Part shown: piece by piece, positions 1 through 64,000 of the stretch
How the letters are laid out: the number at the start of each line of letters is the position of its first letter
How positions within the stretch are numbered: position 1 is the stretch's first letter
The notes under the pieces: generated by a model
The model's input: the letters and a program-made list of their open reading frames with translations, nothing else
Database searches by the model: none
Told to the model about the DNA's origin: nothing
Origin: a virus
Taxonomy: Duplodnaviria; Heunggongvirae; Uroviricota; Caudoviricetes
Virus record (IMG/VR): IMGVR_UViG_3300033405_000002
Location: 179,595 to 243,594 of that record
Direction: 5' to 3' (one strand)
Length of the DNA: 64,000 nucleotides
Translations under genes and position numbers: made by a program

Positions 1-68
1 CGGACGACAGCGAATCGCAGCGCCCACCGAACAATCCGAAAACCACTATCGCGGCGTATGGCAGGCTG

Positions 69-1034
69 TTGGCCCCAATGCTCACCACCGTGGCTTGGAA
101 CAACCTTCCAACCATCAACGTGCGTATCATCAACGGCATGGCGGACGGCTCCAACGCGACGTACACATACGTCCCTGTCACTCAGTTTTTGCATGAAGGT
201 GAAATCCTGACCATCACCGGATTTTCAAACGCGGAGTTGAACGTGACATCTCCGATCAAGAATGTCTTGAACATTGTCTCGAACATCAACGGCACACAGA
301 TTGTCAACAACCTGCTGTCTGTATCCACGCCAAATCAGTTTGTGCCGGGAATGCTGGTGACCTTTGCCGGGACAGCCGAGACATTCCTGAATGGTCAGAC
401 GGTGGTCGTGGAAACGGCGTCGCCGACAGGTTTCACCGCAACCTTTACGCACGCTAACTACAGCAACCCGAATGATACAGGGACGGCTGAAGTTAGCACG
501 TTCCAGATCACTTTGACGGCTACTATCGCGCTCCAGAGCATCAACACAAGTGCGTTTGTAACCCCGACACTTCAGTCAGGCTACTATCTCTCAAACAGCA
601 ACTATGTGCTGGGTCAAGCCCCGATTCAAACGAGCGGTGTTGGCATCGGCACCAGTTGGGTTCCGGGTGGAACGGTGTTCGTGGGTCAGATTATTGTGGA
701 CTCAAACGGAAACACGCAGCTTGCTATTGCTGGTGGGGTGTCACAAACTGGCTCCGCTCCGGTGTGGAACGAAACGGAGAACGGAACAACATCTGACGGC
801 AGCTTGGTCAAGTGGCGCAACGTTGGACTCAACACATTCAGCCAGCCAAAGCAATGGGTTGGCGTCTTGAACTTCGACGTTTTCCCAGCGCCGGGACAGC
901 CGCAGCCATTTACGGGCGAAGTGGGCAATTGGAATCCAACTGGGTCTTACGGTCTGGTTGCACCACGCCTCAATCAGGTTTGGGAAATCTCTGGCAGCCC
1001 ACAGGATCAAGACTTCATCTTCGGGTTATTCTAA
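69..1034 (+). CDS. hypothetical Thr/Ser/Asn/Gly-rich protein, possibly a virion fibre-like protein; the frame is open back to the window start, so the true start may lie upstream
   Basis: 321-aa ORF; composition typical of fibre or decoration proteins; no stop codon in frame between nt 3 and 69. Confidence 0.5.
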   Translation: MAPMLTTVAWNNLPTINVRIINGMADGSNATYTYVPVTQFLHEGEILTITGFSNAELNVTSPIKNVLNIVSNINGTQIVNNLLSVSTPNQFVPGMLVTFAGTAETFLNGQTVVVETASPTGFTATFTHANYSNPNDTGTAEVSTFQITLTATIALQSINTSAFVTPTLQSGYYLSNSNYVLGQAPIQTSGVGIGTSWVPGGTVFVGQIIVDSNGNTQLAIAGGVSQTGSAPVWNETENGTTSDGSLVKWRNVGLNTFSQPKQWVGVLNFDVFPAPGQPQPFTGEVGNWNPTGSYGLVAPRLNQVWEISGSPQDQDFIFGLF

Positions 1035-1037
1035 TAG

Positions 1038-3428
1038 ATGGATAACGCAACCAAAACCGCGTATGTTTCGCCCCCGAACGGGCAGCTTGACATCACAATC
1101 ATCAGGGATGCGAACCCGCGTGTGACTATTCTGATCGACCTTGGAATTCCCAATTTTACTGTGTTTTCTATGACCTTGCCACTCGCGGAAGGACAGCCGG
1201 GGGCTATGTCCCAGCTTATCGCTGAGGCGGTGCATGTGCTGCTCGACGAAGTGGCTTCGTTCATGATGAGCATGGAGTTTGACGAGAAAGTTATCGTCAA
1301 TATTTACGCTACAGTGCTCGCCACATTCAAGAGCATGAGCACGGAGTCTGACTCAGCCAAAGAGCAGGATGTGTCCGGTCAAGACCCAACAGTCGCTACC
1401 TACGAAGGCACGTTTGAGATTCCGATGGACTTCATCAACGAGACTCAGAAGCGTGTTGTGACCGCCGCTGAGATTACCGAGAAAGAGGCCGAGAGACTCA
1501 TCCGCATGGCTCGTAAGCTGAACGATGATCCAAAGCGCACTGAGCTTTACGAGAAGGCGAAGAGTAGCTGGAGCCGAGAAGAATCCAAAACAGCGCACGA
1601 CTATCAGTGGGCCCCGATTAAGCGTATCTGGGATGCACTTGCAGAATACGTTTCAATCGAACAACCTTTGGGGTTTGACAAAGACGTAGACCAGTTCATC
1701 CGCGAGAAGCTTCAGCACATCGACAAGAGTATGCGTCAAGTGGAGAAAGTGATCTCAACTGGCTCTGATGAATTCTATCCCATGGCGATTGCCATAGAAT
1801 CAACGATCATAAGCGACATGCTTTGGGTAGCCAGAGCGCTTCACTCGCAGGCACACGTGCGCGAGCAATTGGGTGAGAACGCGTGGCGCACCATGCGGCA
1901 GGCTGACTATGAGCTAAAGGACGCGGAGAAAGCTTTGAAGCAAGCTGTCAGGCTGGGTAATGACCCTAAGCGCAGCGAGATTGTTGGAAAAGCCCGCGAG
2001 ACAAAGAGCGAAAAAGATATAAAGGCGGCGCACGAGTACCAGTATCCGCTCATGCAAAAGTTGTACAACACTCTTCTCGATCTTGTGGGCCGTGAACAAG
2101 AGATTGAGTTCGGCGGTGTCGGCAGCGATGAAAAGCAGTACGATTTCATCATTCGTGGCAAGATGAAGTGGTTGGCGTCTGCCTTTGACGACATTGATGA
2201 CATGGTGCAGGGCAAGTTCGTCGCGTTGAAACCATCGGAATATTACAGTGAATACCTGATGTCCACGGAAGAAAACATGCTGAACGAATTGAGCAATGTT
2301 GCTAATGCTCTGAGAGTTCAAGCCCTTCCCACACCTAGTTGGCAGCGAGTTGAAGCCGCGACCAAAATTCAGCGAACTCCCAAGGTCCGTCACGTTGAAC
2401 TGACGTACTCCCCGAAAGAAAAGACTAAACCGAGTGACACCGCACGCGTGATTCGCATGTATCGCAACCGCACGCTGAAGCAACAACCTCGCCCGATGTT
2501 CGTTGTCGTGTACGATCAGGCGGGCCGTCCCGCTGGCGCGGTTCAGGTTGGCCCCGGCAAGAATTTCAAGAATGAACTGTTGCGTCAAATGAAGAAAAAG
2601 GGCAGCATTGATTTTACCGAGCCTGTCAGCTTCGTGAATGAGCAAGAGATGAAGTCGAATCAGCTAAACGGTATCCCGCGTGCCATCAGCGTCGGCGGCA
2701 TGACGTACCAGCCGGAGGCGATGAGTGGCGTGGACATGGCTCTGTACCACGGCCCACAGGACTACATCGTGAAGTTCCCCGATGGTCGCTCAGCTATTTT
2801 CCCCGGACGCCCGACGTTCAGCAAGATGCGCGTGCTCAATTTCCCTGTTCCTCGCAATCGTTTCCGTTGGACGACGATCCCGGAAGATGCTCTCGCAGAG
2901 CCGAAGGACAAGCCGCAAGAGGTCAAGGAAGCCGGGGATGATGATGCTCCACGCAGCGCTGAGCAAGTTAAAAACGATGAAGCACGCAGCATGACCATGC
3001 CCCCTGACGATCACTACAAGCCAAAAGACACGGTTCGCCCGGACATGGTGCATCATCGCAGTGGTGGTGAGAATAAGTTTCGCGGTGTAGAGCAGATTTG
3101 GCTCAAGCCGACGCGCACTTACGACGATCTTGTCCCATTGGATCAATTGAAGAAGCGTCTCGAACGTGACAAACTCAGCGGTCGGCAGATTTTCAGCGGC
3201 TTGATGCTGATCGACAGAATTGGATACTACGGCACCTTCGAGGGCAAGAACGTGCTCGTTATCCCGCAGTATTACATCCGGCGCTACGGTGTGAAGAAGG
3301 ACGATGGCACTTGGCAGGTTTATCACTTGCGGTCTGACGGCCGTGCGCAGAAGATTGGTTTCCGCACGATTACGGACAACGATTTCACCGAAGCAAAGCC
3401 AGCGGAGAGTATTGAACAGCATGGCTGA
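1038..3428 (+). CDS. hypothetical 796-aa protein with an internal duplicated ~50-aa segment
   Basis: long ORF; repeats 'NDDPKRTELYEKAKSSWSREESKTAHDYQW' and 'GNDPKRSEIVGKARETKSEKDIKAAHEYQY'; TAA-TAG-ATG junction with the upstream gene. Confidence 0.6.
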   Translation: MDNATKTAYVSPPNGQLDITIIRDANPRVTILIDLGIPNFTVFSMTLPLAEGQPGAMSQLIAEAVHVLLDEVASFMMSMEFDEKVIVNIYATVLATFKSMSTESDSAKEQDVSGQDPTVATYEGTFEIPMDFINETQKRVVTAAEITEKEAERLIRMARKLNDDPKRTELYEKAKSSWSREESKTAHDYQWAPIKRIWDALAEYVSIEQPLGFDKDVDQFIREKLQHIDKSMRQVEKVISTGSDEFYPMAIAIESTIISDMLWVARALHSQAHVREQLGENAWRTMRQADYELKDAEKALKQAVRLGNDPKRSEIVGKARETKSEKDIKAAHEYQYPLMQKLYNTLLDLVGREQEIEFGGVGSDEKQYDFIIRGKMKWLASAFDDIDDMVQGKFVALKPSEYYSEYLMSTEENMLNELSNVANALRVQALPTPSWQRVEAATKIQRTPKVRHVELTYSPKEKTKPSDTARVIRMYRNRTLKQQPRPMFVVVYDQAGRPAGAVQVGPGKNFKNELLRQMKKKGSIDFTEPVSFVNEQEMKSNQLNGIPRAISVGGMTYQPEAMSGVDMALYHGPQDYIVKFPDGRSAIFPGRPTFSKMRVLNFPVPRNRFRWTTIPEDALAEPKDKPQEVKEAGDDDAPRSAEQVKNDEARSMTMPPDDHYKPKDTVRPDMVHHRSGGENKFRGVEQIWLKPTRTYDDLVPLDQLKKRLERDKLSGRQIFSGLMLIDRIGYYGTFEGKNVLVIPQYYIRRYGVKKDDGTWQVYHLRSDGRAQKIGFRTITDNDFTEAKPAESIEQHG

Positions 3429-3645
3429 TTTACAGGAAGTTCTCGATCACATCAAGGCACACCCTGATGAGCACAGGCACTCGTATGCTGAATTGCTGGT
3501 CTGTTGTTCGCAGACGGAGAACGGCAAGGTAGTCCTTTACAACACGCTTCTCGAAGCGCACAAGGGTCTGCTAGGAGCAAACGGCGGCGTTCTGTGCGAT
3601 GTTGTTGAAGGCGCTTGCTCTTGTGGCGCTTGGCACGGAATTTGA
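3421..3645 (+). CDS. small hypothetical protein
   Basis: ATG at 3421 overlaps the upstream stop (ATGGCTGA); 74 aa. Confidence 0.4.
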   Translation: MADLQEVLDHIKAHPDEHRHSYAELLVCCSQTENGKVVLYNTLLEAHKGLLGANGGVLCDVVEGACSCGAWHGI

Positions 3646-3692
3646 CACAAAAACACAGGTTTTAGGCTACGAGTTTAGGGATAGAGGCTATT

Positions 3693-4361
3693 ATGGCAGA
3701 AATTAAGAAAATCGACCTTGGTTCGGATATGCTTGATCGGCAGACGTATCCCGCCCACATCAACATCCGTGTCCTTCGGTCGGACAACGGCGAAGTTTTA
3801 TGGCAGGGTCACAACGTCATCGTGAACGTTGTGAAGTGGCTTTTCGCCCGCCTGATGGCGAACACGCTTCCGAGCGCTCCGAATCCGCCCTACACCCTTG
3901 GTCAGGCTGGCGTATCCGCTGACCCGCTCTACGGTATCTGGGGTTTGGCGCTAGGTGCAGGCTCCCCAAGTTGGGCCCCCGAAACACAGCCGGACGCATC
4001 GCCTCTTCAAACCGCGCTCATTTCTGAGTTCCTTCGGCAACCAGTGTCGCGTATCAACTACGTGGATGCAAACTTCAACCCCTTGGCTACATTCAGCACA
4101 ATGGTGGACTTCCAGACTACAGTCAACGCCACAACCGATAACATCACGCAGGCCATCCGCGAAATGGGATTGATCGGCGGCGGGACACTCGTAGGCGCTG
4201 GCAACCAACCGACGAACATGCTTACCGCACCATACTTTAACCCGAATGCAACGCCTCCGGGTCCGGCAGATAGCGTGGTGCTCATCAATTACAAGACGCT
4301 CCCGCCGCTCATTCTGCCTGCTGGCGTGGACATCATTTTCAGTTGGATATTGAGCTTCTAA
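3693..4361 (+). CDS. hypothetical protein (possibly structural)
   Basis: 222-aa ORF with an AGAGG RBS. Confidence 0.55.
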   Translation: MAEIKKIDLGSDMLDRQTYPAHINIRVLRSDNGEVLWQGHNVIVNVVKWLFARLMANTLPSAPNPPYTLGQAGVSADPLYGIWGLALGAGSPSWAPETQPDASPLQTALISEFLRQPVSRINYVDANFNPLATFSTMVDFQTTVNATTDNITQAIREMGLIGGGTLVGAGNQPTNMLTAPYFNPNATPPGPADSVVLINYKTLPPLILPAGVDIIFSWILSF

Positions 4362-4362
4362 T

Positions 4363-4650
4363 ATGGCTTCACATTGGGTCTGGGCTGGTCTCGGAGCATT
4401 GGCGATCTGGCCCATTAAGCACATCTGGGAAAATTGGATCGAGAAGTTCTGGACAGCCTTCTGGATCAGCTTCAAAACAGGATTCAAGCAGACGCCAGAG
4501 GGAAAACAGTTCTTGGACGCCTACCACAAGGCCCGCGCTGAAAAGGATGCGCAAATCGCAGCGCAACACCCCGAACTTACAGACATGTTACACTGTAAGA
4601 AATGCGGCGGCAAAGGTTGTGATGATTGCGGCGGCACCGGGTGGGAATGA
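4363..4650 (+). CDS. membrane protein with a C-terminal DnaJ-type CxxCxGxG zinc-finger motif
   Basis: N-terminal hydrophobic helix; C-terminus 'CKKCGGKGCDDCGGTGW'. Confidence 0.5.
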   Translation: MASHWVWAGLGALAIWPIKHIWENWIEKFWTAFWISFKTGFKQTPEGKQFLDAYHKARAEKDAQIAAQHPELTDMLHCKKCGGKGCDDCGGTGWE

Positions 4651-4928
4651 TGAAATTTCAAACGTTGCGGTTAGTCTACAAAAACATGGTCGTGGGCCGT
4701 TCGATGCTGGGGCTATGTGGATTGCTGTTCATGACAGGGTTCTGCACTTTTGACGTGTACTTTGGTGCGCTGAAGTTCGGACATGGCACAGCGGTGGTCA
4801 TGGCAATATTTTCCCTTATCATGTGGCTGGTGATGTTGCCGATGGTTTTTACCATGGTCGACATCAAGCACAGCCCAAAGCGTCTTGAGAAAATCTGGGT
4901 GGAGATGCAACAAAATGGGAAAGTTTGA
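4647..4928 (+). CDS. small membrane protein
   Basis: ATGA overlap with the upstream stop; three predicted TM helices. Confidence 0.5.
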   Translation: MMKFQTLRLVYKNMVVGRSMLGLCGLLFMTGFCTFDVYFGALKFGHGTAVVMAIFSLIMWLVMLPMVFTMVDIKHSPKRLEKIWVEMQQNGKV

Positions 4929-5178
4929 CGACATGGACGCCGAAGATATGTTCGGCGATCCCGACCCGGATTGGGAACCGTCTCCTGAAGAAATTCGTGA
5001 GATTGAAGCCGCCATGCAAGATATGGATGAAGGCTTTGGCTACGAAATGCTCCGTGACGAGAACGATGAACTCACGTGGACTTTCAAATGCCTTAAGTGT
5101 GGGCGAACGGCGGAATTGCACGAGCGACCTTTCCCGCACAGGTATGACTGCGAGATGAGACGCAGATATGGAGACTAA
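4915..5178 (+). CDS. acidic small protein with a CxxC zinc-ribbon
   Basis: ATG at 4915 overlaps the upstream gene; 'CLKCGR...' motif. Confidence 0.45.
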   Translation: MGKFDDMDAEDMFGDPDPDWEPSPEEIREIEAAMQDMDEGFGYEMLRDENDELTWTFKCLKCGRTAELHERPFPHRYDCEMRRRYGD

Positions 5179-5756
5179 TGGCAACACCCGAAAATATCTT
5201 CGCGTTGCAACTTGGCGAACCCCAGCCGCAACAGGTGATCCCTGTCACAGGCGTGCCGTGGGATAGTGGGCTGCGTGCCATACTCTCGGTTCAAACCATC
5301 GTAGCGAAACTTCAAACTACAGTTCTGTTCGGCAACTCCCTTTACATGATTTCCTACGACGTCGGGCAATTTTCGCGGGCCGATGGCTACAAATATTTCT
5401 TGCAAAAATACTTCGGTAAGGAACTGACAGGCGTACAACTTTCTGCGCCGCCGTTCGCCGCAACGCCTTACCTCTACATCATGACGGGACTTCCCGTCCC
5501 ACCACCGCCCACACCGATTGCCACGGGCACGGTCAAGATTCTTAACGCTGGCTTTGATCCTTTCCGGGGTTACTGGATCGAGTTCCACGGCAATTACTAT
5601 TTGCACTTTCCGCTGTTCAAAAACTGGCCCGATGTGATCCGCGACACGCCGAACTATAAAGGCTACCAGCCGAACACAAGCGGTGGTCAGGGCGGCGGTC
5701 CCGGTTCCGGGGGCAACAATGGTGGACCTTCAGGCGGCTCCGGCATCTGCATGTGA
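5178..5756 (+). CDS. hypothetical protein with a Gly-rich C-terminus
   Basis: 192-aa ORF; GGQGGGPGSGGNNGG tail. Confidence 0.55.
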   Translation: MATPENIFALQLGEPQPQQVIPVTGVPWDSGLRAILSVQTIVAKLQTTVLFGNSLYMISYDVGQFSRADGYKYFLQKYFGKELTGVQLSAPPFAATPYLYIMTGLPVPPPPTPIATGTVKILNAGFDPFRGYWIEFHGNYYLHFPLFKNWPDVIRDTPNYKGYQPNTSGGQGGGPGSGGNNGGPSGGSGICM

Positions 5757-5768
5757 TACAATGCTGGA

Positions 5769-6014
5769 ATGAGTCTTCCAGACGATCTGTTGCAAGCCTA
5801 CACGACATTCACCTTCTTAGCGATGAAGCACGGCTACTCTTACGCCGGGATGATGGTTGGCAAAGAGCCGCCTTCAATTACCTGCATTGGCAATGTCACC
5901 GAGCGCGGTCATGACTTCGCCAAACTCCTGCGCATGTACGCCGACGTCGTGGACGAGCGCACGGATGCCGGGATGTTCCAAGAAGAGTCTGCAAACCCCA
6001 GTAAAGTCAACTAA
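5769..6014 (+). CDS. hypothetical protein
   Basis: 81-aa ORF. Confidence 0.45.
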   Translation: MSLPDDLLQAYTTFTFLAMKHGYSYAGMMVGKEPPSITCIGNVTERGHDFAKLLRMYADVVDERTDAGMFQEESANPSKVN

Positions 6015-6030
6015 ACAAAGCACTTAAACC

Positions 6031-6060
6031 TAGCCAAAACCGTCGTTTCAGCGGTATACT
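6031..6060 (+). promoter_or_regulatory. sigma70-type promoter, subtype TAGCCA-N18-TATACT
   Basis: ctAGCCAAAAccgtcgtttcagcggTATACT; near-identical to the minus-strand copy at 54869-54897. Confidence 0.5.
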
Positions 6061-6067
6061 TGAATTG

Positions 6068-6229
6068 ATGGACACCGTAGGCAAGGTATTCCAAGCCGAA
6101 CAGGGAAAACGGCGCTGCAAGGTCTGCGAAGGGCTGTTCACTCGTGACGAAGCCGCCGCCCATGCCGCCGTTCCCTGTCAACCGCAGGAAGCCGCTCAAG
6201 CGGCTGTAGCCGGAGGGTCTCAATGTTGA
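6068..6229 (+). CDS. small Cys-containing ORF (53 aa) downstream of the promoter
   Basis: ATG 6068; CKVCEG motif; below the ORF-track size cut-off. Confidence 0.3.
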   Translation: MDTVGKVFQAEQGKRRCKVCEGLFTRDEAAAHAAVPCQPQEAAQAAVAGGSQC

Positions 6230-6387
6230 AGAGCAACAAAGAAAAGCACGTTACTGGTCAGTCAATCCTGATTGGAGCCATTGCGTTCTTGAACGCCCGG
6301 ACGATTGATTTTGACAACCCGCTGCGCCCCGCTGCAATGGACGCCATCGACATCCTGTTCGAGACTTTAGGCAAGTTTCCCGCTTAA
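6223..6387 (+). CDS. small ORF (54 aa)
   Basis: ATGTTGA overlap with the upstream stop. Confidence 0.25.
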   Translation: MLKSNKEKHVTGQSILIGAIAFLNARTIDFDNPLRPAAMDAIDILFETLGKFPA

Positions 6388-6405
6388 AATCCTGCTTTCT
6401 GACCC

Positions 6406-7905
6406 ATGAGTGAGGCTTCATTCATGGCGAATCTCCTGAAAAAGACAGCAGTTGGACTGACCAATGAAGGTCAGCCGGACTCCGTTTGCCCCAAGTGCCA
6501 TCAGCCCATCGCCGAAGGTCAGATGGTGAACTATCCCGGTGGAAAAGAAACGCACGTGCAGTGTCCGCCAGCGCAACAGCAGCAACCGGGACAAACTCCC
6601 GGCTGGCAGTCTCGCCTAAACCTGCCCCCCGGCTTCAAGCAAAAGCAACAACAGCCCCAGCAAATTTCCCCGAACGCCGGACGCCCAATCGCAAGTATGA
6701 GAACTGAAAAGAAGCTCGCCGGACAGCCGCCGCGATTCAGCTTTGCCGTTCCCATGGAAGCCGCAGGGAAAGTCGCATACTATCTTGCCAAAGCGGGGAT
6801 GAGAGATTTTGAAGTAATCAATTTTGAAGAGGATGCCGTCTCAGTCTTCGCTTTTACCAAAGAGCCGGAGCTTCACGTAGCGGAAGAGATCATCCGCGCT
6901 GAGTTCGCGCCACAGATCGCCGCCGAAAAAGGAATGTGGGCATCATGGACTGAGCATCCGAAAGACCCATCTCGTGTGGAGCCGACCCACGAGCAAGTAC
7001 CACAGCACATGATGAGCAGTGATAAGACCGCCGAAGACCCAAACAGCTACTTGCGCGGAAAACGTGTCACAGGGCCGCAAGCTGTTCCGTCTCGTTACGA
7101 AGCTGCCGTGCAGAAAGCACTCGCAGGTCTGGACGCATTGTCCGAGATCGGCCCTAGCGAAGACATCAAAGGTTGCGCCGCGATGAGCGCTGCTGATCTA
7201 CGTCAGTTTGTTGAAGACCACGCACAGGGACGCGCACGGAAGTTCAGCGCCGGAGAGAAGATCGCCGGACAATGGGGCGAGCGTTCTTATGATGGCGATA
7301 CGGTGCATGATCTTCTGGATGCACACCGCCCGGACAAATCCCAAGGCTTTGATTCTCCCGTCCCCGAAGAAGAAATTGAACCTTTGCTCCGCGAGCTTGA
7401 TAAGGGCCCTGTTTCGGGATCGGACGACAACCAGCACTACCTTGGTGTCATCTATTTCCTCGTGACGCACGGTTCCACCGTGCCGCCTGTCTATCGCGAG
7501 CGAGCGCGTCAGATTGCGGAAGCGATGCTCTCGGATGAAGAATATTTGAATTCGTGGAAAAACCCGAAGGAACGCGCAGCCGAACTGGAGAAAGAGATTG
7601 ACATCCTCTCTGGCGGGAAGACGGCCGGAATTCACCCGGAAGCTGATCTTCCGCTTATCACGCAAGGCGCACCAGTACAGAGTAAGGGTATGACTGATGA
7701 AGAAGTGGCGAAGATGCGCAAGTATCGCCGCAAGAAGCTGCTCGCGTGGATTGACGAGCTTGGTCTTGACCTCAGCGAAGAGTTGAAGAAGTTCGATGAA
7801 GGCGATTTCTGGGCGGCGGACGAAGCGTATGAGTCAGTCCGTGATATGGTCAATGAAGACCGTAAGTTCCAGACTCAATATCGCCGCTCGATGCGAGGGC
7901 GTTGA
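6406..7905 (+). CDS. hypothetical 499-aa protein with an N-terminal CPKC...CPP motif and a Gln/Pro-rich linker
   Basis: long ORF. Confidence 0.6.
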   Translation: MSEASFMANLLKKTAVGLTNEGQPDSVCPKCHQPIAEGQMVNYPGGKETHVQCPPAQQQQPGQTPGWQSRLNLPPGFKQKQQQPQQISPNAGRPIASMRTEKKLAGQPPRFSFAVPMEAAGKVAYYLAKAGMRDFEVINFEEDAVSVFAFTKEPELHVAEEIIRAEFAPQIAAEKGMWASWTEHPKDPSRVEPTHEQVPQHMMSSDKTAEDPNSYLRGKRVTGPQAVPSRYEAAVQKALAGLDALSEIGPSEDIKGCAAMSAADLRQFVEDHAQGRARKFSAGEKIAGQWGERSYDGDTVHDLLDAHRPDKSQGFDSPVPEEEIEPLLRELDKGPVSGSDDNQHYLGVIYFLVTHGSTVPPVYRERARQIAEAMLSDEEYLNSWKNPKERAAELEKEIDILSGGKTAGIHPEADLPLITQGAPVQSKGMTDEEVAKMRKYRRKKLLAWIDELGLDLSEELKKFDEGDFWAADEAYESVRDMVNEDRKFQTQYRRSMRGR

Positions 7906-7911
7906 AATAAC

Positions 7912-7941
7912 TGGACGAAAAGTCCAACTTCTCAGTATAAT
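7912..7941 (+). promoter_or_regulatory. sigma70-type promoter TGGACG-N18-TATAAT upstream of the tmRNA
   Basis: cTGGACGaaaagtccaacttctcagTATAAT; a member of the repeated promoter family. Confidence 0.55.
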
Positions 7942-7984
7942 GTAGAAGAAGATTGATGGTCGTGCGTTTTACAGAAGACCGTAA

Positions 7985-8248
7985 GACAATAGGCACCAGA
8001 CACGTTATCGGACGCGGGTTCGACTCCCGCCGCCTCCACCATAAAGATTTGGTGGTACTCCCACAGCAGGGCTTATGGGGGCGTCACGGCTTCGACGGTG
8101 AATGATGCGAGGATAGCGCCAACGACCCGATGATCGGTTCCCAGCGTTAATAGGGGGCAAAAAACAGTAAACGCCAACGCTCCAAAGGCAATGGCTGCTC
8201 ATGCTTAATGAGCCTGACCCGGTGGGTCAGTTCCTCAACACCACAAAA
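7985..8248 (+). ncRNA. ssrA: tmRNA (ssrA), circularly permuted two-piece type. The acceptor piece ends with ...GGACGCGGGTTCGACTCCCGCCGCCTCCACCA at 8041. The coding piece starts with GGGGGCG at 8077
   Basis: 3' T-arm and acceptor nearly identical to E. coli ssrA; coding-piece 5' GGGGGCGTCACGGCTTCGACGG resembles the tmRNA 5' end; the 5' strand GGGGGCG pairs with the 3' strand CGCCTCC and gives a G3:U70 pair; candidate tag ORF GCC AAC GCT CCA AAG GCA ATG GCT GCT CAT GCT TAA TGA at 8173-8211; helix-5-like hairpin follows. Confidence 0.75.
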
Positions 8249-8250
8249 GA

Positions 8251-8273
8251 ACCCGCGCAAGCGGGCTTTTTTG
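8251..8273 (+). terminator. rho-independent terminator after the tmRNA
   Basis: CCCGCGCAAGCGGGC hairpin followed by a T6 run. Confidence 0.7.
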
Positions 8274-8292
8274 TTTGTGGTAGAATCCTGTT

Positions 8293-8490
8293 ATGAACAC
8301 CACACTTGGTCCTTGGCTGCGCGGCGATTATCTCGACGCGGGCATTCTCGCGCTTCTCATCATCTGGTTTACTCTTGACCGTCTCAATTGCTATTTCTTC
8401 GATCTGTGGCAGGTGTTCCGCCGCTGGCTTTACATCCTAAACATTTTCACTTCGCGCCCGTGGGACGAGAATGGCAGGAGACCGCTGTAG
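8293..8490 (+). CDS. small hydrophobic protein
   Basis: 65-aa ORF; ends with TAG, which overlaps the GTG of the next gene. Confidence 0.4.
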   Translation: MNTTLGPWLRGDYLDAGILALLIIWFTLDRLNCYFFDLWQVFRRWLYILNIFTSRPWDENGRRPL

Positions 8491-8837
8491 TGGGACTCAT
8501 CAAGCTTTTCAGTGACGGCAAGTACGAACCGCCGAACCCTAATCCGAAGAACTTCAAGCTCATCCACGCGCAGTGCGCAGAAGACAAGCGGACAATCTGG
8601 GTGTGCGAAGTTTACTATCCGGGATGCACCACACTGGATGGCAGGAAAATTCTCGTCTACGAGTGCGAATTTGACGCCTTTCTCGCTTTCCTGCGCGGCA
8701 AAGAGATGGACCCGCACTTCCTTGACCCGTGGGATAAGCGACTGGGCCCGATTGCCAGATTTCCGGCGACCGAAGAAGGCATTGATGACGCGCTTCATTT
8801 CGCTGACTGGAAGAGCAGGCAGGATCGAGTATTATAG
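8490..8837 (+). CDS. hypothetical protein (GTG start)
   Basis: GTG at 8490 overlaps the upstream TAG; ends with TAG; in frame with the next gene and separated from it by one codon. Confidence 0.45.
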   Translation: MGLIKLFSDGKYEPPNPNPKNFKLIHAQCAEDKRTIWVCEVYYPGCTTLDGRKILVYECEFDAFLAFLRGKEMDPHFLDPWDKRLGPIARFPATEEGIDDALHFADWKSRQDRVL

Positions 8838-8840
8838 GCT

Positions 8841-9053
8841 ATGAACAAAGAAATTGTGCGCGAAGAAGTGGTCAAGGCGCAGTACGAATACTATTCGAAC
8901 GCCGCGAGTCTTTGGAAGAATGACTTGGAAGCTGCCTTGGAGCGCGGGGATAAAGCAGCGGCTTGCTACTATTTCAGCACGTACATCAAACTCAAGGCGC
9001 TCGTCCGTGAGATCGAAACATACGCACAGCCTTATGCAATCGAGGTCTGGTGA
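8841..9053 (+). CDS. hypothetical protein
   Basis: 70-aa ORF. Confidence 0.5.
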   Translation: MNKEIVREEVVKAQYEYYSNAASLWKNDLEAALERGDKAAACYYFSTYIKLKALVREIETYAQPYAIEVW

Positions 9054-9268
9054 TGTGCGATCAATGCTGCACGTCCGGTCGAATTCAGTATCCGCCTGAA
9101 GGCACCACCGGGAGCGCCAAGTATGTTGGTGACTGCTGGAAGTGTGGCTGGCCTTGCTACGAAAATCTGAGCCATTCGTGCCCCACCGCGCCGCGCTATA
9201 CCGGGACGTACAAGTACGGCACTTCGTGGATTCTCAACGGCAACACCCACTCGATCACCAATGACTGA
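9050..9268 (+). CDS. Cys-rich small protein
   Basis: MMCDQCCTSG...CWKCGWPC. Confidence 0.5.
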   Translation: MMCDQCCTSGRIQYPPEGTTGSAKYVGDCWKCGWPCYENLSHSCPTAPRYTGTYKYGTSWILNGNTHSITND

Positions 9269-9509
9269 GCATTACTGTGAATTCGTTATTCTATTTGAGG
9301 GCGACCAAGACGCTTACGGCAACCCTGTTGATGAAGTGGTGCAGTGTGGCAAGGTTGCACACTTCAAAGACGAATTGGATAGCTGGTGGTGCGCCGACCA
9401 TTATGATGAGTTGATGGACATGGCAAACATACAGTACGTTGAAGGTCAGGGAGTTTGCCGCATCTGCAACTGCGAATTTTTCAACGGCGAGTGCAACTGC
9501 TCATCATGA
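9261..9509 (+). CDS. Cys-rich small protein, paralog A (WWCADHYDE motif)
   Basis: 82 aa; shares the W(W/F)CADHYDE motif with the next gene. Confidence 0.5.
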   Translation: MTEHYCEFVILFEGDQDAYGNPVDEVVQCGKVAHFKDELDSWWCADHYDELMDMANIQYVEGQGVCRICNCEFFNGECNCSS

Positions 9510-9796
9510 ATTTCTGTCAATACATTGTCGATTTTCACATGGAGCCGGGGGAAGACGGTGACCCGATTTTCTGCGATAAGCCCGCCCCGATCAAATGGGA
9601 TGGCTGCTGGTTTTGCGCCGATCATTACGATGAGGTCGTGGCGAGCGCGGCCAAGCCGAAGGGCGGTTACATCTATCGGCAAGGCATGGCGTCCATGCCG
9701 GGACTTGCCTTCCCAGACGAGAAGCTGTTCATTGGCGTAGATTTTGACGAGCTTAAAAACGCTGTATTTTCATTCTGTTACGGCTCGAAAAAATAA
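9506..9796 (+). CDS. Cys-rich small protein, paralog B (CWFCADHYDE motif)
   Basis: ATGA overlap with the upstream gene; tandem paralog. Confidence 0.5.
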   Translation: MNFCQYIVDFHMEPGEDGDPIFCDKPAPIKWDGCWFCADHYDEVVASAAKPKGGYIYRQGMASMPGLAFPDEKLFIGVDFDELKNAVFSFCYGSKK

Positions 9797-9809
9797 TTTT
9801 TCGCAAATC

Positions 9810-9839
9810 TGGACAAATTTTCCGAATTCGCAGTATAAT
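9810..9839 (+). promoter_or_regulatory. sigma70-type promoter TGGACA-N18-TATAAT with a conserved upstream AAAAATAATTTTCGCAAATC element
   Basis: near-identical ~50-bp copy at 16227-16278. Confidence 0.6.
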
Positions 9840-9858
9840 AGCAGCAGGAGAAGCAAAC

Positions 9859-10320
9859 ATGAAGCTCCAACTCGAAGGTCTCTAGGTTCATCCTTACTTC
9901 TACGTCTTTGTGCGACAGGACATTTCGCTCGCGCAACAGATAGTGCAGTCCAATCACGCCACATTTGAAGTTGCTCGTCGTCTCCCAACAGACTATAGCG
10001 AAGTTCCGCACATGGTTCTTATCGGTGTGCCCGATAAGGCTGCGCTCTTCCGCGTGGTCGAAAAACTCAACAAAAATGACATAGGACATCAGGTCTTCTA
10101 CGAGCCTGATGACAACATGGGTCTGTCCGCCGTGGCAACCGTGCCACTCGAACAGAGCCAGCGCCGCTGCCTGTCCAATTACGCGATCTGGCGCGATACG
10201 ACCAAGGACAAGCAGCAACGCGAAATGCTGGCGGAACGCCTCGCCGGACGCGCCGTGCCGCCTGATGCGTGGCTCGACTGCGGAACACCATATCTCAGTG
10301 AAGGGGCAGCCAATGACTAA
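9859..10320 (+). CDS. PTH2-family-like peptidyl-tRNA hydrolase. It has an in-frame TAG at 9883-9885 after the leader MKLQLEGL, so it needs amber readthrough. Alternatively it is a GTG-9910 start or a pseudogene
   Basis: AGGAG RBS then ATG 9859; TAG at codon 9; downstream frame 'VHPYFYVFVRQDISLAQQIVQSNHATFEV...HMVLIGVPDKAALF' resembles the PTH2 beta1-alpha1 core (VVR.D....AQ..HA); there is no ATG, GTG or TTG between the TAG and GTG 9910. Confidence 0.5.
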
Positions 10321-10567
10321 GCGCGTCTACATCAAGCTGTGGGTCTACAACTACGACAGGTCGCCGCGTGCGCACTGGGTGCAGCACAACTGTAAGTCCA
10401 TCGAGCAGGCGCAGCATCTTGTCAAACGGCTGCGCTCGCTGCAAGGCGTCCTGTACTCGGACAATCGCACTGGCGGCTGGCTGATGCGCAACCACAATAT
10501 TGACGGTTTTGTTGAGCACGGTGGAATCGAAGGCATTTACGAAGAGATCACTAGGAGAATACAATGA
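10313..10567 (+). CDS. hypothetical protein
   Basis: ATGACTAA overlap with the upstream stop. Confidence 0.5.
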   Translation: MTKRVYIKLWVYNYDRSPRAHWVQHNCKSIEQAQHLVKRLRSLQGVLYSDNRTGGWLMRNHNIDGFVEHGGIEGIYEEITRRIQ

Positions 10568-10956
10568 CAAACTCTGAACTCGCACAGCAAGCCTACGAGA
10601 TTAACAACCAGATTTATGAGATCGCCAACGAGGTGTTTGGCAAGTGCCGTGAGGCCGGAATTATCGACAAGCATTACGGCTTCGACAAGTATGAGCTTGA
10701 CCAGAAAGGTATGGAGATCACAGGCGAATACTACTCCTGTGGCGATACGGATTACGAGTCGTTCCACATCCCCTACGCCGATCTGGACAACATCGACGGT
10801 TTTGTCCAGAGACGCACGGCTGAGATTGCCGAAGAGAAGCGCAAGGCGATTGAGAAGCGTGCCGCTGAAGATGAGCAAAAGAAGGTAGCGGCGGCACAGG
10901 CTGAGCGCGAGCAGTATCTTAAACTCAAGGCAAAGTTCGAGGGAGCAGGACAATGA
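10564..10956 (+). CDS. hypothetical protein with a Lys/Glu-rich coiled-coil C-terminus
   Basis: 130-aa ORF. Confidence 0.55.
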   Translation: MTNSELAQQAYEINNQIYEIANEVFGKCREAGIIDKHYGFDKYELDQKGMEITGEYYSCGDTDYESFHIPYADLDNIDGFVQRRTAEIAEEKRKAIEKRAAEDEQKKVAAAQAEREQYLKLKAKFEGAGQ

Positions 10957-11624
10957 AAACGAAAGACCTAATCAGAGAGTTGCAGGAAGCCGACCCGTCC
11001 GGCGAGATTGAAGTTTGCGTGAACAACGTAGACATCTTCTGCGTGACGACGGAACCTGCTTATTGGGATGGCAGACTGCAACTTCTGGTTCGCGATGAAA
11101 AGCTGAAGCCTTATTTCGACGTCGTTGGCGGCAAGTACGTGACGAGCGGGTCGAAGGTGGTGATCCAGCCAATGAGCATCACAGATGTTCTCTGGGACAA
11201 CCCCGAGGCCCCTGTGGATTACTCAGAGCTTGGGGAAGCAACCGAACAGCGCTACAAAGCAACCGATGACGAGACACGGAAAGCCGCCCGCGACGTCGAA
11301 TTGAAGGTTGACATGGACGCGTTTCATCGTTGGGTGGAGAAGAAAACTCAGGAGATTCGTCCGGGCAACAGCGACAAGTGCCGGAGCGCGGCGGATTATT
11401 TTTACGAGAAGAACCTGAGTCCGAAAGACCCGGTGAAAGATTTGCCGCCGAAGAAAGAAAAGATGGGCGGTATCCTTGGGATCGGTGCAAAGGAATATGA
11501 AGTTTGGCCTAGCTGGAATGAACGCCGGGAAGCGAAGTGGGACGACGATCTGGAAGTTTACTGGCGCGGCGGCTGGGGCATCCGTAAAAAAGGTGAGACA
11601 AACGGAGACACATACAGTGATTGA
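10953..11624 (+). CDS. hypothetical protein; its N-terminus is paralogous to the ORF at 16068
   Basis: MKTKDLIRELQEADPSGEIEV compared with MTVREFIMELSDYDPDAEIVV. Confidence 0.55.
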   Translation: MKTKDLIRELQEADPSGEIEVCVNNVDIFCVTTEPAYWDGRLQLLVRDEKLKPYFDVVGGKYVTSGSKVVIQPMSITDVLWDNPEAPVDYSELGEATEQRYKATDDETRKAARDVELKVDMDAFHRWVEKKTQEIRPGNSDKCRSAADYFYEKNLSPKDPVKDLPPKKEKMGGILGIGAKEYEVWPSWNERREAKWDDDLEVYWRGGWGIRKKGETNGDTYSD

Positions 11625-11790
11625 TCTTTTGAAAATCTTCACGCGGACAGAGCGCGTGTGCTGCTGCGGTTCAGAAAACCCCGGTTCACACAAACTGCGT
11701 TGCGTGAAGTGTGGCAAAGATTATTGCTGGGGGATTTTATACGGTGTGACGTGTCCGCAATGCGGATACTGCGCCGAAATGGAAGATTAA
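11617..11790 (+). CDS. Cys-rich zinc-ribbon small protein (GTG start)
   Basis: CCCGSENPG...CVKCGKDYC...CPQCGYC. Confidence 0.4.
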   Translation: MIDLLKIFTRTERVCCCGSENPGSHKLRCVKCGKDYCWGILYGVTCPQCGYCAEMED

Positions 11791-11794
11791 GTTT

Positions 11795-11954
11795 GCGCGG
11801 GTAGCTCAGTGGGAAGTTGGAAGACGGGTTGATCTCCGTTACGACAGCTTCATGAGCGCCATCGGTGAGACAGGGGGAATGAGAGGGACGCTTCTTTGGA
11901 AGCCTGTCAATAAACGTGAAAGCAAGGGTGGTTCGATTCCATCCCCGCGCACCA
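11795..11954 (+). tRNA. tRNA-like gene, aberrant at 160 nt. It has canonical acceptor 5' and D-stem 5' ends (GCGCGGGTAGCTCAG) and a canonical T-arm, acceptor 3' strand and CCA, but about 90 nt are inserted between them
   Basis: acceptor GCGCGGG pairs with CCCGCGC; T-loop TTCGATT; paralog of the tRNA-like gene at 12432; no canonical D-stem 3' or anticodon arm identified. Confidence 0.35.
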
Positions 11955-11955
11955 A

Positions 11956-12028
11956 GGGCGGTTAGCTCAGTGAAAGAGCGCTCGGCTTGTCCGAGAGGTC
12001 GGGGGTTCAAGTCCTTCACCGCCCACCA
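11956..12028 (+). tRNA. tRNA-like gene with a shortened anticodon arm (5-bp stem CTCGG/CCGAG closed by a 5-nt loop CTTGT)
   Basis: acceptor GGGCGGT/ACCGCCC; D-arm GCTC...GAGC; T-loop TTCAAGT; encoded CCA. Confidence 0.4.
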
Positions 12029-12033
12029 AGTTA

Positions 12034-12155
12034 TGCAGGATAAAGGCTCAGGCGAAGATAGGTCGCACTTATCAGACCAAAAGCTGAAGTTGGCAACACG
12101 GCGCTTGCCCTCATCGTGAGATGAGAAACCGGGTTCGACTCCCGGCCCTGCACCA
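12034..12155 (+). tRNA. tRNA-like gene, long at about 120 nt. It has a T-arm and acceptor with a hairpin variable arm (CTCATCGTGAGATGAG), but no canonical D-arm or anticodon arm
   Basis: T-arm CCGGG-TTCGACT-CCCGG; 5' TGCAGGA pairs with 3' CCCTGCA; candidate anticodon hairpin has an 8-nt loop. Confidence 0.3.
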
Positions 12156-12289
12156 AATGTAAAACGGGCACACGCTGTTAGGGAACCGCGCCGTAAATGT
12201 TCTGTTAGAAAGAGCAGGACACTAGGCAGCGGACAGCAGCTTGCGGAGCCAAGTACGGCAAACTGAAAACGCGGGAAATACCATGGTGA

Positions 12290-12344
12290 GTACCGCGCAA
12301 GTAATCCGCATTCGCCGGAGGTTCGATTCCTCAGGTGCCCACCA
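12290..12344 (+). tRNA. tRNA 3'-half-like element (T-arm, acceptor 3' strand and CCA); no convincing 5' half found
   Basis: GGAGG-TTCGATT-CCTCA then GGTGCCC-A-CCA. Confidence 0.25.
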
Positions 12345-12354
12345 AGTTTGTTGC

Positions 12355-12430
12355 GCCTGATTAGCTCAGCGCAGAGCACCGGACTTTTAGTCCGGGGGTC
12401 GGCTGGTTCAACTCCGGTCATCAGGCTCCA
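12355..12430 (+). tRNA. tRNA-Lys(UUU)
   Basis: acceptor GCCTGAT/ATCAGGC; anticodon arm CCGGA-CTTTTAG-TCCGG; T-loop TTCAACT; CCA encoded. Confidence 0.6.
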
Positions 12431-12431
12431 T

Positions 12432-12505
12432 ACGCGGGTAGCTCAGAGAAAGAGCATCCGGCGCAAGCTGGAAGGTCGGTGGTTTAATTCCATCCCCGCG
12501 TGCCA
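12432..12505 (+). tRNA. tRNA-like gene in which the anticodon arm is replaced by a 6-bp hairpin capped by a GCAA (GNRA) tetraloop
   Basis: acceptor ACGCGGG/CCCGCGT; D-arm GCTC-AGAGAAA-GAGC; T-loop TTTAATT; TCCGGC-GCAA-GCTGGA. Confidence 0.4.
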
Positions 12506-12506
12506 C

Positions 12507-12541
12507 GGGGCTGTGGCGTTAGTAGCGTCGCAGCCCCACCA
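12507..12541 (+). other. acceptor-stem minihelix-like element: a 7-bp stem, a 17-nt loop, then A-CCA
   Basis: GGGGCTG...CAGCCCC-A-CCA immediately after the tRNA-like gene. Confidence 0.3.
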
Positions 12542-12607
12542 AGTTCATGAGTTTGTTGGAGTTGTATCGGTAGCCAAAGATGGTTGGTTTTCCGTATACT
12601 TGGGTAT

Positions 12608-12684
12608 GCGCCCGTAACGCTTAGCGGCTAAAGCTGTGGTCTCTAAAACCGTGATCGGGGGTTCGAGTCCCTCCGGGCGCACCA
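12608..12684 (+). tRNA. tRNA with anticodon CUA (amber suppressor type). It has two extra nt between the acceptor and the D-stem
   Basis: acceptor GCGCCCG/CGGGCGC; anticodon arm GTGGT-CTCTAAA-ACCGT with U33, CUA at 12643-12645 and A37; T-loop TTCGAGT; CCA encoded. Confidence 0.5.
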
Positions 12685-12713
12685 ACCTTCAGTATTAACC
12701 CCCAGCACAAGAT

Positions 12714-12817
12714 GCCCCGGTAGCTCAATAGCAGAGCAGCGGTCTCTAAAACCGTCCTCACTAGAGCAGCGGATGTTAATCCGTTGGTTACGGGTTCAAG
12801 TCCCGTCCGGGGTTCCA
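12714..12817 (+). tRNA. tRNA with anticodon CUA (amber suppressor type) and an about 34-nt variable arm
   Basis: canonical D-arm GCTC-AATAGCA-GAGC; anticodon arm GCGGT-CTCTAAA-ACCGT with CUA at 12746-12748; variable-arm hairpin CGGAT-GTTA-ATCCG; T-loop TTCAAGT; acceptor GCCCCGG/CCGGGGT. Confidence 0.55.
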
Positions 12818-12818
12818 C

Positions 12819-12893
12819 ACTCCTGTAGCTCAACGTGGCTAGAGCGCGGTCCCTAAAATCGCAGATGCGAGTTCGATGCTCGCCGGGAGTGCC
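12819..12893 (+). tRNA. tRNA with anticodon CUA (amber suppressor type, C33 variant)
   Basis: acceptor ACTCCTG/CGGGAGT; D-arm GCTC-AACGTGGCTA-GAGC; anticodon arm GCGGT-CCCTAAA-ATCGC with CUA at 12853-12855; T-arm GCGAG-TTCGATG-CTCGC; CCA. Confidence 0.5.
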
Positions 12894-12897
12894 AACG

Positions 12898-12926
12898 ATT
12901 GACAAATTCACTAGACGCGGTATTAT
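12898..12926 (+). promoter_or_regulatory. sigma70-type promoter TTGACAAATT...TATTAT, related to the TGGACAAATT family
   Basis: gaTTGACAaattcactagacgcggTATTATgtg, right after the last tRNA. Confidence 0.5.
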
Positions 12927-13034
12927 GTGAATGGCGATAGTACCTCGCAATAGAGAACCGTCAACATCCGATACGTAGAAGCTTCATGAAGTCGTTCGGT
13001 GAGAATCAGGGCTTGCGCGTGGTTGAGCTATGTG

Positions 13035-13058
13035 GGGGTGTGCAGCGCTGCACACCCC
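13035..13058 (+). promoter_or_regulatory. perfect 24-bp palindrome (candidate operator) between the promoter and the RBS
   Basis: GGGGTGTGCAGC|GCTGCACACCCC; no trailing T-run, so it is not a terminator. Confidence 0.45.
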
Positions 13059-13077
13059 TGCGCTATCTAGGATCGAA

Positions 13078-13569
13078 ATGAAACTCGCACGGATCGAACA
13101 TTGGCGTTGCGGTGAACCTATCGGTTGGAAGAACGGCAGCGGCTCCACGTATGTGTGGGTGCCCGATTCAATGACCGAAGAAGAGTTCAGCACGTTCTGT
13201 GAGAACGCCCGCCAATCTTACCTCCTCGTGGAAGAGGGGTTCAAAAAGAAAGCTCCGGTCTATCCACCGGGATACGGCCCGTCCATCGAGCATTACCCTG
13301 ACACCATGACGGTCGCTGAGATCAAGGCCGATCACGCAAAGAAAACCGCTGCATACAAAACGTACACAGATGAGTGCAATCGGGCGCGGAAGCCGTATTC
13401 GTGGCATCTGCAATTAGTCAGTGGTGGTACAATCAGACTGTTCTATGATGTGAAGCCAGAGCTTGAGTACGAGCTTTCATGGGGCCATAGACACGGCACC
13501 ACGATTGAGCACAGCGGCACTGACTTCGGCGATTATCCACCAAAAACAGAAGACGAGGACGGACTGTAA
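13078..13569 (+). CDS. hypothetical protein
   Basis: AGGA RBS; 163 aa. Confidence 0.5.
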   Translation: MKLARIEHWRCGEPIGWKNGSGSTYVWVPDSMTEEEFSTFCENARQSYLLVEEGFKKKAPVYPPGYGPSIEHYPDTMTVAEIKADHAKKTAAYKTYTDECNRARKPYSWHLQLVSGGTIRLFYDVKPELEYELSWGHRHGTTIEHSGTDFGDYPPKTEDEDGL

Positions 13570-13859
13570 TGCCAAGAAACCTTCACTGCGGATGTCTCTG
13601 CCACGGCTCCAACGGGAACCGGATCGGTGATGAATATTTCGCCTGCAAGAACTGCTATGCGGCGAACCACATGCACAACTTACCCAAGGTTGTGCCACAG
13701 CAGCGCACGAAGCCTGCTGGGAAACCCCGCAAGCCACGCCCTACCGCGCCGACTGGCACGATTGAAGCCGTTGCTGCCGCCGTAGCCACTGAAACTCCAA
13801 AGCTGGATCGCACGAAACCGTTGTATGATCGCAGCAAGAAGATCGAGCAGAACGTTTAG
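13569..13859 (+). CDS. zinc-finger protein with a basic C-terminus
   Basis: CGCLCHGSNGNRIGDEYFACKNC; ends with TAG. Confidence 0.5.
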   Translation: MPRNLHCGCLCHGSNGNRIGDEYFACKNCYAANHMHNLPKVVPQQRTKPAGKPRKPRPTAPTGTIEAVAAAVATETPKLDRTKPLYDRSKKIEQNV

Positions 13860-13993
13860 ACATTGACCGGAATCCGAAACGTATGTCGGAGGAAGGCAAT
13901 CCTTGGCAACAGGTTAATTGCACGTGTGCTCAACACATAAAATACCGAGCCGAGTCCGCCAGATGACCCGTTAGCAATGTGAGCCGTGTCCTA

Positions 13994-14076
13994 CCTTGAC
14001 TCGATAATATAGGTCGTGCGCCCGTGGCTCGTAAACACCGTGGATGTGTCTAGCCTTGACTCATAATGGTAGGCCG
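13994..14076 (+). repeat. two copies of an about 25-nt direct-repeat motif CCTTGACTC(G)ATAAT..GG.CGT spaced about 60 nt apart
   Basis: 13994-14018 and 14054-14076; TTGACT then ATAAT only 3-4 nt later, so it is not a standard sigma70 spacing. Confidence 0.4.
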
Positions 14077-14143
14077 TTCTCCTCGACCGTCAACCGGGGA
14101 AGGTTTCGGCGGGGGATTCCATAAAACCTGCCACAGTTTCCAG

Positions 14144-14365
14144 ATGAGCGACTTCACGGATTTCCTGATTGACGGCCCAGATCGTCCCCGCAAGAAGCCG
14201 AAGAAAGCACGGCGCTGCGTGAACTTTGACATCTGCGGTAAGCGCGTCTCCCCTCACAGTGACGAGAAACAGTGCTACTGGTGCATCAAAGCTGAGCGCT
14301 GCCCATCCTGCGGCGGCACGCCGGACGGCCCTTTTGGATGTGAAGATTGTATGGTACTATCCTGA
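14144..14365 (+). CDS. Cys-rich small protein
   Basis: CVNFDICGK...CYWC...CPSCGG...CEDC. Confidence 0.4.
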   Translation: MSDFTDFLIDGPDRPRKKPKKARRCVNFDICGKRVSPHSDEKQCYWCIKAERCPSCGGTPDGPFGCEDCMVLS

Positions 14366-14403
14366 TTTCTGGTATCATACATAGAACATCCAAGGAGGAT
14401 GCC

Positions 14404-15323
14404 ATGTCACAGCGGGACGCTTAAATGAGACTTTACGCCGTCATTTTGACGGGTATGGTCTCCCTTTCTCTTTTTCAACCAACGTAATCCCCGAAAACGA
14501 TCCAACCACTCTCTTCATTAGCGCGGGGATGCAACCACTCAAACCAAGGTTTCAGACGCCGGACGGCACAGGCTACGGCAATGTGCAGTATTGTGTGCGC
14601 ACGAACGACATTGACGAAGTGGGCGATGGCACGCATCTGACTTTCTTCCAGATGATCGGCAGCTTCGGCTTTGGCACCTACAACTACGAGAGCCACGTGC
14701 AGATGTGGTCGGACATCATGACCGACCTGAAGATTCCTATTGACCACGTGGACGTTCACCCAGACTCCCAGCTAGATTATCTGTGGCTTCAGCGCGGCTA
14801 CGGCGTGCGCATGAACCCGGAGTGTGTTTGGTCGGACGGCAATGTCGGCGGTTATTGCTGCGAACTATTCACGCCGGACGGACTCGAAGTAGGCAATCTG
14901 GTGAACCCATTGCAGCACTCCGTGGACGTAGGATTCGGCTACGAACGAATCTTGCAGATCATGGAGGGCAAATCTCGCGTGGATGAGACGAGCCTTTTCA
15001 ACCAGTTTCTCGATCCGATTTCTCGCGACCATTTTCGCACGCTCAACGTGTTTCATGAGCAAGGGATTGTTCCGGGGAACAAAGGGCGGAATTACGTCTG
15101 CCGCCGCCTGATTCGCCGCTTTATCCGGTTGAATCCAAACGGTTTAGAGTGTTCGTTCATGGATTGGATGGATGATGAACGAATCCGCATGGAGAATTCG
15201 ATCCGCGACGGGCGCAAGCATTGGCGCAGGAATAAACGCAAACTCCCACCAATACCGAACTCGTTCTATTGGGAGACTTTCGGCATCATGCCCGATGAGA
15301 TGGTATTAGTGAAAGAGGAATAG
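14404..15323 (+). CDS. alanyl-tRNA synthetase catalytic-domain fragment (mini-AlaRS). It is split into an SD-ATG leader MSQRDA-TAA (14404-14424) and a -1 frame (14385-15323); it needs a -1 frameshift, or it is a pseudogene or carries a sequencing indel
   Basis: frame-0 region 'ENDPTTLFISAGM...QYCVR...THLTFFQMIGSFGFGTYNYESH...VDVGFGYERILQI...GNKGRNYVCRRLIRRFIRL' matches the E. coli AlaRS motifs HNDPTLLFTNAGM, QRCVR, HHTFFEMLGNFSFGDYFK, IDTGMGLERI and GRGYVLRRIIRRA; AlaRS-like homology extends 48 codons upstream of the first ATG (14529) with no start codon in that frame; the AAGGAGGA RBS serves ATG 14404 in the +1 frame; ends with TAG. Confidence 0.6.
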
Positions 15324-15327
15324 AACT

Positions 15328-16068
15328 ATGGCAAAAAGCAAAGCAAAGAAGCAGAAGTTGAGTCCGCGTGAACGTATGTTGGCTACGGTAGCCGGGGAAA
15401 CTTTCACGAAGCTACCCGCCCGCAACGCAGACAACCAACTGATCGAGGAAGAGAAGCGTCCAGCAGGCAGCGTCCTGCTCGAAGGCATCGACAACGCGGC
15501 GGCGGCACCGATTGACGAGATGTTCAATCACTGCCCGATTTGCAGCCAAGAAAAGGTCGCGAAAGAACGCGCCGTGGCTGCGGCCGCAAAGACCGAGATG
15601 ATTCTGACTATCCGCGCTCTCGTGGAGAACTTCAGGAAAGATACGGACACCAAGCTTGCGAAGCTTGCGTCATTGATCGAGACGCAGCTAAAGCCTATCC
15701 TCGCGATGACATCGGCTGTTGCGGTTGAACGTGCAGAGTTGACAACTCGCTTGGTCGCGTTCGAAAATGAATTGAAGGACGCTTTCGGAATCAAGGATGA
15801 GATCGACCCGAACGTTGCATCCGGTGCAATGTTCATGGAGACGATTGACGGCGACGCATGGGGAATGAACCTCAATGATGAGCCAGCCCCCGGCACGGAC
15901 AAAGCCTTCGATGCGCTGACTGACAAGCTCGGTAACGCACTGGACGAGAATGACCCGGACGAAGTTCTCGGCGGCGTGGCAGCGAGGCAGGAAGTGCGGG
16001 ACGTGCAGAAGAGTGTGGAAGACGAGGCGCGTGACAACCGATCTTATCCGCGTCCATGGACGGTCTGA
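15328..16068 (+). CDS. hypothetical acidic protein
   Basis: 246 aa. Confidence 0.55.
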   Translation: MAKSKAKKQKLSPRERMLATVAGETFTKLPARNADNQLIEEEKRPAGSVLLEGIDNAAAAPIDEMFNHCPICSQEKVAKERAVAAAAKTEMILTIRALVENFRKDTDTKLAKLASLIETQLKPILAMTSAVAVERAELTTRLVAFENELKDAFGIKDEIDPNVASGAMFMETIDGDAWGMNLNDEPAPGTDKAFDALTDKLGNALDENDPDEVLGGVAARQEVRDVQKSVEDEARDNRSYPRPWTV

Positions 16069-16229
16069 TGACAGTAAGAGAATTCATCATGGAACTCAGT
16101 GACTACGATCCTGACGCGGAGATCGTAGTCAAAGGCTCATGCCCGAAGAATCCCGGTGAAGAAGTGGATTCCTACGATGCGGAGCCTTTTACCATAGCTG
16201 GCGATGGGAAGGTCACCATCTACTCCTGA
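16068..16229 (+). CDS. small protein whose N-terminus is paralogous to the 10953 gene
   Basis: ATG overlaps the TGA (TGATG). Confidence 0.4.
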   Translation: MTVREFIMELSDYDPDAEIVVKGSCPKNPGEEVDSYDAEPFTIAGDGKVTIYS

Positions 16230-16248
16230 AAAATAATTTTCGCAAGTC

Positions 16249-16278
16249 TGGACAAATTCCCAGACTTTGCAGTATACT
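16249..16278 (+). promoter_or_regulatory. sigma70-type promoter TGGACA-N18-TATACT with the conserved upstream AAAAATAATTTTCGCAAGTC element
   Basis: paralog of 9786-9839. Confidence 0.6.
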
Positions 16279-16343
16279 ATGTAGGTAGCACACAGAATGT
16301 CCCGTCAGGGCGTTGCCGGACGATACACGGCGAGATTGAAATT

Positions 16344-16433
16344 ATGAAGCAGACACAGACAACGCGAACTACAACGACCCAACGAATTATTACGGGCGTG
16401 CGCGTTGACGTGTCTGAGGGCTGGGACGATTAA
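16344..16433 (+). CDS. leader peptide ORF MKQTQTTRTTTTQRIITGVRVDVSEGWDD, rich in Thr, Gln and Ile
   Basis: 8 Thr, 3 Gln and 2 Ile codons in the first 17 codons; followed by a terminator, then an array containing only Ile, Thr and Gln tRNAs. Confidence 0.45.
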   Translation: MKQTQTTRTTTTQRIITGVRVDVSEGWDD

Positions 16434-16460
16434 ATAACCCAGTAAAATCAGCAAGTTAAC

Positions 16461-16491
16461 GAGCCGCCAGAAATGGCGGCTTTTTTATTTT
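16461..16491 (+). terminator. rho-independent terminator, a candidate attenuator, between the leader ORF and tRNA array 2
   Basis: GCCGCC-AGAAAT-GGCGGC followed by TTTTTTATTTT. Confidence 0.65.
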
Positions 16492-16565
16492 GGCGAGTAG
16501 CTCAGTGGGAGAGCACAGTCCTGATAAGACTGGGGTCGAGAGTTCAATCCTCTCCTCGCCAACCA
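16491..16565 (+). tRNA. tRNA-Ile(GAU)
   Basis: canonical cloverleaf; anticodon loop CTGATAA; CCA encoded. Confidence 0.7.
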
Positions 16566-16583
16566 AGTTTTGAGATGTGAGAT

Positions 16584-16657
16584 GCGCCCTTCGTCTAACG
16601 GCAAGGCCCACGCCCGATTAGCGTGAGATCGCGGTTCGAATCCGTGAGGGCGTACCA
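16584..16657 (+). tRNA. tRNA with anticodon GAU (Ile-like) and an atypical loop (C33, U37)
   Basis: anticodon arm CACGC-CCGATTA-GCGTG; T-loop TTCGAAT; G1:U72. Confidence 0.45.
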
Positions 16658-16663
16658 AATTTT

Positions 16664-16867
16664 ATGAAGAGTGACTGGCGAAAACGATACGAAGACGCGG
16701 AGAGTGCCTTCCATAAGCTGAAGAGCATGACGAAGCGCGTTCCCGCCAGCGCATGGACGCCGGAGTATCGCGAACTCGCGAACGCGATCCACACGTTAGG
16801 AAGAGAATCTTTCTACGTGGAATCAGATGATTTTAAGCCTGAAGATCGAGAAGATTGGGAAGGCTAG
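16664..16867 (+). CDS. small hypothetical protein between tRNAs
   Basis: 67 aa; ends with TAG. Confidence 0.4.
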   Translation: MKSDWRKRYEDAESAFHKLKSMTKRVPASAWTPEYRELANAIHTLGRESFYVESDDFKPEDREDWEG

Positions 16868-16871
16868 TTAG

Positions 16872-16954
16872 GCCGATGTGGCTCAGCGGCGACAGCAGCG
16901 GTTCCGTAAACCGCCACACAAACATCGGGGGTTCGAGTCCCTCCATCGGCTCCA
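16872..16954 (+). tRNA. tRNA-Thr(CGU) with a 3-bp D-stem and a 12-nt unpaired variable region (C33)
   Basis: anticodon arm GCGGT-TCCGTAA-ACCGC; paralog of 17830-17911. Confidence 0.5.
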
Positions 16955-16960
16955 AGTTTT

Positions 16961-17035
16961 GCCACGGTAACACAACGGTGGTGTACTCCCTTGGTAAGGG
17001 AGAGGGTGTGGGTTCGATTCCCACCCGTGGCTCCA
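16961..17035 (+). tRNA. tRNA-Thr(GGU)
   Basis: fully canonical cloverleaf; anticodon loop TTGGTAA. Confidence 0.75.
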
Positions 17036-17039
17036 AGTT

Positions 17040-17375
17040 ATGTTTGGGCGAACTACAGATTGCGGCGGCAAGCACGAGTACGAGAAAACAACTTGTCAGC
17101 GCATGGTTGAATGGGAGTTGGTTGACCATGAAACCGGAATCGTGCTGGCGCGTAAGTTCGATCCGTGCCCGCGTCACCAGCCGGGACAGGCAGCGGTCAA
17201 TCTGGTAGATGAGCGCACGCTTCAGGATCAAGCGGTAAAGTTTCTGGTTGCGCACCCAGAGTTGTTCCCGCGCTGTGAGAAGTGCTGGGCGTATTTGACA
17301 CCGAAGAAAGCGCATGTTTGTGCGAAGGCGTCCAAGTGGGAACGGAAAGAGCCGCGTAAAAACGCGAAGCATTGA
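17040..17375 (+). CDS. small zinc-binding-like protein
   Basis: 111 aa with several CxxC or CxxH pairs. Confidence 0.45.
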   Translation: MFGRTTDCGGKHEYEKTTCQRMVEWELVDHETGIVLARKFDPCPRHQPGQAAVNLVDERTLQDQAVKFLVAHPELFPRCEKCWAYLTPKKAHVCAKASKWERKEPRKNAKH

Positions 17376-17388
17376 GTATTTGATTGCT

Positions 17389-17556
17389 ATGAAATGTCAA
17401 GAACAACACGAGCATGGCGGGTGCGGTTTGGAACTGACGTTCCCGCAGCGGTATCCATTGGATGTTACGGTTCCCGGCCCAACGCAACAGTTGGGTGAAG
17501 GTGGACAGCCGGGGACGAGCGAAGATCAATATCCAATGAACGGAACTTGCTGCTAA
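17389..17556 (+). CDS. small hypothetical protein
   Basis: MKCQEQHEHGGCG... Confidence 0.3.
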   Translation: MKCQEQHEHGGCGLELTFPQRYPLDVTVPGPTQQLGEGGQPGTSEDQYPMNGTCC

Positions 17557-17569
17557 CAGACCCCCTTGT

Positions 17570-17824
17570 ATGGGGGCACTCAGCGACGAGCAGACCGACC
17601 TTCTCTACCAGAACCAGAAGGTACTGGACGCTCGTAGAGCCTTCCTCAAAAAGCTTGCGGAAGGAATGAGACGCGGCGATCTGGAGATGATCGCGGAAGG
17701 AAACGCTCTCAAGAAAGTGTACGAAACGCTCTTTGCGGAGCATCTGAAGTGGGTGATTGAAAACCCACCGGAGCCAAAGGCGAAACCGATGGTGTCATTC
17801 AACGGCTTCGCACGCAGAGCGTAA
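17570..17824 (+). CDS. small hypothetical protein
   Basis: 84 aa. Confidence 0.45.
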   Translation: MGALSDEQTDLLYQNQKVLDARRAFLKKLAEGMRRGDLEMIAEGNALKKVYETLFAEHLKWVIENPPEPKAKPMVSFNGFARRA

Positions 17825-17829
17825 ATTAG

Positions 17830-17911
17830 GCCAACGTGGCACAGCGGCGACTGCAACGGTTTTGTAAACCGTCATCCCACATCGGAGGTTCGAGTCCTCT
17901 CGTTGGCTCCA
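17830..17911 (+). tRNA. tRNA-Thr(UGU) with a long unpaired variable region
   Basis: anticodon arm ACGGT-TTTGTAA-ACCGT; T-loop TTCGAGT. Confidence 0.55.
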
Positions 17912-17924
17912 AGTTTAGATTCAT

Positions 17925-17999
17925 TGCCCTGTCGTTTAATGGCTAGGACGGTTGCCTTTGAAGCAACTTATCGGGGTTCGAGTCCCTGCGGGGCAGCCA
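17925..17999 (+). tRNA. tRNA-Gln(UUG)
   Basis: anticodon arm GTTGC-CTTTGAA-GCAAC; T-loop TTCGAGT. Confidence 0.6.
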
Positions 18000-18003
18000 A
18001 GAT

Positions 18004-18089
18004 TGGGAGATGGTGGAAAAGTGTAAACACGCCAGTCTTTGAAACTGGTGCCGATAGGCTTGCAGGTTCGAGTCCTGCTCTCCCAGCCA
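18004..18089 (+). tRNA. tRNA-Gln(UUG), second copy, with a 12-nt variable region
   Basis: anticodon arm CCAGT-CTTTGAA-ACTGG; T-arm GCAGG-TTCGAGT-CCTGC. Confidence 0.55.
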
Positions 18090-18111
18090 ATTCACTACCC
18101 ATCTCTTTTGT

Positions 18112-18534
18112 ATGGACATCCTTCACAAGTTCCTTCTAGGCGGGGAAATCTACCTCGCAGCTTCAGCCGGACTGGTAGTCGTCAGCACGATCTTCCGTGG
18201 TATTCATCACCTTCTTGGCACATCGAACTCCCGCCCAATGACGCCGGAGAACATCCAAGCGGCTATGGCACGGTCTAACGACGAAAGCCGTATCCATCGC
18301 TGGCTGGACGCTTTTGACATCTTCCTAAACGTTACCTTCATGAATGGACAGAACGATGAAACCATGTCTGCCCACTGCTGGCGTGCGGCTCAAGCCGGAC
18401 ATCTGTGGGGCAAAGCGATGAACTGGTGGTTGGAAGGATTCCAGCCAAACCACGGCTACCAAGCTGCCTGCGGCGATCTCCAGCGTGCGCTGAATCGTAT
18501 CGCCATCGAGAAAAAGGCTTTGGGAATTCAGTAG
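18112..18534 (+). CDS. hypothetical protein with an N-terminal TM helix
   Basis: 140 aa; ends with TAG. Confidence 0.45.
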   Translation: MDILHKFLLGGEIYLAASAGLVVVSTIFRGIHHLLGTSNSRPMTPENIQAAMARSNDESRIHRWLDAFDIFLNVTFMNGQNDETMSAHCWRAAQAGHLWGKAMNWWLEGFQPNHGYQAACGDLQRALNRIAIEKKALGIQ

Positions 18535-18613
18535 CCGCCCGTAAAATTTTTTAACACCTTCCGCCAACTCCCTGCATCTAAGCCTACGTAGCCGAATCTC
18601 GTCTGGAGCCATC

Positions 18614-19243
18614 GTGGGTAAGCTTATGACATTGTTGATCGCAGTCTTGATAGCGTTCCTCGCTACCACGGCGGTTCTCGCCTTGGCACAATCTCCGTTG
18701 GATGTCACAGACGGAAAGATCGAGAAAAAGAGTGGACGATTCCATGTTAGTGCCGAAGAGATGCGGGCCGTTCTCAGAGACGACATGCCCGCAAACTCCA
18801 AAGTTGAATTGTCTTTCACATATCTGGGTTCGAGCAAGAAAGTTGCACGCCTTGGCAACGGTGATATTCGACACCAGCTTGGTCTTAAACTCTTCGCGCA
18901 AGACCCGTGTAACCTGCTATATGTGATGTGGGACTTTGATCGTCCTGCGGCGTTGCGCGTTTCAGTTAAAAGCAATCCCGGCATGTGTACGTGGAGCCAA
19001 TGTCGTGACGGCGGTTATTTCGGCTTGAAGCCCACATTAGTCAAACCTCTTCCCCCGATTAAAGCCAACGAATCACATGTGCTTACTGTTGAAACAGCGG
19101 GTGCGGACTTCACTGTCTCAGTCGATGGCGAACTTGTCTGGCAAGGGCGTAACGATATTCTTCCGAGCTTGAAGGGGCCCGCCGGAGTACGTTCAGACAA
19201 TGTAGAAGTCCTCTTCGATCTCAGCGTTAGTGAGCGCAAGTAA
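18614..19243 (+). CDS. secreted protein (signal peptide) of unknown function
   Basis: MGKLMTLLIAVLIAFLATTAVLALAQSP signal. Confidence 0.55.
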   Translation: MGKLMTLLIAVLIAFLATTAVLALAQSPLDVTDGKIEKKSGRFHVSAEEMRAVLRDDMPANSKVELSFTYLGSSKKVARLGNGDIRHQLGLKLFAQDPCNLLYVMWDFDRPAALRVSVKSNPGMCTWSQCRDGGYFGLKPTLVKPLPPIKANESHVLTVETAGADFTVSVDGELVWQGRNDILPSLKGPAGVRSDNVEVLFDLSVSERK

Positions 19244-20493
19244 TGCAAATATATTTCTTCTTACTCTTCTTGACTCTCGCAATCTCTTGGCTGACAGGGG
19301 TGTGCCGCTACCTGTTTGGTGGTATTTTGCAGATTCAGCACCCGGAATACGGCGTCAAGAAAGACTACTCGTACAAGCCAACGGTGAGTGTGTTACTGCC
19401 TTGCTACAACGAAGGCGAAGAAGTTTACCACTCAATCAAGACAACACTTTTAAGCGATTACCCAGAAGACAAGCTGAAGGTCATCGCAACCGATGACTGC
19501 TCCGTGGATGACAGTTGGGAGTGGATTCAAAAAGCGGCGGCGGATTTCCCCGACCGCGTGATGGCGGTGAGAAACCGTACCAATCTTGGTAAAACCGCCA
19601 CGATCCTTAACGCGTTGGATCACAGCGACTCGGAGCTTGTCATCATCGTGGACTCTGACACTCACTTGGGAACGAACGCGATCCGCGAGATGGTAGCGTG
19701 CTTTGGCGGTGATAAATCACTAGGTGCCGTAGGCGCTCCGGCGAATGTCAAGAACCCGAATGACAACGCACTGACGGCGTTCCAGACCTATCTTTACTAC
19801 ATGGGGTTCCGACTGGCGAAGATTCCTGAGTGCTGGGTCAAAACGGTTGGCTGCATCGGCGGTTATTCACTTACGATGCCCCGGAAAATTTTGATGGAGA
19901 TCAAGCCACAGCTTGAGGCGCGGCACTGGTTCGGCACCAAGATACGAGACGGTGAAGATCGGTTCATCACGCATCAGGTGCTCTTGCACGGTTACAACAC
20001 CTACATCGACATGGAGGCAGAAGTCTGGACACTGGTGCCAACTACGTTTAAGGCGTATTTCTTGCAGCAGCTTCGATGGCGGCGCAGCTACACGCGGGAC
20101 TTTACGTTTACTCTGCGAACCCTGCCGACGCACCTAACAAAGCTGCATCCGAGCGTGATCTACACCTACGTGTTAACACCAATGGTGACGGTAATCGCTG
20201 TTATCCAAATGTTCACATTGCCTTTCTTCGGTCCACAAGTGCTGGCGGACCCGCGCATGTGTATTCTGTACGTCGGCACCGCTTTTTTCATTATCTGGCT
20301 CGCTGGGTTGACGCACAAAGATCAACGCCCAAAGAACCCGATAAAGATGTTTGTTTTCTTGACATGGTGGGTGGTAAACAACGTTTTTCTGACACCGCTT
20401 GCTTTTTTGACGCTTGATACTGGTTCGTGGGGGAACCGGGACAAGGTGGTTGAATCCAACAGCGATGTAACAGTGATAGGAGCTAAACAATGA
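19243..20493 (+). CDS. family-2 glycosyltransferase, processive polysaccharide synthase type (cellulose, chitin, hyaluronan or NodC-like), integral membrane
   Basis: DDCSVD and VDSD (DXD) motifs; Q(Q)xRW motif 'QQLRWRRS'; N- and C-terminal TM helices. Confidence 0.75.
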   Translation: MQIYFFLLFLTLAISWLTGVCRYLFGGILQIQHPEYGVKKDYSYKPTVSVLLPCYNEGEEVYHSIKTTLLSDYPEDKLKVIATDDCSVDDSWEWIQKAAADFPDRVMAVRNRTNLGKTATILNALDHSDSELVIIVDSDTHLGTNAIREMVACFGGDKSLGAVGAPANVKNPNDNALTAFQTYLYYMGFRLAKIPECWVKTVGCIGGYSLTMPRKILMEIKPQLEARHWFGTKIRDGEDRFITHQVLLHGYNTYIDMEAEVWTLVPTTFKAYFLQQLRWRRSYTRDFTFTLRTLPTHLTKLHPSVIYTYVLTPMVTVIAVIQMFTLPFFGPQVLADPRMCILYVGTAFFIIWLAGLTHKDQRPKNPIKMFVFLTWWVVNNVFLTPLAFLTLDTGSWGNRDKVVESNSDVTVIGAKQ

Positions 20494-21548
20494 GAAACCC
20501 GTTTCTGATTTTCTTGGAGTCCATGCGCGTTGCACACAACAAAGTTATTCTGCTGCTGTATCGAGCGTTTGCGCTCGTCACACTTTACGGCATTCTCGCG
20601 CTCGTGCTGGGCTACGCTGTCTATATGGGTTTCTACGCGATGAACACTTCGTGGGTTGCCCCGACAATCATCAGTCCGACAAATGACAAGATTCTCGATC
20701 TCACGTCCAAGATCGTGACTAGTGAGCAGACGCTTGCGGTGTTGACAGTTGACCGTGACCATCAGATGTCCAGCTTGGGTGAAATGAAGGGCACCGTCAC
20801 CGCGCTTCAAGCCTTGGATAGCAAATTTCAAGTTGCTATCGCGGAACAAAGCAAGAGCAACAAAGTTGACGGCCCGGAACTTTCCCAACTCGATAACCGG
20901 AAAAAGATTGATAACACTAAAACGTCTGAAGTTGTCGCACAACTTGCAATCGTTGAGGCGCAAGTTGACAAAGACCTGAAGAACGGTCTTATCACGAAAG
21001 TGGACGCGGCATCTGCCAAGGCAACTATCAACCAAGCACGCACGACCGCAACCGACAGCGAGATCACTGAAGTGATGCTGCGTGACAGTATGCGGCAAAA
21101 GACCAGCACGCACTTCAATACGGTTGACGCGCTGGCGAAAGAAGCGGAACTCAAGGGAAATATTGTTCAGCTTCAAATCCTGATCCACACAGGCGAGATG
21201 CAGTTGACGAGTGATCTTGTGCAGATTAAACAACTCGAAAGCGCAATCGCCTTGGCGCAGGATAGCCCGTATTTTCTGGCGACGAAGGGGAAGGTGCAGT
21301 TTGCTTTCGTCCCGTATGCGAACGCATCTAACGCGAAGGTCGGCGCGAAAGTGTACGACTGTTATCTCAGCTTCATCGCGTGTCGTTACGTTGGCACGGT
21401 AGTTCGAGTGTTCAATGACGAAGAAGTCATCAATCATCCGGTATTCAAAACAGCGATCCGTGGAACGTTGACTCAACTTGACCTGAAAGACCCGGAAGCC
21501 GGGAAAGACGCAACTCTGTTTTTTGGTCACAAACCGTTCTTGTTCTAA
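20490..21548 (+). CDS. membrane-anchored coiled-coil protein, a possible HlyD-like periplasmic adaptor or polysaccharide co-polymerase
   Basis: N-terminal TM helix, long coiled-coil, C-terminal beta-rich domain; ATGA overlap with the GT2 gene. Confidence 0.4.
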   Translation: MRNPFLIFLESMRVAHNKVILLLYRAFALVTLYGILALVLGYAVYMGFYAMNTSWVAPTIISPTNDKILDLTSKIVTSEQTLAVLTVDRDHQMSSLGEMKGTVTALQALDSKFQVAIAEQSKSNKVDGPELSQLDNRKKIDNTKTSEVVAQLAIVEAQVDKDLKNGLITKVDAASAKATINQARTTATDSEITEVMLRDSMRQKTSTHFNTVDALAKEAELKGNIVQLQILIHTGEMQLTSDLVQIKQLESAIALAQDSPYFLATKGKVQFAFVPYANASNAKVGAKVYDCYLSFIACRYVGTVVRVFNDEEVINHPVFKTAIRGTLTQLDLKDPEAGKDATLFFGHKPFLF

Positions 21549-21559
21549 GCGAGGAAGCC

Positions 21560-22609
21560 ATGAAAAATATTCTATTGATTTCTCTGACTTTACTGATCGC
21601 CTCGGTAGCATTTGCCGCCGACGATCAAGATGCTTACTGCAAGTACGTGCTTGAGCAAGGCGCGGCGCAACGTGACTTTCTCCGCACACCTGAAGCCACG
21701 TCCGGCATCGTGCAGCCAAACACCGGGCTGCCAGCGCAGCTTTTGTGGGGGGCTTCTAGCAGCTACTCTAGTTTCCGCAAGGCGAAGCTGACAATGGAAG
21801 TCGCAAAGAAGAACTGCGAGCTTTACGTTTCGACGGTGACCGCGCAACAACAACTTCTCTACGCACTACCGTCATTAGAGAAAGCCGCGCTCCTAAATCG
21901 TGTGAGTTTGATTCAACAAGCGAACAGCCAGCTTGACGCGCTTATCGCGGAGAACACGAAGGCGATAGAGGCGCAGGAATCAACTGTGCCCACGCTTTAT
22001 GCTCTGCACGCGGCGAAAGTGAAATTCTTCAAAGATCAAGGCGATACGTCCTTGAAAGCTGCCGCATTGTACACGCCTGAGTCCAGTCCTAAGCCTGTAA
22101 AGCAATTGGTCGTAGAGAAGCAGGGGGACGAAGTGGCGGACCAGAAAGCTATTGACCATTTGGCGCGTCAGCAGAATTGGGACTTGACATTTGAGGGCGG
22201 GATGCGACATCAGATTAACCAATTTTTCGCGAACGGCGTTGGCCCTTACGTCACCTTTCAAGCGAGCTATAGTCTCGCGAACAAAGCCATCAACCGCCAT
22301 CTGGATTCTTCCGCAGATGCCTACGCACAATGGAAGTTGACCGAGCAAGGCGACGTTGTACAAAACGCCGCGATTTTGAAACAGCAGATCGTCAACAGTA
22401 TCTCCGTGGAAGAGTCTCAACTGAAGTCTCTACAAAGCGAAGAGCAAGAAATTGACTCGAACTTGAAGATTGTCAATGATGTAGCAACATCGGCGGCGAT
22501 CAACTTCAAAAACCAATTGCTCGCTGACCGTCTAGGGTTGCGCGTAGAGATTGGGGATGTATCGTTCAGACTTACACAACTCCGGCAGTATCTCGCCGAC
22601 AATTTCTAG
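21560..22609 (+). CDS. secreted coiled-coil protein, a possible outer-membrane or periplasmic export component
   Basis: signal peptide MKNILLISLTLLIASVAFA; ends with TAG; in frame with the next small gene. Confidence 0.45.
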   Translation: MKNILLISLTLLIASVAFAADDQDAYCKYVLEQGAAQRDFLRTPEATSGIVQPNTGLPAQLLWGASSSYSSFRKAKLTMEVAKKNCELYVSTVTAQQQLLYALPSLEKAALLNRVSLIQQANSQLDALIAENTKAIEAQESTVPTLYALHAAKVKFFKDQGDTSLKAAALYTPESSPKPVKQLVVEKQGDEVADQKAIDHLARQQNWDLTFEGGMRHQINQFFANGVGPYVTFQASYSLANKAINRHLDSSADAYAQWKLTEQGDVVQNAAILKQQIVNSISVEESQLKSLQSEEQEIDSNLKIVNDVATSAAINFKNQLLADRLGLRVEIGDVSFRLTQLRQYLADNF

Positions 22610-22618
22610 GAGACTGAC

Positions 22619-22810
22619 ATGGAAGCAGCAACGGCAACATCACAAGAGGGATTTATTGACGACCAACGCGAGACCTGCAAGTGCGGAAAAGAGATTCGCT
22701 GGGACGCGGACAAAAAGAAGTGGTTTCACATTCACAACTTCATGACGTTCTGCTCCGGCAGGGCCCTTGACGACAACCACAACGATTGTGAACGTGGTCA
22801 ACCCGCGTAG
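22619..22810 (+). CDS. small Cys/His protein
   Basis: 63 aa. Confidence 0.35.
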   Translation: MEAATATSQEGFIDDQRETCKCGKEIRWDADKKKWFHIHNFMTFCSGRALDDNHNDCERGQPA

Positions 22811-22927
22811 CACTTCAGTGCTACGATGCAAAATAAAAAGAAGCACCTTCCGAACAGAAGGAATCATAGAGATGTCAAGAACCTTTCGGTTCTGGTTTAG
22901 ATTACTAGCGGCAACCCCGCTTCAAGG

Positions 22928-24484
22928 ATGGTTATGAAACTTCGTCTATTCTCCGTTGCTGCACTGATTCTGTTTGCTACCAGCGCGGCGTTCGCGTGGC
23001 CCTCGTGTTCGGGCAACTGGGTTCAGGTTCCAGCGGGGACCAAACAGGGAACGGTTGGCTCCGGCAACGTCGGAGCTATCGTCACTGAGAACGGTCAGAC
23101 GTTCGAATGTGAATCCCCATCGAACCCCTCCGGTGGTGGAAATACCAACACCAATAACAATTCAGCCAGTTCAACATCCTCGTCCAGTTCCAACTCTGGT
23201 GCAACATCAGGCTCATCGTCCGGCGCTTCTGCCACTGGCGGCAATTCATCCGCCACGGGTGGAAACTCGTCATCGACCGCTAACGGCGGTGCAGGTGGGT
23301 CGGTTTCAGGCTCCGGCAATTCATCTTCTTCGTCCGGCGTGAACAACTCCGGCAACTCGTCCAACACCAATAACAACACCGCTCAGGGCGGCAAAGGTGG
23401 TCAGGGTGGTCAAGGCGGCACTGGTGTGGGCGTAGGCGTCGGAATCGGCGGCGGCGCATCCAACAACGGCAACGGGAACGGCAATGGCAACGGGTCGAAC
23501 AACACGACCACAGCCAACGGCGGAACCTCGAATGCCAACGGCAACGGCAGCAATAACACCACGGTAGCGAAGGGTGGGTCAGCGAACGGCAATGGCTCGA
23601 ACAACACCACCAACTCTACCTCTTCTGCGACAGGCAACGGCAGCAATAACACCACCGCCGCAAACTCCAATCAGTCACAGTCCAGCACTTCGTCAGCGAA
23701 CAACTCTGGCGGTAACTCCAGCAACTCGTATTCGAGCACGAGCAACACGACCGTGGAAGCTCCGAAGATTCCGGTCAACACCGCGTATGCTCCAACCACC
23801 ATCCCGACGTCGCCCTGTCTCAAGGGCTACAGTGGCGGCGGTCAGGGTGCGAACTTCGGTTTCGCTTTCGGCGGCAGCAAGGTTGATGAGAACTGCGCTG
23901 CGCTGGAAACGGCACGTGCCTTCGACTCCATGAACGAACGTCTGGCGGCTTGCAAGGTCAAGATCAACACCAAGTACGCCAAGAAAGCTGGCGTCACGCT
24001 GGAAGACTGTATGCAGGTTGAGATGGTTCCCGCGCCTCCGACCGCTCCGGTGGTTGAGAAGCACGAAGAACGGCAGCAGCCCATCGTGGTTGTAGTCCCG
24101 ACACCGCAAGCTGCGGCTCCAGTGCCAGCGATTGCTCCGCAGCCCCCGGCTCCGGCAATCGTTTGGACGAGCGTTTGCACGTTCGCCAGCAAGACGGTCT
24201 GCACGGCGGAAGATAAGACCTTTACTCCTGATCCGGCCCGTCCGACATCAGTCTGTAAGATCATGATTGACTCCGCAGTCCGTGCGTACAAGCAAAGCCC
24301 GAACAGCCGCTTCGTGCTCGTTGGCAACCGCAACCGGGAAGAGAGCGATCTGCTCCCGACTGCCCGCGCCAACAACGTTCGCAAGCAGCTTGAAGCCGCT
24401 GGTGTACCAGCCAGCGCTATCAACGTTCAGGTTGGTTCAGGAACGACCCGCACGGTAGAGATCGTCCTGATTCAGGCTCAATAA
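22928..24484 (+). CDS. secreted low-complexity protein rich in Ser, Gly, Asn and Thr, with an OmpA-like C-terminal domain
   Basis: signal peptide; about 200-aa SGN repeat region; C-terminus 'FVLVGNRNREESDLLPTARANNVRKQLEAAGVPA' resembles the OmpA-C peptidoglycan-binding motif. Confidence 0.55.
   Translation: MVMKLRLFSVAALILFATSAAFAWPSCSGNWVQVPAGTKQGTVGSGNVGAIVTENGQTFECESPSNPSGGGNTNTNNNSASSTSSSSSNSGATSGSSSGASATGGNSSATGGNSSSTANGGAGGSVSGSGNSSSSSGVNNSGNSSNTNNNTAQGGKGGQGGQGGTGVGVGVGIGGGASNNGNGNGNGNGSNNTTTANGGTSNANGNGSNNTTVAKGGSANGNGSNNTTNSTSSATGNGSNNTTAANSNQSQSSTSSANNSGGNSSNSYSSTSNTTVEAPKIPVNTAYAPTTIPTSPCLKGYSGGGQGANFGFAFGGSKVDENCAALETARAFDSMNERLAACKVKINTKYAKKAGVTLEDCMQVEMVPAPPTAPVVEKHEERQQPIVVVVPTPQAAAPVPAIAPQPPAPAIVWTSVCTFASKTVCTAEDKTFTPDPARPTSVCKIMIDSAVRAYKQSPNSRFVLVGNRNREESDLLPTARANNVRKQLEAAGVPASAINVQVGSGTTRTVEIVLIQAQ
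23130..23760 (+). repeat. low-complexity coding repeat (GGC/AAC/AGC-rich) inside the 22928 gene
   Basis: generates spurious ORFs in the other frames. Confidence 0.6.
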
Positions 24485-24508
24485 CTTTCATACGCAGTAC
24501 CTTCATAC

Positions 24509-24540
24509 CACCCCGGCTTTCGAGCCGGGGTTTTCTTTTG
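24509..24540 (+). terminator. rho-independent terminator
   Basis: CCCCGGC-TTTCGA-GCCGGGG followed by TTTTCTTTT. Confidence 0.7.
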
Positions 24541-24843
24541 TGGTATCATAGCTCTATGGGACTCGAATTTAAGATCATCCAGAGTGAACGCAAGGAACTC
24601 GATAAGGCCATCTGCGACCGCTGCGGCGTAGAGATAAAGAAGCTCAGCGAAGGGCATTGGAATGAGTATGGTGAGCCGCATAGCGTCTACCATGAGCCGG
24701 GGTTTGACTGCTTCTTCTTCCTTGAGCATAGCTGGGGCTATTTCTCCAATAAAGACGGACAGACGCACCGCGCCGTCCTGTGTGAGCCTTGCTACGACAT
24801 CGTGTTCAAAGACGTGAAAATCAAGGTCACGAACTACCTGTGA
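24538..24843 (+). CDS. small Cys-containing protein
   Basis: 101 aa. Confidence 0.4.
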   Translation: MWYHSSMGLEFKIIQSERKELDKAICDRCGVEIKKLSEGHWNEYGEPHSVYHEPGFDCFFFLEHSWGYFSNKDGQTHRAVLCEPCYDIVFKDVKIKVTNYL

Positions 24844-24873
24844 AAAAGTGACCCCGCTTCAGTATTAGTAAAA

Positions 24874-25638
24874 GTGAAACTCCAACTAACGACATCATCC
24901 GCTACTCACAAAGGGCAGCGTCCATACCAAGAAGATCGGCTATTCACCGCAACCATGCAGGAAGGCACGCTTCTAGCTGTGTTCGATGGACACGGCGGCG
25001 GCGAAGTGTCCCATCTCGCGTCCGAAGAACTCCCGGTGATGTTTGCTGACGAAATCACCGAAGACGGAGCGATCAACCACGTGGATGACGTTCTCCGTAA
25101 CGTGGTGCAAAAGTTGAACATAATGACACAGGACAAGGAACCGGGGTCTACACTTTCCCTCGCGTTCATCCCCGCTGGGAAGCCTGTGGTTTACTGCGCG
25201 GTCATGGGGGATAGCCCGATCCTTATCAAAGACAAGGACGGCAAGATCAATATCAGCCCGGATCACAACATCCGAACTAACGACGCGGAGCGCCGTGCGG
25301 CCGAAGATCGCGGCGGTTTCTGCGATGGCGGCTATTTGTTCGCATCGTTTGACGGCATGGGACTTCAGATGGCCCGCGCCCTTGGCGATTCGCACCTGAA
25401 CAAGGTTTTGTCTCGCCTACCGGACGTGTACGCCGTGGAGATCAACGAGAACAGCTTCGTGCTTGTTGGCACTGACGGTCTGTTCGACCCCGGTCACTGG
25501 AACTTCAAAGTGGAAGCAGATGCCGTGGTAAAGTTGATTGACGAAGGGGCCGATGCTGCCGCGCTCGTCACGCGTGCGGTGAATATCCCCACAGGAGACA
25601 ACGTTACGGCAATCCTTGCGAGGTTCGCAAATGAGTGA
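24874..25638 (+). CDS. PP2C-family Ser/Thr protein phosphatase
   Basis: motifs FDGHGG, MGDS, ARALGD and GTDGLFD. Confidence 0.7.
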   Translation: MKLQLTTSSATHKGQRPYQEDRLFTATMQEGTLLAVFDGHGGGEVSHLASEELPVMFADEITEDGAINHVDDVLRNVVQKLNIMTQDKEPGSTLSLAFIPAGKPVVYCAVMGDSPILIKDKDGKINISPDHNIRTNDAERRAAEDRGGFCDGGYLFASFDGMGLQMARALGDSHLNKVLSRLPDVYAVEINENSFVLVGTDGLFDPGHWNFKVEADAVVKLIDEGADAAALVTRAVNIPTGDNVTAILARFANE

Positions 25639-25855
25639 GATGTACGCAAAGCCTCCGCGTGAATTCAGTTGGCGTCGAGACTTTTGGTTTCCAATCTACT
25701 ACTTTTTCTGGCACAACACTTGGTGGTTCCGCCGTTTGTATTGCAAGCACAACGGCGTCCACTTCTCCGATTCGACGAAGGGCGAGTTCACCATGTGCGC
25801 CACATGCTACAGTAAAGACGTGCCGCAACGCTGCGGTCAGAGAAACCCCGTCTAA
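25631..25855 (+). CDS. small aromatic-rich protein
   Basis: ATGAGTGA overlap with the upstream gene. Confidence 0.35.
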   Translation: MSEMYAKPPREFSWRRDFWFPIYYFFWHNTWWFRRLYCKHNGVHFSDSTKGEFTMCATCYSKDVPQRCGQRNPV

Positions 25856-25858
25856 GAG

Positions 25859-27880
25859 ATGAAGCTAAACGAGGAACAAACAAGAGCCGTAGAGCACCCA
25901 CAGGGGGAACCAGCGGTGCTGATCGCTGGCGCTGGCTCCGGCAAGACTCGTGTGCTCACCGAGCGCGTCCGCTGGTTGATGGATCAAGGCGTTGCGCCAC
26001 GTCGTATCTGCGCCATCACATTCACCAATAAGGCCGCCGGGGAACTCAAAGACAGGCTTGGTATTGGCATCCACACGCCGCCTGACAAAGAGCCACGCGT
26101 CAGTACAATCCATTCCCTTGCGTTAAACGGCATCCGCAAGAATCCCCCGGCTTTCGGTCTGGCTGACAAAGTTACACCCTTGGACGAATGGGACCAGCAG
26201 CAGTTGATGAAGAAGGTCATCGAGCGTTACAACGAGAAGAACAAACGCGAAGGGGAAGAGAAAGAAGTTTACGTCATACTGGATAAGATCAGCTTTCATC
26301 GTGCGCGTGGCTTGGGTTTTCGCGACGAATACACTGAAGCTGTCCACAAGAAGGCACAGGTTGAACACTCTGGCTACCACGCCATGAGTGACGAGCACCT
26401 TGACATCTGGGAAGCGTTTGAAGACGAGAAGCGCAAGAACTCTGTCGTGGATTTCGATGACATGCTTCACCTTGTGGTTCGCAGATTGCGAACTGACCCG
26501 AAGTGGAAAGCATCTCTTCAAAAGCAATTTGACCACGTGTTGATGGACGAAGCGCAGGATACGAACCCCGTTCAATGGGAGTTTGTAAACGGACTGCTGG
26601 GCCCTGACAACAAAAATCTTTACGTTGTGGGGGACATGAGCCAGTCTATCTACGGCTTCTCCGGCGCTGTCCCGGCTCTGCTCAAGGAATACTCCGAAGG
26701 CTGGCGTGGCACAGTGCCGACGATGTACCGCATCGCCCGCAACCACCGCAGTCTGCAAGTCATCGTGCAATTGGCGAACAAGATTCAGAAAACGATGACT
26801 CACACGATCCCGCTTCAGATGGAAACACATCGTCCAGAAGAAGGAGATTTCAACATCATCGCCGCCAGCTTGCCACAGGACATCGCTAACGGGATTGCAA
26901 CCCAAATCCAAAAGGATGCGCGGCGCAAGGTCAACCCGATCCTTTACAAAGAAAACGCGATCCTTGTACGCAGTGGTAAAACGCAAGTCCGGGACTTGGA
27001 GGGTGAGCTTGTACGGCGTCGTATCCCGTACATCGTTCGCGGCGGGCGCGGCTTGCTCCAGACTGAAGAAGTACGCGACATCTTGGCGTATCTCCGGTTG
27101 ACTACCAACCGCAAAGACTACATGACGTTTACACGTTGCTGTGCCGTTCCCCGCTGCGGAGTCGGTGACGTGGCGCTCGCTAAGCTGCGTATTGAAGCAA
27201 ACCAGAAATACGACGGAGACTTGCTCGAAGCCGCTAAAACCAACGACCGCTTGCATAATCTAGTCAGCATCATTGACCAGATTACCCTGTTCAAAGACGA
27301 TCCGGTTAACGCATTGCAGAAGTTGCTGGCGCTGTTTGATTACCGCAAGTACGTTGCGGAAAAATACAAGAAGGACAAAGATAAGGTGCGTGTCAAGCTG
27401 GAAAACATCGAAAGATTTGTGCTCATGGTTGTGGCTTTGACAGAAGGCACCGAGCAGACATTGGACGACCTGATCTTCAAAATGACACTGGATCGCCCAA
27501 ACCCGGAGAACGAGAAGGCGTTGTATGACCAGCAGCTTGCGTCCGGGGAGCTAACACAAGAGCAGTACGATGTCAAGATGGAAGAGTTACAAAACGGCTC
27601 AGTCACCATCAGCACAATCCATAGCGCAAAGGGCCTCGAATGGAAGCGCGTTTACGTGACCAACATCTACGAAGGCTCCCTACCGCACAGGTGGTCAATG
27701 GGTTCAGACGAGGAGATTGAAGAAGAAAGACGGCTCTTTTACGTGGCTTGCACGCGTGCTCGTGACACTTTGGTACTCTGTGTCCCCCGAAAGATCGCTG
27801 TCCAAAGCACCGCCAACTTCCAGCGGCTCGCCCCGTCCCGGTTTCTCAAAGAAATCAATGTATCCATTCCGGCTGAATAG
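25859..27880 (+). CDS. UvrD/PcrA/Rep-family superfamily-1 DNA helicase
   Basis: LIAGAGSGKTRVLTERV Walker A; 'TFTNKAAGELKDRL'; 673 aa. Confidence 0.85.
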   Translation: MKLNEEQTRAVEHPQGEPAVLIAGAGSGKTRVLTERVRWLMDQGVAPRRICAITFTNKAAGELKDRLGIGIHTPPDKEPRVSTIHSLALNGIRKNPPAFGLADKVTPLDEWDQQQLMKKVIERYNEKNKREGEEKEVYVILDKISFHRARGLGFRDEYTEAVHKKAQVEHSGYHAMSDEHLDIWEAFEDEKRKNSVVDFDDMLHLVVRRLRTDPKWKASLQKQFDHVLMDEAQDTNPVQWEFVNGLLGPDNKNLYVVGDMSQSIYGFSGAVPALLKEYSEGWRGTVPTMYRIARNHRSLQVIVQLANKIQKTMTHTIPLQMETHRPEEGDFNIIAASLPQDIANGIATQIQKDARRKVNPILYKENAILVRSGKTQVRDLEGELVRRRIPYIVRGGRGLLQTEEVRDILAYLRLTTNRKDYMTFTRCCAVPRCGVGDVALAKLRIEANQKYDGDLLEAAKTNDRLHNLVSIIDQITLFKDDPVNALQKLLALFDYRKYVAEKYKKDKDKVRVKLENIERFVLMVVALTEGTEQTLDDLIFKMTLDRPNPENEKALYDQQLASGELTQEQYDVKMEELQNGSVTISTIHSAKGLEWKRVYVTNIYEGSLPHRWSMGSDEEIEEERRLFYVACTRARDTLVLCVPRKIAVQSTANFQRLAPSRFLKEINVSIPAE

Positions 27881-28130
27881 GCATCAAAGAAGTGTGAAGC
27901 CAAAACGCAAAGTCCACTCCAGCCCTGAGAAGTATGCCGCCGCACGCAAGGAATTCGTTGGCGCGTTGATGGCAAATCTGTTACATTCATTGAAGAACAA
28001 CGGGTACGTCCCGCAAGACTTGCGCCGGGATTGTGCAGAACTCCAACTCATGTGGGACAAAGTTTCACAGTTGCGGATGATTAACCCGCTTACCATTGCC
28101 GAACTCAAAAAGGAATTTGAGCTTTTGTGA
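27858..28130 (+). CDS. small basic protein
   Basis: overlaps the helicase 3' end. Confidence 0.4.
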   Translation: MYPFRLNRHQRSVKPKRKVHSSPEKYAAARKEFVGALMANLLHSLKNNGYVPQDLRRDCAELQLMWDKVSQLRMINPLTIAELKKEFELL

Positions 28131-28396
28131 CGGACGCCCCAAATCTCGAACAGATTACCGAGCAGCGGCAATTGGAAGATGCCACGCGGTTTCTCGCGGA
28201 ATTGCAGAAGCTCGATGCGCCGGGATTCGTTGACATGATCCGCGCCATGCTGGTAATCCGGGACAGCAATGACCCCGAGGCGCTCCGGTTGGCAGCGAAG
28301 TGCATCTTGCGGAACCAAGAGCGCTTGGAAGAAGCTCTTGACGACGCCCGCTCTGACTTGGAATCTTGGAAGCAGCGCGAAAGGTATACGGTATGA
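28127..28396 (+). CDS. hypothetical protein
   Basis: 89 aa. Confidence 0.45.
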   Translation: MTDAPNLEQITEQRQLEDATRFLAELQKLDAPGFVDMIRAMLVIRDSNDPEALRLAAKCILRNQERLEEALDDARSDLESWKQRERYTV

Positions 28397-28545
28397 CGTT
28401 AAAAGGGTTTCTGCTATTGGTGATTCTCATCGTGGTTGTTTGTTTCGTGGTCAGCCATTCGTTCTTTTTCGTTTCGCTTGGCACAGGGCTGGCGGCGCTC
28501 ACGGTTTTGATTCTGGCACTGTGGCTGTGGGGAAAACTGAAGTGA
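28393..28545 (+). CDS. small membrane protein (50 aa)
   Basis: ATGA overlap; two hydrophobic helices; below the ORF-track cut-off. Confidence 0.3.
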   Translation: MTLKGFLLLVILIVVVCFVVSHSFFFVSLGTGLAALTVLILALWLWGKLK

Positions 28546-28688
28546 AAACTTTTGACGAAGCTCTGGACGAGGCGTTCAACAACATCGTCATCGACCGCCT
28601 CGATAGGGTCCGTCAATCGGTGGAGCGTTTTACTGAGCGTGCTAAGAAGCTGCGCGAAGAAGAACAGAAAGACGGGGAGAAGAAATGA
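28542..28688 (+). CDS. small charged protein (GTG start)
   Basis: GTGA overlap with the upstream gene. Confidence 0.3.
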   Translation: MKTFDEALDEAFNNIVIDRLDRVRQSVERFTERAKKLREEEQKDGEKK

Positions 28689-29632
28689 AGCCGAGCTACG
28701 GCGTCATCGTCGGGCGATTCCAAGTCAATGACTTGCACGAGGGGCACATGGAGTTGTTTCGCCAAGTGCGCTCCCGGCACAGCGGCGTCATCGTTTTTGT
28801 CGGCGTTGCTCCGGCTGGTTTGACCAAAGACAACCCATTGGATTTCCCTACGCGCCGCGCCATGATCCAAGCCAAGTTCCCTGACTTCACTGTTTTACCT
28901 TTGCAGGACTGCAAGACCGACGAGCAATGGAGCGAACAGCTTGACACCGCCATTGGCTCCGTTGTAAATTTCGGCGATGTGACGCTCTACGGCGGGCGTG
29001 ACTCGTTCGTGCCACATTACACCGGAAAATTCAAGCCTGTTGAATTAGCCCTCCCCACCGAAACTCAGAAAGTCAGCGGCACCGACATCCGTAACGAATA
29101 CTCGAACAAGGTGATTGAATCGCCGGAGTTCCGCGCCGGGATGATCTATGCCGCCGCGCACCTTTGGCCCGTCCTGTTACCGACCGTGGACATCGCCATT
29201 TTCAACAGCGATTACACTGAAGTCCTGCTGGGGCGCAAACCCGGCGAAAAGCAGTTCCGTTTCATCGGCGGTCACGCGGAGAAGAAGCACGGCACCTATG
29301 AGAAGGGCGCTCGCTGCGAAGTGCTGGAAGAGGCTGGGATTGATCCGAATGAGATGCAATACATCGGCTCCGCTGTGATCCCTGACTGGCGCTATGCCAC
29401 GTCTGATCGCGGCGTGATGACAGCGTTCTTCGCAACTACCACCATGAGCCAAGCTGCTACGGCTGGTGACGACATCGAAGAAGTGAAGTGGTTCAAGGTC
29501 TCGCAACTTACTGCATCCGATCTCGTGGACACGCATCAAATCCTGTATAGGATGTTGGCGGATTACCGAAACAAGATCGTGTTCACCAACATCAACAAGG
29601 AGAAGACAAATGCCGGAACCGCTAAAGCTTAA
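28685..29632 (+). CDS. bifunctional NMN adenylyltransferase (NadM-like) and Nudix hydrolase
   Basis: GRFQV..LHEGH nucleotidyltransferase motif; Nudix box GGHAEKKHGTYEKGARCEVLEEAGI. Confidence 0.75.
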   Translation: MKPSYGVIVGRFQVNDLHEGHMELFRQVRSRHSGVIVFVGVAPAGLTKDNPLDFPTRRAMIQAKFPDFTVLPLQDCKTDEQWSEQLDTAIGSVVNFGDVTLYGGRDSFVPHYTGKFKPVELALPTETQKVSGTDIRNEYSNKVIESPEFRAGMIYAAAHLWPVLLPTVDIAIFNSDYTEVLLGRKPGEKQFRFIGGHAEKKHGTYEKGARCEVLEEAGIDPNEMQYIGSAVIPDWRYATSDRGVMTAFFATTTMSQAATAGDDIEEVKWFKVSQLTASDLVDTHQILYRMLADYRNKIVFTNINKEKTNAGTAKA

Positions 29633-31067
29633 CCCAATCTGGAACACCGACAGCTACAAGCTGGGGCACTGGGTGCAGTATCCACCTGACACTGAGTACA
29701 TTGAGTCCCACCTGATGTCGCGGGGCGGCTTTTTCAAGCAGACTTTGTTCCAAGGGCTTCAAGGCATCCTGAAGGCGAACTACACCGGAGTTGTGTTCAC
29801 GAAAGCTGATGTGGACGAAGCCCGTTTCCTCTCTGCCTTGCATTTCGGCTCCGACAAGGTGTTCAACTACGCTGGCTGGACCCGCTTGCTTGAAAAGCAT
29901 GGCGGACGCCTGCCTCTCAAGATTCGCGCTCCCAAGGAAGGGACGCTTGTTCAGACCAAGAACGCCCTGATGACCATCGTGAATACTGATCCAGAGTTTC
30001 CGTGGTTGACCAACTGGGCCGAGACGATCCTGCTTCAGGTTTGGTATCCAATCACAGTTGGCACCTTGTCGTTCAAGATTCGTCAAGTCATTGGCATGGA
30101 CCTCGTGCGCACAGGTGATCCGGCAGGTCTGGATTTCAAGCTGCACGATTTCGGTTTCCGTGGCGTATCATCGAAAGAGACGGCTGCTATCGGCGGCGCT
30201 TCGCACCTATTCAACTTCCACGGTACTGACACGCTTGCTGCGATTCAGTACATTCGCCAGTATTACGGCGGCAAAGACCCCGGCAACCTGATGCCCGGTT
30301 TCTCGATCCCGGCAATGGAACACTCGACTGTCACTTCATGGGGCAAGCCCGGTGAAGCAGCCGCTTACCGGAACATGCTGCTGAAGAACCCCGATGGTCT
30401 GGCGGCGTGCGTGGTGGACTCCTATGACACCCACAACGCCGTGGAGAACATCTTCGGCGGCGATCTGCGGGACATGGTGCTTCGGCGCAACGGCACTGTT
30501 GTGCTGCGCCCGGACTCCGGCGATCCGGTCGTGGTGATCGAAGACATCTTCAACTCGGTCGCCGACAAGTTCGGCTACACGACTAACACGAAAGGTTACA
30601 AGGTTCTGCCCTCGCAGGTTCGCGTCATCCAAGGCGACGGCGTGAACTTCCAAAACATCCAACGCATCAACTCGTCTTTGACTCGCGGCACGTGGTCAAT
30701 GGACAACTGGGGCTACGGCATGGGCGGTGCGCTGCTTCAGCAGTTGAATCGTGACACTCAGCGTTTCGCGATCAAGTGCAACGCGATCTCTCGCTCTGGC
30801 GTTTGGACCCCGGTCTTCAAAGACCCAAAGACTGATCCGAGCAAGGCATCAATCGGTGGTCATGGTCTGTGTCTTGTGGATCGCGCAGTGGATCACTCCG
30901 GCGACTACACCACGGTTGTAAGCGGCGATTCGGACGCTTATGGCAACGAACTGGATGTCGTACTGTTGGACGGTGAATTGAAACGTGACCAGCTTTATCA
31001 GGATGTTTGGGACACGGCCCGTAAGTACGACACTTACGTTGAAGAAGCGCAAGAAGCATACGCATGA
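29610..31067 (+). CDS. nadV: nicotinamide phosphoribosyltransferase (NadV/NAMPT)
   Basis: N-terminus 'NTDSYKLGHW'; 'GFRGVSS'; 485 aa. Confidence 0.85.
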   Translation: MPEPLKLNPIWNTDSYKLGHWVQYPPDTEYIESHLMSRGGFFKQTLFQGLQGILKANYTGVVFTKADVDEARFLSALHFGSDKVFNYAGWTRLLEKHGGRLPLKIRAPKEGTLVQTKNALMTIVNTDPEFPWLTNWAETILLQVWYPITVGTLSFKIRQVIGMDLVRTGDPAGLDFKLHDFGFRGVSSKETAAIGGASHLFNFHGTDTLAAIQYIRQYYGGKDPGNLMPGFSIPAMEHSTVTSWGKPGEAAAYRNMLLKNPDGLAACVVDSYDTHNAVENIFGGDLRDMVLRRNGTVVLRPDSGDPVVVIEDIFNSVADKFGYTTNTKGYKVLPSQVRVIQGDGVNFQNIQRINSSLTRGTWSMDNWGYGMGGALLQQLNRDTQRFAIKCNAISRSGVWTPVFKDPKTDPSKASIGGHGLCLVDRAVDHSGDYTTVVSGDSDAYGNELDVVLLDGELKRDQLYQDVWDTARKYDTYVEEAQEAYA

Positions 31068-31246
31068 TCGCAGACGTTCTCACGCAGGTGAAAGACGAAT
31101 TCTCAAGTGACCGGGATTTCGTCTTTTTCCTGTTTTCACCGAACTCGTATTTGGACAATCGCCGTCCGGTTGAGCTTTTGGATGTCGATCCGTCCCGACT
31201 CATCGGTTTGGCGCGAGCGTTCGTGCATCCGGCTGACCCATTTTAG
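31064..31246 (+). CDS. small hypothetical protein
   Basis: ATGA overlap with the upstream gene. Confidence 0.35.
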   Translation: MIADVLTQVKDEFSSDRDFVFFLFSPNSYLDNRRPVELLDVDPSRLIGLARAFVHPADPF

Positions 31247-31255
31247 GAGGACGTA

Positions 31256-31588
31256 ATGAAGGCACCTATCACATATTTGACCTACCTGAGATTCGATCCG
31301 GCTCCCGGCAAAATCACGTCTCCCCGCGATAAGAAACAGCCGCGCACTTATTTCATGCACATCACCCCGCCGCTCCGCAAAGGGCAGGAGTATTACTACA
31401 CCACCCGGAAGCGTGCCGAGAACTTTGTCGCCAAGGTTGCGGGAAATTGGGTTAAAGGCGGCTTCGCAAAGGTGTCTGGCGTGGTAGTGAAGGTGGACGC
31501 CGTTCTGCCGCCGCTCAGCGCTATGTCGCTTGCGGAACTGAAAGCCAATCACCAGATTTTCGAAATTCCGGCCGCACCCCAAAAATAA
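31256..31588 (+). CDS. hypothetical protein
   Basis: GGAGG RBS. Confidence 0.45.
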   Translation: MKAPITYLTYLRFDPAPGKITSPRDKKQPRTYFMHITPPLRKGQEYYYTTRKRAENFVAKVAGNWVKGGFAKVSGVVVKVDAVLPPLSAMSLAELKANHQIFEIPAAPQK

Positions 31589-31613
31589 ATAGAATCATGG
31601 TAGACTGAGAAAC

Positions 31614-32411
31614 GTGACCCTAGTTGTCCTCTTGCTCTCCCTACTCGCTGTTGTCGGCCTCACCGGATGCGGTTCCGCATCGCCTGACGCCGGACACCAA
31701 ATTGTGCTCGTATCCAAGCCCCTGATTTTCGGGCACGGCGGTATTGATCCAGAGCCAGTGTCCACAGGACGCACATTCACCGCGCTCACAACTGAAGGCG
31801 TTGATGTCAACATGCAGCCGCAGAAGTACGAAGTGGAAATGGACGACACCCAGACATCAGACGGCATCCCTGTCACATTCCACGCCATCATGGTACTGAA
31901 GGTCAACGATTCCGTTGCCCTGATTACCAACTTCGGCGATAAGTGGTACGAAAACAACTTGTTGGAGCCGTACAAGACGATGGTGCGCCAAGCAGTGCGC
32001 AAGCACACAATGAACGAAACCGCCATCAGCACCACGGCGCTTGACGCCATCGACGCGGAAATCCATGACCAGCTTGTCTCTTTCATCAAGGAAAAGAAGC
32101 TGCCGATTGACCTTATCACGATGACGGTTGGTAAAGCTAATCCCCCTGAGAGTGTGAAGGAACAGCGCATCGCCACGGCTACACAAGAGCAGCGCATCCA
32201 GACCGAGCAGCAGACGAAGCTCGCGGAAGACCAGCGCAAGGCGGCTGAGCAATCCCGCGCCGCCGCTGACAACGCCTATCGTGAGGCGATGGGGCTTTCG
32301 CCGGAACAGTTCCTCCGGCTGGAGACAATCAAGATGGAGCGTGAAGCCTGCAAGACGGCAACCTGTATCCTTGGTGGTGGAGCAACGCCAGTTCTTCCGG
32401 TGGGTAAATGA
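31614..32411 (+). CDS. SPFH/band-7 domain lipoprotein
   Basis: lipobox LTGC; SPFH-like core with an Ala/Glu/Gln-rich coiled-coil C-terminus. Confidence 0.55.
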   Translation: MTLVVLLLSLLAVVGLTGCGSASPDAGHQIVLVSKPLIFGHGGIDPEPVSTGRTFTALTTEGVDVNMQPQKYEVEMDDTQTSDGIPVTFHAIMVLKVNDSVALITNFGDKWYENNLLEPYKTMVRQAVRKHTMNETAISTTALDAIDAEIHDQLVSFIKEKKLPIDLITMTVGKANPPESVKEQRIATATQEQRIQTEQQTKLAEDQRKAAEQSRAAADNAYREAMGLSPEQFLRLETIKMEREACKTATCILGGGATPVLPVGK

Positions 32412-32677
32412 GTAAGCTATCCGCATATCCGTGGGACGCGTACTGCAAGTTGATCTTGTTTTACGCGTTCCTGCTTTGCGTCTTTTTCTCGATGCAGGCG
32501 TGCTCATCTCATTCCGCGCCGGACCCGATCAAAAGTTCGGACATCATCTACTTCAAAGACGCTCGCACCCAGCAGTGCTTTGCCGCCACGAACAGCTTGG
32601 ACGGTCATAGCGGCTGGTACACCACCAGCATCACTTACGTCCCCTGCACCACGGCCGTTGAAGCGCTGATAAAGTAA
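32408..32677 (+). CDS. small lipoprotein
   Basis: signal peptide and lipobox SMQAC. Confidence 0.45.
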   Translation: MSKLSAYPWDAYCKLILFYAFLLCVFFSMQACSSHSAPDPIKSSDIIYFKDARTQQCFAATNSLDGHSGWYTTSITYVPCTTAVEALIK

Positions 32678-32712
32678 TTGAACTCAGCCTGAAAGTAAGG
32701 TAATCTTTAAGC

Positions 32713-34485
32713 ATGGCATCCAAAGCAAAATCGAAGCTGAAGTCTGTGGCGAAGTCGGCACCAACCGGGGGCGCTGTGGCGAAACCCGTTGAGTACCTTG
32801 ATGAGAAAGAAGATCAACCGATTATCGTGTCCAAGTGCGATGGTTTCCGTGTCATTGAACTCCACGGCTTTCAATACATAGACTGCCGTGACACCAAACA
32901 CGGCGGGATGCGCAACGAAATTACAGAGTGGCTCTGCAACGAGATGGACGAGGACTCAGTGTACAGCTACACGCACCGCTATCCGGTCACGTTTCTTCTG
33001 GAGCACTACTACATCCTCAACAACATCAACCACAAGGACAAGCGTGCGTTGCTGAAGATTTTGAAGGCTGAACAGAAGAAGCGTTCAGCGACCTACGCGA
33101 CCCGCAAAAAGCAGGGAATGGTGGAAACAGGCGACATCGAAACAGAGTTCCCTGTTGGCGCTGAGGTTGTGTTCCAGAACGGCGACGACATCATTGGCGG
33201 CGTTGTTCAAGCCATCAAGATTCAAAGCTCTTGGTTTCGCGGGACGTACTTTGAAATCCGTTTGCAAATCATCCATGCCATCAAGGGTGAAGTTGCAGCC
33301 GGACATTACACGGTGCGCTTCCCAACGTGGCACGGACTCGTGGAACTCTCCACCTTACCGATGCGAGCGCCTACGGTAAAAGATCGCAAGCTTCTGACGG
33401 AGCGCGGTAAGAAATTCTCCAAGTTCATGAAGCCCGGAACTTACGTTTCCTACAAAGGGACGTTGACGCAGGACAGCTATTGGTCTTCGCGCACGTTCCG
33501 CGCTGACGGACGCGTTGTAGTTGATCCAATCTCGTTCGAGCGCACAGACCCGGAGACGTGGGGCGACTGTATCCGTGCTTGCGGCATTCAGCTTGAAGAG
33601 CGCGACAGCACCACCAAGCTGAAGAGCACGGTGGAGATCGACGAGAAAGATTACTGGCGCTGTCTGCCTGTTCTGTACGGTTTCAGCCTCACCGTTAAGC
33701 AGTGGGGACGGCTGGAGCTTGACGGCATGAGCGACATCCAGTGGCGTGACTCCGCTTGGGAAACTCTCGTGCTCGATCCAGACGAGAAAGACCTGATCTA
33801 CTCGCTCGTGAAGTTCCACGGCGGCGGGTTCACAGACATCATCGAAGGCAAGGGCGGCGGCTGCATTTTCTTACTACACGGCAAGCCGGGATGGGGCAAA
33901 ACTGCGTCCGCTGAAGCTGTGGCTGAGCTACTGCACAAGCCGCTGTACTCCGTCAGCGTCGGCGAACTCGGTGTGAACACTGACGTACTGGAACGGAAGC
34001 TCCGCGAGATTCTCGACGTCGCTACGATCTGGGATGCTGTCATTCTGCTTGATGAAGCTGACATCTTTCTCGAAGAGCGCGATGAGCACAACATTCAGCG
34101 TAACGCAATGGTTGGTGTGTTCCTGCGCTTGCTGGAATACCACAACGGCGTTCTCTTCCTCACCACCAACCGCGTGAAGAAGATTGACCCGGCGTTCTTC
34201 AGCCGTATCTCCGTTGCGTTGCATTACCGCAGCGAAGGCAAAGCGTTGAAGGTCTGGACGAATCTGCTTATCGCATCCGGTCTTGACCCGAACTGGGCCA
34301 CGGAGATGAGCACGTTCGATGTAAACGGACGCCAGATCAAGAATGCAATCCGCATGGCGCAGACACTCGCACGTGCGAAAAATCGTAAGGTTCAAATCAC
34401 CGATCTGAAGCGTTCCTGTGACGCCGCGATCCGGTTTGAGTCTGAGATGACTACAAAGGCAAGGAAGGCGGCTAACGGCGAATGA
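32713..34485 (+). CDS. AAA+ ATPase with an about 380-aa N-terminal domain of unknown function
   Basis: Walker A GKPGWGKT, Walker B ILLDEAD, sensor and Arg residues (TTNRVKKIDPAFFSRI). Confidence 0.7.
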   Translation: MASKAKSKLKSVAKSAPTGGAVAKPVEYLDEKEDQPIIVSKCDGFRVIELHGFQYIDCRDTKHGGMRNEITEWLCNEMDEDSVYSYTHRYPVTFLLEHYYILNNINHKDKRALLKILKAEQKKRSATYATRKKQGMVETGDIETEFPVGAEVVFQNGDDIIGGVVQAIKIQSSWFRGTYFEIRLQIIHAIKGEVAAGHYTVRFPTWHGLVELSTLPMRAPTVKDRKLLTERGKKFSKFMKPGTYVSYKGTLTQDSYWSSRTFRADGRVVVDPISFERTDPETWGDCIRACGIQLEERDSTTKLKSTVEIDEKDYWRCLPVLYGFSLTVKQWGRLELDGMSDIQWRDSAWETLVLDPDEKDLIYSLVKFHGGGFTDIIEGKGGGCIFLLHGKPGWGKTASAEAVAELLHKPLYSVSVGELGVNTDVLERKLREILDVATIWDAVILLDEADIFLEERDEHNIQRNAMVGVFLRLLEYHNGVLFLTTNRVKKIDPAFFSRISVALHYRSEGKALKVWTNLLIASGLDPNWATEMSTFDVNGRQIKNAIRMAQTLARAKNRKVQITDLKRSCDAAIRFESEMTTKARKAANGE

Positions 34486-34617
34486 CCGCCTACGACATCA
34501 TCATACCGATCCTTGGCGCTGCATCAATCGTCGGGCTGGTAACCGCCAGCTTGCAGATGAGCAAAGCGCTCAAGGACGGTAAGGTGAGAGTGGTTGGAAT
34601 CGTGAAGGGCAAAAAAG

Positions 34618-34887
34618 ATGAACGACTTTCTTAACTGGTTCGGCAGGAACATCGACGCTGGGATTTTGGTCTGCATTGTTGTCATCATTTTAGCGGGGAT
34701 TCTGCTCGCTGCAATCCGCGCTTTCATTGACGGAGTTATCAACGCACTTCGAGCATTCACCGGGAAATATCCGCCGCCGCGTCCGGTGGTAGAATGCGAC
34801 TGCCCCAGCGATCCGTGCAAGTGCTGCGCAGACGGAGAATGTGAAAACGAAGACTGCCGCTGCTTTGGTTTAACCGAAGATGAGTAA
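34618..34887 (+). CDS. small membrane protein with a Cys-rich C-terminus
   Basis: TM helix; CDCPSDPCKCCADGECENEDCRC. Confidence 0.4.
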   Translation: MNDFLNWFGRNIDAGILVCIVVIILAGILLAAIRAFIDGVINALRAFTGKYPPPRPVVECDCPSDPCKCCADGECENEDCRCFGLTEDE

Positions 34888-35461
34888 AACCGTTAACGCC
34901 GAAATCAATACGAACGTCACATTTCCTCTCCTCGTGGATGATGATCTCTTTCCCATCGTGCCACAAGACGCACCGTTTAATGACGGGGCCCACATGCTTT
35001 GGTTTGAGCTACACGGCGTAAGGGGCCATTGGTGGGTAATCGTCCAGCAAGGACGGATAGAAAAGGCGTGGAGCCACATTGAGCACAAGACCACGTTCAT
35101 GCACGAGTTGAACAATGGTCAAGGCGCGGACATTGACATCGAAGTTATGCCCGTTGTCAAGTACATCAATAAGTTGGGCATGACGACGATCAGCAGTTGC
35201 CAAGGCTGGCCCGGTCTGCTCGCCGAAGGTGGGCACCGGGGACACGTGTATTTCACTGACGGTAGCGGCTCGTATGAAAACCTAGCCAACTTCGCCTTCA
35301 ACATCCTTCGCCCTATGTTCGCCCACCTGTGGGATGACGTTTGTTTGGGCATCTTTTTGTCAGAAGACATCGGGTTCTACGTGGACTTGAGTTTTCGCAA
35401 TGAGGCCATACCGGAGATAACAAAGCGGTTAGGCTGCTACTGCGAAATACTTCACAAGTAG
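34880..35461 (+). CDS. hypothetical protein
   Basis: 193 aa; ends with TAG. Confidence 0.5.
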   Translation: MSKTVNAEINTNVTFPLLVDDDLFPIVPQDAPFNDGAHMLWFELHGVRGHWWVIVQQGRIEKAWSHIEHKTTFMHELNNGQGADIDIEVMPVVKYINKLGMTTISSCQGWPGLLAEGGHRGHVYFTDGSGSYENLANFAFNILRPMFAHLWDDVCLGIFLSEDIGFYVDLSFRNEAIPEITKRLGCYCEILHK

Positions 35462-35493
35462 CCGAATTTCTCCGATTTCCCGTATACTTAAGC

Positions 35494-35904
35494 ATGAGAC
35501 TTTTCGGGCTAGTCCTTCTCTTTGCATCCTTCACACAGGCATCCACCGCACGTCATCCGCTCGCGGAGCCTGTCTTTCAAAATGTTGCTTATGCTCACAC
35601 CGGATATGAGTCCATGCGCGAGACGGCGGTGTTTTCAGGGATCGAGCGCCAGCCGTGCGCGAAGACTACGGAGCCTGAGCCGCTTTCAACCCCCGGCCCG
35701 CTGGGTGTTGTGGATTCTGGCGAAGTTGTCATTAGCTACATCATTGGGATTGATGGGCGCGTGGATGGCGTGCTCGTCATGGAGAGCGTCGGGACAAAGA
35801 CCGATCAAGCGGTTGTTCGCGCCGTCAAGCAGTGGCGGTTCCGTCCGGCAAAGTGCAACGGCATTCCGTTCGATACCGAAGGCAGGACCAGCTTTACTTT
35901 TTAG
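35494..35904 (+). CDS. secreted protein with a TonB C-terminal-like domain
   Basis: signal peptide; 'DQAVVRAVKQWRFRPAKCNGIPF' matches the TonB-C signature. Confidence 0.45.
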   Translation: MRLFGLVLLFASFTQASTARHPLAEPVFQNVAYAHTGYESMRETAVFSGIERQPCAKTTEPEPLSTPGPLGVVDSGEVVISYIIGIDGRVDGVLVMESVGTKTDQAVVRAVKQWRFRPAKCNGIPFDTEGRTSFTF

Positions 35905-36250
35905 CCAGCGCCTTCTCTAGCTCCGCATCTATCGCTTTCAAAGTCTTTTTCAGTGTGGCGTCGATCTCTGCCGTAACTTTGTGATAGGTTTGCAGGTAAA
36001 GGTTGCGCTCGCGGTCGTACTCTTTGTCGTAGTCCTTGCCAGCCGACTTTTTTGATGTATCCGCCCGCAGTCCGGCTAGGTAGCGGTTCCACGCCATGCT
36101 CATGCCCGTGTTGTAGTCTTTATTGGCCTTATCGAAAGCTTTCTCCCACTCGTCATCCGCAGCTTTGGCGGCACGTGCGGCTACCGTTTCCGGCGAGAGC
36201 GTGGGGACAGCTTTAGGCGCGTCCGGGGCTTTTGTCTTTTTAGCCATCAC
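35894..36250 (-). CDS. hypothetical Lys/Ala/Asp-rich protein (minus strand)
   Basis: 118 aa; convergent with the 35494 gene. Confidence 0.45.
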   Translation of the reverse strand: MMAKKTKAPDAPKAVPTLSPETVAARAAKAADDEWEKAFDKANKDYNTGMSMAWNRYLAGLRADTSKKSAGKDYDKEYDRERNLYLQTYHKVTAEIDATLKKTLKAIDAELEKALAKK

Positions 36251-36275
36251 TGTAAAATACTGGTATTAAGCACGT

Positions 36276-37106
36276 ATGAGCGATTCTACCCTTTTCTGGC
36301 AAGAAGTCCGGCGCAGTCTTATGGTGCGCGGGGACGAATGGAAACCAGTCATCGAGTCCCTTCCCGATCATGTTTCAGCGAGCGAAGCAAAACAGCTAAT
36401 TCAATCCGCCGACCAGCTTACTGTCCTTCAAGGGCAAGGATACATTGCTGGCGGTTTGATCGAGTCTACACCGCTGAAAATGATCCTGTTGGCCCACGTC
36501 AATGACTCCGAGTTGAATCTGGAGAACATTACACTTCAATGGCTCTACAGATTCATCATCGTGGAGTCCCTGTTGGAACATGTCCGCAAAGAGCCGATGG
36601 CAAAGTGGCCTCCGATGTTCCTGCACATGGTTGAGCAGGGTTTGAACTTTTTGGTCTACATGGCGGCTTTACTGGTTTTGATCGAAGAGAAGAAAGTCAG
36701 CTATGAAGACTGGGTGTACGGGAATGGAGTCAAAAAATATCTTGTCCCACTTTCCGGCTTTGCGGAGACTGAAACACTCGTCAAAAATCGCGTAGCGGAA
36801 GCCTGCGCGTTCCTCCATCCGAAAGCGCAGGACTACGGTGAGAGCTTCCGGCGTCACGGCCTACCGGGATTGATGCCGCGTCTATGGGACAAAATCGCTC
36901 GCTATGCACAACTCAAGGCAGACAACCGCGCCGGGAACTTCGAGAAGAAGGAAGATTCTGCACGCGACCTGCTTGGCTATTGCTGCATTGCCTATTCGCT
37001 TATGCTAGAATTGCCCAAAGAGCTTCGCATAAGCTACCAGCCATCGGCTGTTTACGAAACTGACAGCAATGTAGCCGCAGGCGCGAAATGGAAGAAAGTT
37101 AACTGA
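36276..37106 (+). CDS. hypothetical protein
   Basis: 276 aa. Confidence 0.5.
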   Translation: MSDSTLFWQEVRRSLMVRGDEWKPVIESLPDHVSASEAKQLIQSADQLTVLQGQGYIAGGLIESTPLKMILLAHVNDSELNLENITLQWLYRFIIVESLLEHVRKEPMAKWPPMFLHMVEQGLNFLVYMAALLVLIEEKKVSYEDWVYGNGVKKYLVPLSGFAETETLVKNRVAEACAFLHPKAQDYGESFRRHGLPGLMPRLWDKIARYAQLKADNRAGNFEKKEDSARDLLGYCCIAYSLMLELPKELRISYQPSAVYETDSNVAAGAKWKKVN

Positions 37107-37453
37107 TGCCTTACATCAACGAGCCAAACCGTGAATTGCTTGACCCGCGTATTGAAGAACTTGCGGCACACATCACTTCGACGGGCGATCTCAACTACGT
37201 TGTCACGCGGCTCGCGCTCAAACACCTGATCGAACTGGGTCTCAATGACTACGGGAATTTCGATTCCGAAATGGGAATGTTCCTGTGCGCCTTGCTGGAA
37301 ATGTACCGCAGGGTTGGCACCATTTACGAAGACCTGAAGATCAAGCAGAACGGTGACGTGCCGGAGTACGCGCAAGTAGAGCAGATGGTGCGTAGGCTGG
37401 GGAATCAGTTACCTGCAAACCACGCGGCGGACGCAAGCCAAGCACACGGGTAA
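37106..37453 (+). CDS. hypothetical protein
   Basis: ATGA overlap with the upstream gene. Confidence 0.5.
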   Translation: MPYINEPNRELLDPRIEELAAHITSTGDLNYVVTRLALKHLIELGLNDYGNFDSEMGMFLCALLEMYRRVGTIYEDLKIKQNGDVPEYAQVEQMVRRLGNQLPANHAADASQAHG

Positions 37454-37487
37454 TTGACTAAAATTTACTGAAAGTTGACTCAAATCT

Positions 37488-37652
37488 ATGGCGCAGCGAA
37501 ACGAGTTCGGCGACGTAACAATCACCCTGACAGAAGAAGATTACACGTACCTGCTCATCATGTTGGGCTATGCCTGTGGCGCGGCGAGCGAGCGGAAGGA
37601 CGACAAGGCTGACTTGTTCCTTGACATCACCACAAAGGTTATTCAAAGCTAA
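37488..37652 (+). CDS. small ORF (54 aa)
   Basis: its stop overlaps the ATG of the next gene. Confidence 0.3.
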   Translation: MAQRNEFGDVTITLTEEDYTYLLIMLGYACGAASERKDDKADLFLDITTKVIQS

Positions 37653-37963
37653 TGCCCACATTGAAGCTGACTTTTACACCGTCCGAACTCACGGATGACG
37701 CGAGAGCTTATCTCGAACAACGTTTCATGCAAGAAGATTACGAGAGCATGTGGCTTAGCATCGACAGTCTTCTTGAGGAACTCGCTGATGATTGGATGGA
37801 AGGTTTAACCATAGACGCAAGCACCATCAATTGGGAGAAAACTTCGCTGAAAGACATCCCGAAGGCTTGGTGGAAACGTATGGCTTTCTCTCCAAAAATG
37901 GAGAGAGCAATCAAGGCGTTCTGGAAGAAACACCCCACGGGGGAGATCGAGTGGAGTTGGTAG
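37652..37963 (+). CDS. hypothetical protein
   Basis: 103 aa. Confidence 0.45.
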   Translation: MPTLKLTFTPSELTDDARAYLEQRFMQEDYESMWLSIDSLLEELADDWMEGLTIDASTINWEKTSLKDIPKAWWKRMAFSPKMERAIKAFWKKHPTGEIEWSW

Positions 37964-38823
37964 TGAGAGTCCAAGACCTTTTCAACTTCATCTACGAGCG
38001 CCATTCAATTCATACCAAACGGGCACTTGGTTTACCCAAGCCGTGGACTGACGATCCCATTCTTCAAAGCTATCGCTTCTGCAATGCCTACCGTGAACTT
38101 GACCGGGAAACAATCTGGATCAAAGAAAACTGGCGCGATCCCCACAAGTATGAACCTGAAGTATGGTTTGCAATGGCGGTCGCTCGCTTCGTAAATTGGT
38201 CGCCGACGCTCGCTGAGATTGGTTATCCGGTGCCGTGGGATGAGCGCGTCAGTTCCTACACCATGAAGGAACATTTTGTTAACACGCTGAAGATGCGCGA
38301 GCAAGCCGGGGAGAAAGTCTGGACTGGCGCTTACCTGATCCATGCGGGTAAAGGCGGGAGTAAGGTTGCGCACGTTGCTGATAACATTCTCACGCCGTTG
38401 TGGGAGAGGCGAGATTTTGTGCTCGAAGCCACTTTCAGTTGTGAAGCACTCAGTCAGCGCTTGCAGGAATTCAATGGCATCGGCAGCTTCATGGCGGGGC
38501 AGATTGTCTGTGACACAAAGTACACCCGCTTGCTGGACACCGCGCAAGATTGGTGGGAGTTTGTCGTACCGGGCCCCGGCAGCCTGCGCGGTCTTAACCG
38601 CGTGATGGATCGTCCGGTGAATCAGCGATGGAAGCCCAGCGAGTGGCGTGTGGAGTTGCTTTTACTCAAGACACGCATCGGGCCTTTATTCTTGAACGCG
38701 GGAATGCCGCCGATCTCAGCCCAAGACTTGCAGAACTGTTTGTGCGAGTTTGACAAGTACGAGCGCGTCCGTCTCGGTGAAGGGCGTCCTCGAAACAATT
38801 TCGCTGGAAAAGCTGAAGTGTGA
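37951..38823 (+). CDS. hypothetical protein ('YRFCNAYRELDRET' motif); identity unknown
   Basis: GTG start overlapping the upstream gene; about 290 aa. Confidence 0.45.
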   Translation: MELVVRVQDLFNFIYERHSIHTKRALGLPKPWTDDPILQSYRFCNAYRELDRETIWIKENWRDPHKYEPEVWFAMAVARFVNWSPTLAEIGYPVPWDERVSSYTMKEHFVNTLKMREQAGEKVWTGAYLIHAGKGGSKVAHVADNILTPLWERRDFVLEATFSCEALSQRLQEFNGIGSFMAGQIVCDTKYTRLLDTAQDWWEFVVPGPGSLRGLNRVMDRPVNQRWKPSEWRVELLLLKTRIGPLFLNAGMPPISAQDLQNCLCEFDKYERVRLGEGRPRNNFAGKAEV

Positions 38824-38846
38824 TAGAATTAGGTGACGAGGAATTT

Positions 38847-39131
38847 ATGAACGGTGCCGGAACTGAAGAAACAAACCAACCTACTTTCACCCCAGAACAA
38901 GAAGCCGCAGCCAAGGAACTTGTCACCAAGTTGGCTACCGTTTGCCGCGAGTACGAGCCGGGACTTGTTCTTTTCGTGCTGGAAGCTTGCTTGTCTGAGG
39001 AGCTTGCCCGCATCAGTCCTGTTATTGGCATGATGTTCGACGGCTACATGCGTGAGTTCAAGAAGAGGTCATCCTTGATTCTTAACGTCATGGAAGCTCT
39101 GGAGAAGACCGTCGAGCGTCAGGAGACATAA
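38847..39131 (+). CDS. hypothetical protein
   Basis: GAGGA RBS then ATG 38847 (alternative GTG at 38820). Confidence 0.45.
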   Translation: MNGAGTEETNQPTFTPEQEAAAKELVTKLATVCREYEPGLVLFVLEACLSEELARISPVIGMMFDGYMREFKKRSSLILNVMEALEKTVERQET

Positions 39132-39135
39132 AGAA

Positions 39136-39366
39136 ATGACGATGGAAGAACTCATGAAGTCGCCACTGGCGGCTCTTGCGCTTGCGTCCGTACAAGCTGA
39201 CCCAACATTGAAAACGGAAACGCCTGTCTACACTCAAAAGCTGTACGAGTGGATGCGCGAGAATCAGATCACATTGCCACAGCTAATCTGCGCTTTTACA
39301 AACCTGTTGGGAACCTACTGTGACGATTCGATGATGAATTTTCCGGGTTCGGACACGATCAACTAA
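39136..39366 (+). CDS. hypothetical protein
   Basis: 76 aa. Confidence 0.45.
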   Translation: MTMEELMKSPLAALALASVQADPTLKTETPVYTQKLYEWMRENQITLPQLICAFTNLLGTYCDDSMMNFPGSDTIN

Positions 39367-39923
39367 CGCTTTTTCTTTTTTCGTGCTTTGAGAGCTAGGG
39401 CGACAACCGCGTCCCCTAGCTTTTCTTCTTCATCCCAGCCGATCTCCATCCAGAAGTTGTTCTTCATCACTTTCCTCACCTGCTTATCGAACGCTCGCGC
39501 TTCCGCTTCCGTCTTCTGCACGCGGCTTTCCGGGTCATACGATCCCGGCGTTGGATGGATGTAGACGTTATACGTCTCGAATCGCTTGGCGCAGTCGGCA
39601 ACCACCACCTTCAGGCTTTTCTCGTAAGGGTGCCCCTTAAAATAGAGCGTCTGTTGCTCCAACGATGAGTCACAGATTGCAACCTCGAAGCTGTGGCGCT
39701 TCAGCCGCAGCACTCGCTCGTACTGCTGACCTACCACAAGCACTTGGTTGTCGAGAAGTTGCTGAGGAACCCGGTCGGGCGGGTATTCGTAGATGTGATG
39801 CTCTCGCGCCGCTTCACTGGTGAGTTCCGTCCTGATCCCGGCCTTCTTCAAACGGTACGCCAGATAGTAGGATAGGGTGGTTTTCCCGCACCCCGGCCCG
39901 CCACATAAGTTGATGAGAATCAT
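39363..39923 (-). CDS. P-loop NTPase or kinase (minus strand)
   Basis: Walker A LCGGPGCGKTT; small-kinase-sized at 186 aa. Confidence 0.6.
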   Translation of the reverse strand: MILINLCGGPGCGKTTLSYYLAYRLKKAGIRTELTSEAAREHHIYEYPPDRVPQQLLDNQVLVVGQQYERVLRLKRHSFEVAICDSSLEQQTLYFKGHPYEKSLKVVVADCAKRFETYNVYIHPTPGSYDPESRVQKTEAEARAFDKQVRKVMKNNFWMEIGWDEEEKLGDAVVALALKARKKKKR

Positions 39924-39962
39924 ATCAGTAAATACGCGATTCTAGGTTAGAGGAACCCTTTC

Positions 39963-40916
39963 ATGATCGTTTTAACCCAAGGACAACAGACGGGCACGCA
40001 AGACTTGGCGATCCTCGTCCGTGACGGCAATGGGAACCTTGTCGATCCGGTGTCAATCAGCTACACCATCTTCAAGCTAAAGGACTTGGTGCCTACCAAG
40101 CCGACCGTTGCCTACGAGTATGACATGCGTCAACCGCTGAATATGGAGGGAGGCCCGCCGCTCCCGCCTGAAGGCTCCACGCTCGTGAGCCAGCCACAAT
40201 CCACCCCGGTCAAGGCGTCCGTTGGCACCTACTACGCCCAATTCACGATTCCGACCACGTGGAAGGGACAATACAAGATCGTGTGGCAGCTTCAGGTGTT
40301 CTCCGGTTCCTGCCCTATCAGCTACGTCCACATGGACTTTATCGTCCAGTCGATTGATCCGGCTGATCCGGCCTTCGAAGCACCGTCCATGATTATTGGT
40401 AAGCAGATGGGCATCGCCGACGCTCGCACAACACCCGCAATGTTCGCTCAAGCCATTCGCGTCGTGCGTGAACTTTTGTCAGACACGAACCCAGACCGAA
40501 ACTACCACTTCCGTCCACCAACTCCGGGTAGGGTGGTTGCGAACTACACGACTCGCGTCGGTTTTATTTGGCTGGACACGACGATTCTCGTCAATCTGGC
40601 GATGTCAATCTCCATGCTCAATCTGTACAACCCGATGAACTACTACAACTGGAATCTGAACACGATTCCGTATGACTGGGGCAACATCGCAGCGCTCGAA
40701 GCAGCATCACTCTGTCTCAGCGGCGAATCGGCACGTTGGGCGGCTGAAGAGTTTGGTTACAGCTTGAACGGTGTTTCGCTCGATCTGAACAAATCCGGGC
40801 TGTACCAGTCACTCGCGACGACATATCAACAGCAGTTCAACACAATGGCCCCGCTGGTTACGGCGAACCGTCCGTTCAGCGCAGGTCTGCGCCAGCAACG
40901 CTGGCTCTTGGGATGA
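39963..40916 (+). CDS. hypothetical protein (possibly structural); contains copy 1 of the 114-bp repeat
   Basis: 317 aa. Confidence 0.55.
   Translation: MIVLTQGQQTGTQDLAILVRDGNGNLVDPVSISYTIFKLKDLVPTKPTVAYEYDMRQPLNMEGGPPLPPEGSTLVSQPQSTPVKASVGTYYAQFTIPTTWKGQYKIVWQLQVFSGSCPISYVHMDFIVQSIDPADPAFEAPSMIIGKQMGIADARTTPAMFAQAIRVVRELLSDTNPDRNYHFRPPTPGRVVANYTTRVGFIWLDTTILVNLAMSISMLNLYNPMNYYNWNLNTIPYDWGNIAALEAASLCLSGESARWAAEEFGYSLNGVSLDLNKSGLYQSLATTYQQQFNTMAPLVTANRPFSAGLRQQRWLLG
40445..40558 (+). repeat. 114-bp perfect direct repeat, copy 1, inside the 39963 gene
   Basis: identical to 41007-41120. Confidence 0.8.
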
Positions 40917-40965
40917 CGGCTTACATTTTCCGACTTTCTCAGTATTAGACAGAGAGGTCACTATG

Positions 40966-41136
40966 TACATCTATCTCATTGTCAACCACGTCACCGGAAA
41001 GTATTACGCTCAAGCCATTCGCGTCGTGCGTGAACTTTTGTCAGACACGAACCCAGACCGAAACTACCACTTCCGTCCACCAACTCCGGGTAGGGTGGTT
41101 GCGAACTACACGACTCGCGTTGGAACGAGCTTATGA
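40966..41136 (+). CDS. small ORF that re-encodes the 38-aa segment AQAIRVVRELLSDTNPDRNYHFRPPTPGRVVANYTTRVG with a new N-terminus
   Basis: formed by repeat copy 2 in the same frame as in the parent gene. Confidence 0.25.
   Translation, partial: YIYLIVNHVTGKYYAQAIRVVRELLSDTNPDRNYHFRPPTPGRVVANYTTRVGTSL
41007..41120 (+). repeat. 114-bp perfect direct repeat, copy 2, intergenic
   Basis: identical to 40445-40558. Confidence 0.8.
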
Positions 41137-41453
41137 CTGGGCACGACACATCACCTGAGACGATAGAAAAAATCAAAGCCGCCCGCGCTGAACAGGACGA
41201 GTCTCAGCGTCTAAACGCTTGGAACGATTGGAAAGAACAAAAGCTTACAGAAGACCCTGAGCATTTCAAAAAGATCGGAGGACGTGCTTCTAAAGAAGAC
41301 ACAAGGGCAACAACCTTCAGCATTACCTTCAACAGAAATTTTATGAAGCAAAGCACCGACGCGAGTCTGAACATCGGAGAGAAGTGCGTGGATGGTAAAA
41401 GCATCACGACCGTGCTTCCGCATGGATGCGTAAAGATGGGAACGATTCTTTAA
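41133..41453 (+). CDS. hypothetical protein
   Basis: 106 aa. Confidence 0.4.
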   Translation: MTGHDTSPETIEKIKAARAEQDESQRLNAWNDWKEQKLTEDPEHFKKIGGRASKEDTRATTFSITFNRNFMKQSTDASLNIGEKCVDGKSITTVLPHGCVKMGTIL

Positions 41454-41634
41454 GCGTCGGACAGCAAGGCACGCGCAGGCCGCATGGGTTCTCGCGAAGA
41501 CAAGCAAAAGGCAGCCCGTGCCAGCATCGCAAGCGGCAGTTTGGTGAAAGCACACCACACCCGCTGGCACGTCAACCGTGGCATTATCAACCCTACATGC
41601 CAGCTATGCGTTCCTTCTAGTAGGTAAGGCGCAA

Positions 41635-42948
41635 ATGATCCAGAACTTACAGGTTTTGAATTCGAGCTACGTTGGCTCTCACGACATTTGGTGGGAACAG
41701 GACACGACCGCCACGGTTGGTTACAACATTTATCGTGCGTATGACTTCCCGACCAACTGGGTGAAACTCAACCCTGCTCCGTGGGGTGGGAACTTCTGGC
41801 GCGACATGAGCACGCTTACTCAGGTGACATACACCGTGCAGCCACAGGATTTCATTGAACACGGTGAGCTAGGTCGCTGGGCGTTTCGCATTCCTGACAT
41901 TCCTTACACGACGGTTTATGCTCAGCGCGTGGTTGTGAGCAACAGTTGCGATGACGTGGAAGTAACCGTTAGCGTGAGTGGCAATCCCTTGATTGACGGT
42001 CAGAAGTTCCGCCCAATCAAAGTTGAGGGCTTCGACCGCACAATCTACATGCAGATGGACAACACGCTTCCGGCTGGCGGTGCGGTGAGTGACGAAGCTT
42101 TGGTGAATGCAGGCAACGTAAGCATTGCGGATTACAGCAACATCACGCTCTGGCAGGTCACCTACAATAAGCTGACAAACTACGTTGACATCTATACGAA
42201 CTTCAACCGCACGTATTACACGGTTGTTCCTGTTGGGCCGAATGGCGAATGCCACGAACCCGGCTGCAAAGGCTCTGTCATCAAGAACACACAAGAAGTG
42301 GACGAGATTGATTGGGTATATGCGGAAATGGTACGCCGCAACCAGTACATCTTCGAGACCACGGGCGAGCCAGCCTATCTATTCTTCCGCAAGTGGCGCG
42401 GGGAATTGTGCGGCTGTACTTATGGTAGTGAGCAGGCAAAGCACGGCTGTAAGGTTTGCTACGAGACGGGCTATGTCGGCGGCTACATCGGGCCGTTTGA
42501 CTTCTTGTTCGTTCCCCCTGACTCCGCTTTGCAAGTTGAGTTGGACGAAGGTGGTCGCAAGGTCACTCGCGACTCGCGCAGCTACTTGTCTCGGACACCG
42601 ATTGTCCAGAATGGTGACTTCATTCTTCGCCGGAACGGTGACCGCATGGTCATTAGCAATGTCGTTTACAAGATGCCGCGTGGAATCCTGCTTCAGCAGG
42701 ACTTTACCGTGTCCTTGATAACCCCCGGAGATACGCGCTACCTGATCCCGTATGAGAATACAGGACTGCCGACGATTTACAATCCGGTTGTTCGTCCCGA
42801 TCCGTTCAACTTGCGGAGTCCCAAGGACGGACATGGCGAACCGATCTTCGATCCTCGCACAGTTCCGTCAATCAACGGCGGTAAGGATTGGGAGAACCCA
42901 AACATTCCAATCGGCCGTACCATCGAATTCGGAAAGATTTCTACATAG
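41635..42948 (+). CDS. hypothetical protein (possibly a virion component)
   Basis: about 437 aa from ATG 41635; the ORF is open from 41578. Confidence 0.55.
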   Translation: MIQNLQVLNSSYVGSHDIWWEQDTTATVGYNIYRAYDFPTNWVKLNPAPWGGNFWRDMSTLTQVTYTVQPQDFIEHGELGRWAFRIPDIPYTTVYAQRVVVSNSCDDVEVTVSVSGNPLIDGQKFRPIKVEGFDRTIYMQMDNTLPAGGAVSDEALVNAGNVSIADYSNITLWQVTYNKLTNYVDIYTNFNRTYYTVVPVGPNGECHEPGCKGSVIKNTQEVDEIDWVYAEMVRRNQYIFETTGEPAYLFFRKWRGELCGCTYGSEQAKHGCKVCYETGYVGGYIGPFDFLFVPPDSALQVELDEGGRKVTRDSRSYLSRTPIVQNGDFILRRNGDRMVISNVVYKMPRGILLQQDFTVSLITPGDTRYLIPYENTGLPTIYNPVVRPDPFNLRSPKDGHGEPIFDPRTVPSINGGKDWENPNIPIGRTIEFGKIST

Positions 42949-43239
42949 CTCGGACAATTAGTTGAAATTAAACAACTTCGTAACACGCTGACGAGTCGAA
43001 CGATAAAAATCGCCGTGCGCATATTCTTGATCTTCAAGGACAGCAATTCGGATATGTGACTGTGCTTTTTTTGTTTTGCGTTAAGCAGAAAGCTGAGTGG
43101 ACAGTTCAATGTTCTATCTGTGGTGCCAAGGATGTTGTGAGATGCGACAGGATCAGAAATGGTGATTCGGCCTTTATGCGAGCACACCGACATCAGACTT
43201 AAAAACTAACTACCGCAAGCATTAAAGAGAGGCACCACT

Positions 43240-43767
43240 ATGGCATTTGACGCATCCTTACTGGCAAAAACAGCACGAGTGCTGGACGAATCTGATCTTC
43301 CGAACGGCAACCCCGAGCTTCAGGCTATGGTGGGCGATCCAGACGATTTCCGCTCGTCTACATGGGCGCAGTTCAAGCCGAACCCCGGCAACATGCAGCT
43401 TCCGAATCCTCTCTCCCCGGTTGAAGGCGACGAGATGTTCTTCGCTTACATGATTCCGGGTGCCAAGTTTCAAGCTCGCGACGGCAGCCAGTGGAACGTA
43501 CTGGACTACCCGTGGCAGGGCATGGTTCACATCGAGAACGTGTGGTATCCGCGAGTCAACGCGCAAGTCAACCTAAATGATGTTCGTCGTTCCATCGAAC
43601 AGTGGGTTGAGCCAGTTCAGATTTTCATCGCGGCTCCGGCCCCCGGCGTGGACTACGGTGCCATGCCTGTCAAGATCGTCGATGGGCCGACCAACTACGG
43701 TCGCCCGGACGAACTTTCGAAAGGCGAGATGGGCGCGGGGAACTCGGACGTTTCTGGCGGCTGGTAA
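43240..43767 (+). CDS. hypothetical protein
   Basis: 175 aa. Confidence 0.5.
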   Translation: MAFDASLLAKTARVLDESDLPNGNPELQAMVGDPDDFRSSTWAQFKPNPGNMQLPNPLSPVEGDEMFFAYMIPGAKFQARDGSQWNVLDYPWQGMVHIENVWYPRVNAQVNLNDVRRSIEQWVEPVQIFIAAPAPGVDYGAMPVKIVDGPTNYGRPDELSKGEMGAGNSDVSGGW

Positions 43768-44045
43768 TGGGCGTCAAGCTGACATGGCTTGATGACAATA
43801 TCGTCATGTTCCGCTGTCCCGGTTGTGAAGAGGAACATGTTGTTCGGGTTAGAGGCGAATCGCCTTGGGGCTGGAACAACAGCATGGAAGCACCTACTTT
43901 CACTTCGAGCATTCTTGTCAATCGCGGTCAGTCGAATCCAACCGCGCACCAGTGCCACAGTTTTGTTACGGACGGAAAGATTCAGTTCTTAGCAGACTGC
44001 ACGCACCGATTGGCAAACCAAACGATAGAGCTTCCAGATTGGTAA
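43767..44045 (+). CDS. zinc-ribbon protein
   Basis: CPGCEEEH...CHSF...C. Confidence 0.45.
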   Translation: MGVKLTWLDDNIVMFRCPGCEEEHVVRVRGESPWGWNNSMEAPTFTSSILVNRGQSNPTAHQCHSFVTDGKIQFLADCTHRLANQTIELPDW

Positions 44046-44060
44046 ATAGGGAGCTTTGGA

Positions 44061-45956
44061 ATGATTGATTTAACTGGTGCAAATCTCGTCAACTATCTGA
44101 TGCGCATGGTCCGTGACATCGTGGATCGTAATCCGCGCTTCAAAGAAACTCTTGGCGAAGTCACGTTCCCCGCAAACACGCTCATCCAGTGGAAAGATGC
44201 TTGGGTCAGCATCACCAGTGTTTCCACATCAGGTACTCGCTTATCCCCCAACTATTTCATGTGTACGCAGCTTGGTCGCTGCATCCTCGCCAAGACCGTT
44301 GACAAGGACGGTCAGTTCATTGAGTGGACACGCGAGACTGACAGAACGCAGCAAACGCCCGAAGCAGGCATTTATTATCTGGGCGTGACCTACTTCAACG
44401 ATCAGACACGAGACCTTGGTCTGGTTGTCCAAAAGTACCGCTGGGTCGAAGGCTGCTACAAGAACGCAGTTGGAACAGCCGTTTATTTCGCTCCCGGTAT
44501 CGACCTGACAACCGTAAACCTGAGTGACGCAGCAACAAGCACGCCTGTTCAGGCGACTATGTTCAACGCGAGCACTGGCGGACGAGCGTATCTTCAAACA
44601 CCAACGCAACAGCTTGTTGCTACGTACAATGACGCGTTGAATTCCCCCGTGTGGGATTCGTTCACAACTTACATGATCGGCTCCATTGTAACGTATGACG
44701 GCGCAGCATACGTTTCTGGAGGACAGAGCCTTGGCGTGGTTCCGGGCACCAACCCAGCGTTGTGGGCACCATATCTTGCGCAGAATCCGCTCGCCGGACA
44801 ACGGCTCGCACCGTTTACTGATTATTGGTATCAGTTGCCGCAGACCGCCGTAATCTGCCAGAACACCGTAGCAGGCACACAGCTTTGCAACATCCCACTA
44901 CCGTATCTCTCGGTGACGATCACTGACCAAACAGGCTATGAGTTGCGCTCCGGCATTGACTATCAGTTCCAAGGCCCGCAGTGGATTACCTTGAGCGCTT
45001 ACACGCCGCCCGGTTCTACGATCAGCGCGAATATGGTTGTCAAGGTCAACCCTTACAATGCCGTGGGGATCAACCCAGAGAACTACATTCAAGTGAACTT
45101 GGGGCCAAACGAGACTCTTGCGCCAAACCAAGTCTTCATTCATACGAATGAGGGGACGTTCACAAACCCGATTGTCAACTCGAACGGCACATTAACGGTG
45201 CCAGTGTTGTTGCAGCCGGGAGACAACATGCGTTGGTCTGTCAGGATCAACTCCGGTCAATATTATGCAAGCGCCAAGAAGTGGGAACTCAACAGCTTCG
45301 TGCTGGTGAACCCCACCACGATCACTTATGCGAAGCCGGACGCGAACCAAGGCGGTAAGCTCGTCCCGGTTCCGACAAGCTGGGTTATGGGTGCTGATTC
45401 ATCGCAACTCGCTGGCGTGATGCAGACTTCAGCCGGACAACCGCTCTTGGACGCTAACGGACAGGTGCAATACATTCTACCCGGACTGCGCTGCGCCATC
45501 GGTGACAACGTGGTTGTGGGTGACCAGTGTGCCATCATCGTAAGCCCCACCCGTACAGAGACTTACGAGGTATTTGGCTCCAAGGAAAACTTGACTTTCA
45601 CGCTTCAAGTTAAGGCTAATGACATGCAAACATCGTCTGATCTCGCTGAAATGCTCAAGCGCGAAATGCTGGTGATGCGCCGCGCAAACACAGAAGCGGA
45701 TGGCCTAACGATATTTGAAATCTCCCGCAATTACGTTGGTCAGGCTCGCGATGCCAGCGCTACGGCACCCAGCTACGTTAACGAGGTTACTGTCACAGCA
45801 TCAGCCGATTGGAAGGTCTACGTGCCGCTTGTGACACGTCTTGCAAGCTTGGAAATCAACGAGGTAGAAGTGCAAAACGACTTTCAAGGTAAATTACAGA
45901 TGGCTCCGAGAATGAAGGCGCTAGGCGCTGAAGCGTTCATCCCAGCCTACGTATAA
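44061..45956 (+). CDS. hypothetical structural protein (fibre or baseplate-like)
   Basis: 631 aa; Thr/Gly/Val/Asn-rich. Confidence 0.6.
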   Translation: MIDLTGANLVNYLMRMVRDIVDRNPRFKETLGEVTFPANTLIQWKDAWVSITSVSTSGTRLSPNYFMCTQLGRCILAKTVDKDGQFIEWTRETDRTQQTPEAGIYYLGVTYFNDQTRDLGLVVQKYRWVEGCYKNAVGTAVYFAPGIDLTTVNLSDAATSTPVQATMFNASTGGRAYLQTPTQQLVATYNDALNSPVWDSFTTYMIGSIVTYDGAAYVSGGQSLGVVPGTNPALWAPYLAQNPLAGQRLAPFTDYWYQLPQTAVICQNTVAGTQLCNIPLPYLSVTITDQTGYELRSGIDYQFQGPQWITLSAYTPPGSTISANMVVKVNPYNAVGINPENYIQVNLGPNETLAPNQVFIHTNEGTFTNPIVNSNGTLTVPVLLQPGDNMRWSVRINSGQYYASAKKWELNSFVLVNPTTITYAKPDANQGGKLVPVPTSWVMGADSSQLAGVMQTSAGQPLLDANGQVQYILPGLRCAIGDNVVVGDQCAIIVSPTRTETYEVFGSKENLTFTLQVKANDMQTSSDLAEMLKREMLVMRRANTEADGLTIFEISRNYVGQARDASATAPSYVNEVTVTASADWKVYVPLVTRLASLEINEVEVQNDFQGKLQMAPRMKALGAEAFIPAYV

Positions 45957-45963
45957 GGATCGA

Positions 45964-46332
45964 ATGGCTACTTACGACTTTAAGTGCAAGAACGAGAAGT
46001 GCGGTTTGGTGGAAGAGTACATCTGCCCGATAGCCGAATGCCCCGAGGTTTTGAAGTGCAAACGCTGTGGTTCTGACTCGGTGCAGGCGTATTTGACCCC
46101 GCGTGGTGTGCTAACAGGCAATATGACACACGCACCAATAGATGTCGTGATTGGGCGCGATGCCGCCAAACGCTGGGACCGTATTCACGCGAACAAAGCG
46201 ATGCGCGACAAGATTCGTCAGGAAACAGGGAAGCAGCATATTGAGGCGACCCCGGTTGGCGAGTTTGGCGCGAAGGATTACAAAGGCAGCGACAAGCAGT
46301 TGCAGTTTGTCAGCACGCCGGAGCCGAAATAA
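45964..46332 (+). CDS. FmdB-family-like zinc-ribbon protein
   Basis: MATYDFKCKNEKCG...CKRCGS. Confidence 0.5.
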   Translation: MATYDFKCKNEKCGLVEEYICPIAECPEVLKCKRCGSDSVQAYLTPRGVLTGNMTHAPIDVVIGRDAAKRWDRIHANKAMRDKIRQETGKQHIEATPVGEFGAKDYKGSDKQLQFVSTPEPK

Positions 46333-46417
46333 GGGCTAAACCCCCTGTTTCGGTCGAGAATTATCACATTTTTGGACTTTGTGCAGCTTAATTGAAGTCC
46401 CTTTTGAAGAGGAAAAT

Positions 46418-49400
46418 ATGGCTCTATTCACGTCTTACGCCCCGCCCGGGGTTTCCACGACCGAAATCTTTGTGTCGAACACGGCGTCGAACGTCGGCAC
46501 CGCCCGCATCCCGGTCATCATCGGCGAAGGTGTACAGTTCTTCACGATCAATAACCAAGAACTGTTCCGTGGTTCCTCCCCGGTGCAGGACGACCAGTCG
46601 GTCAACGAGAACATTTCCGATCAAGTCACGGGCTTCACGCAGAACTTCCAGACAACCTTCTATCCTGTGGTTGACGGAACTGGCAAGGGAGTTGTCACGA
46701 ACAACCCGGCCCTGATTCAGTGCCAAGCGATCTACTCGAACGGCAACGTTGTTCCTGTAACGGTCATCACACTGAACGGCGCAACTGGACAATTTACCAC
46801 TCAAGAAATCATCCCACCCGGAACTGACCTGACGATCACCTACTTCTTCAAGCGCGGTGACACACTCATTCAGAACGAGAACGATTCGTACCAGATTCCG
46901 CAGTATGCGTCACAGACAATCGTTCTTGGCTCTTCACCAAATCAGGCATCACTCAAGCTGAGTCTGACGACTCCCGGCGAGTCCGGCAACCTTGTTACGC
47001 TGCAATTCGTGGCTGGCCCTCCGGTTCCAGATGCACAAGCTGTGCTTGGCGCTGGCACTGACGCAATCACGATCAACATCACCAGCACAACTGGTACGCG
47101 CACAATCGCCGACCTGTACACGCTCGTCAACAGCACAAGCATCCCGACGCTGGACGGCGGCTACTTAACATCCGGTCAGATCGTGCTCACAGGCACGGCT
47201 ACCACCGCTCAGCCACTCGTGGCAACGGCTGGTGCAGTTCCTTTCACTGGCGGCATCGGCCCGAACAGCAACACGGTGTTCCAAGTTCAGAATCTTCCGA
47301 TTGTGGACGGCACCAACGGCGGCGTGGTTACCACGAATCCGGCGCTTGTCACAGCCTACGTCAATGGCCTCGCGGTTACAGTCAGCGCGGTCAATGGCTC
47401 AGAAGGTCTCGTGACCTTGGCGCAGCCTGTTCCTTACGGCGCAACGCTCACACTCACTTACTACACGAACACGTGGCAGAACACGTTCGACCTGCTCCCA
47501 TCGTCCAATGTGGCGACAATCTTGCAGGTTGGTCTTGGCCCGAACCGCGCTGATTACACGCAGGGTGTTGACTACAGCCTTGGCGTGGCGCTCGATTCAC
47601 AAGGCAACGTTGTGGCAAACACGGTCAACTGGGGCAACAACGTCAGCGAAGCAGTTGGCGTGGACGCATCCGGTGACACACCGTTCAGCCCATCCGAAGT
47701 TCTGACAACTCTCGTTGACGAGAGCGTTTGGCTCCGTCCGCTGGCTGGCGTAACGAATGGTCGCAACGCGACCTTCACACTGCCTGACACACCGACAGAC
47801 GGTAGCGGTCAAGCACGCCCAACCAACAACCCAGCGCTCGTGAAAGTTTACATCGGAACCGATCCGCTGGAAGCCTTCCAAGCTGGTGCTGTGGCTGTCT
47901 CCTCGCTTAACGGCAAGGCACAGTCCATCACGCTCTACAACCCGCCTCCGGCTGGTTCAAGCGTTTACGCGAGCTACTACCGCAACACGCTGGAAGATCA
48001 GCAGTACACGTTGACGGTTGTCAACCCCGGCTTCTCCGGCATCGGCACCTACACAGTGCAAGACAACCTCCAGCGCTACATGCCGCTGGTGACATTCAAC
48101 GGCGCATCTTCTTACGTGGCGGCATCTGGCGCGTTCGCGGCGACAGGCGTTGTTTATCCGTTCGGCTTCTCCGACGCGGTTGATGACAACGGCTCTCCGT
48201 CCGAAACGGTCACACTGACGTTCCGTAACGACGGCACCAACACATTGCAGCCCGCAGTGCCAGCCATGCTGACATTGACCTTCGGTGCAAGCACCCTGAC
48301 CTTCGCGGCAGCGGCAGGCATCGGCGGCAATGACGTTCAAATCGCCATCGACGTTACGACTGTCAACCCGCAGCCAGTTGTGGTGGGTGGAAACCTCGTC
48401 ACGATCTACGCATTCTGGAATGGCACACTGGCAACTTTGAGCCAGATCGCAAGCTACTTCCCGTCCGCTGAGACTGTAAACGGTGGTCAGATCACTTGCG
48501 CAGCAGGCGGCGCTACTCCGAGCACACAGACTCCAACCGTGACCGGGGCAACGAATCTCGTTGGCGGTGCAAACGCAGTCACCGTCCCGGTTAGCCACAG
48601 CTACGTTGTTTCAAGCAGCTTGGTGACAGGCGGCTCCAACGGTCTTGGCTACCTTGACCAGACTTACATTGACGCTGTGACCGGATTCCGTGTCACCATC
48701 GTCAACCCGTCCGATCACGTGGCTTACGGCGTCACTTCGATCCCACAGAACTACAACTTCGTGGGCGCGGATGATGTCAGCTTGAACGGGGCGACAATTC
48801 AGGTCAACACCGACATCGTTACGGTTACGGTCAGCAACAACGTTGCAGTCGGTCAGCCTGTGACATTCAGCGGACTCACGGGTGCTACGTTCCTAAACGG
48901 TAAGACACTCAACGTGGTGACCGCGACCAACACGCAACTCACGTTTGCAATGACCACGCCGAACTACGGCCCGACGGTGGAAACATCCGGTACGGCAGCC
49001 GCAGCGGGCGACAAGCTGGTGTTCAACGTTGTGCAGAACGGCGCACGTTACGTTGGCAATCCGGGCATCGCTCCGGCGCAGGCGAACAACCAAGTTGCAA
49101 TCTTCGGTCTCAAGACCAAGGTTGTTTCGAACTTCGGTGCAACCGCAGGCGACACGGTTATCGTGAGCACGGTACGTGGTTCCGGTAACGAGCCGAACAT
49201 TGGCGAATACTACTATGTCACTTACACAGTGAACAAGGTAGCCGCCGACTACGCGATCAAGCTTTACACTGACCCGAACATCGCTTACGCAGCCTACGGT
49301 CAGCCGAGCACGATCAACCGTCTGTCCTTGGGCATCCAGTTCATGGTTCAGAACGGCGTCCAGACCTTCGGCGCGATTCAGGTTCCGGTTGTTCCGGGCA

Positions 49401-50254
49401 CGAACTACGCATCGAGCGCGGATTACATCAGCGCGATCCAGACGCTCACAACCAACCTGCCGGGGCTTAACCGCAAGGCAGACGTTGTGACCCCGCTCTC
49501 TAACGATCCAGTTGTGCATCAGTTCCTCAGCCGTCAATTGACGACTCAGGCGACCGCACGCTACAAGGGCGAGGCAATCGGCTTCGTTGGATACAGCCAG
49601 TTCACCACACCGCAGCAAGCAAGCGCTAACGCGCAGGCATTGCTCAACCAGCGCATGATCGCCATCGGCAACGCAGCCGCAGGCGTCCTGCTCACCAACT
49701 TGACCACTGGTGTTTCAGTGGAATACTTGGTGGACGGCACCTTCATGGCGGCCGCGATGGCTGGCTTGAACTGCAACCCAGCAAACGATGTGGCAACCAG
49801 CTTGACCCTCCAGAACTTGGTTGGTTTCAGCCGCTTGCTCATCACCTACGACGACAACACGATGAACCTGATGGCGGCGAATGGCTTGACACTGTTGCTC
49901 AACAACAACGGTGCTCTCCAGATTCGCCACTACAAGACCACGAACCCAAGCAACACGCTTGTCAGCGAGCCGACTTCAACAACCATCGCCGACTACGTGG
50001 CGCAGCGCTTCCGTGGCGACTTGCAGCAGTTCATCGGACGCAAGCTGGTTGACAGCTTGGTTACAGACATTCAGATCGTCTGCAACTCGCGTCTGAAGTC
50101 CTTGCAGGATCAGCAGATCATCACTGGTTACGAAAACCTAGTGGTCATGCAGAACGCCGATGACCCAACCGAAGTTGATGTCACAGTCACGTTCAAGCCG
50201 ATCTTCAGCTTGCTCTACGTGAGTGTCACCTTCACGGTGCAGACAAGCTTGTAA
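46418..50254 (+). CDS. large virion structural protein (about 1278 aa), possibly fibre or sheath-like with a repetitive beta-rich architecture
   Basis: GAGGAAAA RBS then ATG 46418; Thr/Gly/Val/Asn/Ala-rich. Confidence 0.65.
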   Translation: MALFTSYAPPGVSTTEIFVSNTASNVGTARIPVIIGEGVQFFTINNQELFRGSSPVQDDQSVNENISDQVTGFTQNFQTTFYPVVDGTGKGVVTNNPALIQCQAIYSNGNVVPVTVITLNGATGQFTTQEIIPPGTDLTITYFFKRGDTLIQNENDSYQIPQYASQTIVLGSSPNQASLKLSLTTPGESGNLVTLQFVAGPPVPDAQAVLGAGTDAITINITSTTGTRTIADLYTLVNSTSIPTLDGGYLTSGQIVLTGTATTAQPLVATAGAVPFTGGIGPNSNTVFQVQNLPIVDGTNGGVVTTNPALVTAYVNGLAVTVSAVNGSEGLVTLAQPVPYGATLTLTYYTNTWQNTFDLLPSSNVATILQVGLGPNRADYTQGVDYSLGVALDSQGNVVANTVNWGNNVSEAVGVDASGDTPFSPSEVLTTLVDESVWLRPLAGVTNGRNATFTLPDTPTDGSGQARPTNNPALVKVYIGTDPLEAFQAGAVAVSSLNGKAQSITLYNPPPAGSSVYASYYRNTLEDQQYTLTVVNPGFSGIGTYTVQDNLQRYMPLVTFNGASSYVAASGAFAATGVVYPFGFSDAVDDNGSPSETVTLTFRNDGTNTLQPAVPAMLTLTFGASTLTFAAAAGIGGNDVQIAIDVTTVNPQPVVVGGNLVTIYAFWNGTLATLSQIASYFPSAETVNGGQITCAAGGATPSTQTPTVTGATNLVGGANAVTVPVSHSYVVSSSLVTGGSNGLGYLDQTYIDAVTGFRVTIVNPSDHVAYGVTSIPQNYNFVGADDVSLNGATIQVNTDIVTVTVSNNVAVGQPVTFSGLTGATFLNGKTLNVVTATNTQLTFAMTTPNYGPTVETSGTAAAAGDKLVFNVVQNGARYVGNPGIAPAQANNQVAIFGLKTKVVSNFGATAGDTVIVSTVRGSGNEPNIGEYYYVTYTVNKVAADYAIKLYTDPNIAYAAYGQPSTINRLSLGIQFMVQNGVQTFGAIQVPVVPGTNYASSADYISAIQTLTTNLPGLNRKADVVTPLSNDPVVHQFLSRQLTTQATARYKGEAIGFVGYSQFTTPQQASANAQALLNQRMIAIGNAAAGVLLTNLTTGVSVEYLVDGTFMAAAMAGLNCNPANDVATSLTLQNLVGFSRLLITYDDNTMNLMAANGLTLLLNNNGALQIRHYKTTNPSNTLVSEPTSTTIADYVAQRFRGDLQQFIGRKLVDSLVTDIQIVCNSRLKSLQDQQIITGYENLVVMQNADDPTEVDVTVTFKPIFSLLYVSVTFTVQTSL

Positions 50255-50276
50255 TTGAGCTTGAGCGGAGCTAAGA

Positions 50277-50726
50277 ATGCAGATTAACCCAATCGTTACG
50301 CAGGCAAACGGCATCATCAGCATCCAGCTTCAAGCGCTGTTTGTCGGTGGTCCAACGGACGCGAGCGACAAGCAAAAGATCGCAGCGTTTGGTGATCCGG
50401 TTGTGAACATGGCGGGCAACTTTACTGACCCGAACAATCCTTCGTTCACGTTTGCGTTTCCGCAGACTGAGCTATGGGTTGGTGTCACAACGCAGATGTC
50501 AAGTTACACCGTGCGCTTCATGGAAGCGCTGCCGGGTCCACAAAACCCGAACCAACCCGCTCCGGTTCAGGGGCCGTTGGACTGCGTAACGATTAACCCA
50601 AGTGAGGCTTGCCAAGCTTGGTATAACGTGATGGCGGGGTTAGGAATCAGCAGCAGAATTGGTCAGGCTATGCAGCAGTTGCGTTCACAGCAAGTTGTGC
50701 CGACACTGGTGCCAGCGACGATCTAA
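50277..50726 (+). CDS. hypothetical protein
   Basis: 149 aa. Confidence 0.5.
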   Translation: MQINPIVTQANGIISIQLQALFVGGPTDASDKQKIAAFGDPVVNMAGNFTDPNNPSFTFAFPQTELWVGVTTQMSSYTVRFMEALPGPQNPNQPAPVQGPLDCVTINPSEACQAWYNVMAGLGISSRIGQAMQQLRSQQVVPTLVPATI

Positions 50727-50735
50727 GGAAAAACA

Positions 50736-52442
50736 ATGTCAAGACTGATTGCTCGCCGTAACGAAAAGAAAGCGACGATTTTGCGTTCCAAGAGAACTGT
50801 GGAAGACGCAATTCAACGCGCAAACTCGCTCGCTCAGGCGTGGATGAACGAGAACCCGAACGACCCACGCCTTGACGAACTCGAAAGAGTTGTCAGTCAC
50901 TTGTCGAGCGTTTTGAAGAAGACGCCACAGGAGATGCGTGCTGAAGGCGCTACGTCCATTGAAGACTATTTTGATGACGCGAAGATGCCGGAATCAGCGA
51001 ACACGATTAAGAGAGAGGTTGACATGATCGCAAAATGGAACAATCAACAGCGTCCGGCTGCACAGGGCGTCCCCGGAGAAAAGGGCGTCGGGTATGTGCC
51101 GGATACCGCAGTGGCCCAGCGCGGCATACACGCCAGCAAGAAGCAGGCGGACGGCGGCGCGGCGTTCACTACGGATCGCGATGATAAATCCGACCCGAAG
51201 TCACCTGAACAAGTGGAAGTTCCCCGCGTAGCGGCGAAGAAAAAGGAAGCAGTGCCGGAAGCTCCGGCTCCCGCAGCACCAGTTCCAACAGCCCCCGCGA
51301 GCGGCGCAGCAGGCGGCGGCGCGGTCAATCCTATCGACTACATTCCAACCGACATTCTCATCAAGATCATCGGCGATCTTCCAAAAGAAGAAGATTTCCC
51401 GCAGAACCAAGGCAAGCAGGACGCGGTTATCGAACTGACCAACATCCTCAAGTCTCGTCCAGTTGAGCCGCCAGAGCCAGCAGAAGGCGCAGCACCAGCG
51501 GCCCCGGCAGCGGCGGCACCCGTGGCAGCCCCGGTCGCCAGCAAAAAGAAGGCTGACCTTGGCGGTCTGTCTATCGCATCTTCGGTTGACGAAGAAGGCA
51601 AGACGGCTGACTATCGGTTGCACGACTACAAGCTCGAAGATGAAGGCGTTCGTCCTTCCGGCAAGCTTCCGTCAATGGAAGAGCAGGAACAGCGAATGCA
51701 CGTCGAAGATGAAGAGAACCCTGAACTGATTGAGGCTTCGATGGACAAGGAAGCTGTTTCGCCTTCGGGCTGGAGCGGCACCACGGAGCACATGAAGAAG
51801 CACAAAGAGATTGACAATCCTTGGGCCCTTTCATGGTACATGAAGAACAAGGGTGACTCACCACACTACAAAGAGTCCGGCGATGAGCCTGACACAGCGG
51901 ATCGTCGCATGGCGGCTCTGGAAGTTTGGAAAGAGCGTCAAGCCAGCATGTACAAAGAACTGGCGTCGAAGTACGCTTCCGGCGCGGCTGGCGGCGGATG
52001 GTCTACAGACATCGGCGAAAAGGGTAGAGTTGTTGAAGACGGCGGCAACCTCGCGGATGTAGACGAGGCGCACGCAGCACTGGATGAGTCCGGCGCACGT
52101 TTGAATCGCCCTGTCACAACCAATCCAATTCAGTTGAACAAGCAGGCGGCTGAGATGACTGCAACGAAGGCAGTCAAGGAAGCGGAACGGCTTGGCAACG
52201 AACTCAAGAAAATGTATCTCGATGCGAAGTCTTTGACTCAGGTCAACGACACGCGTCCAGTGCGCGAAGCGGTTGAGAGTATCTTCCGTGCAGCGGACAT
52301 GTTTGACGAAGCAACGAAGGCTCTCAACAAGCAACAGCAGCAAGAAGAGAGCGAGCGGGAAGCGGCGGCGATCAAGGAAAAGAACAAGAAGTCTTCCTTG
52401 AAGTCTCCACTCTTCTCTCTGTCAGTAGCAGCTTCGGAATAA
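50736..52442 (+). CDS. acidic protein with Ala/Pro-rich linkers (possibly a scaffold or internal protein)
   Basis: 568 aa. Confidence 0.55.
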   Translation: MSRLIARRNEKKATILRSKRTVEDAIQRANSLAQAWMNENPNDPRLDELERVVSHLSSVLKKTPQEMRAEGATSIEDYFDDAKMPESANTIKREVDMIAKWNNQQRPAAQGVPGEKGVGYVPDTAVAQRGIHASKKQADGGAAFTTDRDDKSDPKSPEQVEVPRVAAKKKEAVPEAPAPAAPVPTAPASGAAGGGAVNPIDYIPTDILIKIIGDLPKEEDFPQNQGKQDAVIELTNILKSRPVEPPEPAEGAAPAAPAAAAPVAAPVASKKKADLGGLSIASSVDEEGKTADYRLHDYKLEDEGVRPSGKLPSMEEQEQRMHVEDEENPELIEASMDKEAVSPSGWSGTTEHMKKHKEIDNPWALSWYMKNKGDSPHYKESGDEPDTADRRMAALEVWKERQASMYKELASKYASGAAGGGWSTDIGEKGRVVEDGGNLADVDEAHAALDESGARLNRPVTTNPIQLNKQAAEMTATKAVKEAERLGNELKKMYLDAKSLTQVNDTRPVREAVESIFRAADMFDEATKALNKQQQQEESEREAAAIKEKNKKSSLKSPLFSLSVAASE

Positions 52443-52554
52443 GTTCGGGGGAACAACAAGCCGGGTCATCGTGCTGGAGTTTCACTGCCTTAGGGCCGTT
52501 ACCGTTACTTGCGATGAAATGGAACGAAGGTTTTAGTTCCCCCGATTCGATTGA

Positions 52555-52935
52555 ATGAAGGTTAATTACGCAAATCCGTTCGCCTATACAACGGCGCTGC
52601 AATCGCAGGCGTGGTATGACCTTCGAAAAGAGTTTCTATCGTACAAGGTTGAACTGGCGATAGGGAACGAGGAAGTTGCGCTGGGTGTGATTGAGCGCAA
52701 CCCAAACGATGGTGGGCGCTGGCGGTGGGACACACCGTTATTCGACAGAGAAGTCGAAGAGTTAATGTCGCGCATCGTCAAGTCCGAGCGATTTGAAGCT
52801 GTTTGGCTGCGGAAAGAGAACGGCAAATACAGCGTGCTCGATGGTCACCATCGGCTCGTAGCTTGGCAAAAGCTGGGCAACACGAAAGTTCCCGCAGTTG
52901 TTGTGCATGTGACGCCGTTTAGATCGGCTGTTTGA
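52555..52935 (+). CDS. ParB/Srx-like N-terminal-domain protein
   Basis: 'SVLDGHHRLVAWQKLG' motif. Confidence 0.5.
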   Translation: MKVNYANPFAYTTALQSQAWYDLRKEFLSYKVELAIGNEEVALGVIERNPNDGGRWRWDTPLFDREVEELMSRIVKSERFEAVWLRKENGKYSVLDGHHRLVAWQKLGNTKVPAVVVHVTPFRSAV

Positions 52936-53000
52936 CAGAGAATACGGGAAAGAAGACTTTGGGGCTATCTTAATGAAGCCCTTGTAGGGCAGGAGAAACT

Positions 53001-53678
53001 ATGGCACAAGGCGGCTACATTTATCGGCAGGGCACATCAGCCAATACCGAAACCGTCATTTCCAGTCGGTTCAAGATTTTTACCGACATGGTGGATGTTG
53101 GCGCGTTCGTAAAGTTGGGTGTGACCTCGACCTTCAGCTACACAGAATCGAAGACCATTGACGCGGTGCGCGGTTTGGGCTACGGCGATCAGGTCGCTGA
53201 ACTCGTGCCGGGTGTCACCACGCCGCTGAGCATCAGCATCACGCGTACTTGCCTGTATCTGGCGAACCTCATGCAGGTTCTCGGTTACAAGGCGGGCGTG
53301 AGCGGCGCTGTTCGTTCACTCAAGCATCACCGTTGGCCCTTCGACATCAAGACTGAGATCGTTTTCTCAGAATTGGCAAACGAAGACCCACAGGCAAACA
53401 CCACTCCCGGTGGGCCAATCCTAGCAGACATCCCGAACGAAGGTGGTTTGAACAACACTGGTAACCCCGGACTGTACTGCGTTGCAACCGTCTATGAAGG
53501 CTGCTGGATGGAGTCTTACAACACCAACTACACGATTGACACGGCGGCTGTTGCGGAAGATTGCACGGTCACGGTCACTGACATTTTCGACGTGAGCGGT
53601 TCGATCTACGGCGAGTTCTTGGACGCAGGTCTGAACAAGCAGGATACAACCGGACGCTCGCTACTCTACAGCGTCTAA
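53001..53678 (+). CDS. probable abundant virion protein (tube or capsid-associated)
   Basis: 225 aa, followed by a strong terminator. Confidence 0.5.
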   Translation: MAQGGYIYRQGTSANTETVISSRFKIFTDMVDVGAFVKLGVTSTFSYTESKTIDAVRGLGYGDQVAELVPGVTTPLSISITRTCLYLANLMQVLGYKAGVSGAVRSLKHHRWPFDIKTEIVFSELANEDPQANTTPGGPILADIPNEGGLNNTGNPGLYCVATVYEGCWMESYNTNYTIDTAAVAEDCTVTVTDIFDVSGSIYGEFLDAGLNKQDTTGRSLLYSV

Positions 53679-53708
53679 TCATCTTCTGGACGATGAATCC
53701 AGAATCCA

Positions 53709-53744
53709 AAGCCCCGGTTACAAGCCGGGGCTTTTCGTTTTATT
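53709..53744. terminator. bidirectional rho-independent terminator
   Basis: GCCCCGG-TTACAA-GCCGGGGC followed by TTTTCGTTTT; sits between convergent genes. Confidence 0.7.
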
Positions 53745-54672
53745 GGTTGTGGATGGACACCGTAGTGCCGAGACCTTCTGTTTCCCATCGCCAGTTTCTA
53801 TGGCTCCAGATGACCTCTTTGATCGGCTTGCGGTAGAGTTCCCGCGTGAACATGGCGTAGATGATATTCTCTGTGTCCGCCTTTACGATCACGCCGATAC
53901 CGCCACGGTCACCCACTACAGCGATGCGGTCACCCGTCTGGATGATGCGCTTGACTGGCTTTGTATCGTACCAATCCTTGCGTTGGTCAACGAGATAACC
54001 CATCCCTTGCGCTGACCAGCCGTAGTCTTTAATCCACAGGGGAATAGTCTTGCCGCCGACACAGGGTTCACTCCCCGTCTGAATGTAAATGTCCACGTTG
54101 AACGGGATGAGTGTGGATTCTACACGCTTCTTAATCTCCGCGATCTGCCACGGAAACATGTTGTGCGGCACGATGAAAAACTTTGGATAGGCGTACTGCG
54201 CACGCCAGCCGAGCGAGTGTTCATAGAGACGGCCCCAGAGCAACACTTCGCCGTGGATTCCTTGCGCGGCGTAACCAATGTTGATGAGATGCTGTAGGTT
54301 GATGCCAGCATACATGCCGCACGTGCAATCTTCATTCGGCACAAGGTGCGCTGGTTCAGGGAAGTCGGTGAACTGGACGCCATTTATTGAGAGTGACGAC
54401 GAGAGCAACGAGGAAAGTTTTCGTCCCTCTTCGGCATGGGGGCACTTAGCTTCGAAGGCAACGCCCGGAGTCCAGCGTGCATTGTTGAGAGACTTGATGC
54501 CTTCGGCGTCCCACTGCCAGACGCGGTAGGCGGTGATCGGTGACGTGTAATCGGGGATGCCCTCGATAGCTGGTGTCTGCGGACGTGAGCGCACGTCGCG
54601 CTTGCTCAGCTTGAGCGGAGTCGGCTTCGCTTTAAGACACTTCCGCTTCGCTTTGGGGCGGCGTGGTTTCAT
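53740..54672 (-). CDS. hypothetical protein (minus strand)
   Basis: 310 aa; basic N-terminus. Confidence 0.5.
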   Translation of the reverse strand: MKPRRPKAKRKCLKAKPTPLKLSKRDVRSRPQTPAIEGIPDYTSPITAYRVWQWDAEGIKSLNNARWTPGVAFEAKCPHAEEGRKLSSLLSSSLSINGVQFTDFPEPAHLVPNEDCTCGMYAGINLQHLINIGYAAQGIHGEVLLWGRLYEHSLGWRAQYAYPKFFIVPHNMFPWQIAEIKKRVESTLIPFNVDIYIQTGSEPCVGGKTIPLWIKDYGWSAQGMGYLVDQRKDWYDTKPVKRIIQTGDRIAVVGDRGGIGVIVKADTENIIYAMFTRELYRKPIKEVIWSHRNWRWETEGLGTTVSIHNQ

Positions 54673-54676
54673 TATT

Positions 54677-54826
54677 TGGTGTTGACTTCAACGGGTACGA
54701 GCACAGGCACTTCGATGCGCTGCGGTTCGGGTTCAGGCTCCACTTCGCGGTTTGGCATCGCGCAGGGAAGCTCTAAAGGATCAACCACAACGATTCGTTT
54801 TGGTTCGCCGATGTAGCACATTAGGT
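54677..54826 (-). CDS. small ORF (49 aa) between the minus-strand promoter and the 53740 gene
   Basis: GGAGAA RBS; its stop overlaps the ATG of the downstream gene. Confidence 0.25.
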
Positions 54827-54868
54827 TTTCTCCAAAAGGAAAGGTGGGAGATTTTGTCCCCCACCCTA

Positions 54869-54897
54869 GTATACTGCAAGTCCGGCGATTTTGGCTA
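54869..54897 (-). promoter_or_regulatory. sigma70-type promoter TAGCCA-N18-TATACT on the minus strand
   Basis: minus-strand sequence ctAGCCAAAAtcgccggacttgcagTATACT, near-identical to 6031-6060. Confidence 0.5.
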
Positions 54898-55704
54898 GTT
54901 CTGGTTTACCAGCTTGCCGAACACGCCGCCAACTTCCTGAGTGGCGTCAATGCGCGTGGTCAACGGCATCTCTTTTGCCACTTCGGTGAAAGCGTTCAAC
55001 AGGTTCCAAGCGTTGCGATCACGGAACGCGGCAAACTTCGGCTCGTCGCTGTTGACGAACTCGTTGAAGTAGACGTTCGAGACGGTCGGCATGAACCGGA
55101 CAGGCATGATCTGCTGCGCAAAGATGTCATGAATCATGCACTTGGCGCGGTCAGAGTCCATCGCGTAGTTCTGGAGACGGTCAACTTCCATCTTCAACTG
55201 GCGATAGTGACGGTCATACTCGTCCAGAGACTTCACCAGTTCGTCCATCAGGTTCAAACCACTGGTGTGACGGCGCTTCATGATGATGGTCTCGCCGGAG
55301 AACGCCATGTTATCGCAGACGAATACGCGCAGACCAGCGATCATCTGGAGCGCCATCGTCTTGTTGTTCGCGGTGCGCAGACCAAGGCTGGCGCAGGTGC
55401 CGCCGATGCCGTTCAGAGTCAGGTCAAGCGTACCGAACAGGCGCATACCATTGGCGGACATCGCAAACTGTTCGCGAGTGATCTGGATGTCCCGGTCATT
55501 CAGGCGACGTTCCAGAGACTCGATCAGTTCGATGTGAGCAACAGGCTTGAAGGAATCGGTGCCGATGACGGCGGGAAGAGCGGCTAACTGCTCACGGGTC
55601 ACGAGGTTAGTGTTCTTGTGGGCCGAAAGCGAAGAGCTTGCTGCGATGACTTCTGCCATAAATTCCCCCTTTAATTTGACTGCCTTTACACTCTTATTAT
55701 ACAA
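54895..55704 (-). CDS. hypothetical protein (minus strand)
   Basis: 269 aa. Confidence 0.5.
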   Translation of the reverse strand: MYNKSVKAVKLKGEFMAEVIAASSSLSAHKNTNLVTREQLAALPAVIGTDSFKPVAHIELIESLERRLNDRDIQITREQFAMSANGMRLFGTLDLTLNGIGGTCASLGLRTANNKTMALQMIAGLRVFVCDNMAFSGETIIMKRRHTSGLNLMDELVKSLDEYDRHYRQLKMEVDRLQNYAMDSDRAKCMIHDIFAQQIMPVRFMPTVSNVYFNEFVNSDEPKFAAFRDRNAWNLLNAFTEVAKEMPLTTRIDATQEVGGVFGKLVNQN

Positions 55705-55768
55705 CCCGGTGGTGAAAAATGTCCATTTATATCCTCAGTGTTTTCAGTCTTTTGGCACCCTAATTAGG

Positions 55769-58700
55769 ATGAACTCCCCACTTTTCAAAAAGAGAGCGAT
55801 GGACGCCCTGCTCGATACCATGGTTGACACACCCTACGACTCGCTGGGAAACCACAGTCGCGGCGAGCTTGAGTCACTGCCTGAACAGAAAGGCACCGAG
55901 ATGGAGTCCACGCACGAGCACAGCGTTATGATCCCGTCGAAAGACATTGCTCAAGCCCCCGATCCTGCAACCGCAGAGTTTTTCAAAGAGAGTGATCCGG
56001 TGATGAAAGGTGAGCCGCCAGCGAGCATTGACGGCGTTCCGGTCTACGCATCTGGTGTTGCGCCCATCGTCCCGATTGAAGAAGAAAAAGAAGAGCATGA
56101 GTTTTTCAAGGAAGCGCCGGAGTTTGAAATAAACGCGTCCGGCATCCGCCGCATCGCAAAGGGAGATTCCCCGGAGTGGGAATACATCCAGAACTTTTTA
56201 TTGAAGCACGACTACCGTTGGCTTGGTAGAGTCTCCGATGGTACTGAGTTGTGGGGACGTAAAGAGCAGCGTGTGTCTTACGATCCTGCTAGAAAGATGT
56301 GGTCGCATACAGTCAATGGGGTCACCGATCTCAGCGGCCGCGTGGATGAACTTGAAGAAAAGTTGATGTACTACGGCTTGGACAAGCCCCTTCCCCCGGA
56401 ACCAAAAACATCTGCGCTCAAATCTTGCGTAGCATGTGAGTGCGGGGACTGCTTTGAACACTCATCCGTCGTCGCGTCTGAACCCGAAGAGCCTGCGCCG
56501 ACATCAACGCATGGCAATGTGCCGGACACAGGAAAGTATGATTTTGAGCACGAAGCACACGTGCGCCAAGAAGCGAAAGACTGGTCGCAATACGCCGAAG
56601 AGCGCGACAATGAAGGTGACATCCGCCCGTATGATGAGAGCGGAAACTACCTGTGCGGCACGTGCGACATGCGCCGCGAGCCAAGCCAATGTGCGCGTGT
56701 TGAAGGCGAAATCGACCTGACGGCTGGCGGCTGCAAACTCTACCACATCGGTAAGCCTGAGACTGATCCGCCGATGAAGAAGAAATTTTCGCGGGAAGAG
56801 GCGCGTTATAGCGAGCACGAAGGCGGCTTCGGTTGCCATCGTTGTGAGTATGGTTCGAAAGCTAAAGCCGCTGATGAAGAAGGGCGCGAGTCATGGTGCT
56901 CGTTCTGGGGAATGCACATTGACCCGATGGCTTGCTGCGCCGAATGGGAAGAGGGCGGCGAGACAAAGACAGCAGCTACGCCACTTGAGTTCGAGAAGCT
57001 GGATAAACGGTGGTCGAAGTTCTACCACAGCCTTGAAGGTAAAGAGAAGTCAGTTGATTTCCTGAAAGCTGTCATTCCTGCTGTCAAGGACTTCGCCGCG
57101 AAATTGTACGAATACGCACGGAGCGTGGGTTCAAACGAAGCTCTGTTCGAGCATGTGCAGCCGGAGCTAGGGAATGTGTTACCCAACATCGCTACGTGTT
57201 TGACCGCGCTGAAACAGGTTGAACTGGACATGGAGTATTTGGACTCCGATTGGGCAGAGCGCAGCGGACGTAATGAATCCGATATGCACTGGTCGTGGAG
57301 CCATGCGCTTAGTTCTTTATACATCGCGTTCAACAACATGCGTGTTGAATACTACCATTTGCAGCCGAAAGAAAAGCAGGCGGATAGCACAACCAAGAGC
57401 TACGGCTTGAACCAGCCGCTAGGCGGCACCGCTAACCCGGACGCTGGCGTAGACGATCCCACGGAAGATGAAGACGAGAACGCCGCCATGAATATGACTT
57501 CGGCGCTCGAAAAAATCGCGGCTATGGGTGACGACACCAGTTGGTGGATGAAGTCTGCTCGTCCAACAGAGCAAAAGATTGAACTATTGCAGAAGCAGCT
57601 AGGACTTACGCCGGAGCAGATTGAACTCTGCATCAACGTTGACCCCAGCCCCCAGCAGAAGGATTTCGTAGCCACAATCGCAAAGTGGCTTGCCAAGAAA
57701 CTCGTGAACTTGCCAGAAGACGGAGCAAGACTTAAAGAGCAATTGGAGATATTCCAAAAACTCAAGAAGTCACCGAACTTCCAAGGCGACAAAGACATTC
57801 AGAAGTACGACCCGGCGAAGCTCTACCAGACCGTAGAGCAGAATCAAGAAGCCGTCAGCAAGAAGGAAAAAGCCCGCGAGACAGTAGCCAAAGGCGCAAC
57901 CATCATCGTGCGAGACGGCGATCTGGTGATCTATAAAGTCACAGACGTTAAAGCGTTGAACCAACTTAGCGGCGGCACCAACTGGTGTACAGCGCACACA
58001 AGTCATGCTAGTCGTTATCTAAAAATGGGGCCGTCTTACGTGATGTTCAAGGGCGGTAGCGCGTTCGCGCAACTCCACCCCGCGTCCAACCAACTCATGA
58101 ACCGCGCCGATGTGTGCATGGTGAATAAGATTGAAAATGAAGGCGAAACTATCGCCAAGTTCATTGACGATCCTACCGCACTACGCGGACTCCAACTTTT
58201 AGCCGCCACAGAGCCGAATGTAGCCGCATGGGTGAAAGAGAACGCAACAGACAAAGAAACGCTCATTGAAGTTCTCGGTAAGAAGAGAGAGGAAGAAGCA
58301 GGCAAAGGGACGGACAACCGCGAGATGGCAGTTTGGTACGCCATCACTAAGGGTGAACAGCTTGACCCCAAGGAAGAAGCGATGCTTCCGAAACGTGTTG
58401 ACTTGGGTATGCTTCTTAAGTACGGTCAAAAGTTTCATTCAGGTCAGCCGTGGGAACCGCTTGAGAAGCGGATTCTGACAGACAAGTTTGTCAGCACTGA
58501 AATTGCCGATTACGCCATTGAGTTTTTGAAGGGTCGCTGGCCCAAGGCTGAGCAAACAATTCTCCGTAGAGCATTTGGCACGGGCGTGATAGGTAAAGGC
58601 CCGATGAGCACCGCGCTTGACTACGCCCAACGTGTAATTAAGGGGCGCTGGCCTCAACTCGAAAAGAAGTTCCACACGGCGGCTCCTACGTCAACCAACG

Positions 58701-60499
58701 GTTACGGTTCAGCACAATATGCCATTCTGATTTTGAAACAGGCTTGGCGGAACGTGCCTGACATCAAGCCGCGTGAAGATGGCAGATTCAACGAAGAAGT
58801 CATCATCATGTCTTCGCCGAAAGACGCTAACGAATATTACAAAACGTTCATGCCCGCAGAGTTGTGGACTGAGTTTGAGAATGAAGGTTACGCGAGCGCA
58901 GCGGGGTTGTACGACAAAGACTTTGACGAAAAGCATGATTGCTACATTATTCGTCAATGGCGTGACGCGGCTGCTTGCGTTCGTAGCATTGGTGTGGAAG
59001 ACGCGGACGAAGCCTTGGATTATGCACTCGAAGCAGAAACGGAAGCTGGGATAGATGTTACCCTGCCCGATGATGAGGACATGGTAGATAGGATCGTTGG
59101 AAACATCAGCTACAGAGCCATGCAACGGATTGGTCAGTCCCTTCAAGAAGAAGTGCCAACTTACATTCAGAGATGGGCATCCCAGAACAACATTGATGAA
59201 ATTGACTTTACCGATCAGCGACAACTCGCATCTGTCTTGATGTTTATGGCTAATTACGCACCGGAATGCTCCGTGTGGCGCAACATGCGAGAGGCGTTCA
59301 GCAAGGATGCAGAGGCGCAGTACAAAGGCCAACTCGCGAGCGATTTGGAATACGAGTTCACATCCGGTATGTATGAGCGCTCAGAAGGCTGGTATACAAC
59401 CCTGCTCTTCGGGCCAAACTTTGACGAAGCGTGGAGTGGTGACTGGCACCAAGGCCCGGTGTACGAAGTGCTTGACCGCGATGGTGCTGTGCGATTGATG
59501 CAAGACTTCCCGAATCCAGAGGAAGAAATCAAAAATATTGGCGACGGAGAAGTTGAACTTTGGCTGGACGCCAGCAGCACCAGATACAACCTCGAACATG
59601 ATGACAGCGAGAACAACGAAGAAGCCTACGAACTGATGGATCGTTGGTATACGAAAGGGCAGCCGCAGCAAAGCGACGAAAATCAAATGAGACTACAATT
59701 CCAATCCAGCCTGCTGAAGAAGAAGGCGCTTGTTGACATGCACGAAACGCCAACGAAGCTGCCGCCCCGCGACGACATGAAACGTCATCTTGACGAGCAG
59801 GAACAGGATGAAATCATGGACGGCGTTCTGCCGGAAGACAAGATGCCGCACCGTCCGGGTCAAATTGATCCGCGCATCAACCCTATGGGTGTCCGCGCCA
59901 AGCGCAAGGAAGGCGCGAACGCAGGCGTATGGGATTTCCCAACGTTCAAGCAATGGTGGGCTGCGGCGAAGCAAGCGCCGGAACTCGTGAAGAAAAATTT
60001 CAGCGTTGATACAGTGCCGGGATTTGGTCTCGCTAACGGCGCGATCCGCCTGATGTGGGGCGGCAAGACTTTGGGCTATGTTGGTTTCCCATTGCAAGAG
60101 TTTGAAGGTCTCGTGGGTCCGGTAAAGAGATGGCTTGAGAAAGGCAAAGAAGACATCGACCCATATCAGATGGAACGGCTCGGCAGCAAACAGGCTGACT
60201 ACTCTGACCAAGACTGGGCGGACGATGAGCAAGCGGAATACTTCCTCGATCAGGTGCGGGACGCTAAGAACGAAGCTAAGCGTCATTTCATGCAAGAGGA
60301 TTATTTGCAACAGATTGCAGACGAACAGATTCCTCCTATGACGATGGAGCAGCTTTGGGACAAGATGGGCGACGAATATACCGCTGAATTCTACGGTACG
60401 CCGTACACGAAAGTGCCGGATTGGACTGACGAAGAAGGCGGCTGGCAAGGCGAACGCGTTTCGAGCAAGAAGCGCAATGACTTTCGAGTCAATAGGTAG
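55769..60499 (+). CDS. giant hypothetical protein (about 1576 aa) with Cys clusters and acidic regions, possibly a virion internal or ejection protein
   Basis: the ORF is open from 55547, but its start must lie after the minus gene ends at 55704; ends with TAG. Confidence 0.6.
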   Translation: MNSPLFKKRAMDALLDTMVDTPYDSLGNHSRGELESLPEQKGTEMESTHEHSVMIPSKDIAQAPDPATAEFFKESDPVMKGEPPASIDGVPVYASGVAPIVPIEEEKEEHEFFKEAPEFEINASGIRRIAKGDSPEWEYIQNFLLKHDYRWLGRVSDGTELWGRKEQRVSYDPARKMWSHTVNGVTDLSGRVDELEEKLMYYGLDKPLPPEPKTSALKSCVACECGDCFEHSSVVASEPEEPAPTSTHGNVPDTGKYDFEHEAHVRQEAKDWSQYAEERDNEGDIRPYDESGNYLCGTCDMRREPSQCARVEGEIDLTAGGCKLYHIGKPETDPPMKKKFSREEARYSEHEGGFGCHRCEYGSKAKAADEEGRESWCSFWGMHIDPMACCAEWEEGGETKTAATPLEFEKLDKRWSKFYHSLEGKEKSVDFLKAVIPAVKDFAAKLYEYARSVGSNEALFEHVQPELGNVLPNIATCLTALKQVELDMEYLDSDWAERSGRNESDMHWSWSHALSSLYIAFNNMRVEYYHLQPKEKQADSTTKSYGLNQPLGGTANPDAGVDDPTEDEDENAAMNMTSALEKIAAMGDDTSWWMKSARPTEQKIELLQKQLGLTPEQIELCINVDPSPQQKDFVATIAKWLAKKLVNLPEDGARLKEQLEIFQKLKKSPNFQGDKDIQKYDPAKLYQTVEQNQEAVSKKEKARETVAKGATIIVRDGDLVIYKVTDVKALNQLSGGTNWCTAHTSHASRYLKMGPSYVMFKGGSAFAQLHPASNQLMNRADVCMVNKIENEGETIAKFIDDPTALRGLQLLAATEPNVAAWVKENATDKETLIEVLGKKREEEAGKGTDNREMAVWYAITKGEQLDPKEEAMLPKRVDLGMLLKYGQKFHSGQPWEPLEKRILTDKFVSTEIADYAIEFLKGRWPKAEQTILRRAFGTGVIGKGPMSTALDYAQRVIKGRWPQLEKKFHTAAPTSTNGYGSAQYAILILKQAWRNVPDIKPREDGRFNEEVIIMSSPKDANEYYKTFMPAELWTEFENEGYASAAGLYDKDFDEKHDCYIIRQWRDAAACVRSIGVEDADEALDYALEAETEAGIDVTLPDDEDMVDRIVGNISYRAMQRIGQSLQEEVPTYIQRWASQNNIDEIDFTDQRQLASVLMFMANYAPECSVWRNMREAFSKDAEAQYKGQLASDLEYEFTSGMYERSEGWYTTLLFGPNFDEAWSGDWHQGPVYEVLDRDGAVRLMQDFPNPEEEIKNIGDGEVELWLDASSTRYNLEHDDSENNEEAYELMDRWYTKGQPQQSDENQMRLQFQSSLLKKKALVDMHETPTKLPPRDDMKRHLDEQEQDEIMDGVLPEDKMPHRPGQIDPRINPMGVRAKRKEGANAGVWDFPTFKQWWAAAKQAPELVKKNFSVDTVPGFGLANGAIRLMWGGKTLGYVGFPLQEFEGLVGPVKRWLEKGKEDIDPYQMERLGSKQADYSDQDWADDEQAEYFLDQVRDAKNEAKRHFMQEDYLQQIADEQIPPMTMEQLWDKMGDEYTAEFYGTPYTKVPDWTDEEGGWQGERVSSKKRNDFRVNR

Positions 60500-60507
60500 A
60501 GGGAAAA

Positions 60508-61443
60508 ATGTCTTTCAAAAAGACTGCCAACGCGGGGTTAATTGATCCGATTCTGAAGGACTCAGATTGGATGAAGAAGTTTGGCAACCGTGCTTTTCGC
60601 GGTTGTGACATAGACTCCGACCATCCCTTCTGCAAAGTGGCGAGTGGTGCAACGGCGGCGGCACGCAAGATGGCTGCTGATACGAGCAAGTATATTCTGA
60701 GCCACTGCACGATCATGGCGTCTGTCATGACCGAAGAAGAACCCTTCGACTACCTCATCAAGCCTGAAACATCGCATCTTGTGAATAACAACGACGACGC
60801 GTGGACAAACGAAGTGCTGAAGCTCAGTCACCGTTCATTCGTAGGCGCGTTCAATTTCGTTGAACATTTCCAGAACTCCAAATATGCGAAGGGGCACATT
60901 CTTGACGCCGTGTTGCGAAAGATCAATATCGCCGAAGGCGGGCAGATTTGGGTCTACTTCTGCGACATCCTAGTGGCTACGGACATCACCCACGAGAAGC
61001 TGGTTGATGACATCCGTGAAGGCAAAGTCCGCTACCTTTCGATGGGTTGCGTCACCGATTTGGTCATTTGCAGCTATTGCGGATCACATGTCACGGACGC
61101 CAACACATACTGTAACCACCTTTCTTATCAAAAGGGTACGTTCCTTGCGGACGATGATGGTATCCCCCGGCGCATCGCTGAGCTTTGCGGTCACAAGACC
61201 ATGCCGAATGGCGGGGTCAAGTTCGTGGAAGCCAGTTGGGTAGCAACTCCGGCCTTCCCCGGCGCAGCGAAACGCAACATCGTGGCGGAAGAGTGGGTGG
61301 GCCCGAAAACGCCGTACACGCAGAAACAGGCAGCCTTGCCTAGCAAGTTTGCTATGACGGCATCGAAAAATACTGAATATGTAGACCTTTCATTGAGCGA
61401 TGCTCTGCTTGATGCAGACCTACGTGGGAACCTGAGACGGTAA
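60508..61443 (+). CDS. hypothetical protein
   Basis: 311 aa. Confidence 0.5.
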   Translation: MSFKKTANAGLIDPILKDSDWMKKFGNRAFRGCDIDSDHPFCKVASGATAAARKMAADTSKYILSHCTIMASVMTEEEPFDYLIKPETSHLVNNNDDAWTNEVLKLSHRSFVGAFNFVEHFQNSKYAKGHILDAVLRKINIAEGGQIWVYFCDILVATDITHEKLVDDIREGKVRYLSMGCVTDLVICSYCGSHVTDANTYCNHLSYQKGTFLADDDGIPRRIAELCGHKTMPNGGVKFVEASWVATPAFPGAAKRNIVAEEWVGPKTPYTQKQAALPSKFAMTASKNTEYVDLSLSDALLDADLRGNLRR

Positions 61444-61450
61444 CGAAATT

Positions 61451-63727
61451 ATGGCAAAACTAAACCTCAAAGTGGTACAAGCCGCACTCGCAAAGAAGCA
61501 AGCCGACCTTGACATGGTTGACGAAGAGATCATGGGGATGCCTGAAATGGCACCCGATGCTCCAGCGGACATGGGCACTTCGCCCGAATTTGACCTGCTC
61601 TCGCAGAAGCGTGAAGAACTCGAAGAAGAGATCACGAAGATGCACGAAGGCGTGCAGCTAATCAGCGAGTGGGAAAAGTTCAAGGGTGGGCCTTGGTCGG
61701 AAGAAGTGAAACAGCTTCTTGGCGAGATCGACGTCGAAATCAGCGACATCGCGAGCGATGAAATTGCTCCCGGCTCGGCAATGCCTGAAATGGGTGCGGA
61801 ACCGCCTGTTGTAGGCGCTCCGGCTCCCGCAGTTCCAGAAGCACCAATTGGCGGCGAAGGCACTGGTGATACGCTTTCCAGTCCCGCAGCCCCGGCTCCC
61901 GAAGAAAGTCCCGTTCCTGAAGCGGGAACAGCAGAACCCGCCCCGATTGAGCCTCCAATGGCGTCAGTCAAGGCAGGAAAATCCCCAACTAGCAAGAAAA
62001 ACAGCTATCAATCCCCTGATAAGAAGGGCGTTTCTGCCCGTTCTGACATGAAAAAGGAAGGCTCCAATATGGCAAATCCGACCCCAGCCAAGGCTTCAGT
62101 CCAAGAGAAGCTGGCAGATACCAAGACCAAGCGCGAATCAATTAAGCGCGAGGCACAGCAGCGCGTCGCGGCTGCGTGGACTATCGCAAAAACGATGCTC
62201 CCCGAAGCTCCGGCAGAGGTTCAGAAAAGCGCAGCGGCCAACCTGCTTCAGAACCCGACACGTGTACTGAACGCAATGTTGCGTCAGACCGCGAAGAACG
62301 CTCACTATTCCAAGCTTGCTGAAACCTTCAAGCAAGTACACAAAGTTGAACTCAACGATCTCCTCGAAGACCCATCCGTATTGCACGCAGAAAAGAAAGC
62401 CGTCGAATCTGAAATCAAGGGCGATGCCAAGAACGCCGCCGCGAAGTCAGCCGACGACCGCAAGGATGCGGGTCCGCAGACATCGACCTATAACGACGGT
62501 CGTGGTTGCGGCGGTGGAAAGCACACCGAACCGAAGCAGATGGATGCAGGCTCTTCCGCCTCGCAGACCGAAGCTGAAGGTCGTCCGATGGACACAGTGA
62601 ACAAGTCTGAAGGCGATTCCGCTAAGAAGACTTCTTCCAAGGAAGCTGCCGTGGAAACAAAGACCGCAAAGAAGTGCGAATGCAAGGGCGAGTGCAAGTG
62701 TGAAGAGAAGAAAGCGTCCGAGAAGACCGCGAAGTGCGACAAGTGCGGAACTTCGGAATGCGATCACAAGCACGCTGCCGAATCGTGTGGCGCTGACTGC
62801 AAGGGCTGCGACAAGTGCGCGGCTTCGAAGAAAGCTGCAATCGACGCTTCCGTAGAAGAGAAGAAAGCTGCACAGTCCAAGAAGGCTGATGAACCGATGG
62901 CGGAAGCCACGGCACCAGCAGACATGGGCGCTGAAGCACCACCGGAAGCCCCGATGGACGCTGCTCCGGCTGAAGAAGCACCGATGGGCGAAGAGCCTCT
63001 TGGTGAAGAGCCGATGGCTGACGAAGGCGATAGCTCCGCTGAAGTTCTCTCTGACGAGAAGAAGATGATCGTCGAAGAGAAGATTGAAGAAGCGCAAGAA
63101 GCTATCCAAGCTCTCGAACAGGAAATCCTGCAAGAGGGTGAAGAAGAGCTTGACCTGTCACAGGTCTTTAACGAGGACGAGATGGAAGAGAAAGTCTCGG
63201 CGCTCGCTAACGAAGGTGACGAACACACTGCTGGTAACGGCGAAGAGTTTTTTGCTCCGTCCGCAGCAGAGAGTATGGAAGCCAGCCTCGATGAGCCTCA
63301 GATGGCCTCGATGGAAGACTTCTTCTCGCTCAAGGGCAGTGACTCCGATCCGCTGGCGCACCTTATCGCTGGTGAGATCAAGACCGCTGAGCAGGTTGCT
63401 GGTATGGAAGTTGTTCCTTCCTTCACTGGTGAAGCTGCAAAGCACTTTGAGTCCGACACTGCAACTGGTGACACTCGTGACAACGAGAACGATCACGACG
63501 GCGATCTGTTCGCAGAAGCTATCGAAGATCAGAAGCCAGAAGACGGCGGCTTCAAGCGCGTGAAACAGGACGAAACAAACGTCATGGAAGCGCCGAAGTC
63601 CGCAGCCAAGACCGCATCGGCGAAGAAAGAAACGCCGAAGGTCATCAAGAAGCTGAAGCCCGTTGTTGCATCTGAGCAGAAGCCGATTGACATTGCATCC
63701 GCCCTATTCGGCAACGACGAGTTCTAA
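61451..63727 (+). CDS. acidic Ala/Pro/Glu-rich protein with a CxC/CxxC cluster
   Basis: 758 aa. Confidence 0.55.
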   Translation: MAKLNLKVVQAALAKKQADLDMVDEEIMGMPEMAPDAPADMGTSPEFDLLSQKREELEEEITKMHEGVQLISEWEKFKGGPWSEEVKQLLGEIDVEISDIASDEIAPGSAMPEMGAEPPVVGAPAPAVPEAPIGGEGTGDTLSSPAAPAPEESPVPEAGTAEPAPIEPPMASVKAGKSPTSKKNSYQSPDKKGVSARSDMKKEGSNMANPTPAKASVQEKLADTKTKRESIKREAQQRVAAAWTIAKTMLPEAPAEVQKSAAANLLQNPTRVLNAMLRQTAKNAHYSKLAETFKQVHKVELNDLLEDPSVLHAEKKAVESEIKGDAKNAAAKSADDRKDAGPQTSTYNDGRGCGGGKHTEPKQMDAGSSASQTEAEGRPMDTVNKSEGDSAKKTSSKEAAVETKTAKKCECKGECKCEEKKASEKTAKCDKCGTSECDHKHAAESCGADCKGCDKCAASKKAAIDASVEEKKAAQSKKADEPMAEATAPADMGAEAPPEAPMDAAPAEEAPMGEEPLGEEPMADEGDSSAEVLSDEKKMIVEEKIEEAQEAIQALEQEILQEGEEELDLSQVFNEDEMEEKVSALANEGDEHTAGNGEEFFAPSAAESMEASLDEPQMASMEDFFSLKGSDSDPLAHLIAGEIKTAEQVAGMEVVPSFTGEAAKHFESDTATGDTRDNENDHDGDLFAEAIEDQKPEDGGFKRVKQDETNVMEAPKSAAKTASAKKETPKVIKKLKPVVASEQKPIDIASALFGNDEF

Positions 63728-63756
63728 CTTAGACCTCGCGACGATCCTTAACTAAG

Positions 63757-63786
63757 AAGCCCCGGTTAAATTCCGGGGCTTTTTGC
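63757..63786 (+). terminator. rho-independent terminator
   Basis: GCCCCGG-TTAAATT-CCGGGGC followed by TTTTT. Confidence 0.7.
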
Positions 63787-63937
63787 TGCTCGAAATCGAC
63801 AATGAACGTGTTTTTTCAATACGCCTCCCTTATATGAACGCGTCCTTCCTATAGTCCTACCCGCCCCCAAAGCGGCCGGATTGGGAAAGACAAATCAAGC
63901 GCTCACTGTTTCAACCCAAAAACTGGAGAAACCACTT

Positions 63938-64000
63938 ATGAGTCTTAAACTGACTTATTACGGGCAGAACGACAGCGTGAACTGCACGCCAGCCGTTTTC
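63938..64000 (+). CDS. 5' end of a downstream gene (partial)
   Basis: GGAGAAACCACTT then ATG; the ORF runs off the window. Confidence 0.3.
   Translation, partial: MSLKLTYYGQNDSVNCTPAVF

What the first reader, a model, noticed from the sequence alone, without database searches (positions are those of the whole stretch)
12608..12893. Three consecutive tRNAs with a CUA anticodon (amber suppressors) in a genome that still terminates genes with TAG
Three adjacent tRNA genes (12608-12684, 12714-12817, 12819-12893) share the anticodon stem-loop GGTC(T/C)CTAAAA(C/T)CG. The 7-nt loop is C-U/C-C-U-A-A-A, which gives the anticodon 5'-CUA-3' that decodes UAG. Their acceptor stems and variable arms differ, so they are unlikely to be trivial duplicates and may carry different amino acids. 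About 12 clearly real genes in the window end with TAG, including the 1650-aa ORF, and no long ORF is interrupted by TAG, so this is not a globally amber-recoded phage. Three suppressors in a standard-code genome suggest regulated or targeted readthrough. One candidate target is the PTH2-like gene at 9859, which carries an in-frame TAG. Another possibility is interference with host translation termination.
Basis: seen in the sequence. Interest (0 to 1): 0.85.

Follow-up and report, generated by a model that had tools for sequence, protein, structure and literature searches.

The report
Amber suppressor tRNAs gating a hydrolase gene
A giant phage that otherwise uses the normal genetic code carries three genuine tRNAs that read the UAG stop codon, and their conserved target is a UAG placed at the very start of a nearby peptidyl-tRNA-hydrolase-like gene, a pairing found across many jumbo phages whose suppressor tRNAs had no known target.

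Summary
Three adjacent + strand genes (12608-12684, 12714-12817, 12819-12894) are tRNAs with a CUA anticodon and an encoded CCA end. They are three distinct paralogues, with discriminators A73, U73 and G73, and each has orthologues in related phages.

The window comes from a huge myophage that uses the standard code. TAG ends 11 genes here and interrupts none, with one exception. A PTH2-fold gene has its own sigma-70-like promoter, SD and ATG at 9859. It then has eight codons, an in-frame TAG at 9883, and the conserved N-terminal strand VHPYFYVFVRQD. No canonical start codon lies after the TAG until inside that strand.

Across 79 distinct homologous loci, including isolates GAP32, ME3, Arash, fHe-Yen9-03, RsoM2USA and CM1, 68 have the same short leader plus TAG with no ATG after it. 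Of 26 such loci with enough flank, 24 carry a CUA tRNA nearby. One lineage has TGA instead, next to an orthologous UCA tRNA. Lineages that lost the tRNAs use an ordinary ATG.

The tRNAs therefore act as a translational gate on this enzyme, and in relatives on an HD-domain partner. The purpose of the gate is inferred, not shown. I found no paper describing the link.

The parts
12608..12684 (+). Amber suppressor tRNA 1. Anticodon CUA in loop CUCUAAA, acceptor GCGCCCG/CGGGCGC, discriminator A73, encoded CCA. It has a 2-nt insertion after position 9 relative to its orthologues.
   Evidence: ARAGORN. Rfam tRNA model, 36.9 bits. Orthologues at L139 8226, L138 7618 and L144 8470. It belongs to the G1:C72/A73 class, which holds 31 of 78 unique CUA tRNAs.
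12714..12817 (+). Amber suppressor tRNA 2. Anticodon CUA, acceptor GCCCCGG with a G1-U72 pair, discriminator U73, encoded CCA. A roughly 30-nt extra arm sits in the variable region and contains the hairpin GCGGA-UGUUAA-UCCGU.
   Evidence: Rfam tRNA model, 56.0 bits over the full model. ARAGORN with introns allowed. The same extra hairpin occurs in L137 with two compensatory pair changes and the same loop. A third copy is in the metagenomic set.
12819..12894 (+). Amber suppressor tRNA 3. Anticodon CUA in loop CCCUAAA (C33), acceptor ACUCCUG with an A1:U72 pair, discriminator G73, encoded CCA.
   Evidence: ARAGORN. Rfam tRNA model, 42.6 bits. Orthologues at L144 8569 and L141 8294. It belongs to the A1:U72/G73 class, which holds 17 of 78 unique CUA tRNAs.
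9810..9839 (+). Sigma-70-like promoter TGGACA-18-TATAAT directly upstream of the gated gene.
   Evidence: Consensus scan, 11 of 12 matches; one of the three best sites (10-11 of 12) in 7800-14600. This is a consensus match only. No transcription data were available.
9846..9885 (+). Shine-Dalgarno AGGAG (9846-9850), ATG 9859, eight-codon leader MKLQLEGL, then the in-frame TAG at 9883-9885.
   Evidence: Read from the sequence. It is the only + strand site in the window with a strong SD and ATG upstream of a TAG and no usable start after it. Homologous leaders with TAG occur in 68 of 79 distinct loci.
9886..10320 (+). Body of the PTH2-fold (peptidyl-tRNA-hydrolase-like) protein, beginning VHPYFYVFVRQD and ending at the TAA at 10318-10320. 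The first standard start codon is GTG 9910, which lies inside beta-strand 1.
   Evidence: 87 homologues, aligned. AlphaFold2 model with pLDDT 84.7 and strand 1 at residues 4-10. The top 13 Foldseek PDB hits are all Pth2/Bit1, E 2.5e-5 to 4.6e-4, TM about 0.7. Pfam PTH2 gives only E 0.14.

Best explanation
**What is shown or strongly supported.**
- The three genes encode amber suppressor tRNAs of a huge myophage that otherwise uses the standard code.
- Their conserved target in cis is one UAG, placed nine codons into a divergent PTH2-fold gene 2.3 kb upstream.
- Ribosomes start at the SD and ATG at 9859. They make the enzyme only if a phage tRNA-CUA outcompetes release factor 1 at codon 9. Otherwise an 8-residue peptide is released.
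- The UAG lies in a variable N-terminal leader, so the inserted residue does not matter. This fits the use of three suppressors with different discriminator bases.

**What is inferred (the purpose).**
- The pair works as an AND gate or coherent feed-forward loop.
- The hydrolase gene sits behind what looks like a host-type promoter, which may mean early transcription; timing was not tested. Its protein appears only once the phage's own tRNA genes have been transcribed, processed and charged.
- In relatives an HD-domain partner is gated in the same way and fused to the hydrolase in XacN1-like phages. This suggests a module that acts on the tRNA pool.
For: **tRNAs.**
- All three are confirmed as CUA tRNAs.
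- Their nearest relatives are other phage CUA tRNAs, never sense tRNAs.
- Three discriminator classes recur across 78 unique CUA tRNAs.

**Standard code.**
- TAG ends 11 genes in the window and splits none.

**Gate anatomy.**
- SD, ATG and TAG are followed by the conserved strand VHPYFYVFVRQD, with no canonical start before GTG 9910.
- The fold is PTH2, and strand 1 lies upstream of that GTG.

**Conservation.**
- Of 79 distinct loci, 68 are TAG-gated with no ATG after the TAG.
- At least 20 different leader peptides occur.
- The nucleotide after the TAG is a purine in 70 of 72 cases.

**Co-occurrence and covariation.**
- Of 26 TAG-gated loci with at least 3.5 kb downstream, 24 carry a tRNA-CUA within 8 kb.
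- L155 has MH-TGA-IANTHSYVFVRYD next to a tRNA-UCA that is about 80% identical to CUA tRNAs of the G1:C72 type, while TGA still ends other genes there.
- L147 and L213 lack the CUA tRNAs that their relatives carry at the same place and use a new ATG.

**Isolates.**
- ME3, GAP32 (annotated Sup-tRNA), Arash, fHe-Yen9-03, RsoM2USA and CM1/XacN1 show the same layout.

**Whole genome.**
- In phage Arash there is one CUA tRNA. The PTH2-like gene is the only coding-strand hit for the leader-stop pattern.

**Other gated genes.**
- In relatives, HD-domain and roughly 150-aa genes next to the suppressor tRNAs have the same leader plus TAG.

**Promoter.**
- A sigma-70-like promoter lies at 9810-9839.
Against: - There are no expression, aminoacylation or proteomic data, so suppression at this UAG is inferred from sequence alone.
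- tRNA 1 has an unusual 4-nt acceptor/D linker and tRNA 3 has C33, so their efficiency is unknown.
- Three lineages have an ATG directly after the TAG (L180, L236, L249). XacN1 has one four codons after. In those the gate need not be obligatory.
- Two TAG-gated locus types (e.g. L156-158) show no CUA tRNA within the fetched flank.
- The many loci are phylogenetically related, so the counts overstate independent events.
- TAG still ends about a fifth of the phage's own genes. Efficient suppression would extend those proteins.
- Only 64 kb of a genome of about 278 kb or more was seen.
- The purpose of the gate (timing, safety lock or feedback) is not discriminated by any result here.
Confidence: 0.78

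Rival explanations
1. The tRNAs and the hydrolase form a negative-feedback homeostat rather than a timer. The PTH2-like enzyme hydrolyses the aminoacyl or peptidyl form of the suppressor tRNA itself. Its synthesis rises with suppressor activity and caps readthrough, which protects the phage's own TAG-terminated genes.
For: - Linkage is tight and often immediate: the tRNA-CUA lies within 100-400 nt of the gene in L155, L164, L165, L179, L180 and ME3.
- TAG remains a normal stop for 11 genes in the window and for several genes in Arash, so unlimited suppression would be costly.
- By analogy, RF2 synthesis senses RF2 activity through an early in-frame UGA (own knowledge).
Against: - Substrate specificity is untested.
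- Lineages that lost the suppressors keep the enzyme under an ordinary start (L147/L213, RaK2), so the enzyme has a role without the suppressor.
- The catalytic Lys of canonical Pth2 is not evident in the alignment (not verified structurally).
Confidence: 0.3
2. The main job of the tRNAs is to disturb host translation termination at UAG, or to make C-terminally extended isoforms of phage proteins. On this view the gated hydrolase is a secondary passenger that deals with the resulting stalled ribosomes, together with the phage tmRNA.
For: - A phage tmRNA (7949-8299) and an AlaRS-like gene lie in the same block.
- Three suppressor genes look like more than one gate needs.
- Readthrough of window TAG stops would add 11-73 codons and would fuse 8490-8837 to 8841-9053.
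Against: - No conserved extension was found. The authors of the XacN1 paper tested 18 amber stops and found nothing (PMC5852040).
- The only feature that tracks the suppressor anticodon across lineages is the early stop in this gene family and its HD partner.
- When the tRNAs are lost, the gate is lost with them.
Confidence: 0.2
3. The genome is partly recoded (code 15) in a block outside this window, and the tRNAs serve that block.
For: - Only 64 kb of a contig of about 278 kb was examined.
- Block-wise recoding with suppressor tRNAs is known in gut phages (Borges et al. preprint).
Against: - The structural genes in the window (sheath of 1291 aa, ORF of 1650 aa) have no in-frame TAG, and one ends in TAG.
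- About 414 kb of relatives show the leader-TAG pattern only in three gene families beside the tRNAs.
- The complete Arash genome shows no split genes on the coding strand beyond ordinary same-frame neighbours.
- At 53% GC with TAG at about 18% of stops, the genome does not fit the low-GC, TAG-depleted profile of recoded lineages.
Confidence: 0.06
4. The short leader is an upstream mini-ORF that ends at UAG, and the hydrolase is translated by re-initiation without any suppression. The neighbouring suppressor tRNAs are coincidental.
For: - Leaders are often only 2-3 codons (MA, MM, ML, MT, MH), like minigenes that cause peptidyl-tRNA drop-off (lambda bar; own knowledge).
- In some lineages the codon after the TAG is ATG, ATT, ATC or GTG.
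Against: - In most lineages the next codon is GTT, GTC, AAT, AAC, ACC, GAT or AAG, none of which is a start codon.
- The leader ATG is always in frame with the body.
- The stop is TAG in 72 of 73 gated sites. It is TGA in exactly the lineage whose neighbouring tRNA reads UGA.
Confidence: 0.06

Closest known systems
Stop-codon recoding in phages with phage-encoded suppressor tRNAs (code 15 in crAss-like, Lak and other gut phages; Borges et al., bioRxiv 10.1101/2021.08.26.457843)
   Same: - A phage-encoded tRNA-CUA changes the reading of UAG in a host that uses the standard code.
- It has been proposed as a way to control when certain phage genes are translated.
   Different: - In those phages, many late, structural and lysis genes carry many in-frame TAGs, and TAG is depleted as a terminator in low-GC genomes.
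- Here one gene in 64 kb (one to three in relatives) carries a single TAG at its extreme N-terminus.
- Here TAG remains an ordinary terminator, at about 18% of stops in a 53% GC genome.
Orphan suppressor tRNAs reported in standard-code jumbo phages (XacN1, PMC5852040; RsoM2USA, PMC8504454; GAP32 record; Atu_ph07, PMC6102473; phiKp24, PMC8386662)
   Same: - The situation is the same: CUA (or UCA or UUA) tRNAs in phages that use the standard code.
- XacN1, RsoM2USA and GAP32 carry homologues of the gated gene found here.
   Different: - Those papers named no target. The XacN1 authors state they could not identify one after testing C-terminal readthrough.
- Here a conserved N-terminal target is identified.
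- In those records the gene is truncated (GAP32) or unannotated (fHe-Yen9-03, RsoM2USA); in XacN1 it is annotated from an ATG four codons after the TAG.
Autoregulatory recoding in translation-factor genes (prfB +1 frameshift at an early in-frame UGA; infC AUU start). Own knowledge.
   Same: An early recoding signal in a gene for a translation-related enzyme makes its synthesis depend on the state of the translation apparatus.
   Different: - In those cases the sensed factor is the gene's own product, and the event is a frameshift or start-codon discrimination.
- Here the sensed component is a separate, dedicated tRNA, and the event is nonsense suppression.
- Feedback has not been shown here.
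Synthetic suppressor-tRNA feed-forward 'leak dampener' circuits (PMC7969014; PMC13276491)
   Same: An amber codon placed early in a gene, together with a co-regulated suppressor tRNA, gives an AND gate that removes expression when the tRNA is absent.
   Different: Those circuits are engineered. This would be a natural counterpart that is evolutionarily conserved, uses up to three suppressor identities, and shows anticodon/stop-codon co-variation.
PTH2 of jumbo phages (Iyer et al. 2021, PMC7824862; RaK2 ORF188, PMC3622015)
   Same: [quoted passage not shown]
   Different: - The gated family is a divergent paralogue: Pfam gives E 0.14, and GAP32 has a separate canonical PTH2, GAP32_382.
- Neither paper mentions the in-frame stop or the link to suppressor tRNAs.

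Membership tests
Nonsense (amber) suppressor tRNA | Cloverleaf tRNA that scores above threshold with tRNA models | tested here: met
   Rfam RF00005 gives 36.9, 56.0 and 42.6 bits against a gathering score of 29. ARAGORN finds all three.
Nonsense (amber) suppressor tRNA | A 7-nt anticodon loop with CUA at positions 34-36 | tested here: met
   The loops are CUCUAAA, CUCUAAA and CCCUAAA, each closed by a 5-bp stem. tRNA 3 has C33 instead of the usual U33.
Nonsense (amber) suppressor tRNA | Aminoacylated, and inserts an amino acid at UAG in vivo | not testable with these tools
   Support is indirect only. The three families are conserved. The conserved in-frame UAG target co-varies with the anticodon. 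P0052 and P0068 have Q (MHQV...) where relatives have MH-TAG-V.
tRNA-Pyl (the label ARAGORN gives) | 6-bp anticodon stem, 3-nt variable loop, very small D-loop, a single base between acceptor and D stems, and pylS/pylBCD genes nearby | tested here: not met
   The anticodon stems are 5 bp, the variable regions are 4-5 nt or about 30 nt, and the D-loops are normal. The proteins scanned with Pfam (20 of the window's genes) gave no pyl-family match; neighbours were not specifically checked against PylS or PylBCD models. The label reflects the anticodon only.
Code-15 (TAG reassigned) phage genome | Many genes with internal in-frame TAG; gene calls improve when TAG is read as sense | tested here: not met
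   One gene in 64 kb has an in-frame TAG. The apparent 1001-codon TAG-bridged frame at 21482-24484 is three separate genes, two of them (22620-22810 and 22928-24484) with a visible own ATG and one with a clear SD, and two (the first and the last) with N-terminal signal peptides. The rest of the genome was not seen.
Code-15 (TAG reassigned) phage genome | TAG abandoned as a terminator | tested here: not met
   TAG ends 11 + strand genes, including the UvrD helicase and the 1650-aa ORF.
PTH2 (peptidyl-tRNA hydrolase 2, PF01981) | PTH2 alpha/beta fold | tested here: met
   The AlphaFold2 model has pLDDT 84.7. The top 13 Foldseek PDB hits are Pth2/Bit1 (3erj, 2zv3, 1q7s, 1rlk, 1xty, 1wn2) at probability 1.0 and TM about 0.7.
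PTH2 (peptidyl-tRNA hydrolase 2, PF01981) | Sequence match above the Pfam gathering score | tested here: not met
   The score is 12.8 bits against a cut-off of 23, E 0.14. This is a divergent sister family, not a scored member.
PTH2 (peptidyl-tRNA hydrolase 2, PF01981) | Catalytic residues and peptidyl-tRNA hydrolase activity | not tested
   The invariant columns are R10, D12, Q18, Q21, H24, E73, G79 and R93, and D75 is nearly invariant. They were not mapped onto the catalytic Lys and Asp of solved Pth2 structures.
Suppressor-gated gene (early stop codon read by a cognate phage tRNA) | Conserved coding sequence continues in frame directly after the stop, with no usable start codon | tested here: met
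   This holds in the window and in 68 of 79 distinct loci. Beta-strand 1 lies before the first standard start.
Suppressor-gated gene (early stop codon read by a cognate phage tRNA) | The stop codon type matches the suppressor anticodon in the same locus | tested here: met
   TAG goes with CUA in 24 of 26 loci with enough flank. TGA goes with UCA in L155. Where there is no gate there is no suppressor, in L147/L213, L177 and (tRNA list from the paper) RaK2.

The most novel reading that the evidence does not exclude
- Jumbo phages that use the standard code carry a previously unrecognised two-part translational switch.
- One part is a set of dedicated suppressor tRNAs in up to three identity classes.
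- The other part is a stop codon placed in the first 2-13 codons of tRNA-metabolism enzymes: a divergent PTH2-fold hydrolase and an HD-domain partner, which are fused in XacN1-like phages.
- Anticodon and stop codon co-evolve: CUA with TAG, and UCA with TGA.
- This would give the long-orphaned suppressor tRNAs of XacN1, GAP32, RsoM2USA, ME3 and similar phages their first conserved target.
- It would also show that a virus can use a private codon reading as a gene-specific regulatory channel without recoding its genome.
Probability: 0.6. Interest if true: 0.88.

Novelty: new variant of a known kind. Interest (0 to 1): 0.82.

Why it matters
**An open question in the literature.**
- Suppressor tRNAs have been noted repeatedly in cultured standard-code jumbo phages.
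- The authors either state that no target could be found or only guess at one (PMC5852040, PMC8504454, PMC6102473, PMC8386662).
- The result here gives a specific, conserved and testable target, and several easily grown phages (Arash, ME3, GAP32, RsoM2USA) in which to test it.

**Annotation.**
- It explains why this gene family is systematically truncated or missing in annotations.

**Wider implications.**
- It shows a minimal form of stop-codon recoding that may resemble the first step towards the whole-block recoding seen in gut phages.
- It offers a natural counterpart of the engineered suppressor-tRNA gates used in synthetic biology.
- It ties an unstudied PTH2-like/HD enzyme pair to phage control of the tRNA pool.

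Tried and rejected
- **Apparent long readthrough frame.** The 1001-codon frame 21482-24484 without TAA or TGA looked like a readthrough fusion. It is three separate genes in one frame; 22620-22810 has a clear SD and ATG, and the first and last open with signal peptides.
- **Short anticodon-arm search.** A 15-nt pattern searched in IMG/VR gave about 119 hits. These are uninformative, because roughly that many are expected by chance for a 15-mer.
- **AlaRS-like protein in IMG/VR.** A related-loci search with this protein found nothing.
- **Amino-acid identity of the tRNAs.** Their nearest neighbours are only other CUA tRNAs. BLAST against E. coli genomes gave nothing useful. The resemblance of the anticodon arm to E. 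coli tRNA-Trp/su7 rests on my own memory and was not verified.
- **Homologues that looked ungated.** P0085 and P0079 turned out to be gene-calling artefacts. Both have MT-TAG leaders and adjacent CUA tRNAs.
- **Initiator-tRNA reading of the CUA tRNAs.** I rejected it. There is no C1xA72 mismatch and no three G:C pairs at the bottom of the anticodon stem.
- **Other gated families.** The HD-domain and roughly 150-aa gated families of relatives have no homologue in this window.
- **Atu_ph07.** This phage has a UCA suppressor and two PTH genes. It was not checked, because it did not appear among the hits for this family.
Full report
**1. The observation**

ARAGORN reports 13 RNA genes in the window. 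They include tRNAs with anticodon cta at 12608-12684 and 12819-12894. With introns allowed it also finds a cta tRNA at 12714-12817.

The Rfam tRNA covariance model matches all three over its whole length. The scores are 36.9, 56.0 and 42.6 bits against a gathering score of 29. In the middle gene the model places a roughly 30-nt insertion in the variable region.

The anticodon loops are CUCUAAA, CUCUAAA and CCCUAAA on 5-bp stems, so the anticodon is CUA in each. All three genes encode the CCA end.

The three genes differ in several ways:
- **tRNA 1** has acceptor GCGCCCG and discriminator A73. It has two extra bases after position 9 compared with its orthologues.
- **tRNA 2** has acceptor GCCCCGG, a G1-U72 pair and U73. 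It also carries an extra hairpin, GCGGA-UGUUAA-UCCGU.
- **tRNA 3** has acceptor ACUCCUG, an A1:U72 pair, G73 and C33.

**2. The genome and its code**

The window is a piece of a huge myophage. It contains:
- a 1291-aa tail sheath, a UvrD helicase, NAMPT and an AAA ATPase;
- a permuted tmRNA;
- an AlaRS-like gene.

The tail sheath is 58% identical to that of a 463-kb IMG/VR contig. The PTH2-like protein of this phage is on record on a 278-kb contig.

Nearly all genes lie on the + strand. TAG terminates 11 of them, including the helicase and the 1650-aa ORF.

One 1001-codon stretch without TAA or TGA (21482-24484) looked like a readthrough fusion. It resolves into three separate genes; the middle one has a clear SD and ATG, and the outer two open with signal peptides.

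A scan of every in-frame TAG found one site with a strong Shine-Dalgarno and ATG upstream and no usable start downstream. That site is at 9859-9885. The code is therefore standard, with one exception.

**3. The exception**

A sigma-70-like promoter, TGGACA-18-TATAAT, lies at 9810-9839. It is followed by AGGAG at 9846-9850 and then ATG at 9859.

The reading frame runs MKLQLEGL, then TAG at 9883, then VHPYFYVFVRQDISLAQQIVQSNHAT... to the TAA at 10320. Between the TAG and GTG 9910 there is no ATG, GTG or TTG.

A protein search found 87 homologues. Those called with complete N-termini begin M..(H)PYFYVFVRQD, so the residues after the window's TAG are conserved coding sequence. Most close homologues had been called from an internal GTG or ATG, as MFVRQD or MRQD.

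An AlphaFold2 model (pLDDT 84.7) places beta-strand 1 at YFYVFVR, which is upstream of GTG 9910. The 13 best Foldseek matches in the PDB are all Pth2/Bit1. Pfam PTH2 reaches only E 0.14. The protein is therefore PTH2-fold but a divergent family. GAP32 has a separate canonical PTH2 as well.

**4. Related loci**

I examined the DNA upstream of the homologues in these sets:
- 3 long ENA/JGI contigs;
- 30 IMG/VR loci;
- 80 metagenome loci;
- 8 cultured phages.

Pooling the distinct sites gives the following:

| Site type | Number of 79 distinct sites |
|---|---|
| SD, ATG and a short leader, then TAG directly before the conserved core, with no ATG in between | 68 |
| MT-TAG followed directly by ATG | 3 |
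| TGA-gated (L155) | 1 |
| TAG in front of a fused HD domain (XacN1, CM1) | 2 |
| Ordinary start (L147/L213, L214, L260, L177, RaK2) | 5 |

At least 20 different leaders occur. They include MA, MM, ML, MQ, MH, MT, ME, MR, MTL, MQNL, MSQH, MAQ, MSH, MRKAIGDL, MRKIDEGNITGL and MKLQLEGL.

The base after the TAG is G in 41 cases, A in 29, C in 2 and T in none. After the genuine TAG stops in the window it is a purine in 6 of 11. From my own knowledge, a 3' purine favours amber suppression in E. coli. The V/I residue encoded at that position may also explain the bias.

**5. Link to the tRNAs**

Of the 26 TAG-gated loci with at least 3.5 kb of downstream sequence, 24 carry one to three CUA tRNAs within 8 kb. 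In several the tRNA lies within a few hundred bases.

Three observations go beyond co-occurrence:
- **A switched stop codon.** L155 reads MH-TGA-IANTHSYVFVRYD. The tRNA 100 nt downstream has anticodon UCA in loop CUUCAAA and is about 80% identical to CUA tRNAs of the G1:C72 type. TGA still ends other genes in that locus.
- **Loss of both parts together.** L147/L213 lacks the CUA tRNAs that its relative L141 has at the same place. Its hydrolase starts at a new ATG (MTHIYIFVRQD). A relic of the old leader plus TAG sits upstream.
- **A glutamine at the stop position.** P0052 and P0068 read MHQV... where relatives read MH-TAG-V. CAG is one step from TAG. This is a weak hint that Gln is accepted or inserted.

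In a scan of 414 kb of the window and relatives, the pattern of SD, ATG, up to 13 codons, a stop, and then an ORF of at least 90 codons occurs 25 times with TAG. It occurs 4 times with TGA and 3 times with TAA.

**6. Cultured phages and the literature**

The same layout is present in several isolates:
- **Acinetobacter ME3:** MT-TAG-IHENKKHTYVFVRRD, with an annotated 'anticodon CTA' tRNA 420 bp upstream.
- **Cronobacter GAP32:** MAQ-TAG-NEKTWIYVFVRTD, with an annotated Sup-tRNA 3 kb downstream that ARAGORN confirms as CUA.
- **Salmonella Arash:** ML-TAG-NKHWIYTFVRYD. The gene is annotated as a 50-aa 'peptidyl-tRNA hydrolase', and the CUA tRNA is annotated as tRNA-Phe.
- **Yersinia fHe-Yen9-03 and Ralstonia RsoM2USA:** the gene is not annotated in either record.
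- **Stenotrophomonas CM1 and Xanthomonas XacN1:** MK-TAG stands in front of an HD-domain/PTH2-like fusion.

The XacN1 paper reports two CUA suppressors and states that no target could be identified after in-silico readthrough of 18 amber stops (PMC5852040). The RsoM2USA and Atu_ph07 papers note a suppressor without naming a target. Iyer et al. and the RaK2 paper note PTH2 in jumbo phages but not the stop codon or the tRNA link. Six full-text searches found no paper that connects the two. The library is incomplete, so prior description cannot be excluded.

**7. A complete genome**

I reassembled the 180,819-bp genome of phage Arash from four fetches. It has 25 tRNAs, one of them with anticodon CUA.

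The genome-wide leader-stop scan gives seven hits. Only the PTH2-like gene lies on the coding strand in an unannotated gap. Internal TAGs on the coding strand are ordinary stops between neighbouring genes. In that genome the hydrolase is the only N-terminally gated gene.

**8. Other gated genes in relatives**

Two further families next to the suppressor tRNAs carry M-X-TAG leaders:
- an HD-domain protein (L134, L137, L142, L153);
- a roughly 150-aa protein (L143, L144).

Both appear. The HD domain is the N-terminal domain of the XacN1/CM1 fusion, which links the HD and PTH2-like proteins functionally. Neither family has a homologue in this window.

**9. The three tRNAs as a set**

Each tRNA's nearest relatives are CUA tRNAs of other phages, never sense tRNAs.

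Across 78 unique CUA tRNAs, three classes recur:

| Class | Number of tRNAs | Window member |
|---|---|---|
| G1:C72 with A73 | 31 | tRNA 1 |
| A1:U72 with G73 | 17 | tRNA 3 |
| U73 | 16 | tRNA 2 |

Several relatives carry one tRNA of each class (L138, L144, L192, L202, L211). The extra arm of tRNA 2 recurs in L137 with two compensatory base-pair changes and the same loop.

Different discriminator bases imply different synthetases, and so probably different amino acids. The identities could not be established here. The A1:U72/G73 body and the GGUCUCUAAAACC arm resemble E. coli tRNA-Trp and its su7 derivative, which is charged mainly with Gln. That comparison rests on my own knowledge and was not verified.

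**10. Mechanism**

The following is shown or strongly supported. These are genuine CUA tRNAs in a standard-code phage. A conserved in-frame UAG must be read for a PTH2-fold protein to be made with its first strand. The stop codon and the suppressor anticodon are coupled through evolution.

The following is inferred. The tRNAs are charged and outcompete RF1 at this site. The N-terminal position makes failed attempts cheap, because only a di- to octapeptide is released. It also makes the identity of the inserted residue irrelevant.

My preferred reading is an AND gate or coherent feed-forward loop. The gene has what looks like a host-type promoter, which could mean early transcription (timing was not tested), but its product appears only when the phage's own tRNA genes are expressed, processed and charged.

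A negative-feedback homeostat on suppression is a serious alternative. Disturbance of host termination may be an additional effect. A hidden recoded block and suppression-independent re-initiation are both unlikely on the evidence above.

**11. Verdict**

Following it outward shows a widespread suppressor-tRNA/gated-hydrolase module, apparently undescribed, in jumbo phages.

It is a new variant of known kinds: phage suppressor tRNAs, and programmed readthrough. It is not a new category. Interest is high because it gives a concrete and easily tested answer to a question left open in several phage genome papers.

Noticed in passing
window 11790-11955, 12033-12150, 12160-12345 (+): Three tRNA-like elements have a 7-bp acceptor stem, a T-arm and an encoded CACCA end, but carry insertions of about 45-110 nt where the D or anticodon region should be. 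ARAGORN calls two of them intron-containing tRNAs (Pro-UGG, Gly-ACC). The third element (12160-12345) is well conserved in the 463-kb relative L138. No Rfam family matched.
   Followed up: partly
window 11956-12028 and 12432-12505 (+): Two tRNAs have aberrant anticodon loops. The 'tRNA-Gln(UUG)' has loop GCUUGUC, without U33. The second has a 6-nt loop, for which ARAGORN reports anticodon 'ca'. Relatives carry similar oddities: 2-base (6-nt loop) or 4-base (8-nt loop) anticodon calls, including a 'ctag' 8-nt loop in L139.
   Followed up: no
window 12755-12790, inside tRNA 2; L137 12780-12815: The extra arm of tRNA 2 is a degenerate copy of the tRNA's own D-stem 3' strand plus its anticodon arm (AGAGCAGCGG...). 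It has a conserved 6-nt loop UGUUAA, which contains UUA. The stem shows compensatory changes between the window and L137.
   Followed up: partly
window 7949-8299 (+): A phage-encoded permuted (two-piece type) tmRNA has tag ANAPKAMAAHA. It is preceded by a sigma-70-like promoter at 7912-7941. It is conserved upstream of the gated gene in most relatives, with varying tags.
   Followed up: no
window 14529-15323 (+): A 264-aa AlaRS-like protein matches only about residues 60-320 of bacterial AlaRS (motif 2/3 region and the start of the tRNA-recognition domain). It ends in TAG and is conserved in L134, L135 and L137. None of the three suppressors has G3:U70, so it is more likely to serve the tmRNA or a tRNA-Ala.
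   Followed up: partly
L134 11598, L137 11956, L142 7182, L153 6891; L143 7793, L144 7966: Two further gene families beside the suppressor tRNAs of relatives start with M-X-TAG leaders. One is an HD-domain protein with motif YHDCGKPFC...HFPNHA...HSNA. The other is a roughly 150-aa protein. The HD domain is fused to the PTH2-like domain in XacN1 ORF364 and in CM1.
   Followed up: partly
L151 7044, L164 6313, L180 10434: tRNAs with anticodon UUA (ochre suppressors) sit next to the CUA tRNAs in three lineages. I did not look for TAA-gated genes.
   Followed up: no
L147 5294-6005: In the lineage that lost the CUA tRNAs, a relic of the old leader (MRKAIGDL-TAG-VSQQQPPYF) is still present about 700 nt upstream of the hydrolase. 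The hydrolase now starts at a new ATG. This looks like an insertion or rearrangement inside the old gene.
   Followed up: no
window 16872-16954, 17830-17911, 18004-18089 (+): The tRNAs called Thr(CGU), Thr(UGU) and Gln(UUG) are 82-86 nt long and have unpaired variable loops of 11-13 nt. This is unusual for those isoacceptors. The same forms recur in relatives.
   Followed up: no
window 8490-8837 and 8841-9053 (+): A gene that ends in TAG is followed one codon later, in the same frame, by the ATG of the next gene. Amber suppression would therefore fuse the two products. The same geometry occurs at 21560-22609 and 22620-22810. This may be chance, since one neighbour in three shares a frame.
   Followed up: no
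OQ632216.1 (Arash) 49173-49247 and 50233-50565; JN882285.1 (GAP32) 290150-290464; LT960552.1 and MG752970.1: Public records mis-annotate the module. In Arash the CUA tRNA is labelled tRNA-Phe and the hydrolase is a 50-aa stub. In GAP32 the gene is truncated. In fHe-Yen9-03 and RsoM2USA it is not annotated at all.
   Followed up: yes
window 46379-50254 (+): The tail sheath protein is 1291 aa, roughly twice the usual length. Only its C-terminal third matches sheath profiles.
   Followed up: no

What the first reader, a model, noticed from the sequence alone, without database searches (positions are those of the whole stretch)
14385..15323. Mini-AlaRS: an alanyl-tRNA synthetase catalytic core whose N-terminus is reachable only by a -1 frameshift from a short SD-ATG leader
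The ORF at 14529-15323 carries the AlaRS class-II catalytic motifs QYCVR, THLTFFQMIGSFGFGTYNYE, VDVGFGYERILQI and GNKGRNYVCRRLIRRFIRL. AlaRS-like homology (..LRRHFDGYGLPFSFSTNVIPENDPTTLFISAGM, compared with E. coli IRQAFLDFFHSKGH..VPHNDPTLLFTNAGM) continues 48 codons upstream of the first ATG, in a frame with no start codon back to a TAG at 14382. A strong RBS (AAGGAGGA) serves ATG 14404 in the +1 frame, which encodes MSQRDA then TAA. Slipping -1 at GCU-UAA-A gives MSQRDALNETLRRHF..., which recreates an AlaRS-like N-terminus of the form MS..... The result is a phage-borne AlaRS catalytic fragment of about 306 aa that lacks the tRNA-body recognition, editing and C-Ala domains. Its expression may be controlled by frameshifting at a stop codon, in the style of prfB. 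AlaRS is the enzyme that charges tmRNA, and a two-piece tmRNA with a G3:U70 pair lies 6 kb upstream.
Basis: partly seen in the sequence, partly recalled or inferred. Interest (0 to 1): 0.8.

Follow-up and report, generated by a model that had tools for sequence, protein, structure and literature searches.

The report
Frameshift-gated phage mini alanyl-tRNA synthetase
A huge phage carries a stripped-down alanyl-tRNA synthetase gene that can only be made if the ribosome slips back one base at an alanine codon six codons into a tiny leader, and the same device is conserved in dozens of very different phages, which suggests (untested) a built-in sensor of alanine-tRNA supply.

Summary
Frame 0 is open from 14385 to 15323, encodes an AlaRS catalytic core (Pfam PF01411, E=4e-30; AlphaFold pLDDT 92.7; best fold matches are AlaRS catalytic fragments), and has no ATG, GTG or TTG before 14529. 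The only ribosome-binding site serves ATG 14404 in the +1 frame (MSQRDA-TAA).

It is not an assembly error. 76 distinct leader sequences from viral, metagenome and MAG contigs (31-76% protein identity) show the same layout.

In 47 non-redundant leaders the motif is G-C-N-X | X-Y-Z | G-C-N:
- The Ala codon is invariant, with a free third base.
- The base before the preceding codon equals that codon's first base in 46/47.
- A hairpin usually starts about 5 nt after the Ala codon, with compensatory changes.

A stop directly after the Ala codon is not conserved (44/76), so this is not prfB-like.

Best reading: a programmed -1 frameshift in which peptidyl-tRNA slips on X XYZ while the Ala codon waits in the A site. 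Synthesis of this editing-less AlaRS would then rise when Ala-tRNA(Ala) runs short. The recoding is near-certain. The sensing mechanism is inferred. I found no prior description.

The parts
14367..14378 (+). Conserved upstream motif TTCTGGTATCAT (possible extended -10, TGnTATCAT) just 5' of the ribosome-binding site
   Evidence: Shared with relatives L001, L074, L072 and L087. Not called by the simple sigma-70 scan. Its role as a promoter is inferred only.
14392..14399 (+). Shine-Dalgarno AAGGAGGA serving ATG 14404
   Evidence: Read directly. GGAGGA(T) precedes the leader ATG in most of the 47 non-redundant leaders.
14404..14424 (+). Leader ORF in frame +1: ATG TCA CAG CGG GAC GCT TAA (MSQRDA-stop)
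   Evidence: Leaders of the form M-x-x-x-[D/N/K/L/Q/S/E]-A occur in 76 distinct relatives. Ala is the 6th codon in 40 of 47 non-redundant leaders.
14412..14421 (+). Shift motif G C G G | GAC | GCT (general form G-C-N-X | X-Y-Z | G-C-N). Proposed P-site codon GAC 14416-14418 preceded by G 14415. A-site Ala codon 14419-14421. The -1 frame reads GCG GGA CGC.
   Evidence: G0 and C+1 47/47, C-6 47/47, G-7 41/47, base -4 equals base -3 in 46/47 (binomial p about 1e-24). Frame-0 stops at -10..-8 in five relatives confine the shift to -7..+2.
14422..14426 (+). 5-nt spacer (TAAAT) between the Ala codon and the hairpin. It contains the leader stop TAA.
   Evidence: Among strongly structured relatives the first paired base is at offset 4-6 in 25 of 36, and in 14 of 21 of the non-redundant ones.
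14427..14462 (+). Downstream stem-loop GAGACU-U-UAC-G-CCGUCA-UUU-UGACGG-GUA-U-GGUCUC, inside the coding sequence for the N-terminal helix
   Evidence: RNAfold gives -19.9 kcal/mol, z=-5.0, and the hairpin appears in the 96-nt fold. On the alignment of 17 relatives: 95% of cells paired, 5 pairs with compensatory changes, covariation 0.236 against 0.128 in shuffles (0/500), slid controls 32-46% paired.
14418..15323 (+). Frame-0 coding sequence of the mini-AlaRS (from CGC 14418 if the slip is on GAC, from TTA 14421 if after the Ala codon) to TAG 15321-15323. The product is about 306 aa including the leader residues.
   Evidence: Pfam PF01411. PDB sequence and fold matches to AlaRS catalytic fragments. 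AlphaFold pLDDT 92.7. Codon-position divergence.
14529..14531 (+). First in-frame ATG (the Met of the conserved AGM motif). It is not the real start. Gene callers start here or later.
   Evidence: 43 of the 120 listed database homologues cover 85-86% of the query at 252-265 aa because they were called from this Met. P0001, the window's own gene, was called at 246 aa.

Best explanation
The gene encodes a phage mini alanyl-tRNA synthetase. It has the catalytic core plus a much shortened tRNA-recognition region, and no editing or C-Ala domain. It is expressed only through a conserved programmed -1 ribosomal frameshift very early in translation.

Ribosomes start at SD-ATG 14404 in the +1 frame and read four more codons. 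With GAC (14416-18) in the P site and the Ala codon GCU (14419-21) in the A site, the stem-loop that begins 5 nt downstream sits at the mRNA entrance, which is the geometry of classical -1 sites. The peptidyl-tRNA can slip back one base (G GAC to GGA) because the preceding base repeats the codon's first base. tRNA-Ala cannot re-pair in the -1 frame. The slip is therefore most likely to happen while the A site is still empty and waiting for Ala-tRNA(Ala).

After the slip the ribosome reads CGC, UUA, AAU and so on, giving MSQRD-R-LNETL... Without the slip it makes the hexapeptide MSQRDA and terminates.

Because the frequency of the slip should rise when Ala-tRNA(Ala) is scarce, the leader would act as a sensor that switches on AlaRS synthesis when charging is insufficient. 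It would also keep an editing-less, potentially error-prone enzyme off otherwise.

Shown: the anatomy, its conservation, the covariation and the AlaRS fold. Inferred: which tRNA slips, the dependence on Ala-tRNA supply, and the enzyme's substrates.
For: 1. Frame geometry and lack of any frame-0 start.

2. Frame 0 is under protein-level selection from right after the Ala codon. The start codon of plain-start homologues aligns exactly with the shift site.

3. 76 distinct leaders from IMG/VR, JGI/ENA metagenomes and GTDB MAG contigs, at 31-76% protein identity and with very different GC content, share SD-ATG(+1)-short leader-Ala.

4. In 47 non-redundant leaders the Ala codon is invariant with a free third base. 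The base before the P-site codon equals its first base in 46/47, using all four nucleotides: G GAC, A AAC, A AAA, C CUA, C CAA, U UUA, U UCG and others (p about 1e-24).

5. The downstream structure is stronger than in plain-start homologues: mean z -1.99 against -0.64, Mann-Whitney p=0.002 on non-redundant sets. It starts about 5 nt after the Ala codon and covaries (also L105 against L111).

6. Precedents. Single P-site tRNA slippage at slow ('hungry') A-site codons is reviewed in PMC5009743. Ala codons (GCA) are known -1 shift sites when tRNA balance is perturbed (PMC6920855).

7. No Rfam family covers the leader, and searches of the paper library found no description of it.
Against: - There is no experimental evidence of frameshifting, of its efficiency, or of its response to Ala-tRNA levels.
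- Re-pairing of the P-site tRNA in the -1 frame is only partial: the first base always pairs, the second often only as G-U or a mismatch.
- The invariant C-6 and near-invariant G-7 are not explained by simple P-site slippage.
- About half of the leaders lack a statistically strong hairpin.
- One leader (L079, C AAA GCA) breaks the X=X rule.
- Ala-tRNA is normally abundant, so 'hungry' conditions are hypothetical.
- A constitutive low-level shift would explain the same anatomy, except for the choice of Ala.
Confidence: 0.55

Rival explanations
1. The shift happens after the Ala codon has been decoded. Either peptidyl-tRNA-Ala with a stop or slow codon in the A site moves so that the third base of GCN is re-read, or it hops back 7 nt from GCN (14419-21) to the frame-0 GCN at 14412-14, giving MSQRDA-GR-LNETL.
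For: - A stop follows the Ala codon in 44 of 76 leaders and T at +3 in 33 of 47.
- G-7 (41/47) and C-6 (47/47) with a free -5 look like a second tRNA-Ala pairing site exactly 7 nt (equivalent to -1) upstream.
- Frame-0 stops at -10..-8 in L095, L100, L107, L131 and L086 leave -7 as the earliest landing point.
- Backward steps and hops are known at low level (PMC5009743).
Against: - tRNA-Ala cannot re-pair on ZGC for a -1 slip.
- The stop is absent in 42% of leaders.
- A hop does not explain the X=X covariation (46/47).
- 6 of 47 leaders have CCG or UCG instead of GCN at -7.
- With Ala in the P site the hairpin would begin only 2 nt after the A-site codon, which is not the usual geometry.
Confidence: 0.2
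2. A constitutive, low-efficiency -1 frameshift that only sets a low fixed expression level of the enzyme, with no sensing of Ala-tRNA.
For: The same anatomy as the best explanation. Many viral frameshifts are fixed-ratio devices (PMC5009743).
Against: - It does not explain why the A-site codon is Ala in every one of 76 leaders of an AlaRS gene, when any codon would do.
- A weak SD or weak start codon would set low expression more simply.
- Relatives that lost the Ala codon also moved to an ordinary in-frame start (L003/L096).
Confidence: 0.15
3. A dedicated phage tRNA performs the shift by doublet decoding of GC. The candidate is the odd tRNA at 12432-12505, which has a 6-nt anticodon loop CGCAAG.
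For: ARAGORN calls a 2-base anticodon for this tRNA and Rfam confirms it is a tRNA (46 bits). Its loop contains GC.
Against: No tRNA with a 2-base anticodon was found in the flanks of 137 related loci, whereas the shifted leader is nearly universal. The closest relative L001 has none in the equivalent position. The idea explains neither X=X nor the hairpin. Flanks were only 2.5-3 kb, so absence elsewhere in those genomes is not excluded.
Confidence: 0.03
4. Artefact or decay: a 1-nt assembly error, a pseudogene, or a regulatory uORF followed by initiation at ATG 14529 or at a non-canonical codon.
For: Gene callers and NCBI annotation treat the gene as starting internally (P0099 = L148).
Against: - The same shifted layout occurs in 76 distinct leaders from independent assemblies.
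- Codon-position divergence shows frame-0 translation of the 111 nt upstream of ATG 14529.
- Those residues include invariant and near-invariant positions and are modelled with pLDDT 89-97.
- No ATG/GTG/TTG lies in frame 0 near the leader stop.
Confidence: 0.02

Closest known systems
prfB (release factor 2) autoregulatory +1 frameshift
   Same: A translation factor's own substrate codon sits in the A site of an early shift site. Plentiful factor activity leads to termination of a short leader product, and scarcity leads to a frameshift and full-length synthesis.
   Different: The direction is -1, not +1. The sensed codon is a sense codon (Ala, GCN), not UGA. There is no SD-like element 3 nt upstream. 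A downstream hairpin is present. The stop after the Ala codon is dispensable (44 of 76).
dnaX / IS-element / viral -1 programmed frameshifting (X XXY YYZ + spacer + structure)
   Same: A -1 shift, a spacer of about 5 nt, a downstream stem-loop with covariation, and an SD upstream.
   Different: No tandem-slippery heptamer. Only the P-site tRNA can re-pair (X XYZ) and the A-site tRNA-Ala cannot. The site lies at codon 5/6 of the ORF, and the zero-frame product is a 4-13 residue peptide (6 in most leaders).
'Hungry codon' single-tRNA frameshifting (Gallant and co-workers, reviewed in PMC5009743) and tRNA-balance-dependent -1 shifting at Ala GCA codons by tRNA-Ser3 in MS2 (PMC6920855)
   Same: A slow A-site codon plus P-site re-pairing gives -1 shifts. 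Ala codons compete with tRNAs that read NGC in the -1 frame. Here the -1 frame A-site codon is CGC, AGC, UGC or GGC.
   Different: Those are laboratory or error phenomena. Here the arrangement is conserved and is required to express a gene, and the gene is the synthetase for the sensed tRNA.
Leader-peptide attenuation of amino-acid and aaRS operons (for example pheST, his, trp)
   Same: A short leader ORF with cognate codons reads out charged-tRNA supply through ribosome pausing.
   Different: The read-out here would be a change of reading frame on the same mRNA, not transcription termination. A single cognate codon is used instead of a run.
Tupanvirus mini-AlaRS (TuAlaRS, 461 aa; PMC10036535)
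   Same: A virus-encoded AlaRS without editing and C-Ala domains. TuAlaRS charges tRNA-Ala and an acceptor-stem microhelix.
   Different: The phage protein is about 306 aa, with most of the tRNA-recognition domain deleted. It keeps PGN (aligned by HMMER, with the AlaRS PSN motif, which I recall holds E. coli N303) and a C-terminal WDTFG(I/L)P motif resembling YDTYGFP (which I recall holds D400). TuAlaRS lacks both residues. It belongs to bacteriophages, and no frameshift is reported for TuAlaRS.

Membership tests
Alanyl-tRNA synthetase, class II catalytic core (Pfam PF01411 tRNA-synt_2c) | Significant match to the family profile above the curated threshold | tested here: met
   105.2 bits against a cut-off of 30.3, E=4.2e-30. 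PDB profile search: E=6.6e-32 to AlaRS 9jdn, 7.5e-30 to 1riq.
Alanyl-tRNA synthetase, class II catalytic core (Pfam PF01411 tRNA-synt_2c) | AlaRS catalytic-fragment fold | tested here: met
   AlphaFold pLDDT 92.7, pTM 0.87. Foldseek top 27 hits are all AlaRS, E down to 8e-20, TM (query) 0.76-0.82.
Alanyl-tRNA synthetase, class II catalytic core (Pfam PF01411 tRNA-synt_2c) | Motif 2 Arg and motif 3 Asp of the Ala-AMP site | tested here: met
   cvRt..ND..vGD aligns with Aquifex clRv..ND..vG, and svDvGfGyER aligns with iDtGmGlER. R, D and E are invariant in the family. That these are the active-site residues rests on my knowledge of AlaRS.
Full-length bacterial AlaRS (NCBIfam TIGR00344 / NF002436 equivalog) | Whole-protein score above the equivalog cut-off; editing and C-Ala domains present | tested here: not met
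   105-113 bits against cut-offs of 457-529. The protein is 306 aa with only PF01411.
Functional AlaRS | Alanylation of G3:U70 acceptor stems (tRNA-Ala, tmRNA) | not testable with these tools
   Indirect only. PGN and WDTFG motifs resemble the regions I recall as holding N303 and D400 (the D400-region alignment is not significant on its own). tRNA-Ala genes are frequent direct neighbours.
Canonical -1 programmed ribosomal frameshift site | Tandem slippery heptamer X XXY YYZ | tested here: not met
   The site is X XYZ GCN. tRNA-Ala has no pairing on ZGC.
Canonical -1 programmed ribosomal frameshift site | Stimulatory structure 5-9 nt downstream, conserved with covariation | tested here: met
   Strong in about 45-50% of leaders and weak or undetected in the rest.
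Canonical -1 programmed ribosomal frameshift site | Demonstrated trans-frame product | not testable with these tools
   Needs a reporter assay or mass spectrometry.
prfB-type autoregulatory frameshift | +1 shift at an in-frame stop codon with an SD-like element about 3 nt upstream | tested here: not met
   The -1 geometry is shown. A stop directly after the shift codon occurs in only 44 of 76. No internal SD.
Hungry-codon single-tRNA -1 slippage | The P-site tRNA can re-pair in the -1 frame | tested here: met
   First-base identity X=X in 46 of 47, with four-nucleotide covariation. Second and third positions pair only partly.
Hungry-codon single-tRNA -1 slippage | Shift frequency rises when the A-site aminoacyl-tRNA is limiting | not testable with these tools
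   Inferred from the invariant Ala codon in an AlaRS gene.

The most novel reading that the evidence does not exclude
The leader is a natural ribosomal sensor of tRNA-Ala charging, and it reads the signal twice. An empty A site at the zero-frame GCN reports a lack of Ala-tRNA(Ala). After the -1 slip the E-site codon becomes the conserved frame-0 GCN (G-7, C-6), which could capture deacylated tRNA-Ala and lock in the new frame. Phages would use it to deploy an editing-less emergency AlaRS only when host alanylation fails, for example under host defence or shut-off. The same logic (a cognate codon at an early shift site) may gate other phage-encoded synthetases.
Probability: 0.3. Interest if true: 0.92.

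Novelty: new variant of a known kind. Interest (0 to 1): 0.82.

Why it matters
If confirmed, this would be, as far as I could find, the first aminoacyl-tRNA synthetase gene controlled by ribosomal frameshifting at its own cognate codon. It would also be the first case where 'hungry-codon' single-tRNA slippage, so far a laboratory phenomenon, is used as a conserved gene switch.

It defines a compact, portable element of about 60 nt (SD-ATG, 4 codons, X XYZ GCN, 5 nt, hairpin). That element can be tested directly as a reporter of Ala-tRNA charging.

It also corrects the annotation of a widespread phage protein family. Gene callers truncate it or extend it spuriously, and NCBI labels one member 'alanine--tRNA ligase-related protein'. 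The family is the smallest AlaRS-like enzyme so far seen in viruses. This raises the question of what it charges (phage tRNA-Ala, tmRNA) and how phages tolerate an AlaRS without editing.

Tried and rejected
- **Assembly error or pseudogene.** Rejected by conservation in independent assemblies and by codon-position divergence.
- **TAG read-through extending the ORF upstream** (the phage has three tRNA-CUA genes). Rejected. The upstream frame-0 sequence overlaps another ORF and is not conserved, relatives have other stops there, and the large ORFs of the window are intact under code 11.
- **Non-canonical frame-0 start or termination-reinitiation.** Rejected. The frame-0 codons near the leader stop are TTA, CTA, ATA, AAT or GCA, with no consistent start, and the SD is 21 nt away.
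- **Doublet-decoding phage tRNA.** No such tRNA in the flanks of relatives.
- **prfB-like stop dependence.** The stop is not conserved.
- **Transcriptional slippage.** No homopolymer run at the site.
- **Known RNA family.** No Rfam hit on 14385-14470, even at E<=1.
- **Promoter call for TGGTATCAT.** Not supported by the simple scan.
- **tmRNA linkage.** Only 2 of 151 loci have a tmRNA within about 3 kb.
- **Literature searches** for phage AlaRS, frameshift and synthetase autoregulation found nothing relevant beyond the Tupanvirus mini-AlaRS and general frameshifting reviews.
It was redone with the frame-0 translation.
Full report
**Observation.**
- Frame 0 is open from 14385, just after TAG 14382-84, to TAG 15321-23. 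It contains no ATG, GTG or TTG before ATG 14529.
- AAGGAGGA (14392-99) precedes ATG 14404 by four bases. That ATG is in the +1 frame and reads ATG TCA CAG CGG GAC GCT TAA (MSQRDA-stop).
- The frame-0 translation matches the AlaRS class II core (PF01411, 105 bits, E=4e-30). The match begins 19 codons upstream of ATG 14529.
- Alignment to the Aquifex AlaRS fragment pairs residue 14 of the joined product with Aquifex residue 15. The natural N-terminus therefore lies at the leader.

**What the protein is.**
- An AlphaFold model built on 43 homologues is confident (pLDDT 92.7, pTM 0.87), including the N-terminal helix and strand encoded upstream of ATG 14529.
- Its 27 best PDB fold matches are all AlaRS catalytic fragments (E down to 8e-20, TM 0.76-0.82).
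- It scores far below the NCBIfam alaS equivalog cut-offs and has no editing or C-Ala domain.
- The motif-2 Arg and motif-3 Asp/Glu are invariant in the family.
- The conserved PGN aligns with the AlaRS PSN motif, which I recall contains E. coli N303. A C-terminal FWWDTFG(I/L)P motif resembles YDTYGFP, which I recall contains D400. The window's protein has YWETFGIMP there, with E in place of D. PMC10036535 names N303 and D400 as the G3:U70 readers. This second correspondence is only suggestive, because the HMMER alignment of that stretch is not significant on its own.
- The family is therefore a drastically compacted AlaRS of about 300 aa. It is smaller than the 461-aa Tupanvirus mini-AlaRS (PMC10036535).

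**Context.**
- The window comes from a 278,485-bp ENA metagenome contig.
- Genes are almost all on one strand and include a tail sheath and a helicase.
- There are tRNA arrays on both sides of the gene and a permuted tmRNA at 7949-8299.
- The closest relatives are on IMG/VR viral contigs of up to 533 kb and on metagenome contigs of up to 859 kb.
- In GTDB genomes the family (45% identity or more) occurs only on MAG contigs from Acidobacteriaceae, Planctomycetota and Woesebacteria.

**It is not an error; it is conserved.**
- In the protein database, 43 of the 120 listed homologues cover 85-86% of the query at 252-265 aa, consistent with a call from the internal Met. Several others carry long, unrelated N-terminal extensions that share 'GGC[H/Y]VTAGR' or a close variant, which is the frame-0 translation of the SD and leader. 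That pointed to conservation at the nucleotide level.
- I fetched DNA for 57 viral, 80 metagenomic and 13 MAG loci.
- 76 distinct leaders (31-76% protein identity, AT-rich to GC-rich) have an SD-ATG in the +1 frame about 42 codons before the conserved AGM methionine. The ORF is short, of the form M-x-x-x-[D/N/K/L/Q/S/E]-A.
- A distant marine subfamily (31-36% identity) instead has a plain in-frame ATG 38-39 codons before that methionine. That is exactly where the shifted genes change frame.
- Across 17 close relatives, divergence in the 111 nt between the Ala codon and ATG 14529 is 0.18/0.10/0.37 at frame-0 codon positions 1/2/3. The same pattern holds in the first 45 nt. Frame 0 is therefore translated from immediately after the Ala codon.
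- Frame-0 stop codons at -10..-8 in five relatives confine the frame change to a 10-nt window, -7 to +2.

**Anatomy of the site.** I used 47 leaders clustered below 75% identity, numbering the G of the Ala codon as 0.
- G0 and C+1 are invariant, and the third base is free (GCC 31, GCA 27, GCU 14, GCG 4 among the 76).
- C-6 is invariant and G-7 is present in 41 of 47.
- The base at -4 equals the base at -3 in 46 of 47, with all four nucleotides used: G GAC, A AAC, A AAA, C CUA, C CAA, U UUA, C CUU, G GAA, U UCG and others. The chance expectation is 0.28 per sequence, giving p of about 1e-24.
- The motif is thus G-C-N-X | X-Y-Z | G-C-N.
- The codon after Ala is a stop in only 44 of 76. Otherwise the leader ends one to seven codons later.
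- Ala is the sixth codon in 40 of 47.

**Downstream structure.**
- In the window a stem-loop spans 14427-14462 (-19.9 kcal/mol, z=-5.0) and starts five bases after the Ala codon.
- Across non-redundant shifted leaders the 55 nt after the Ala codon fold better than shuffles (mean z -1.99, 45% below -2). The equivalent stretch of plain-start homologues gives mean z -0.64 (Mann-Whitney p=0.002).
- Among the well-folded ones the first paired base is at offset 4-6 in 14 of 21.
- In an ungapped alignment of 17 relatives, 95% of cells pair and five pairs show compensatory changes. For example, CGUCG/CGACG becomes CGGAA/UUCCG in L062, changing the encoded residues. Covariation exceeds all 500 shuffles, and slid controls pair only 32-46%.
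- L105 and L111 show a different 11-bp stem at the same place with a compensatory U-A to C-G change.
- About half of the leaders have no statistically strong hairpin, so the structure is frequent but perhaps not obligatory.

**Mechanism (inference).** The geometry is that of a -1 site: P-site codon XYZ, A-site codon GCN, a 5-nt spacer, then a hairpin. It is not a tandem-slippery heptamer, because tRNA-Ala has no pairing on ZGC. The X=X covariation says that the tRNA on XYZ must be able to re-pair one base back.

The simplest model is single-tRNA slippage while the A site is still empty. This is the 'hungry codon' pathway known from starvation experiments (reviewed in PMC5009743). It is related to the classical observation that Ala GCA codons are -1 shift sites when the tRNA balance is perturbed (PMC6920855).

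After the slip the A-site codon is CGC, AGC, UGC or GGC, and the product would be MSQRD-R-LNETL...

The A-site codon is Ala in every leader of an AlaRS gene. The most economical functional reading is therefore feedback: little Ala-tRNA(Ala) means a long pause, more slipping and more AlaRS. This resembles prfB in logic but not in mechanism. An editing-less AlaRS is potentially mutagenic to the proteome, which would reward keeping it off unless needed. That last point rests on my knowledge of AlaRS and is not tested here.

**What remains unexplained.** G-7 and C-6 are conserved as nucleotides. Leader residue 4 varies among R, Q, L, P and H, but its codon always starts with C, even in AT-rich phages. 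Three ideas fit:
- After the slip, the E-site codon is GCN and might bind deacylated tRNA-Ala.
- It is a landing codon for a -7 back-hop of peptidyl-tRNA-Ala.
- It forms a two-base-pair clamp with G0 and C+1 (RNAfold draws AGCG-GGA-CGCU).

Because GC is self-complementary, sequence alone cannot separate these.

**Rivals.**
- A constitutive shift without sensing keeps about 0.15.
- A dedicated doublet-decoding tRNA was prompted by the 6-nt-loop tRNA at 12432-12505. It is unsupported, because no such tRNA occurs near 137 relatives.
- Artefact, pseudogene, TAG read-through, non-AUG initiation and transcriptional slippage are rejected.

**Comparison and novelty.** No Rfam family matches the leader. 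Full-text searches found no report of a phage mini-AlaRS or of any synthetase gene controlled by frameshifting. The library is not exhaustive. I classify the finding as a new variant of a known kind: programmed, probably autoregulatory, ribosomal frameshifting. The site type is unusual (X XYZ + cognate sense codon) and so is the target (an aaRS).

**Confidence.**
- Conserved programmed -1 recoding is required for expression: about 0.9.
- The slip is on the pre-Ala tRNA: about 0.6.
- It senses Ala-tRNA supply: about 0.5.
- The combined statement: 0.55.

Noticed in passing
window 7949-8299: Permuted (two-piece) tmRNA gene with tag peptide ANAPKAMAAHA (ARAGORN). Rfam RF04321 tmRNA_permuted matches 7981-8208 at 69.6 bits. 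It is a possible substrate for the mini-AlaRS, but tmRNA is near the gene in only 2 of 151 related loci.
   Followed up: partly
window 12608-12684, 12714-12814, 12819-12894: Three tRNA genes with a CUA (amber-suppressor) anticodon. The middle one has an insert of about 27 nt after the anticodon arm and was found only by Rfam. Despite this, the large ORFs of the window are intact under the standard code, so any TAG recoding must concern genes elsewhere or be limited.
   Followed up: partly
window 12432-12505: A tRNA with a 6-nt anticodon loop (CGCAAG), an A1:U72 acceptor end and G73. ARAGORN reports a 2-base anticodon. Its identity and function are unknown.
   Followed up: partly
window about 11927-11955, 12128-12155, 12318-12345: Three orphan T-arm plus acceptor 3' ends (GGTTCGAnTCC...CACCA) that no tool calls as tRNA. 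They could be intron-containing, permuted or degenerate tRNA-like genes within the tRNA array.
   Followed up: no
window 14367-14378: TTCTGGTATCAT directly upstream of the SD is conserved in several close relatives and looks like an extended -10 element. The simple sigma-70 scan does not call it.
   Followed up: partly
L022, L039, L043/L044, L053, L133 (upstream of the match): tRNA-Ala genes, up to three isoacceptors, lie directly upstream of the mini-AlaRS gene in several relatives. tRNA-Ala is among the commonest tRNA genes in the flanks (23 of about 190). The window itself has no tRNA-Ala in its 64 kb.
   Followed up: partly
L003 / L096 (125-kb contig), about 2940-2975: A relative in which the Ala codon is replaced by ACA and an in-frame GTG sits at SD distance. 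The frameshift appears to have been converted into an ordinary start while remnants of the leader remain.
   Followed up: partly
L002 / L077 (436-kb contig), about 2990-3000: A 70%-identical relative in which the leader and the first 15 or so codons are replaced by unrelated sequence, with an ATG only 27 codons before the AGM methionine. This is possibly a truncated or inactivated copy.
   Followed up: no
L148 (= protein P0099, NCBI 'alanine--tRNA ligase-related protein', Planctomycetota MAG): The public annotation starts this homologue inside frame 0 at a non-ATG codon (its product begins MHRRF over ATC CAT CGG). This shows that pipelines cannot place the start. The locus has the leader MKSHLAQ with U UUA GCC.
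   Followed up: yes
L098 120-195, L107 553-628, L132 4455-4550: tRNA genes with 8-nt anticodon loops (4-base anticodons caat, ggat, gaag) lie next to mini-AlaRS genes in three relatives. They are possible quadruplet decoders.
   Followed up: no
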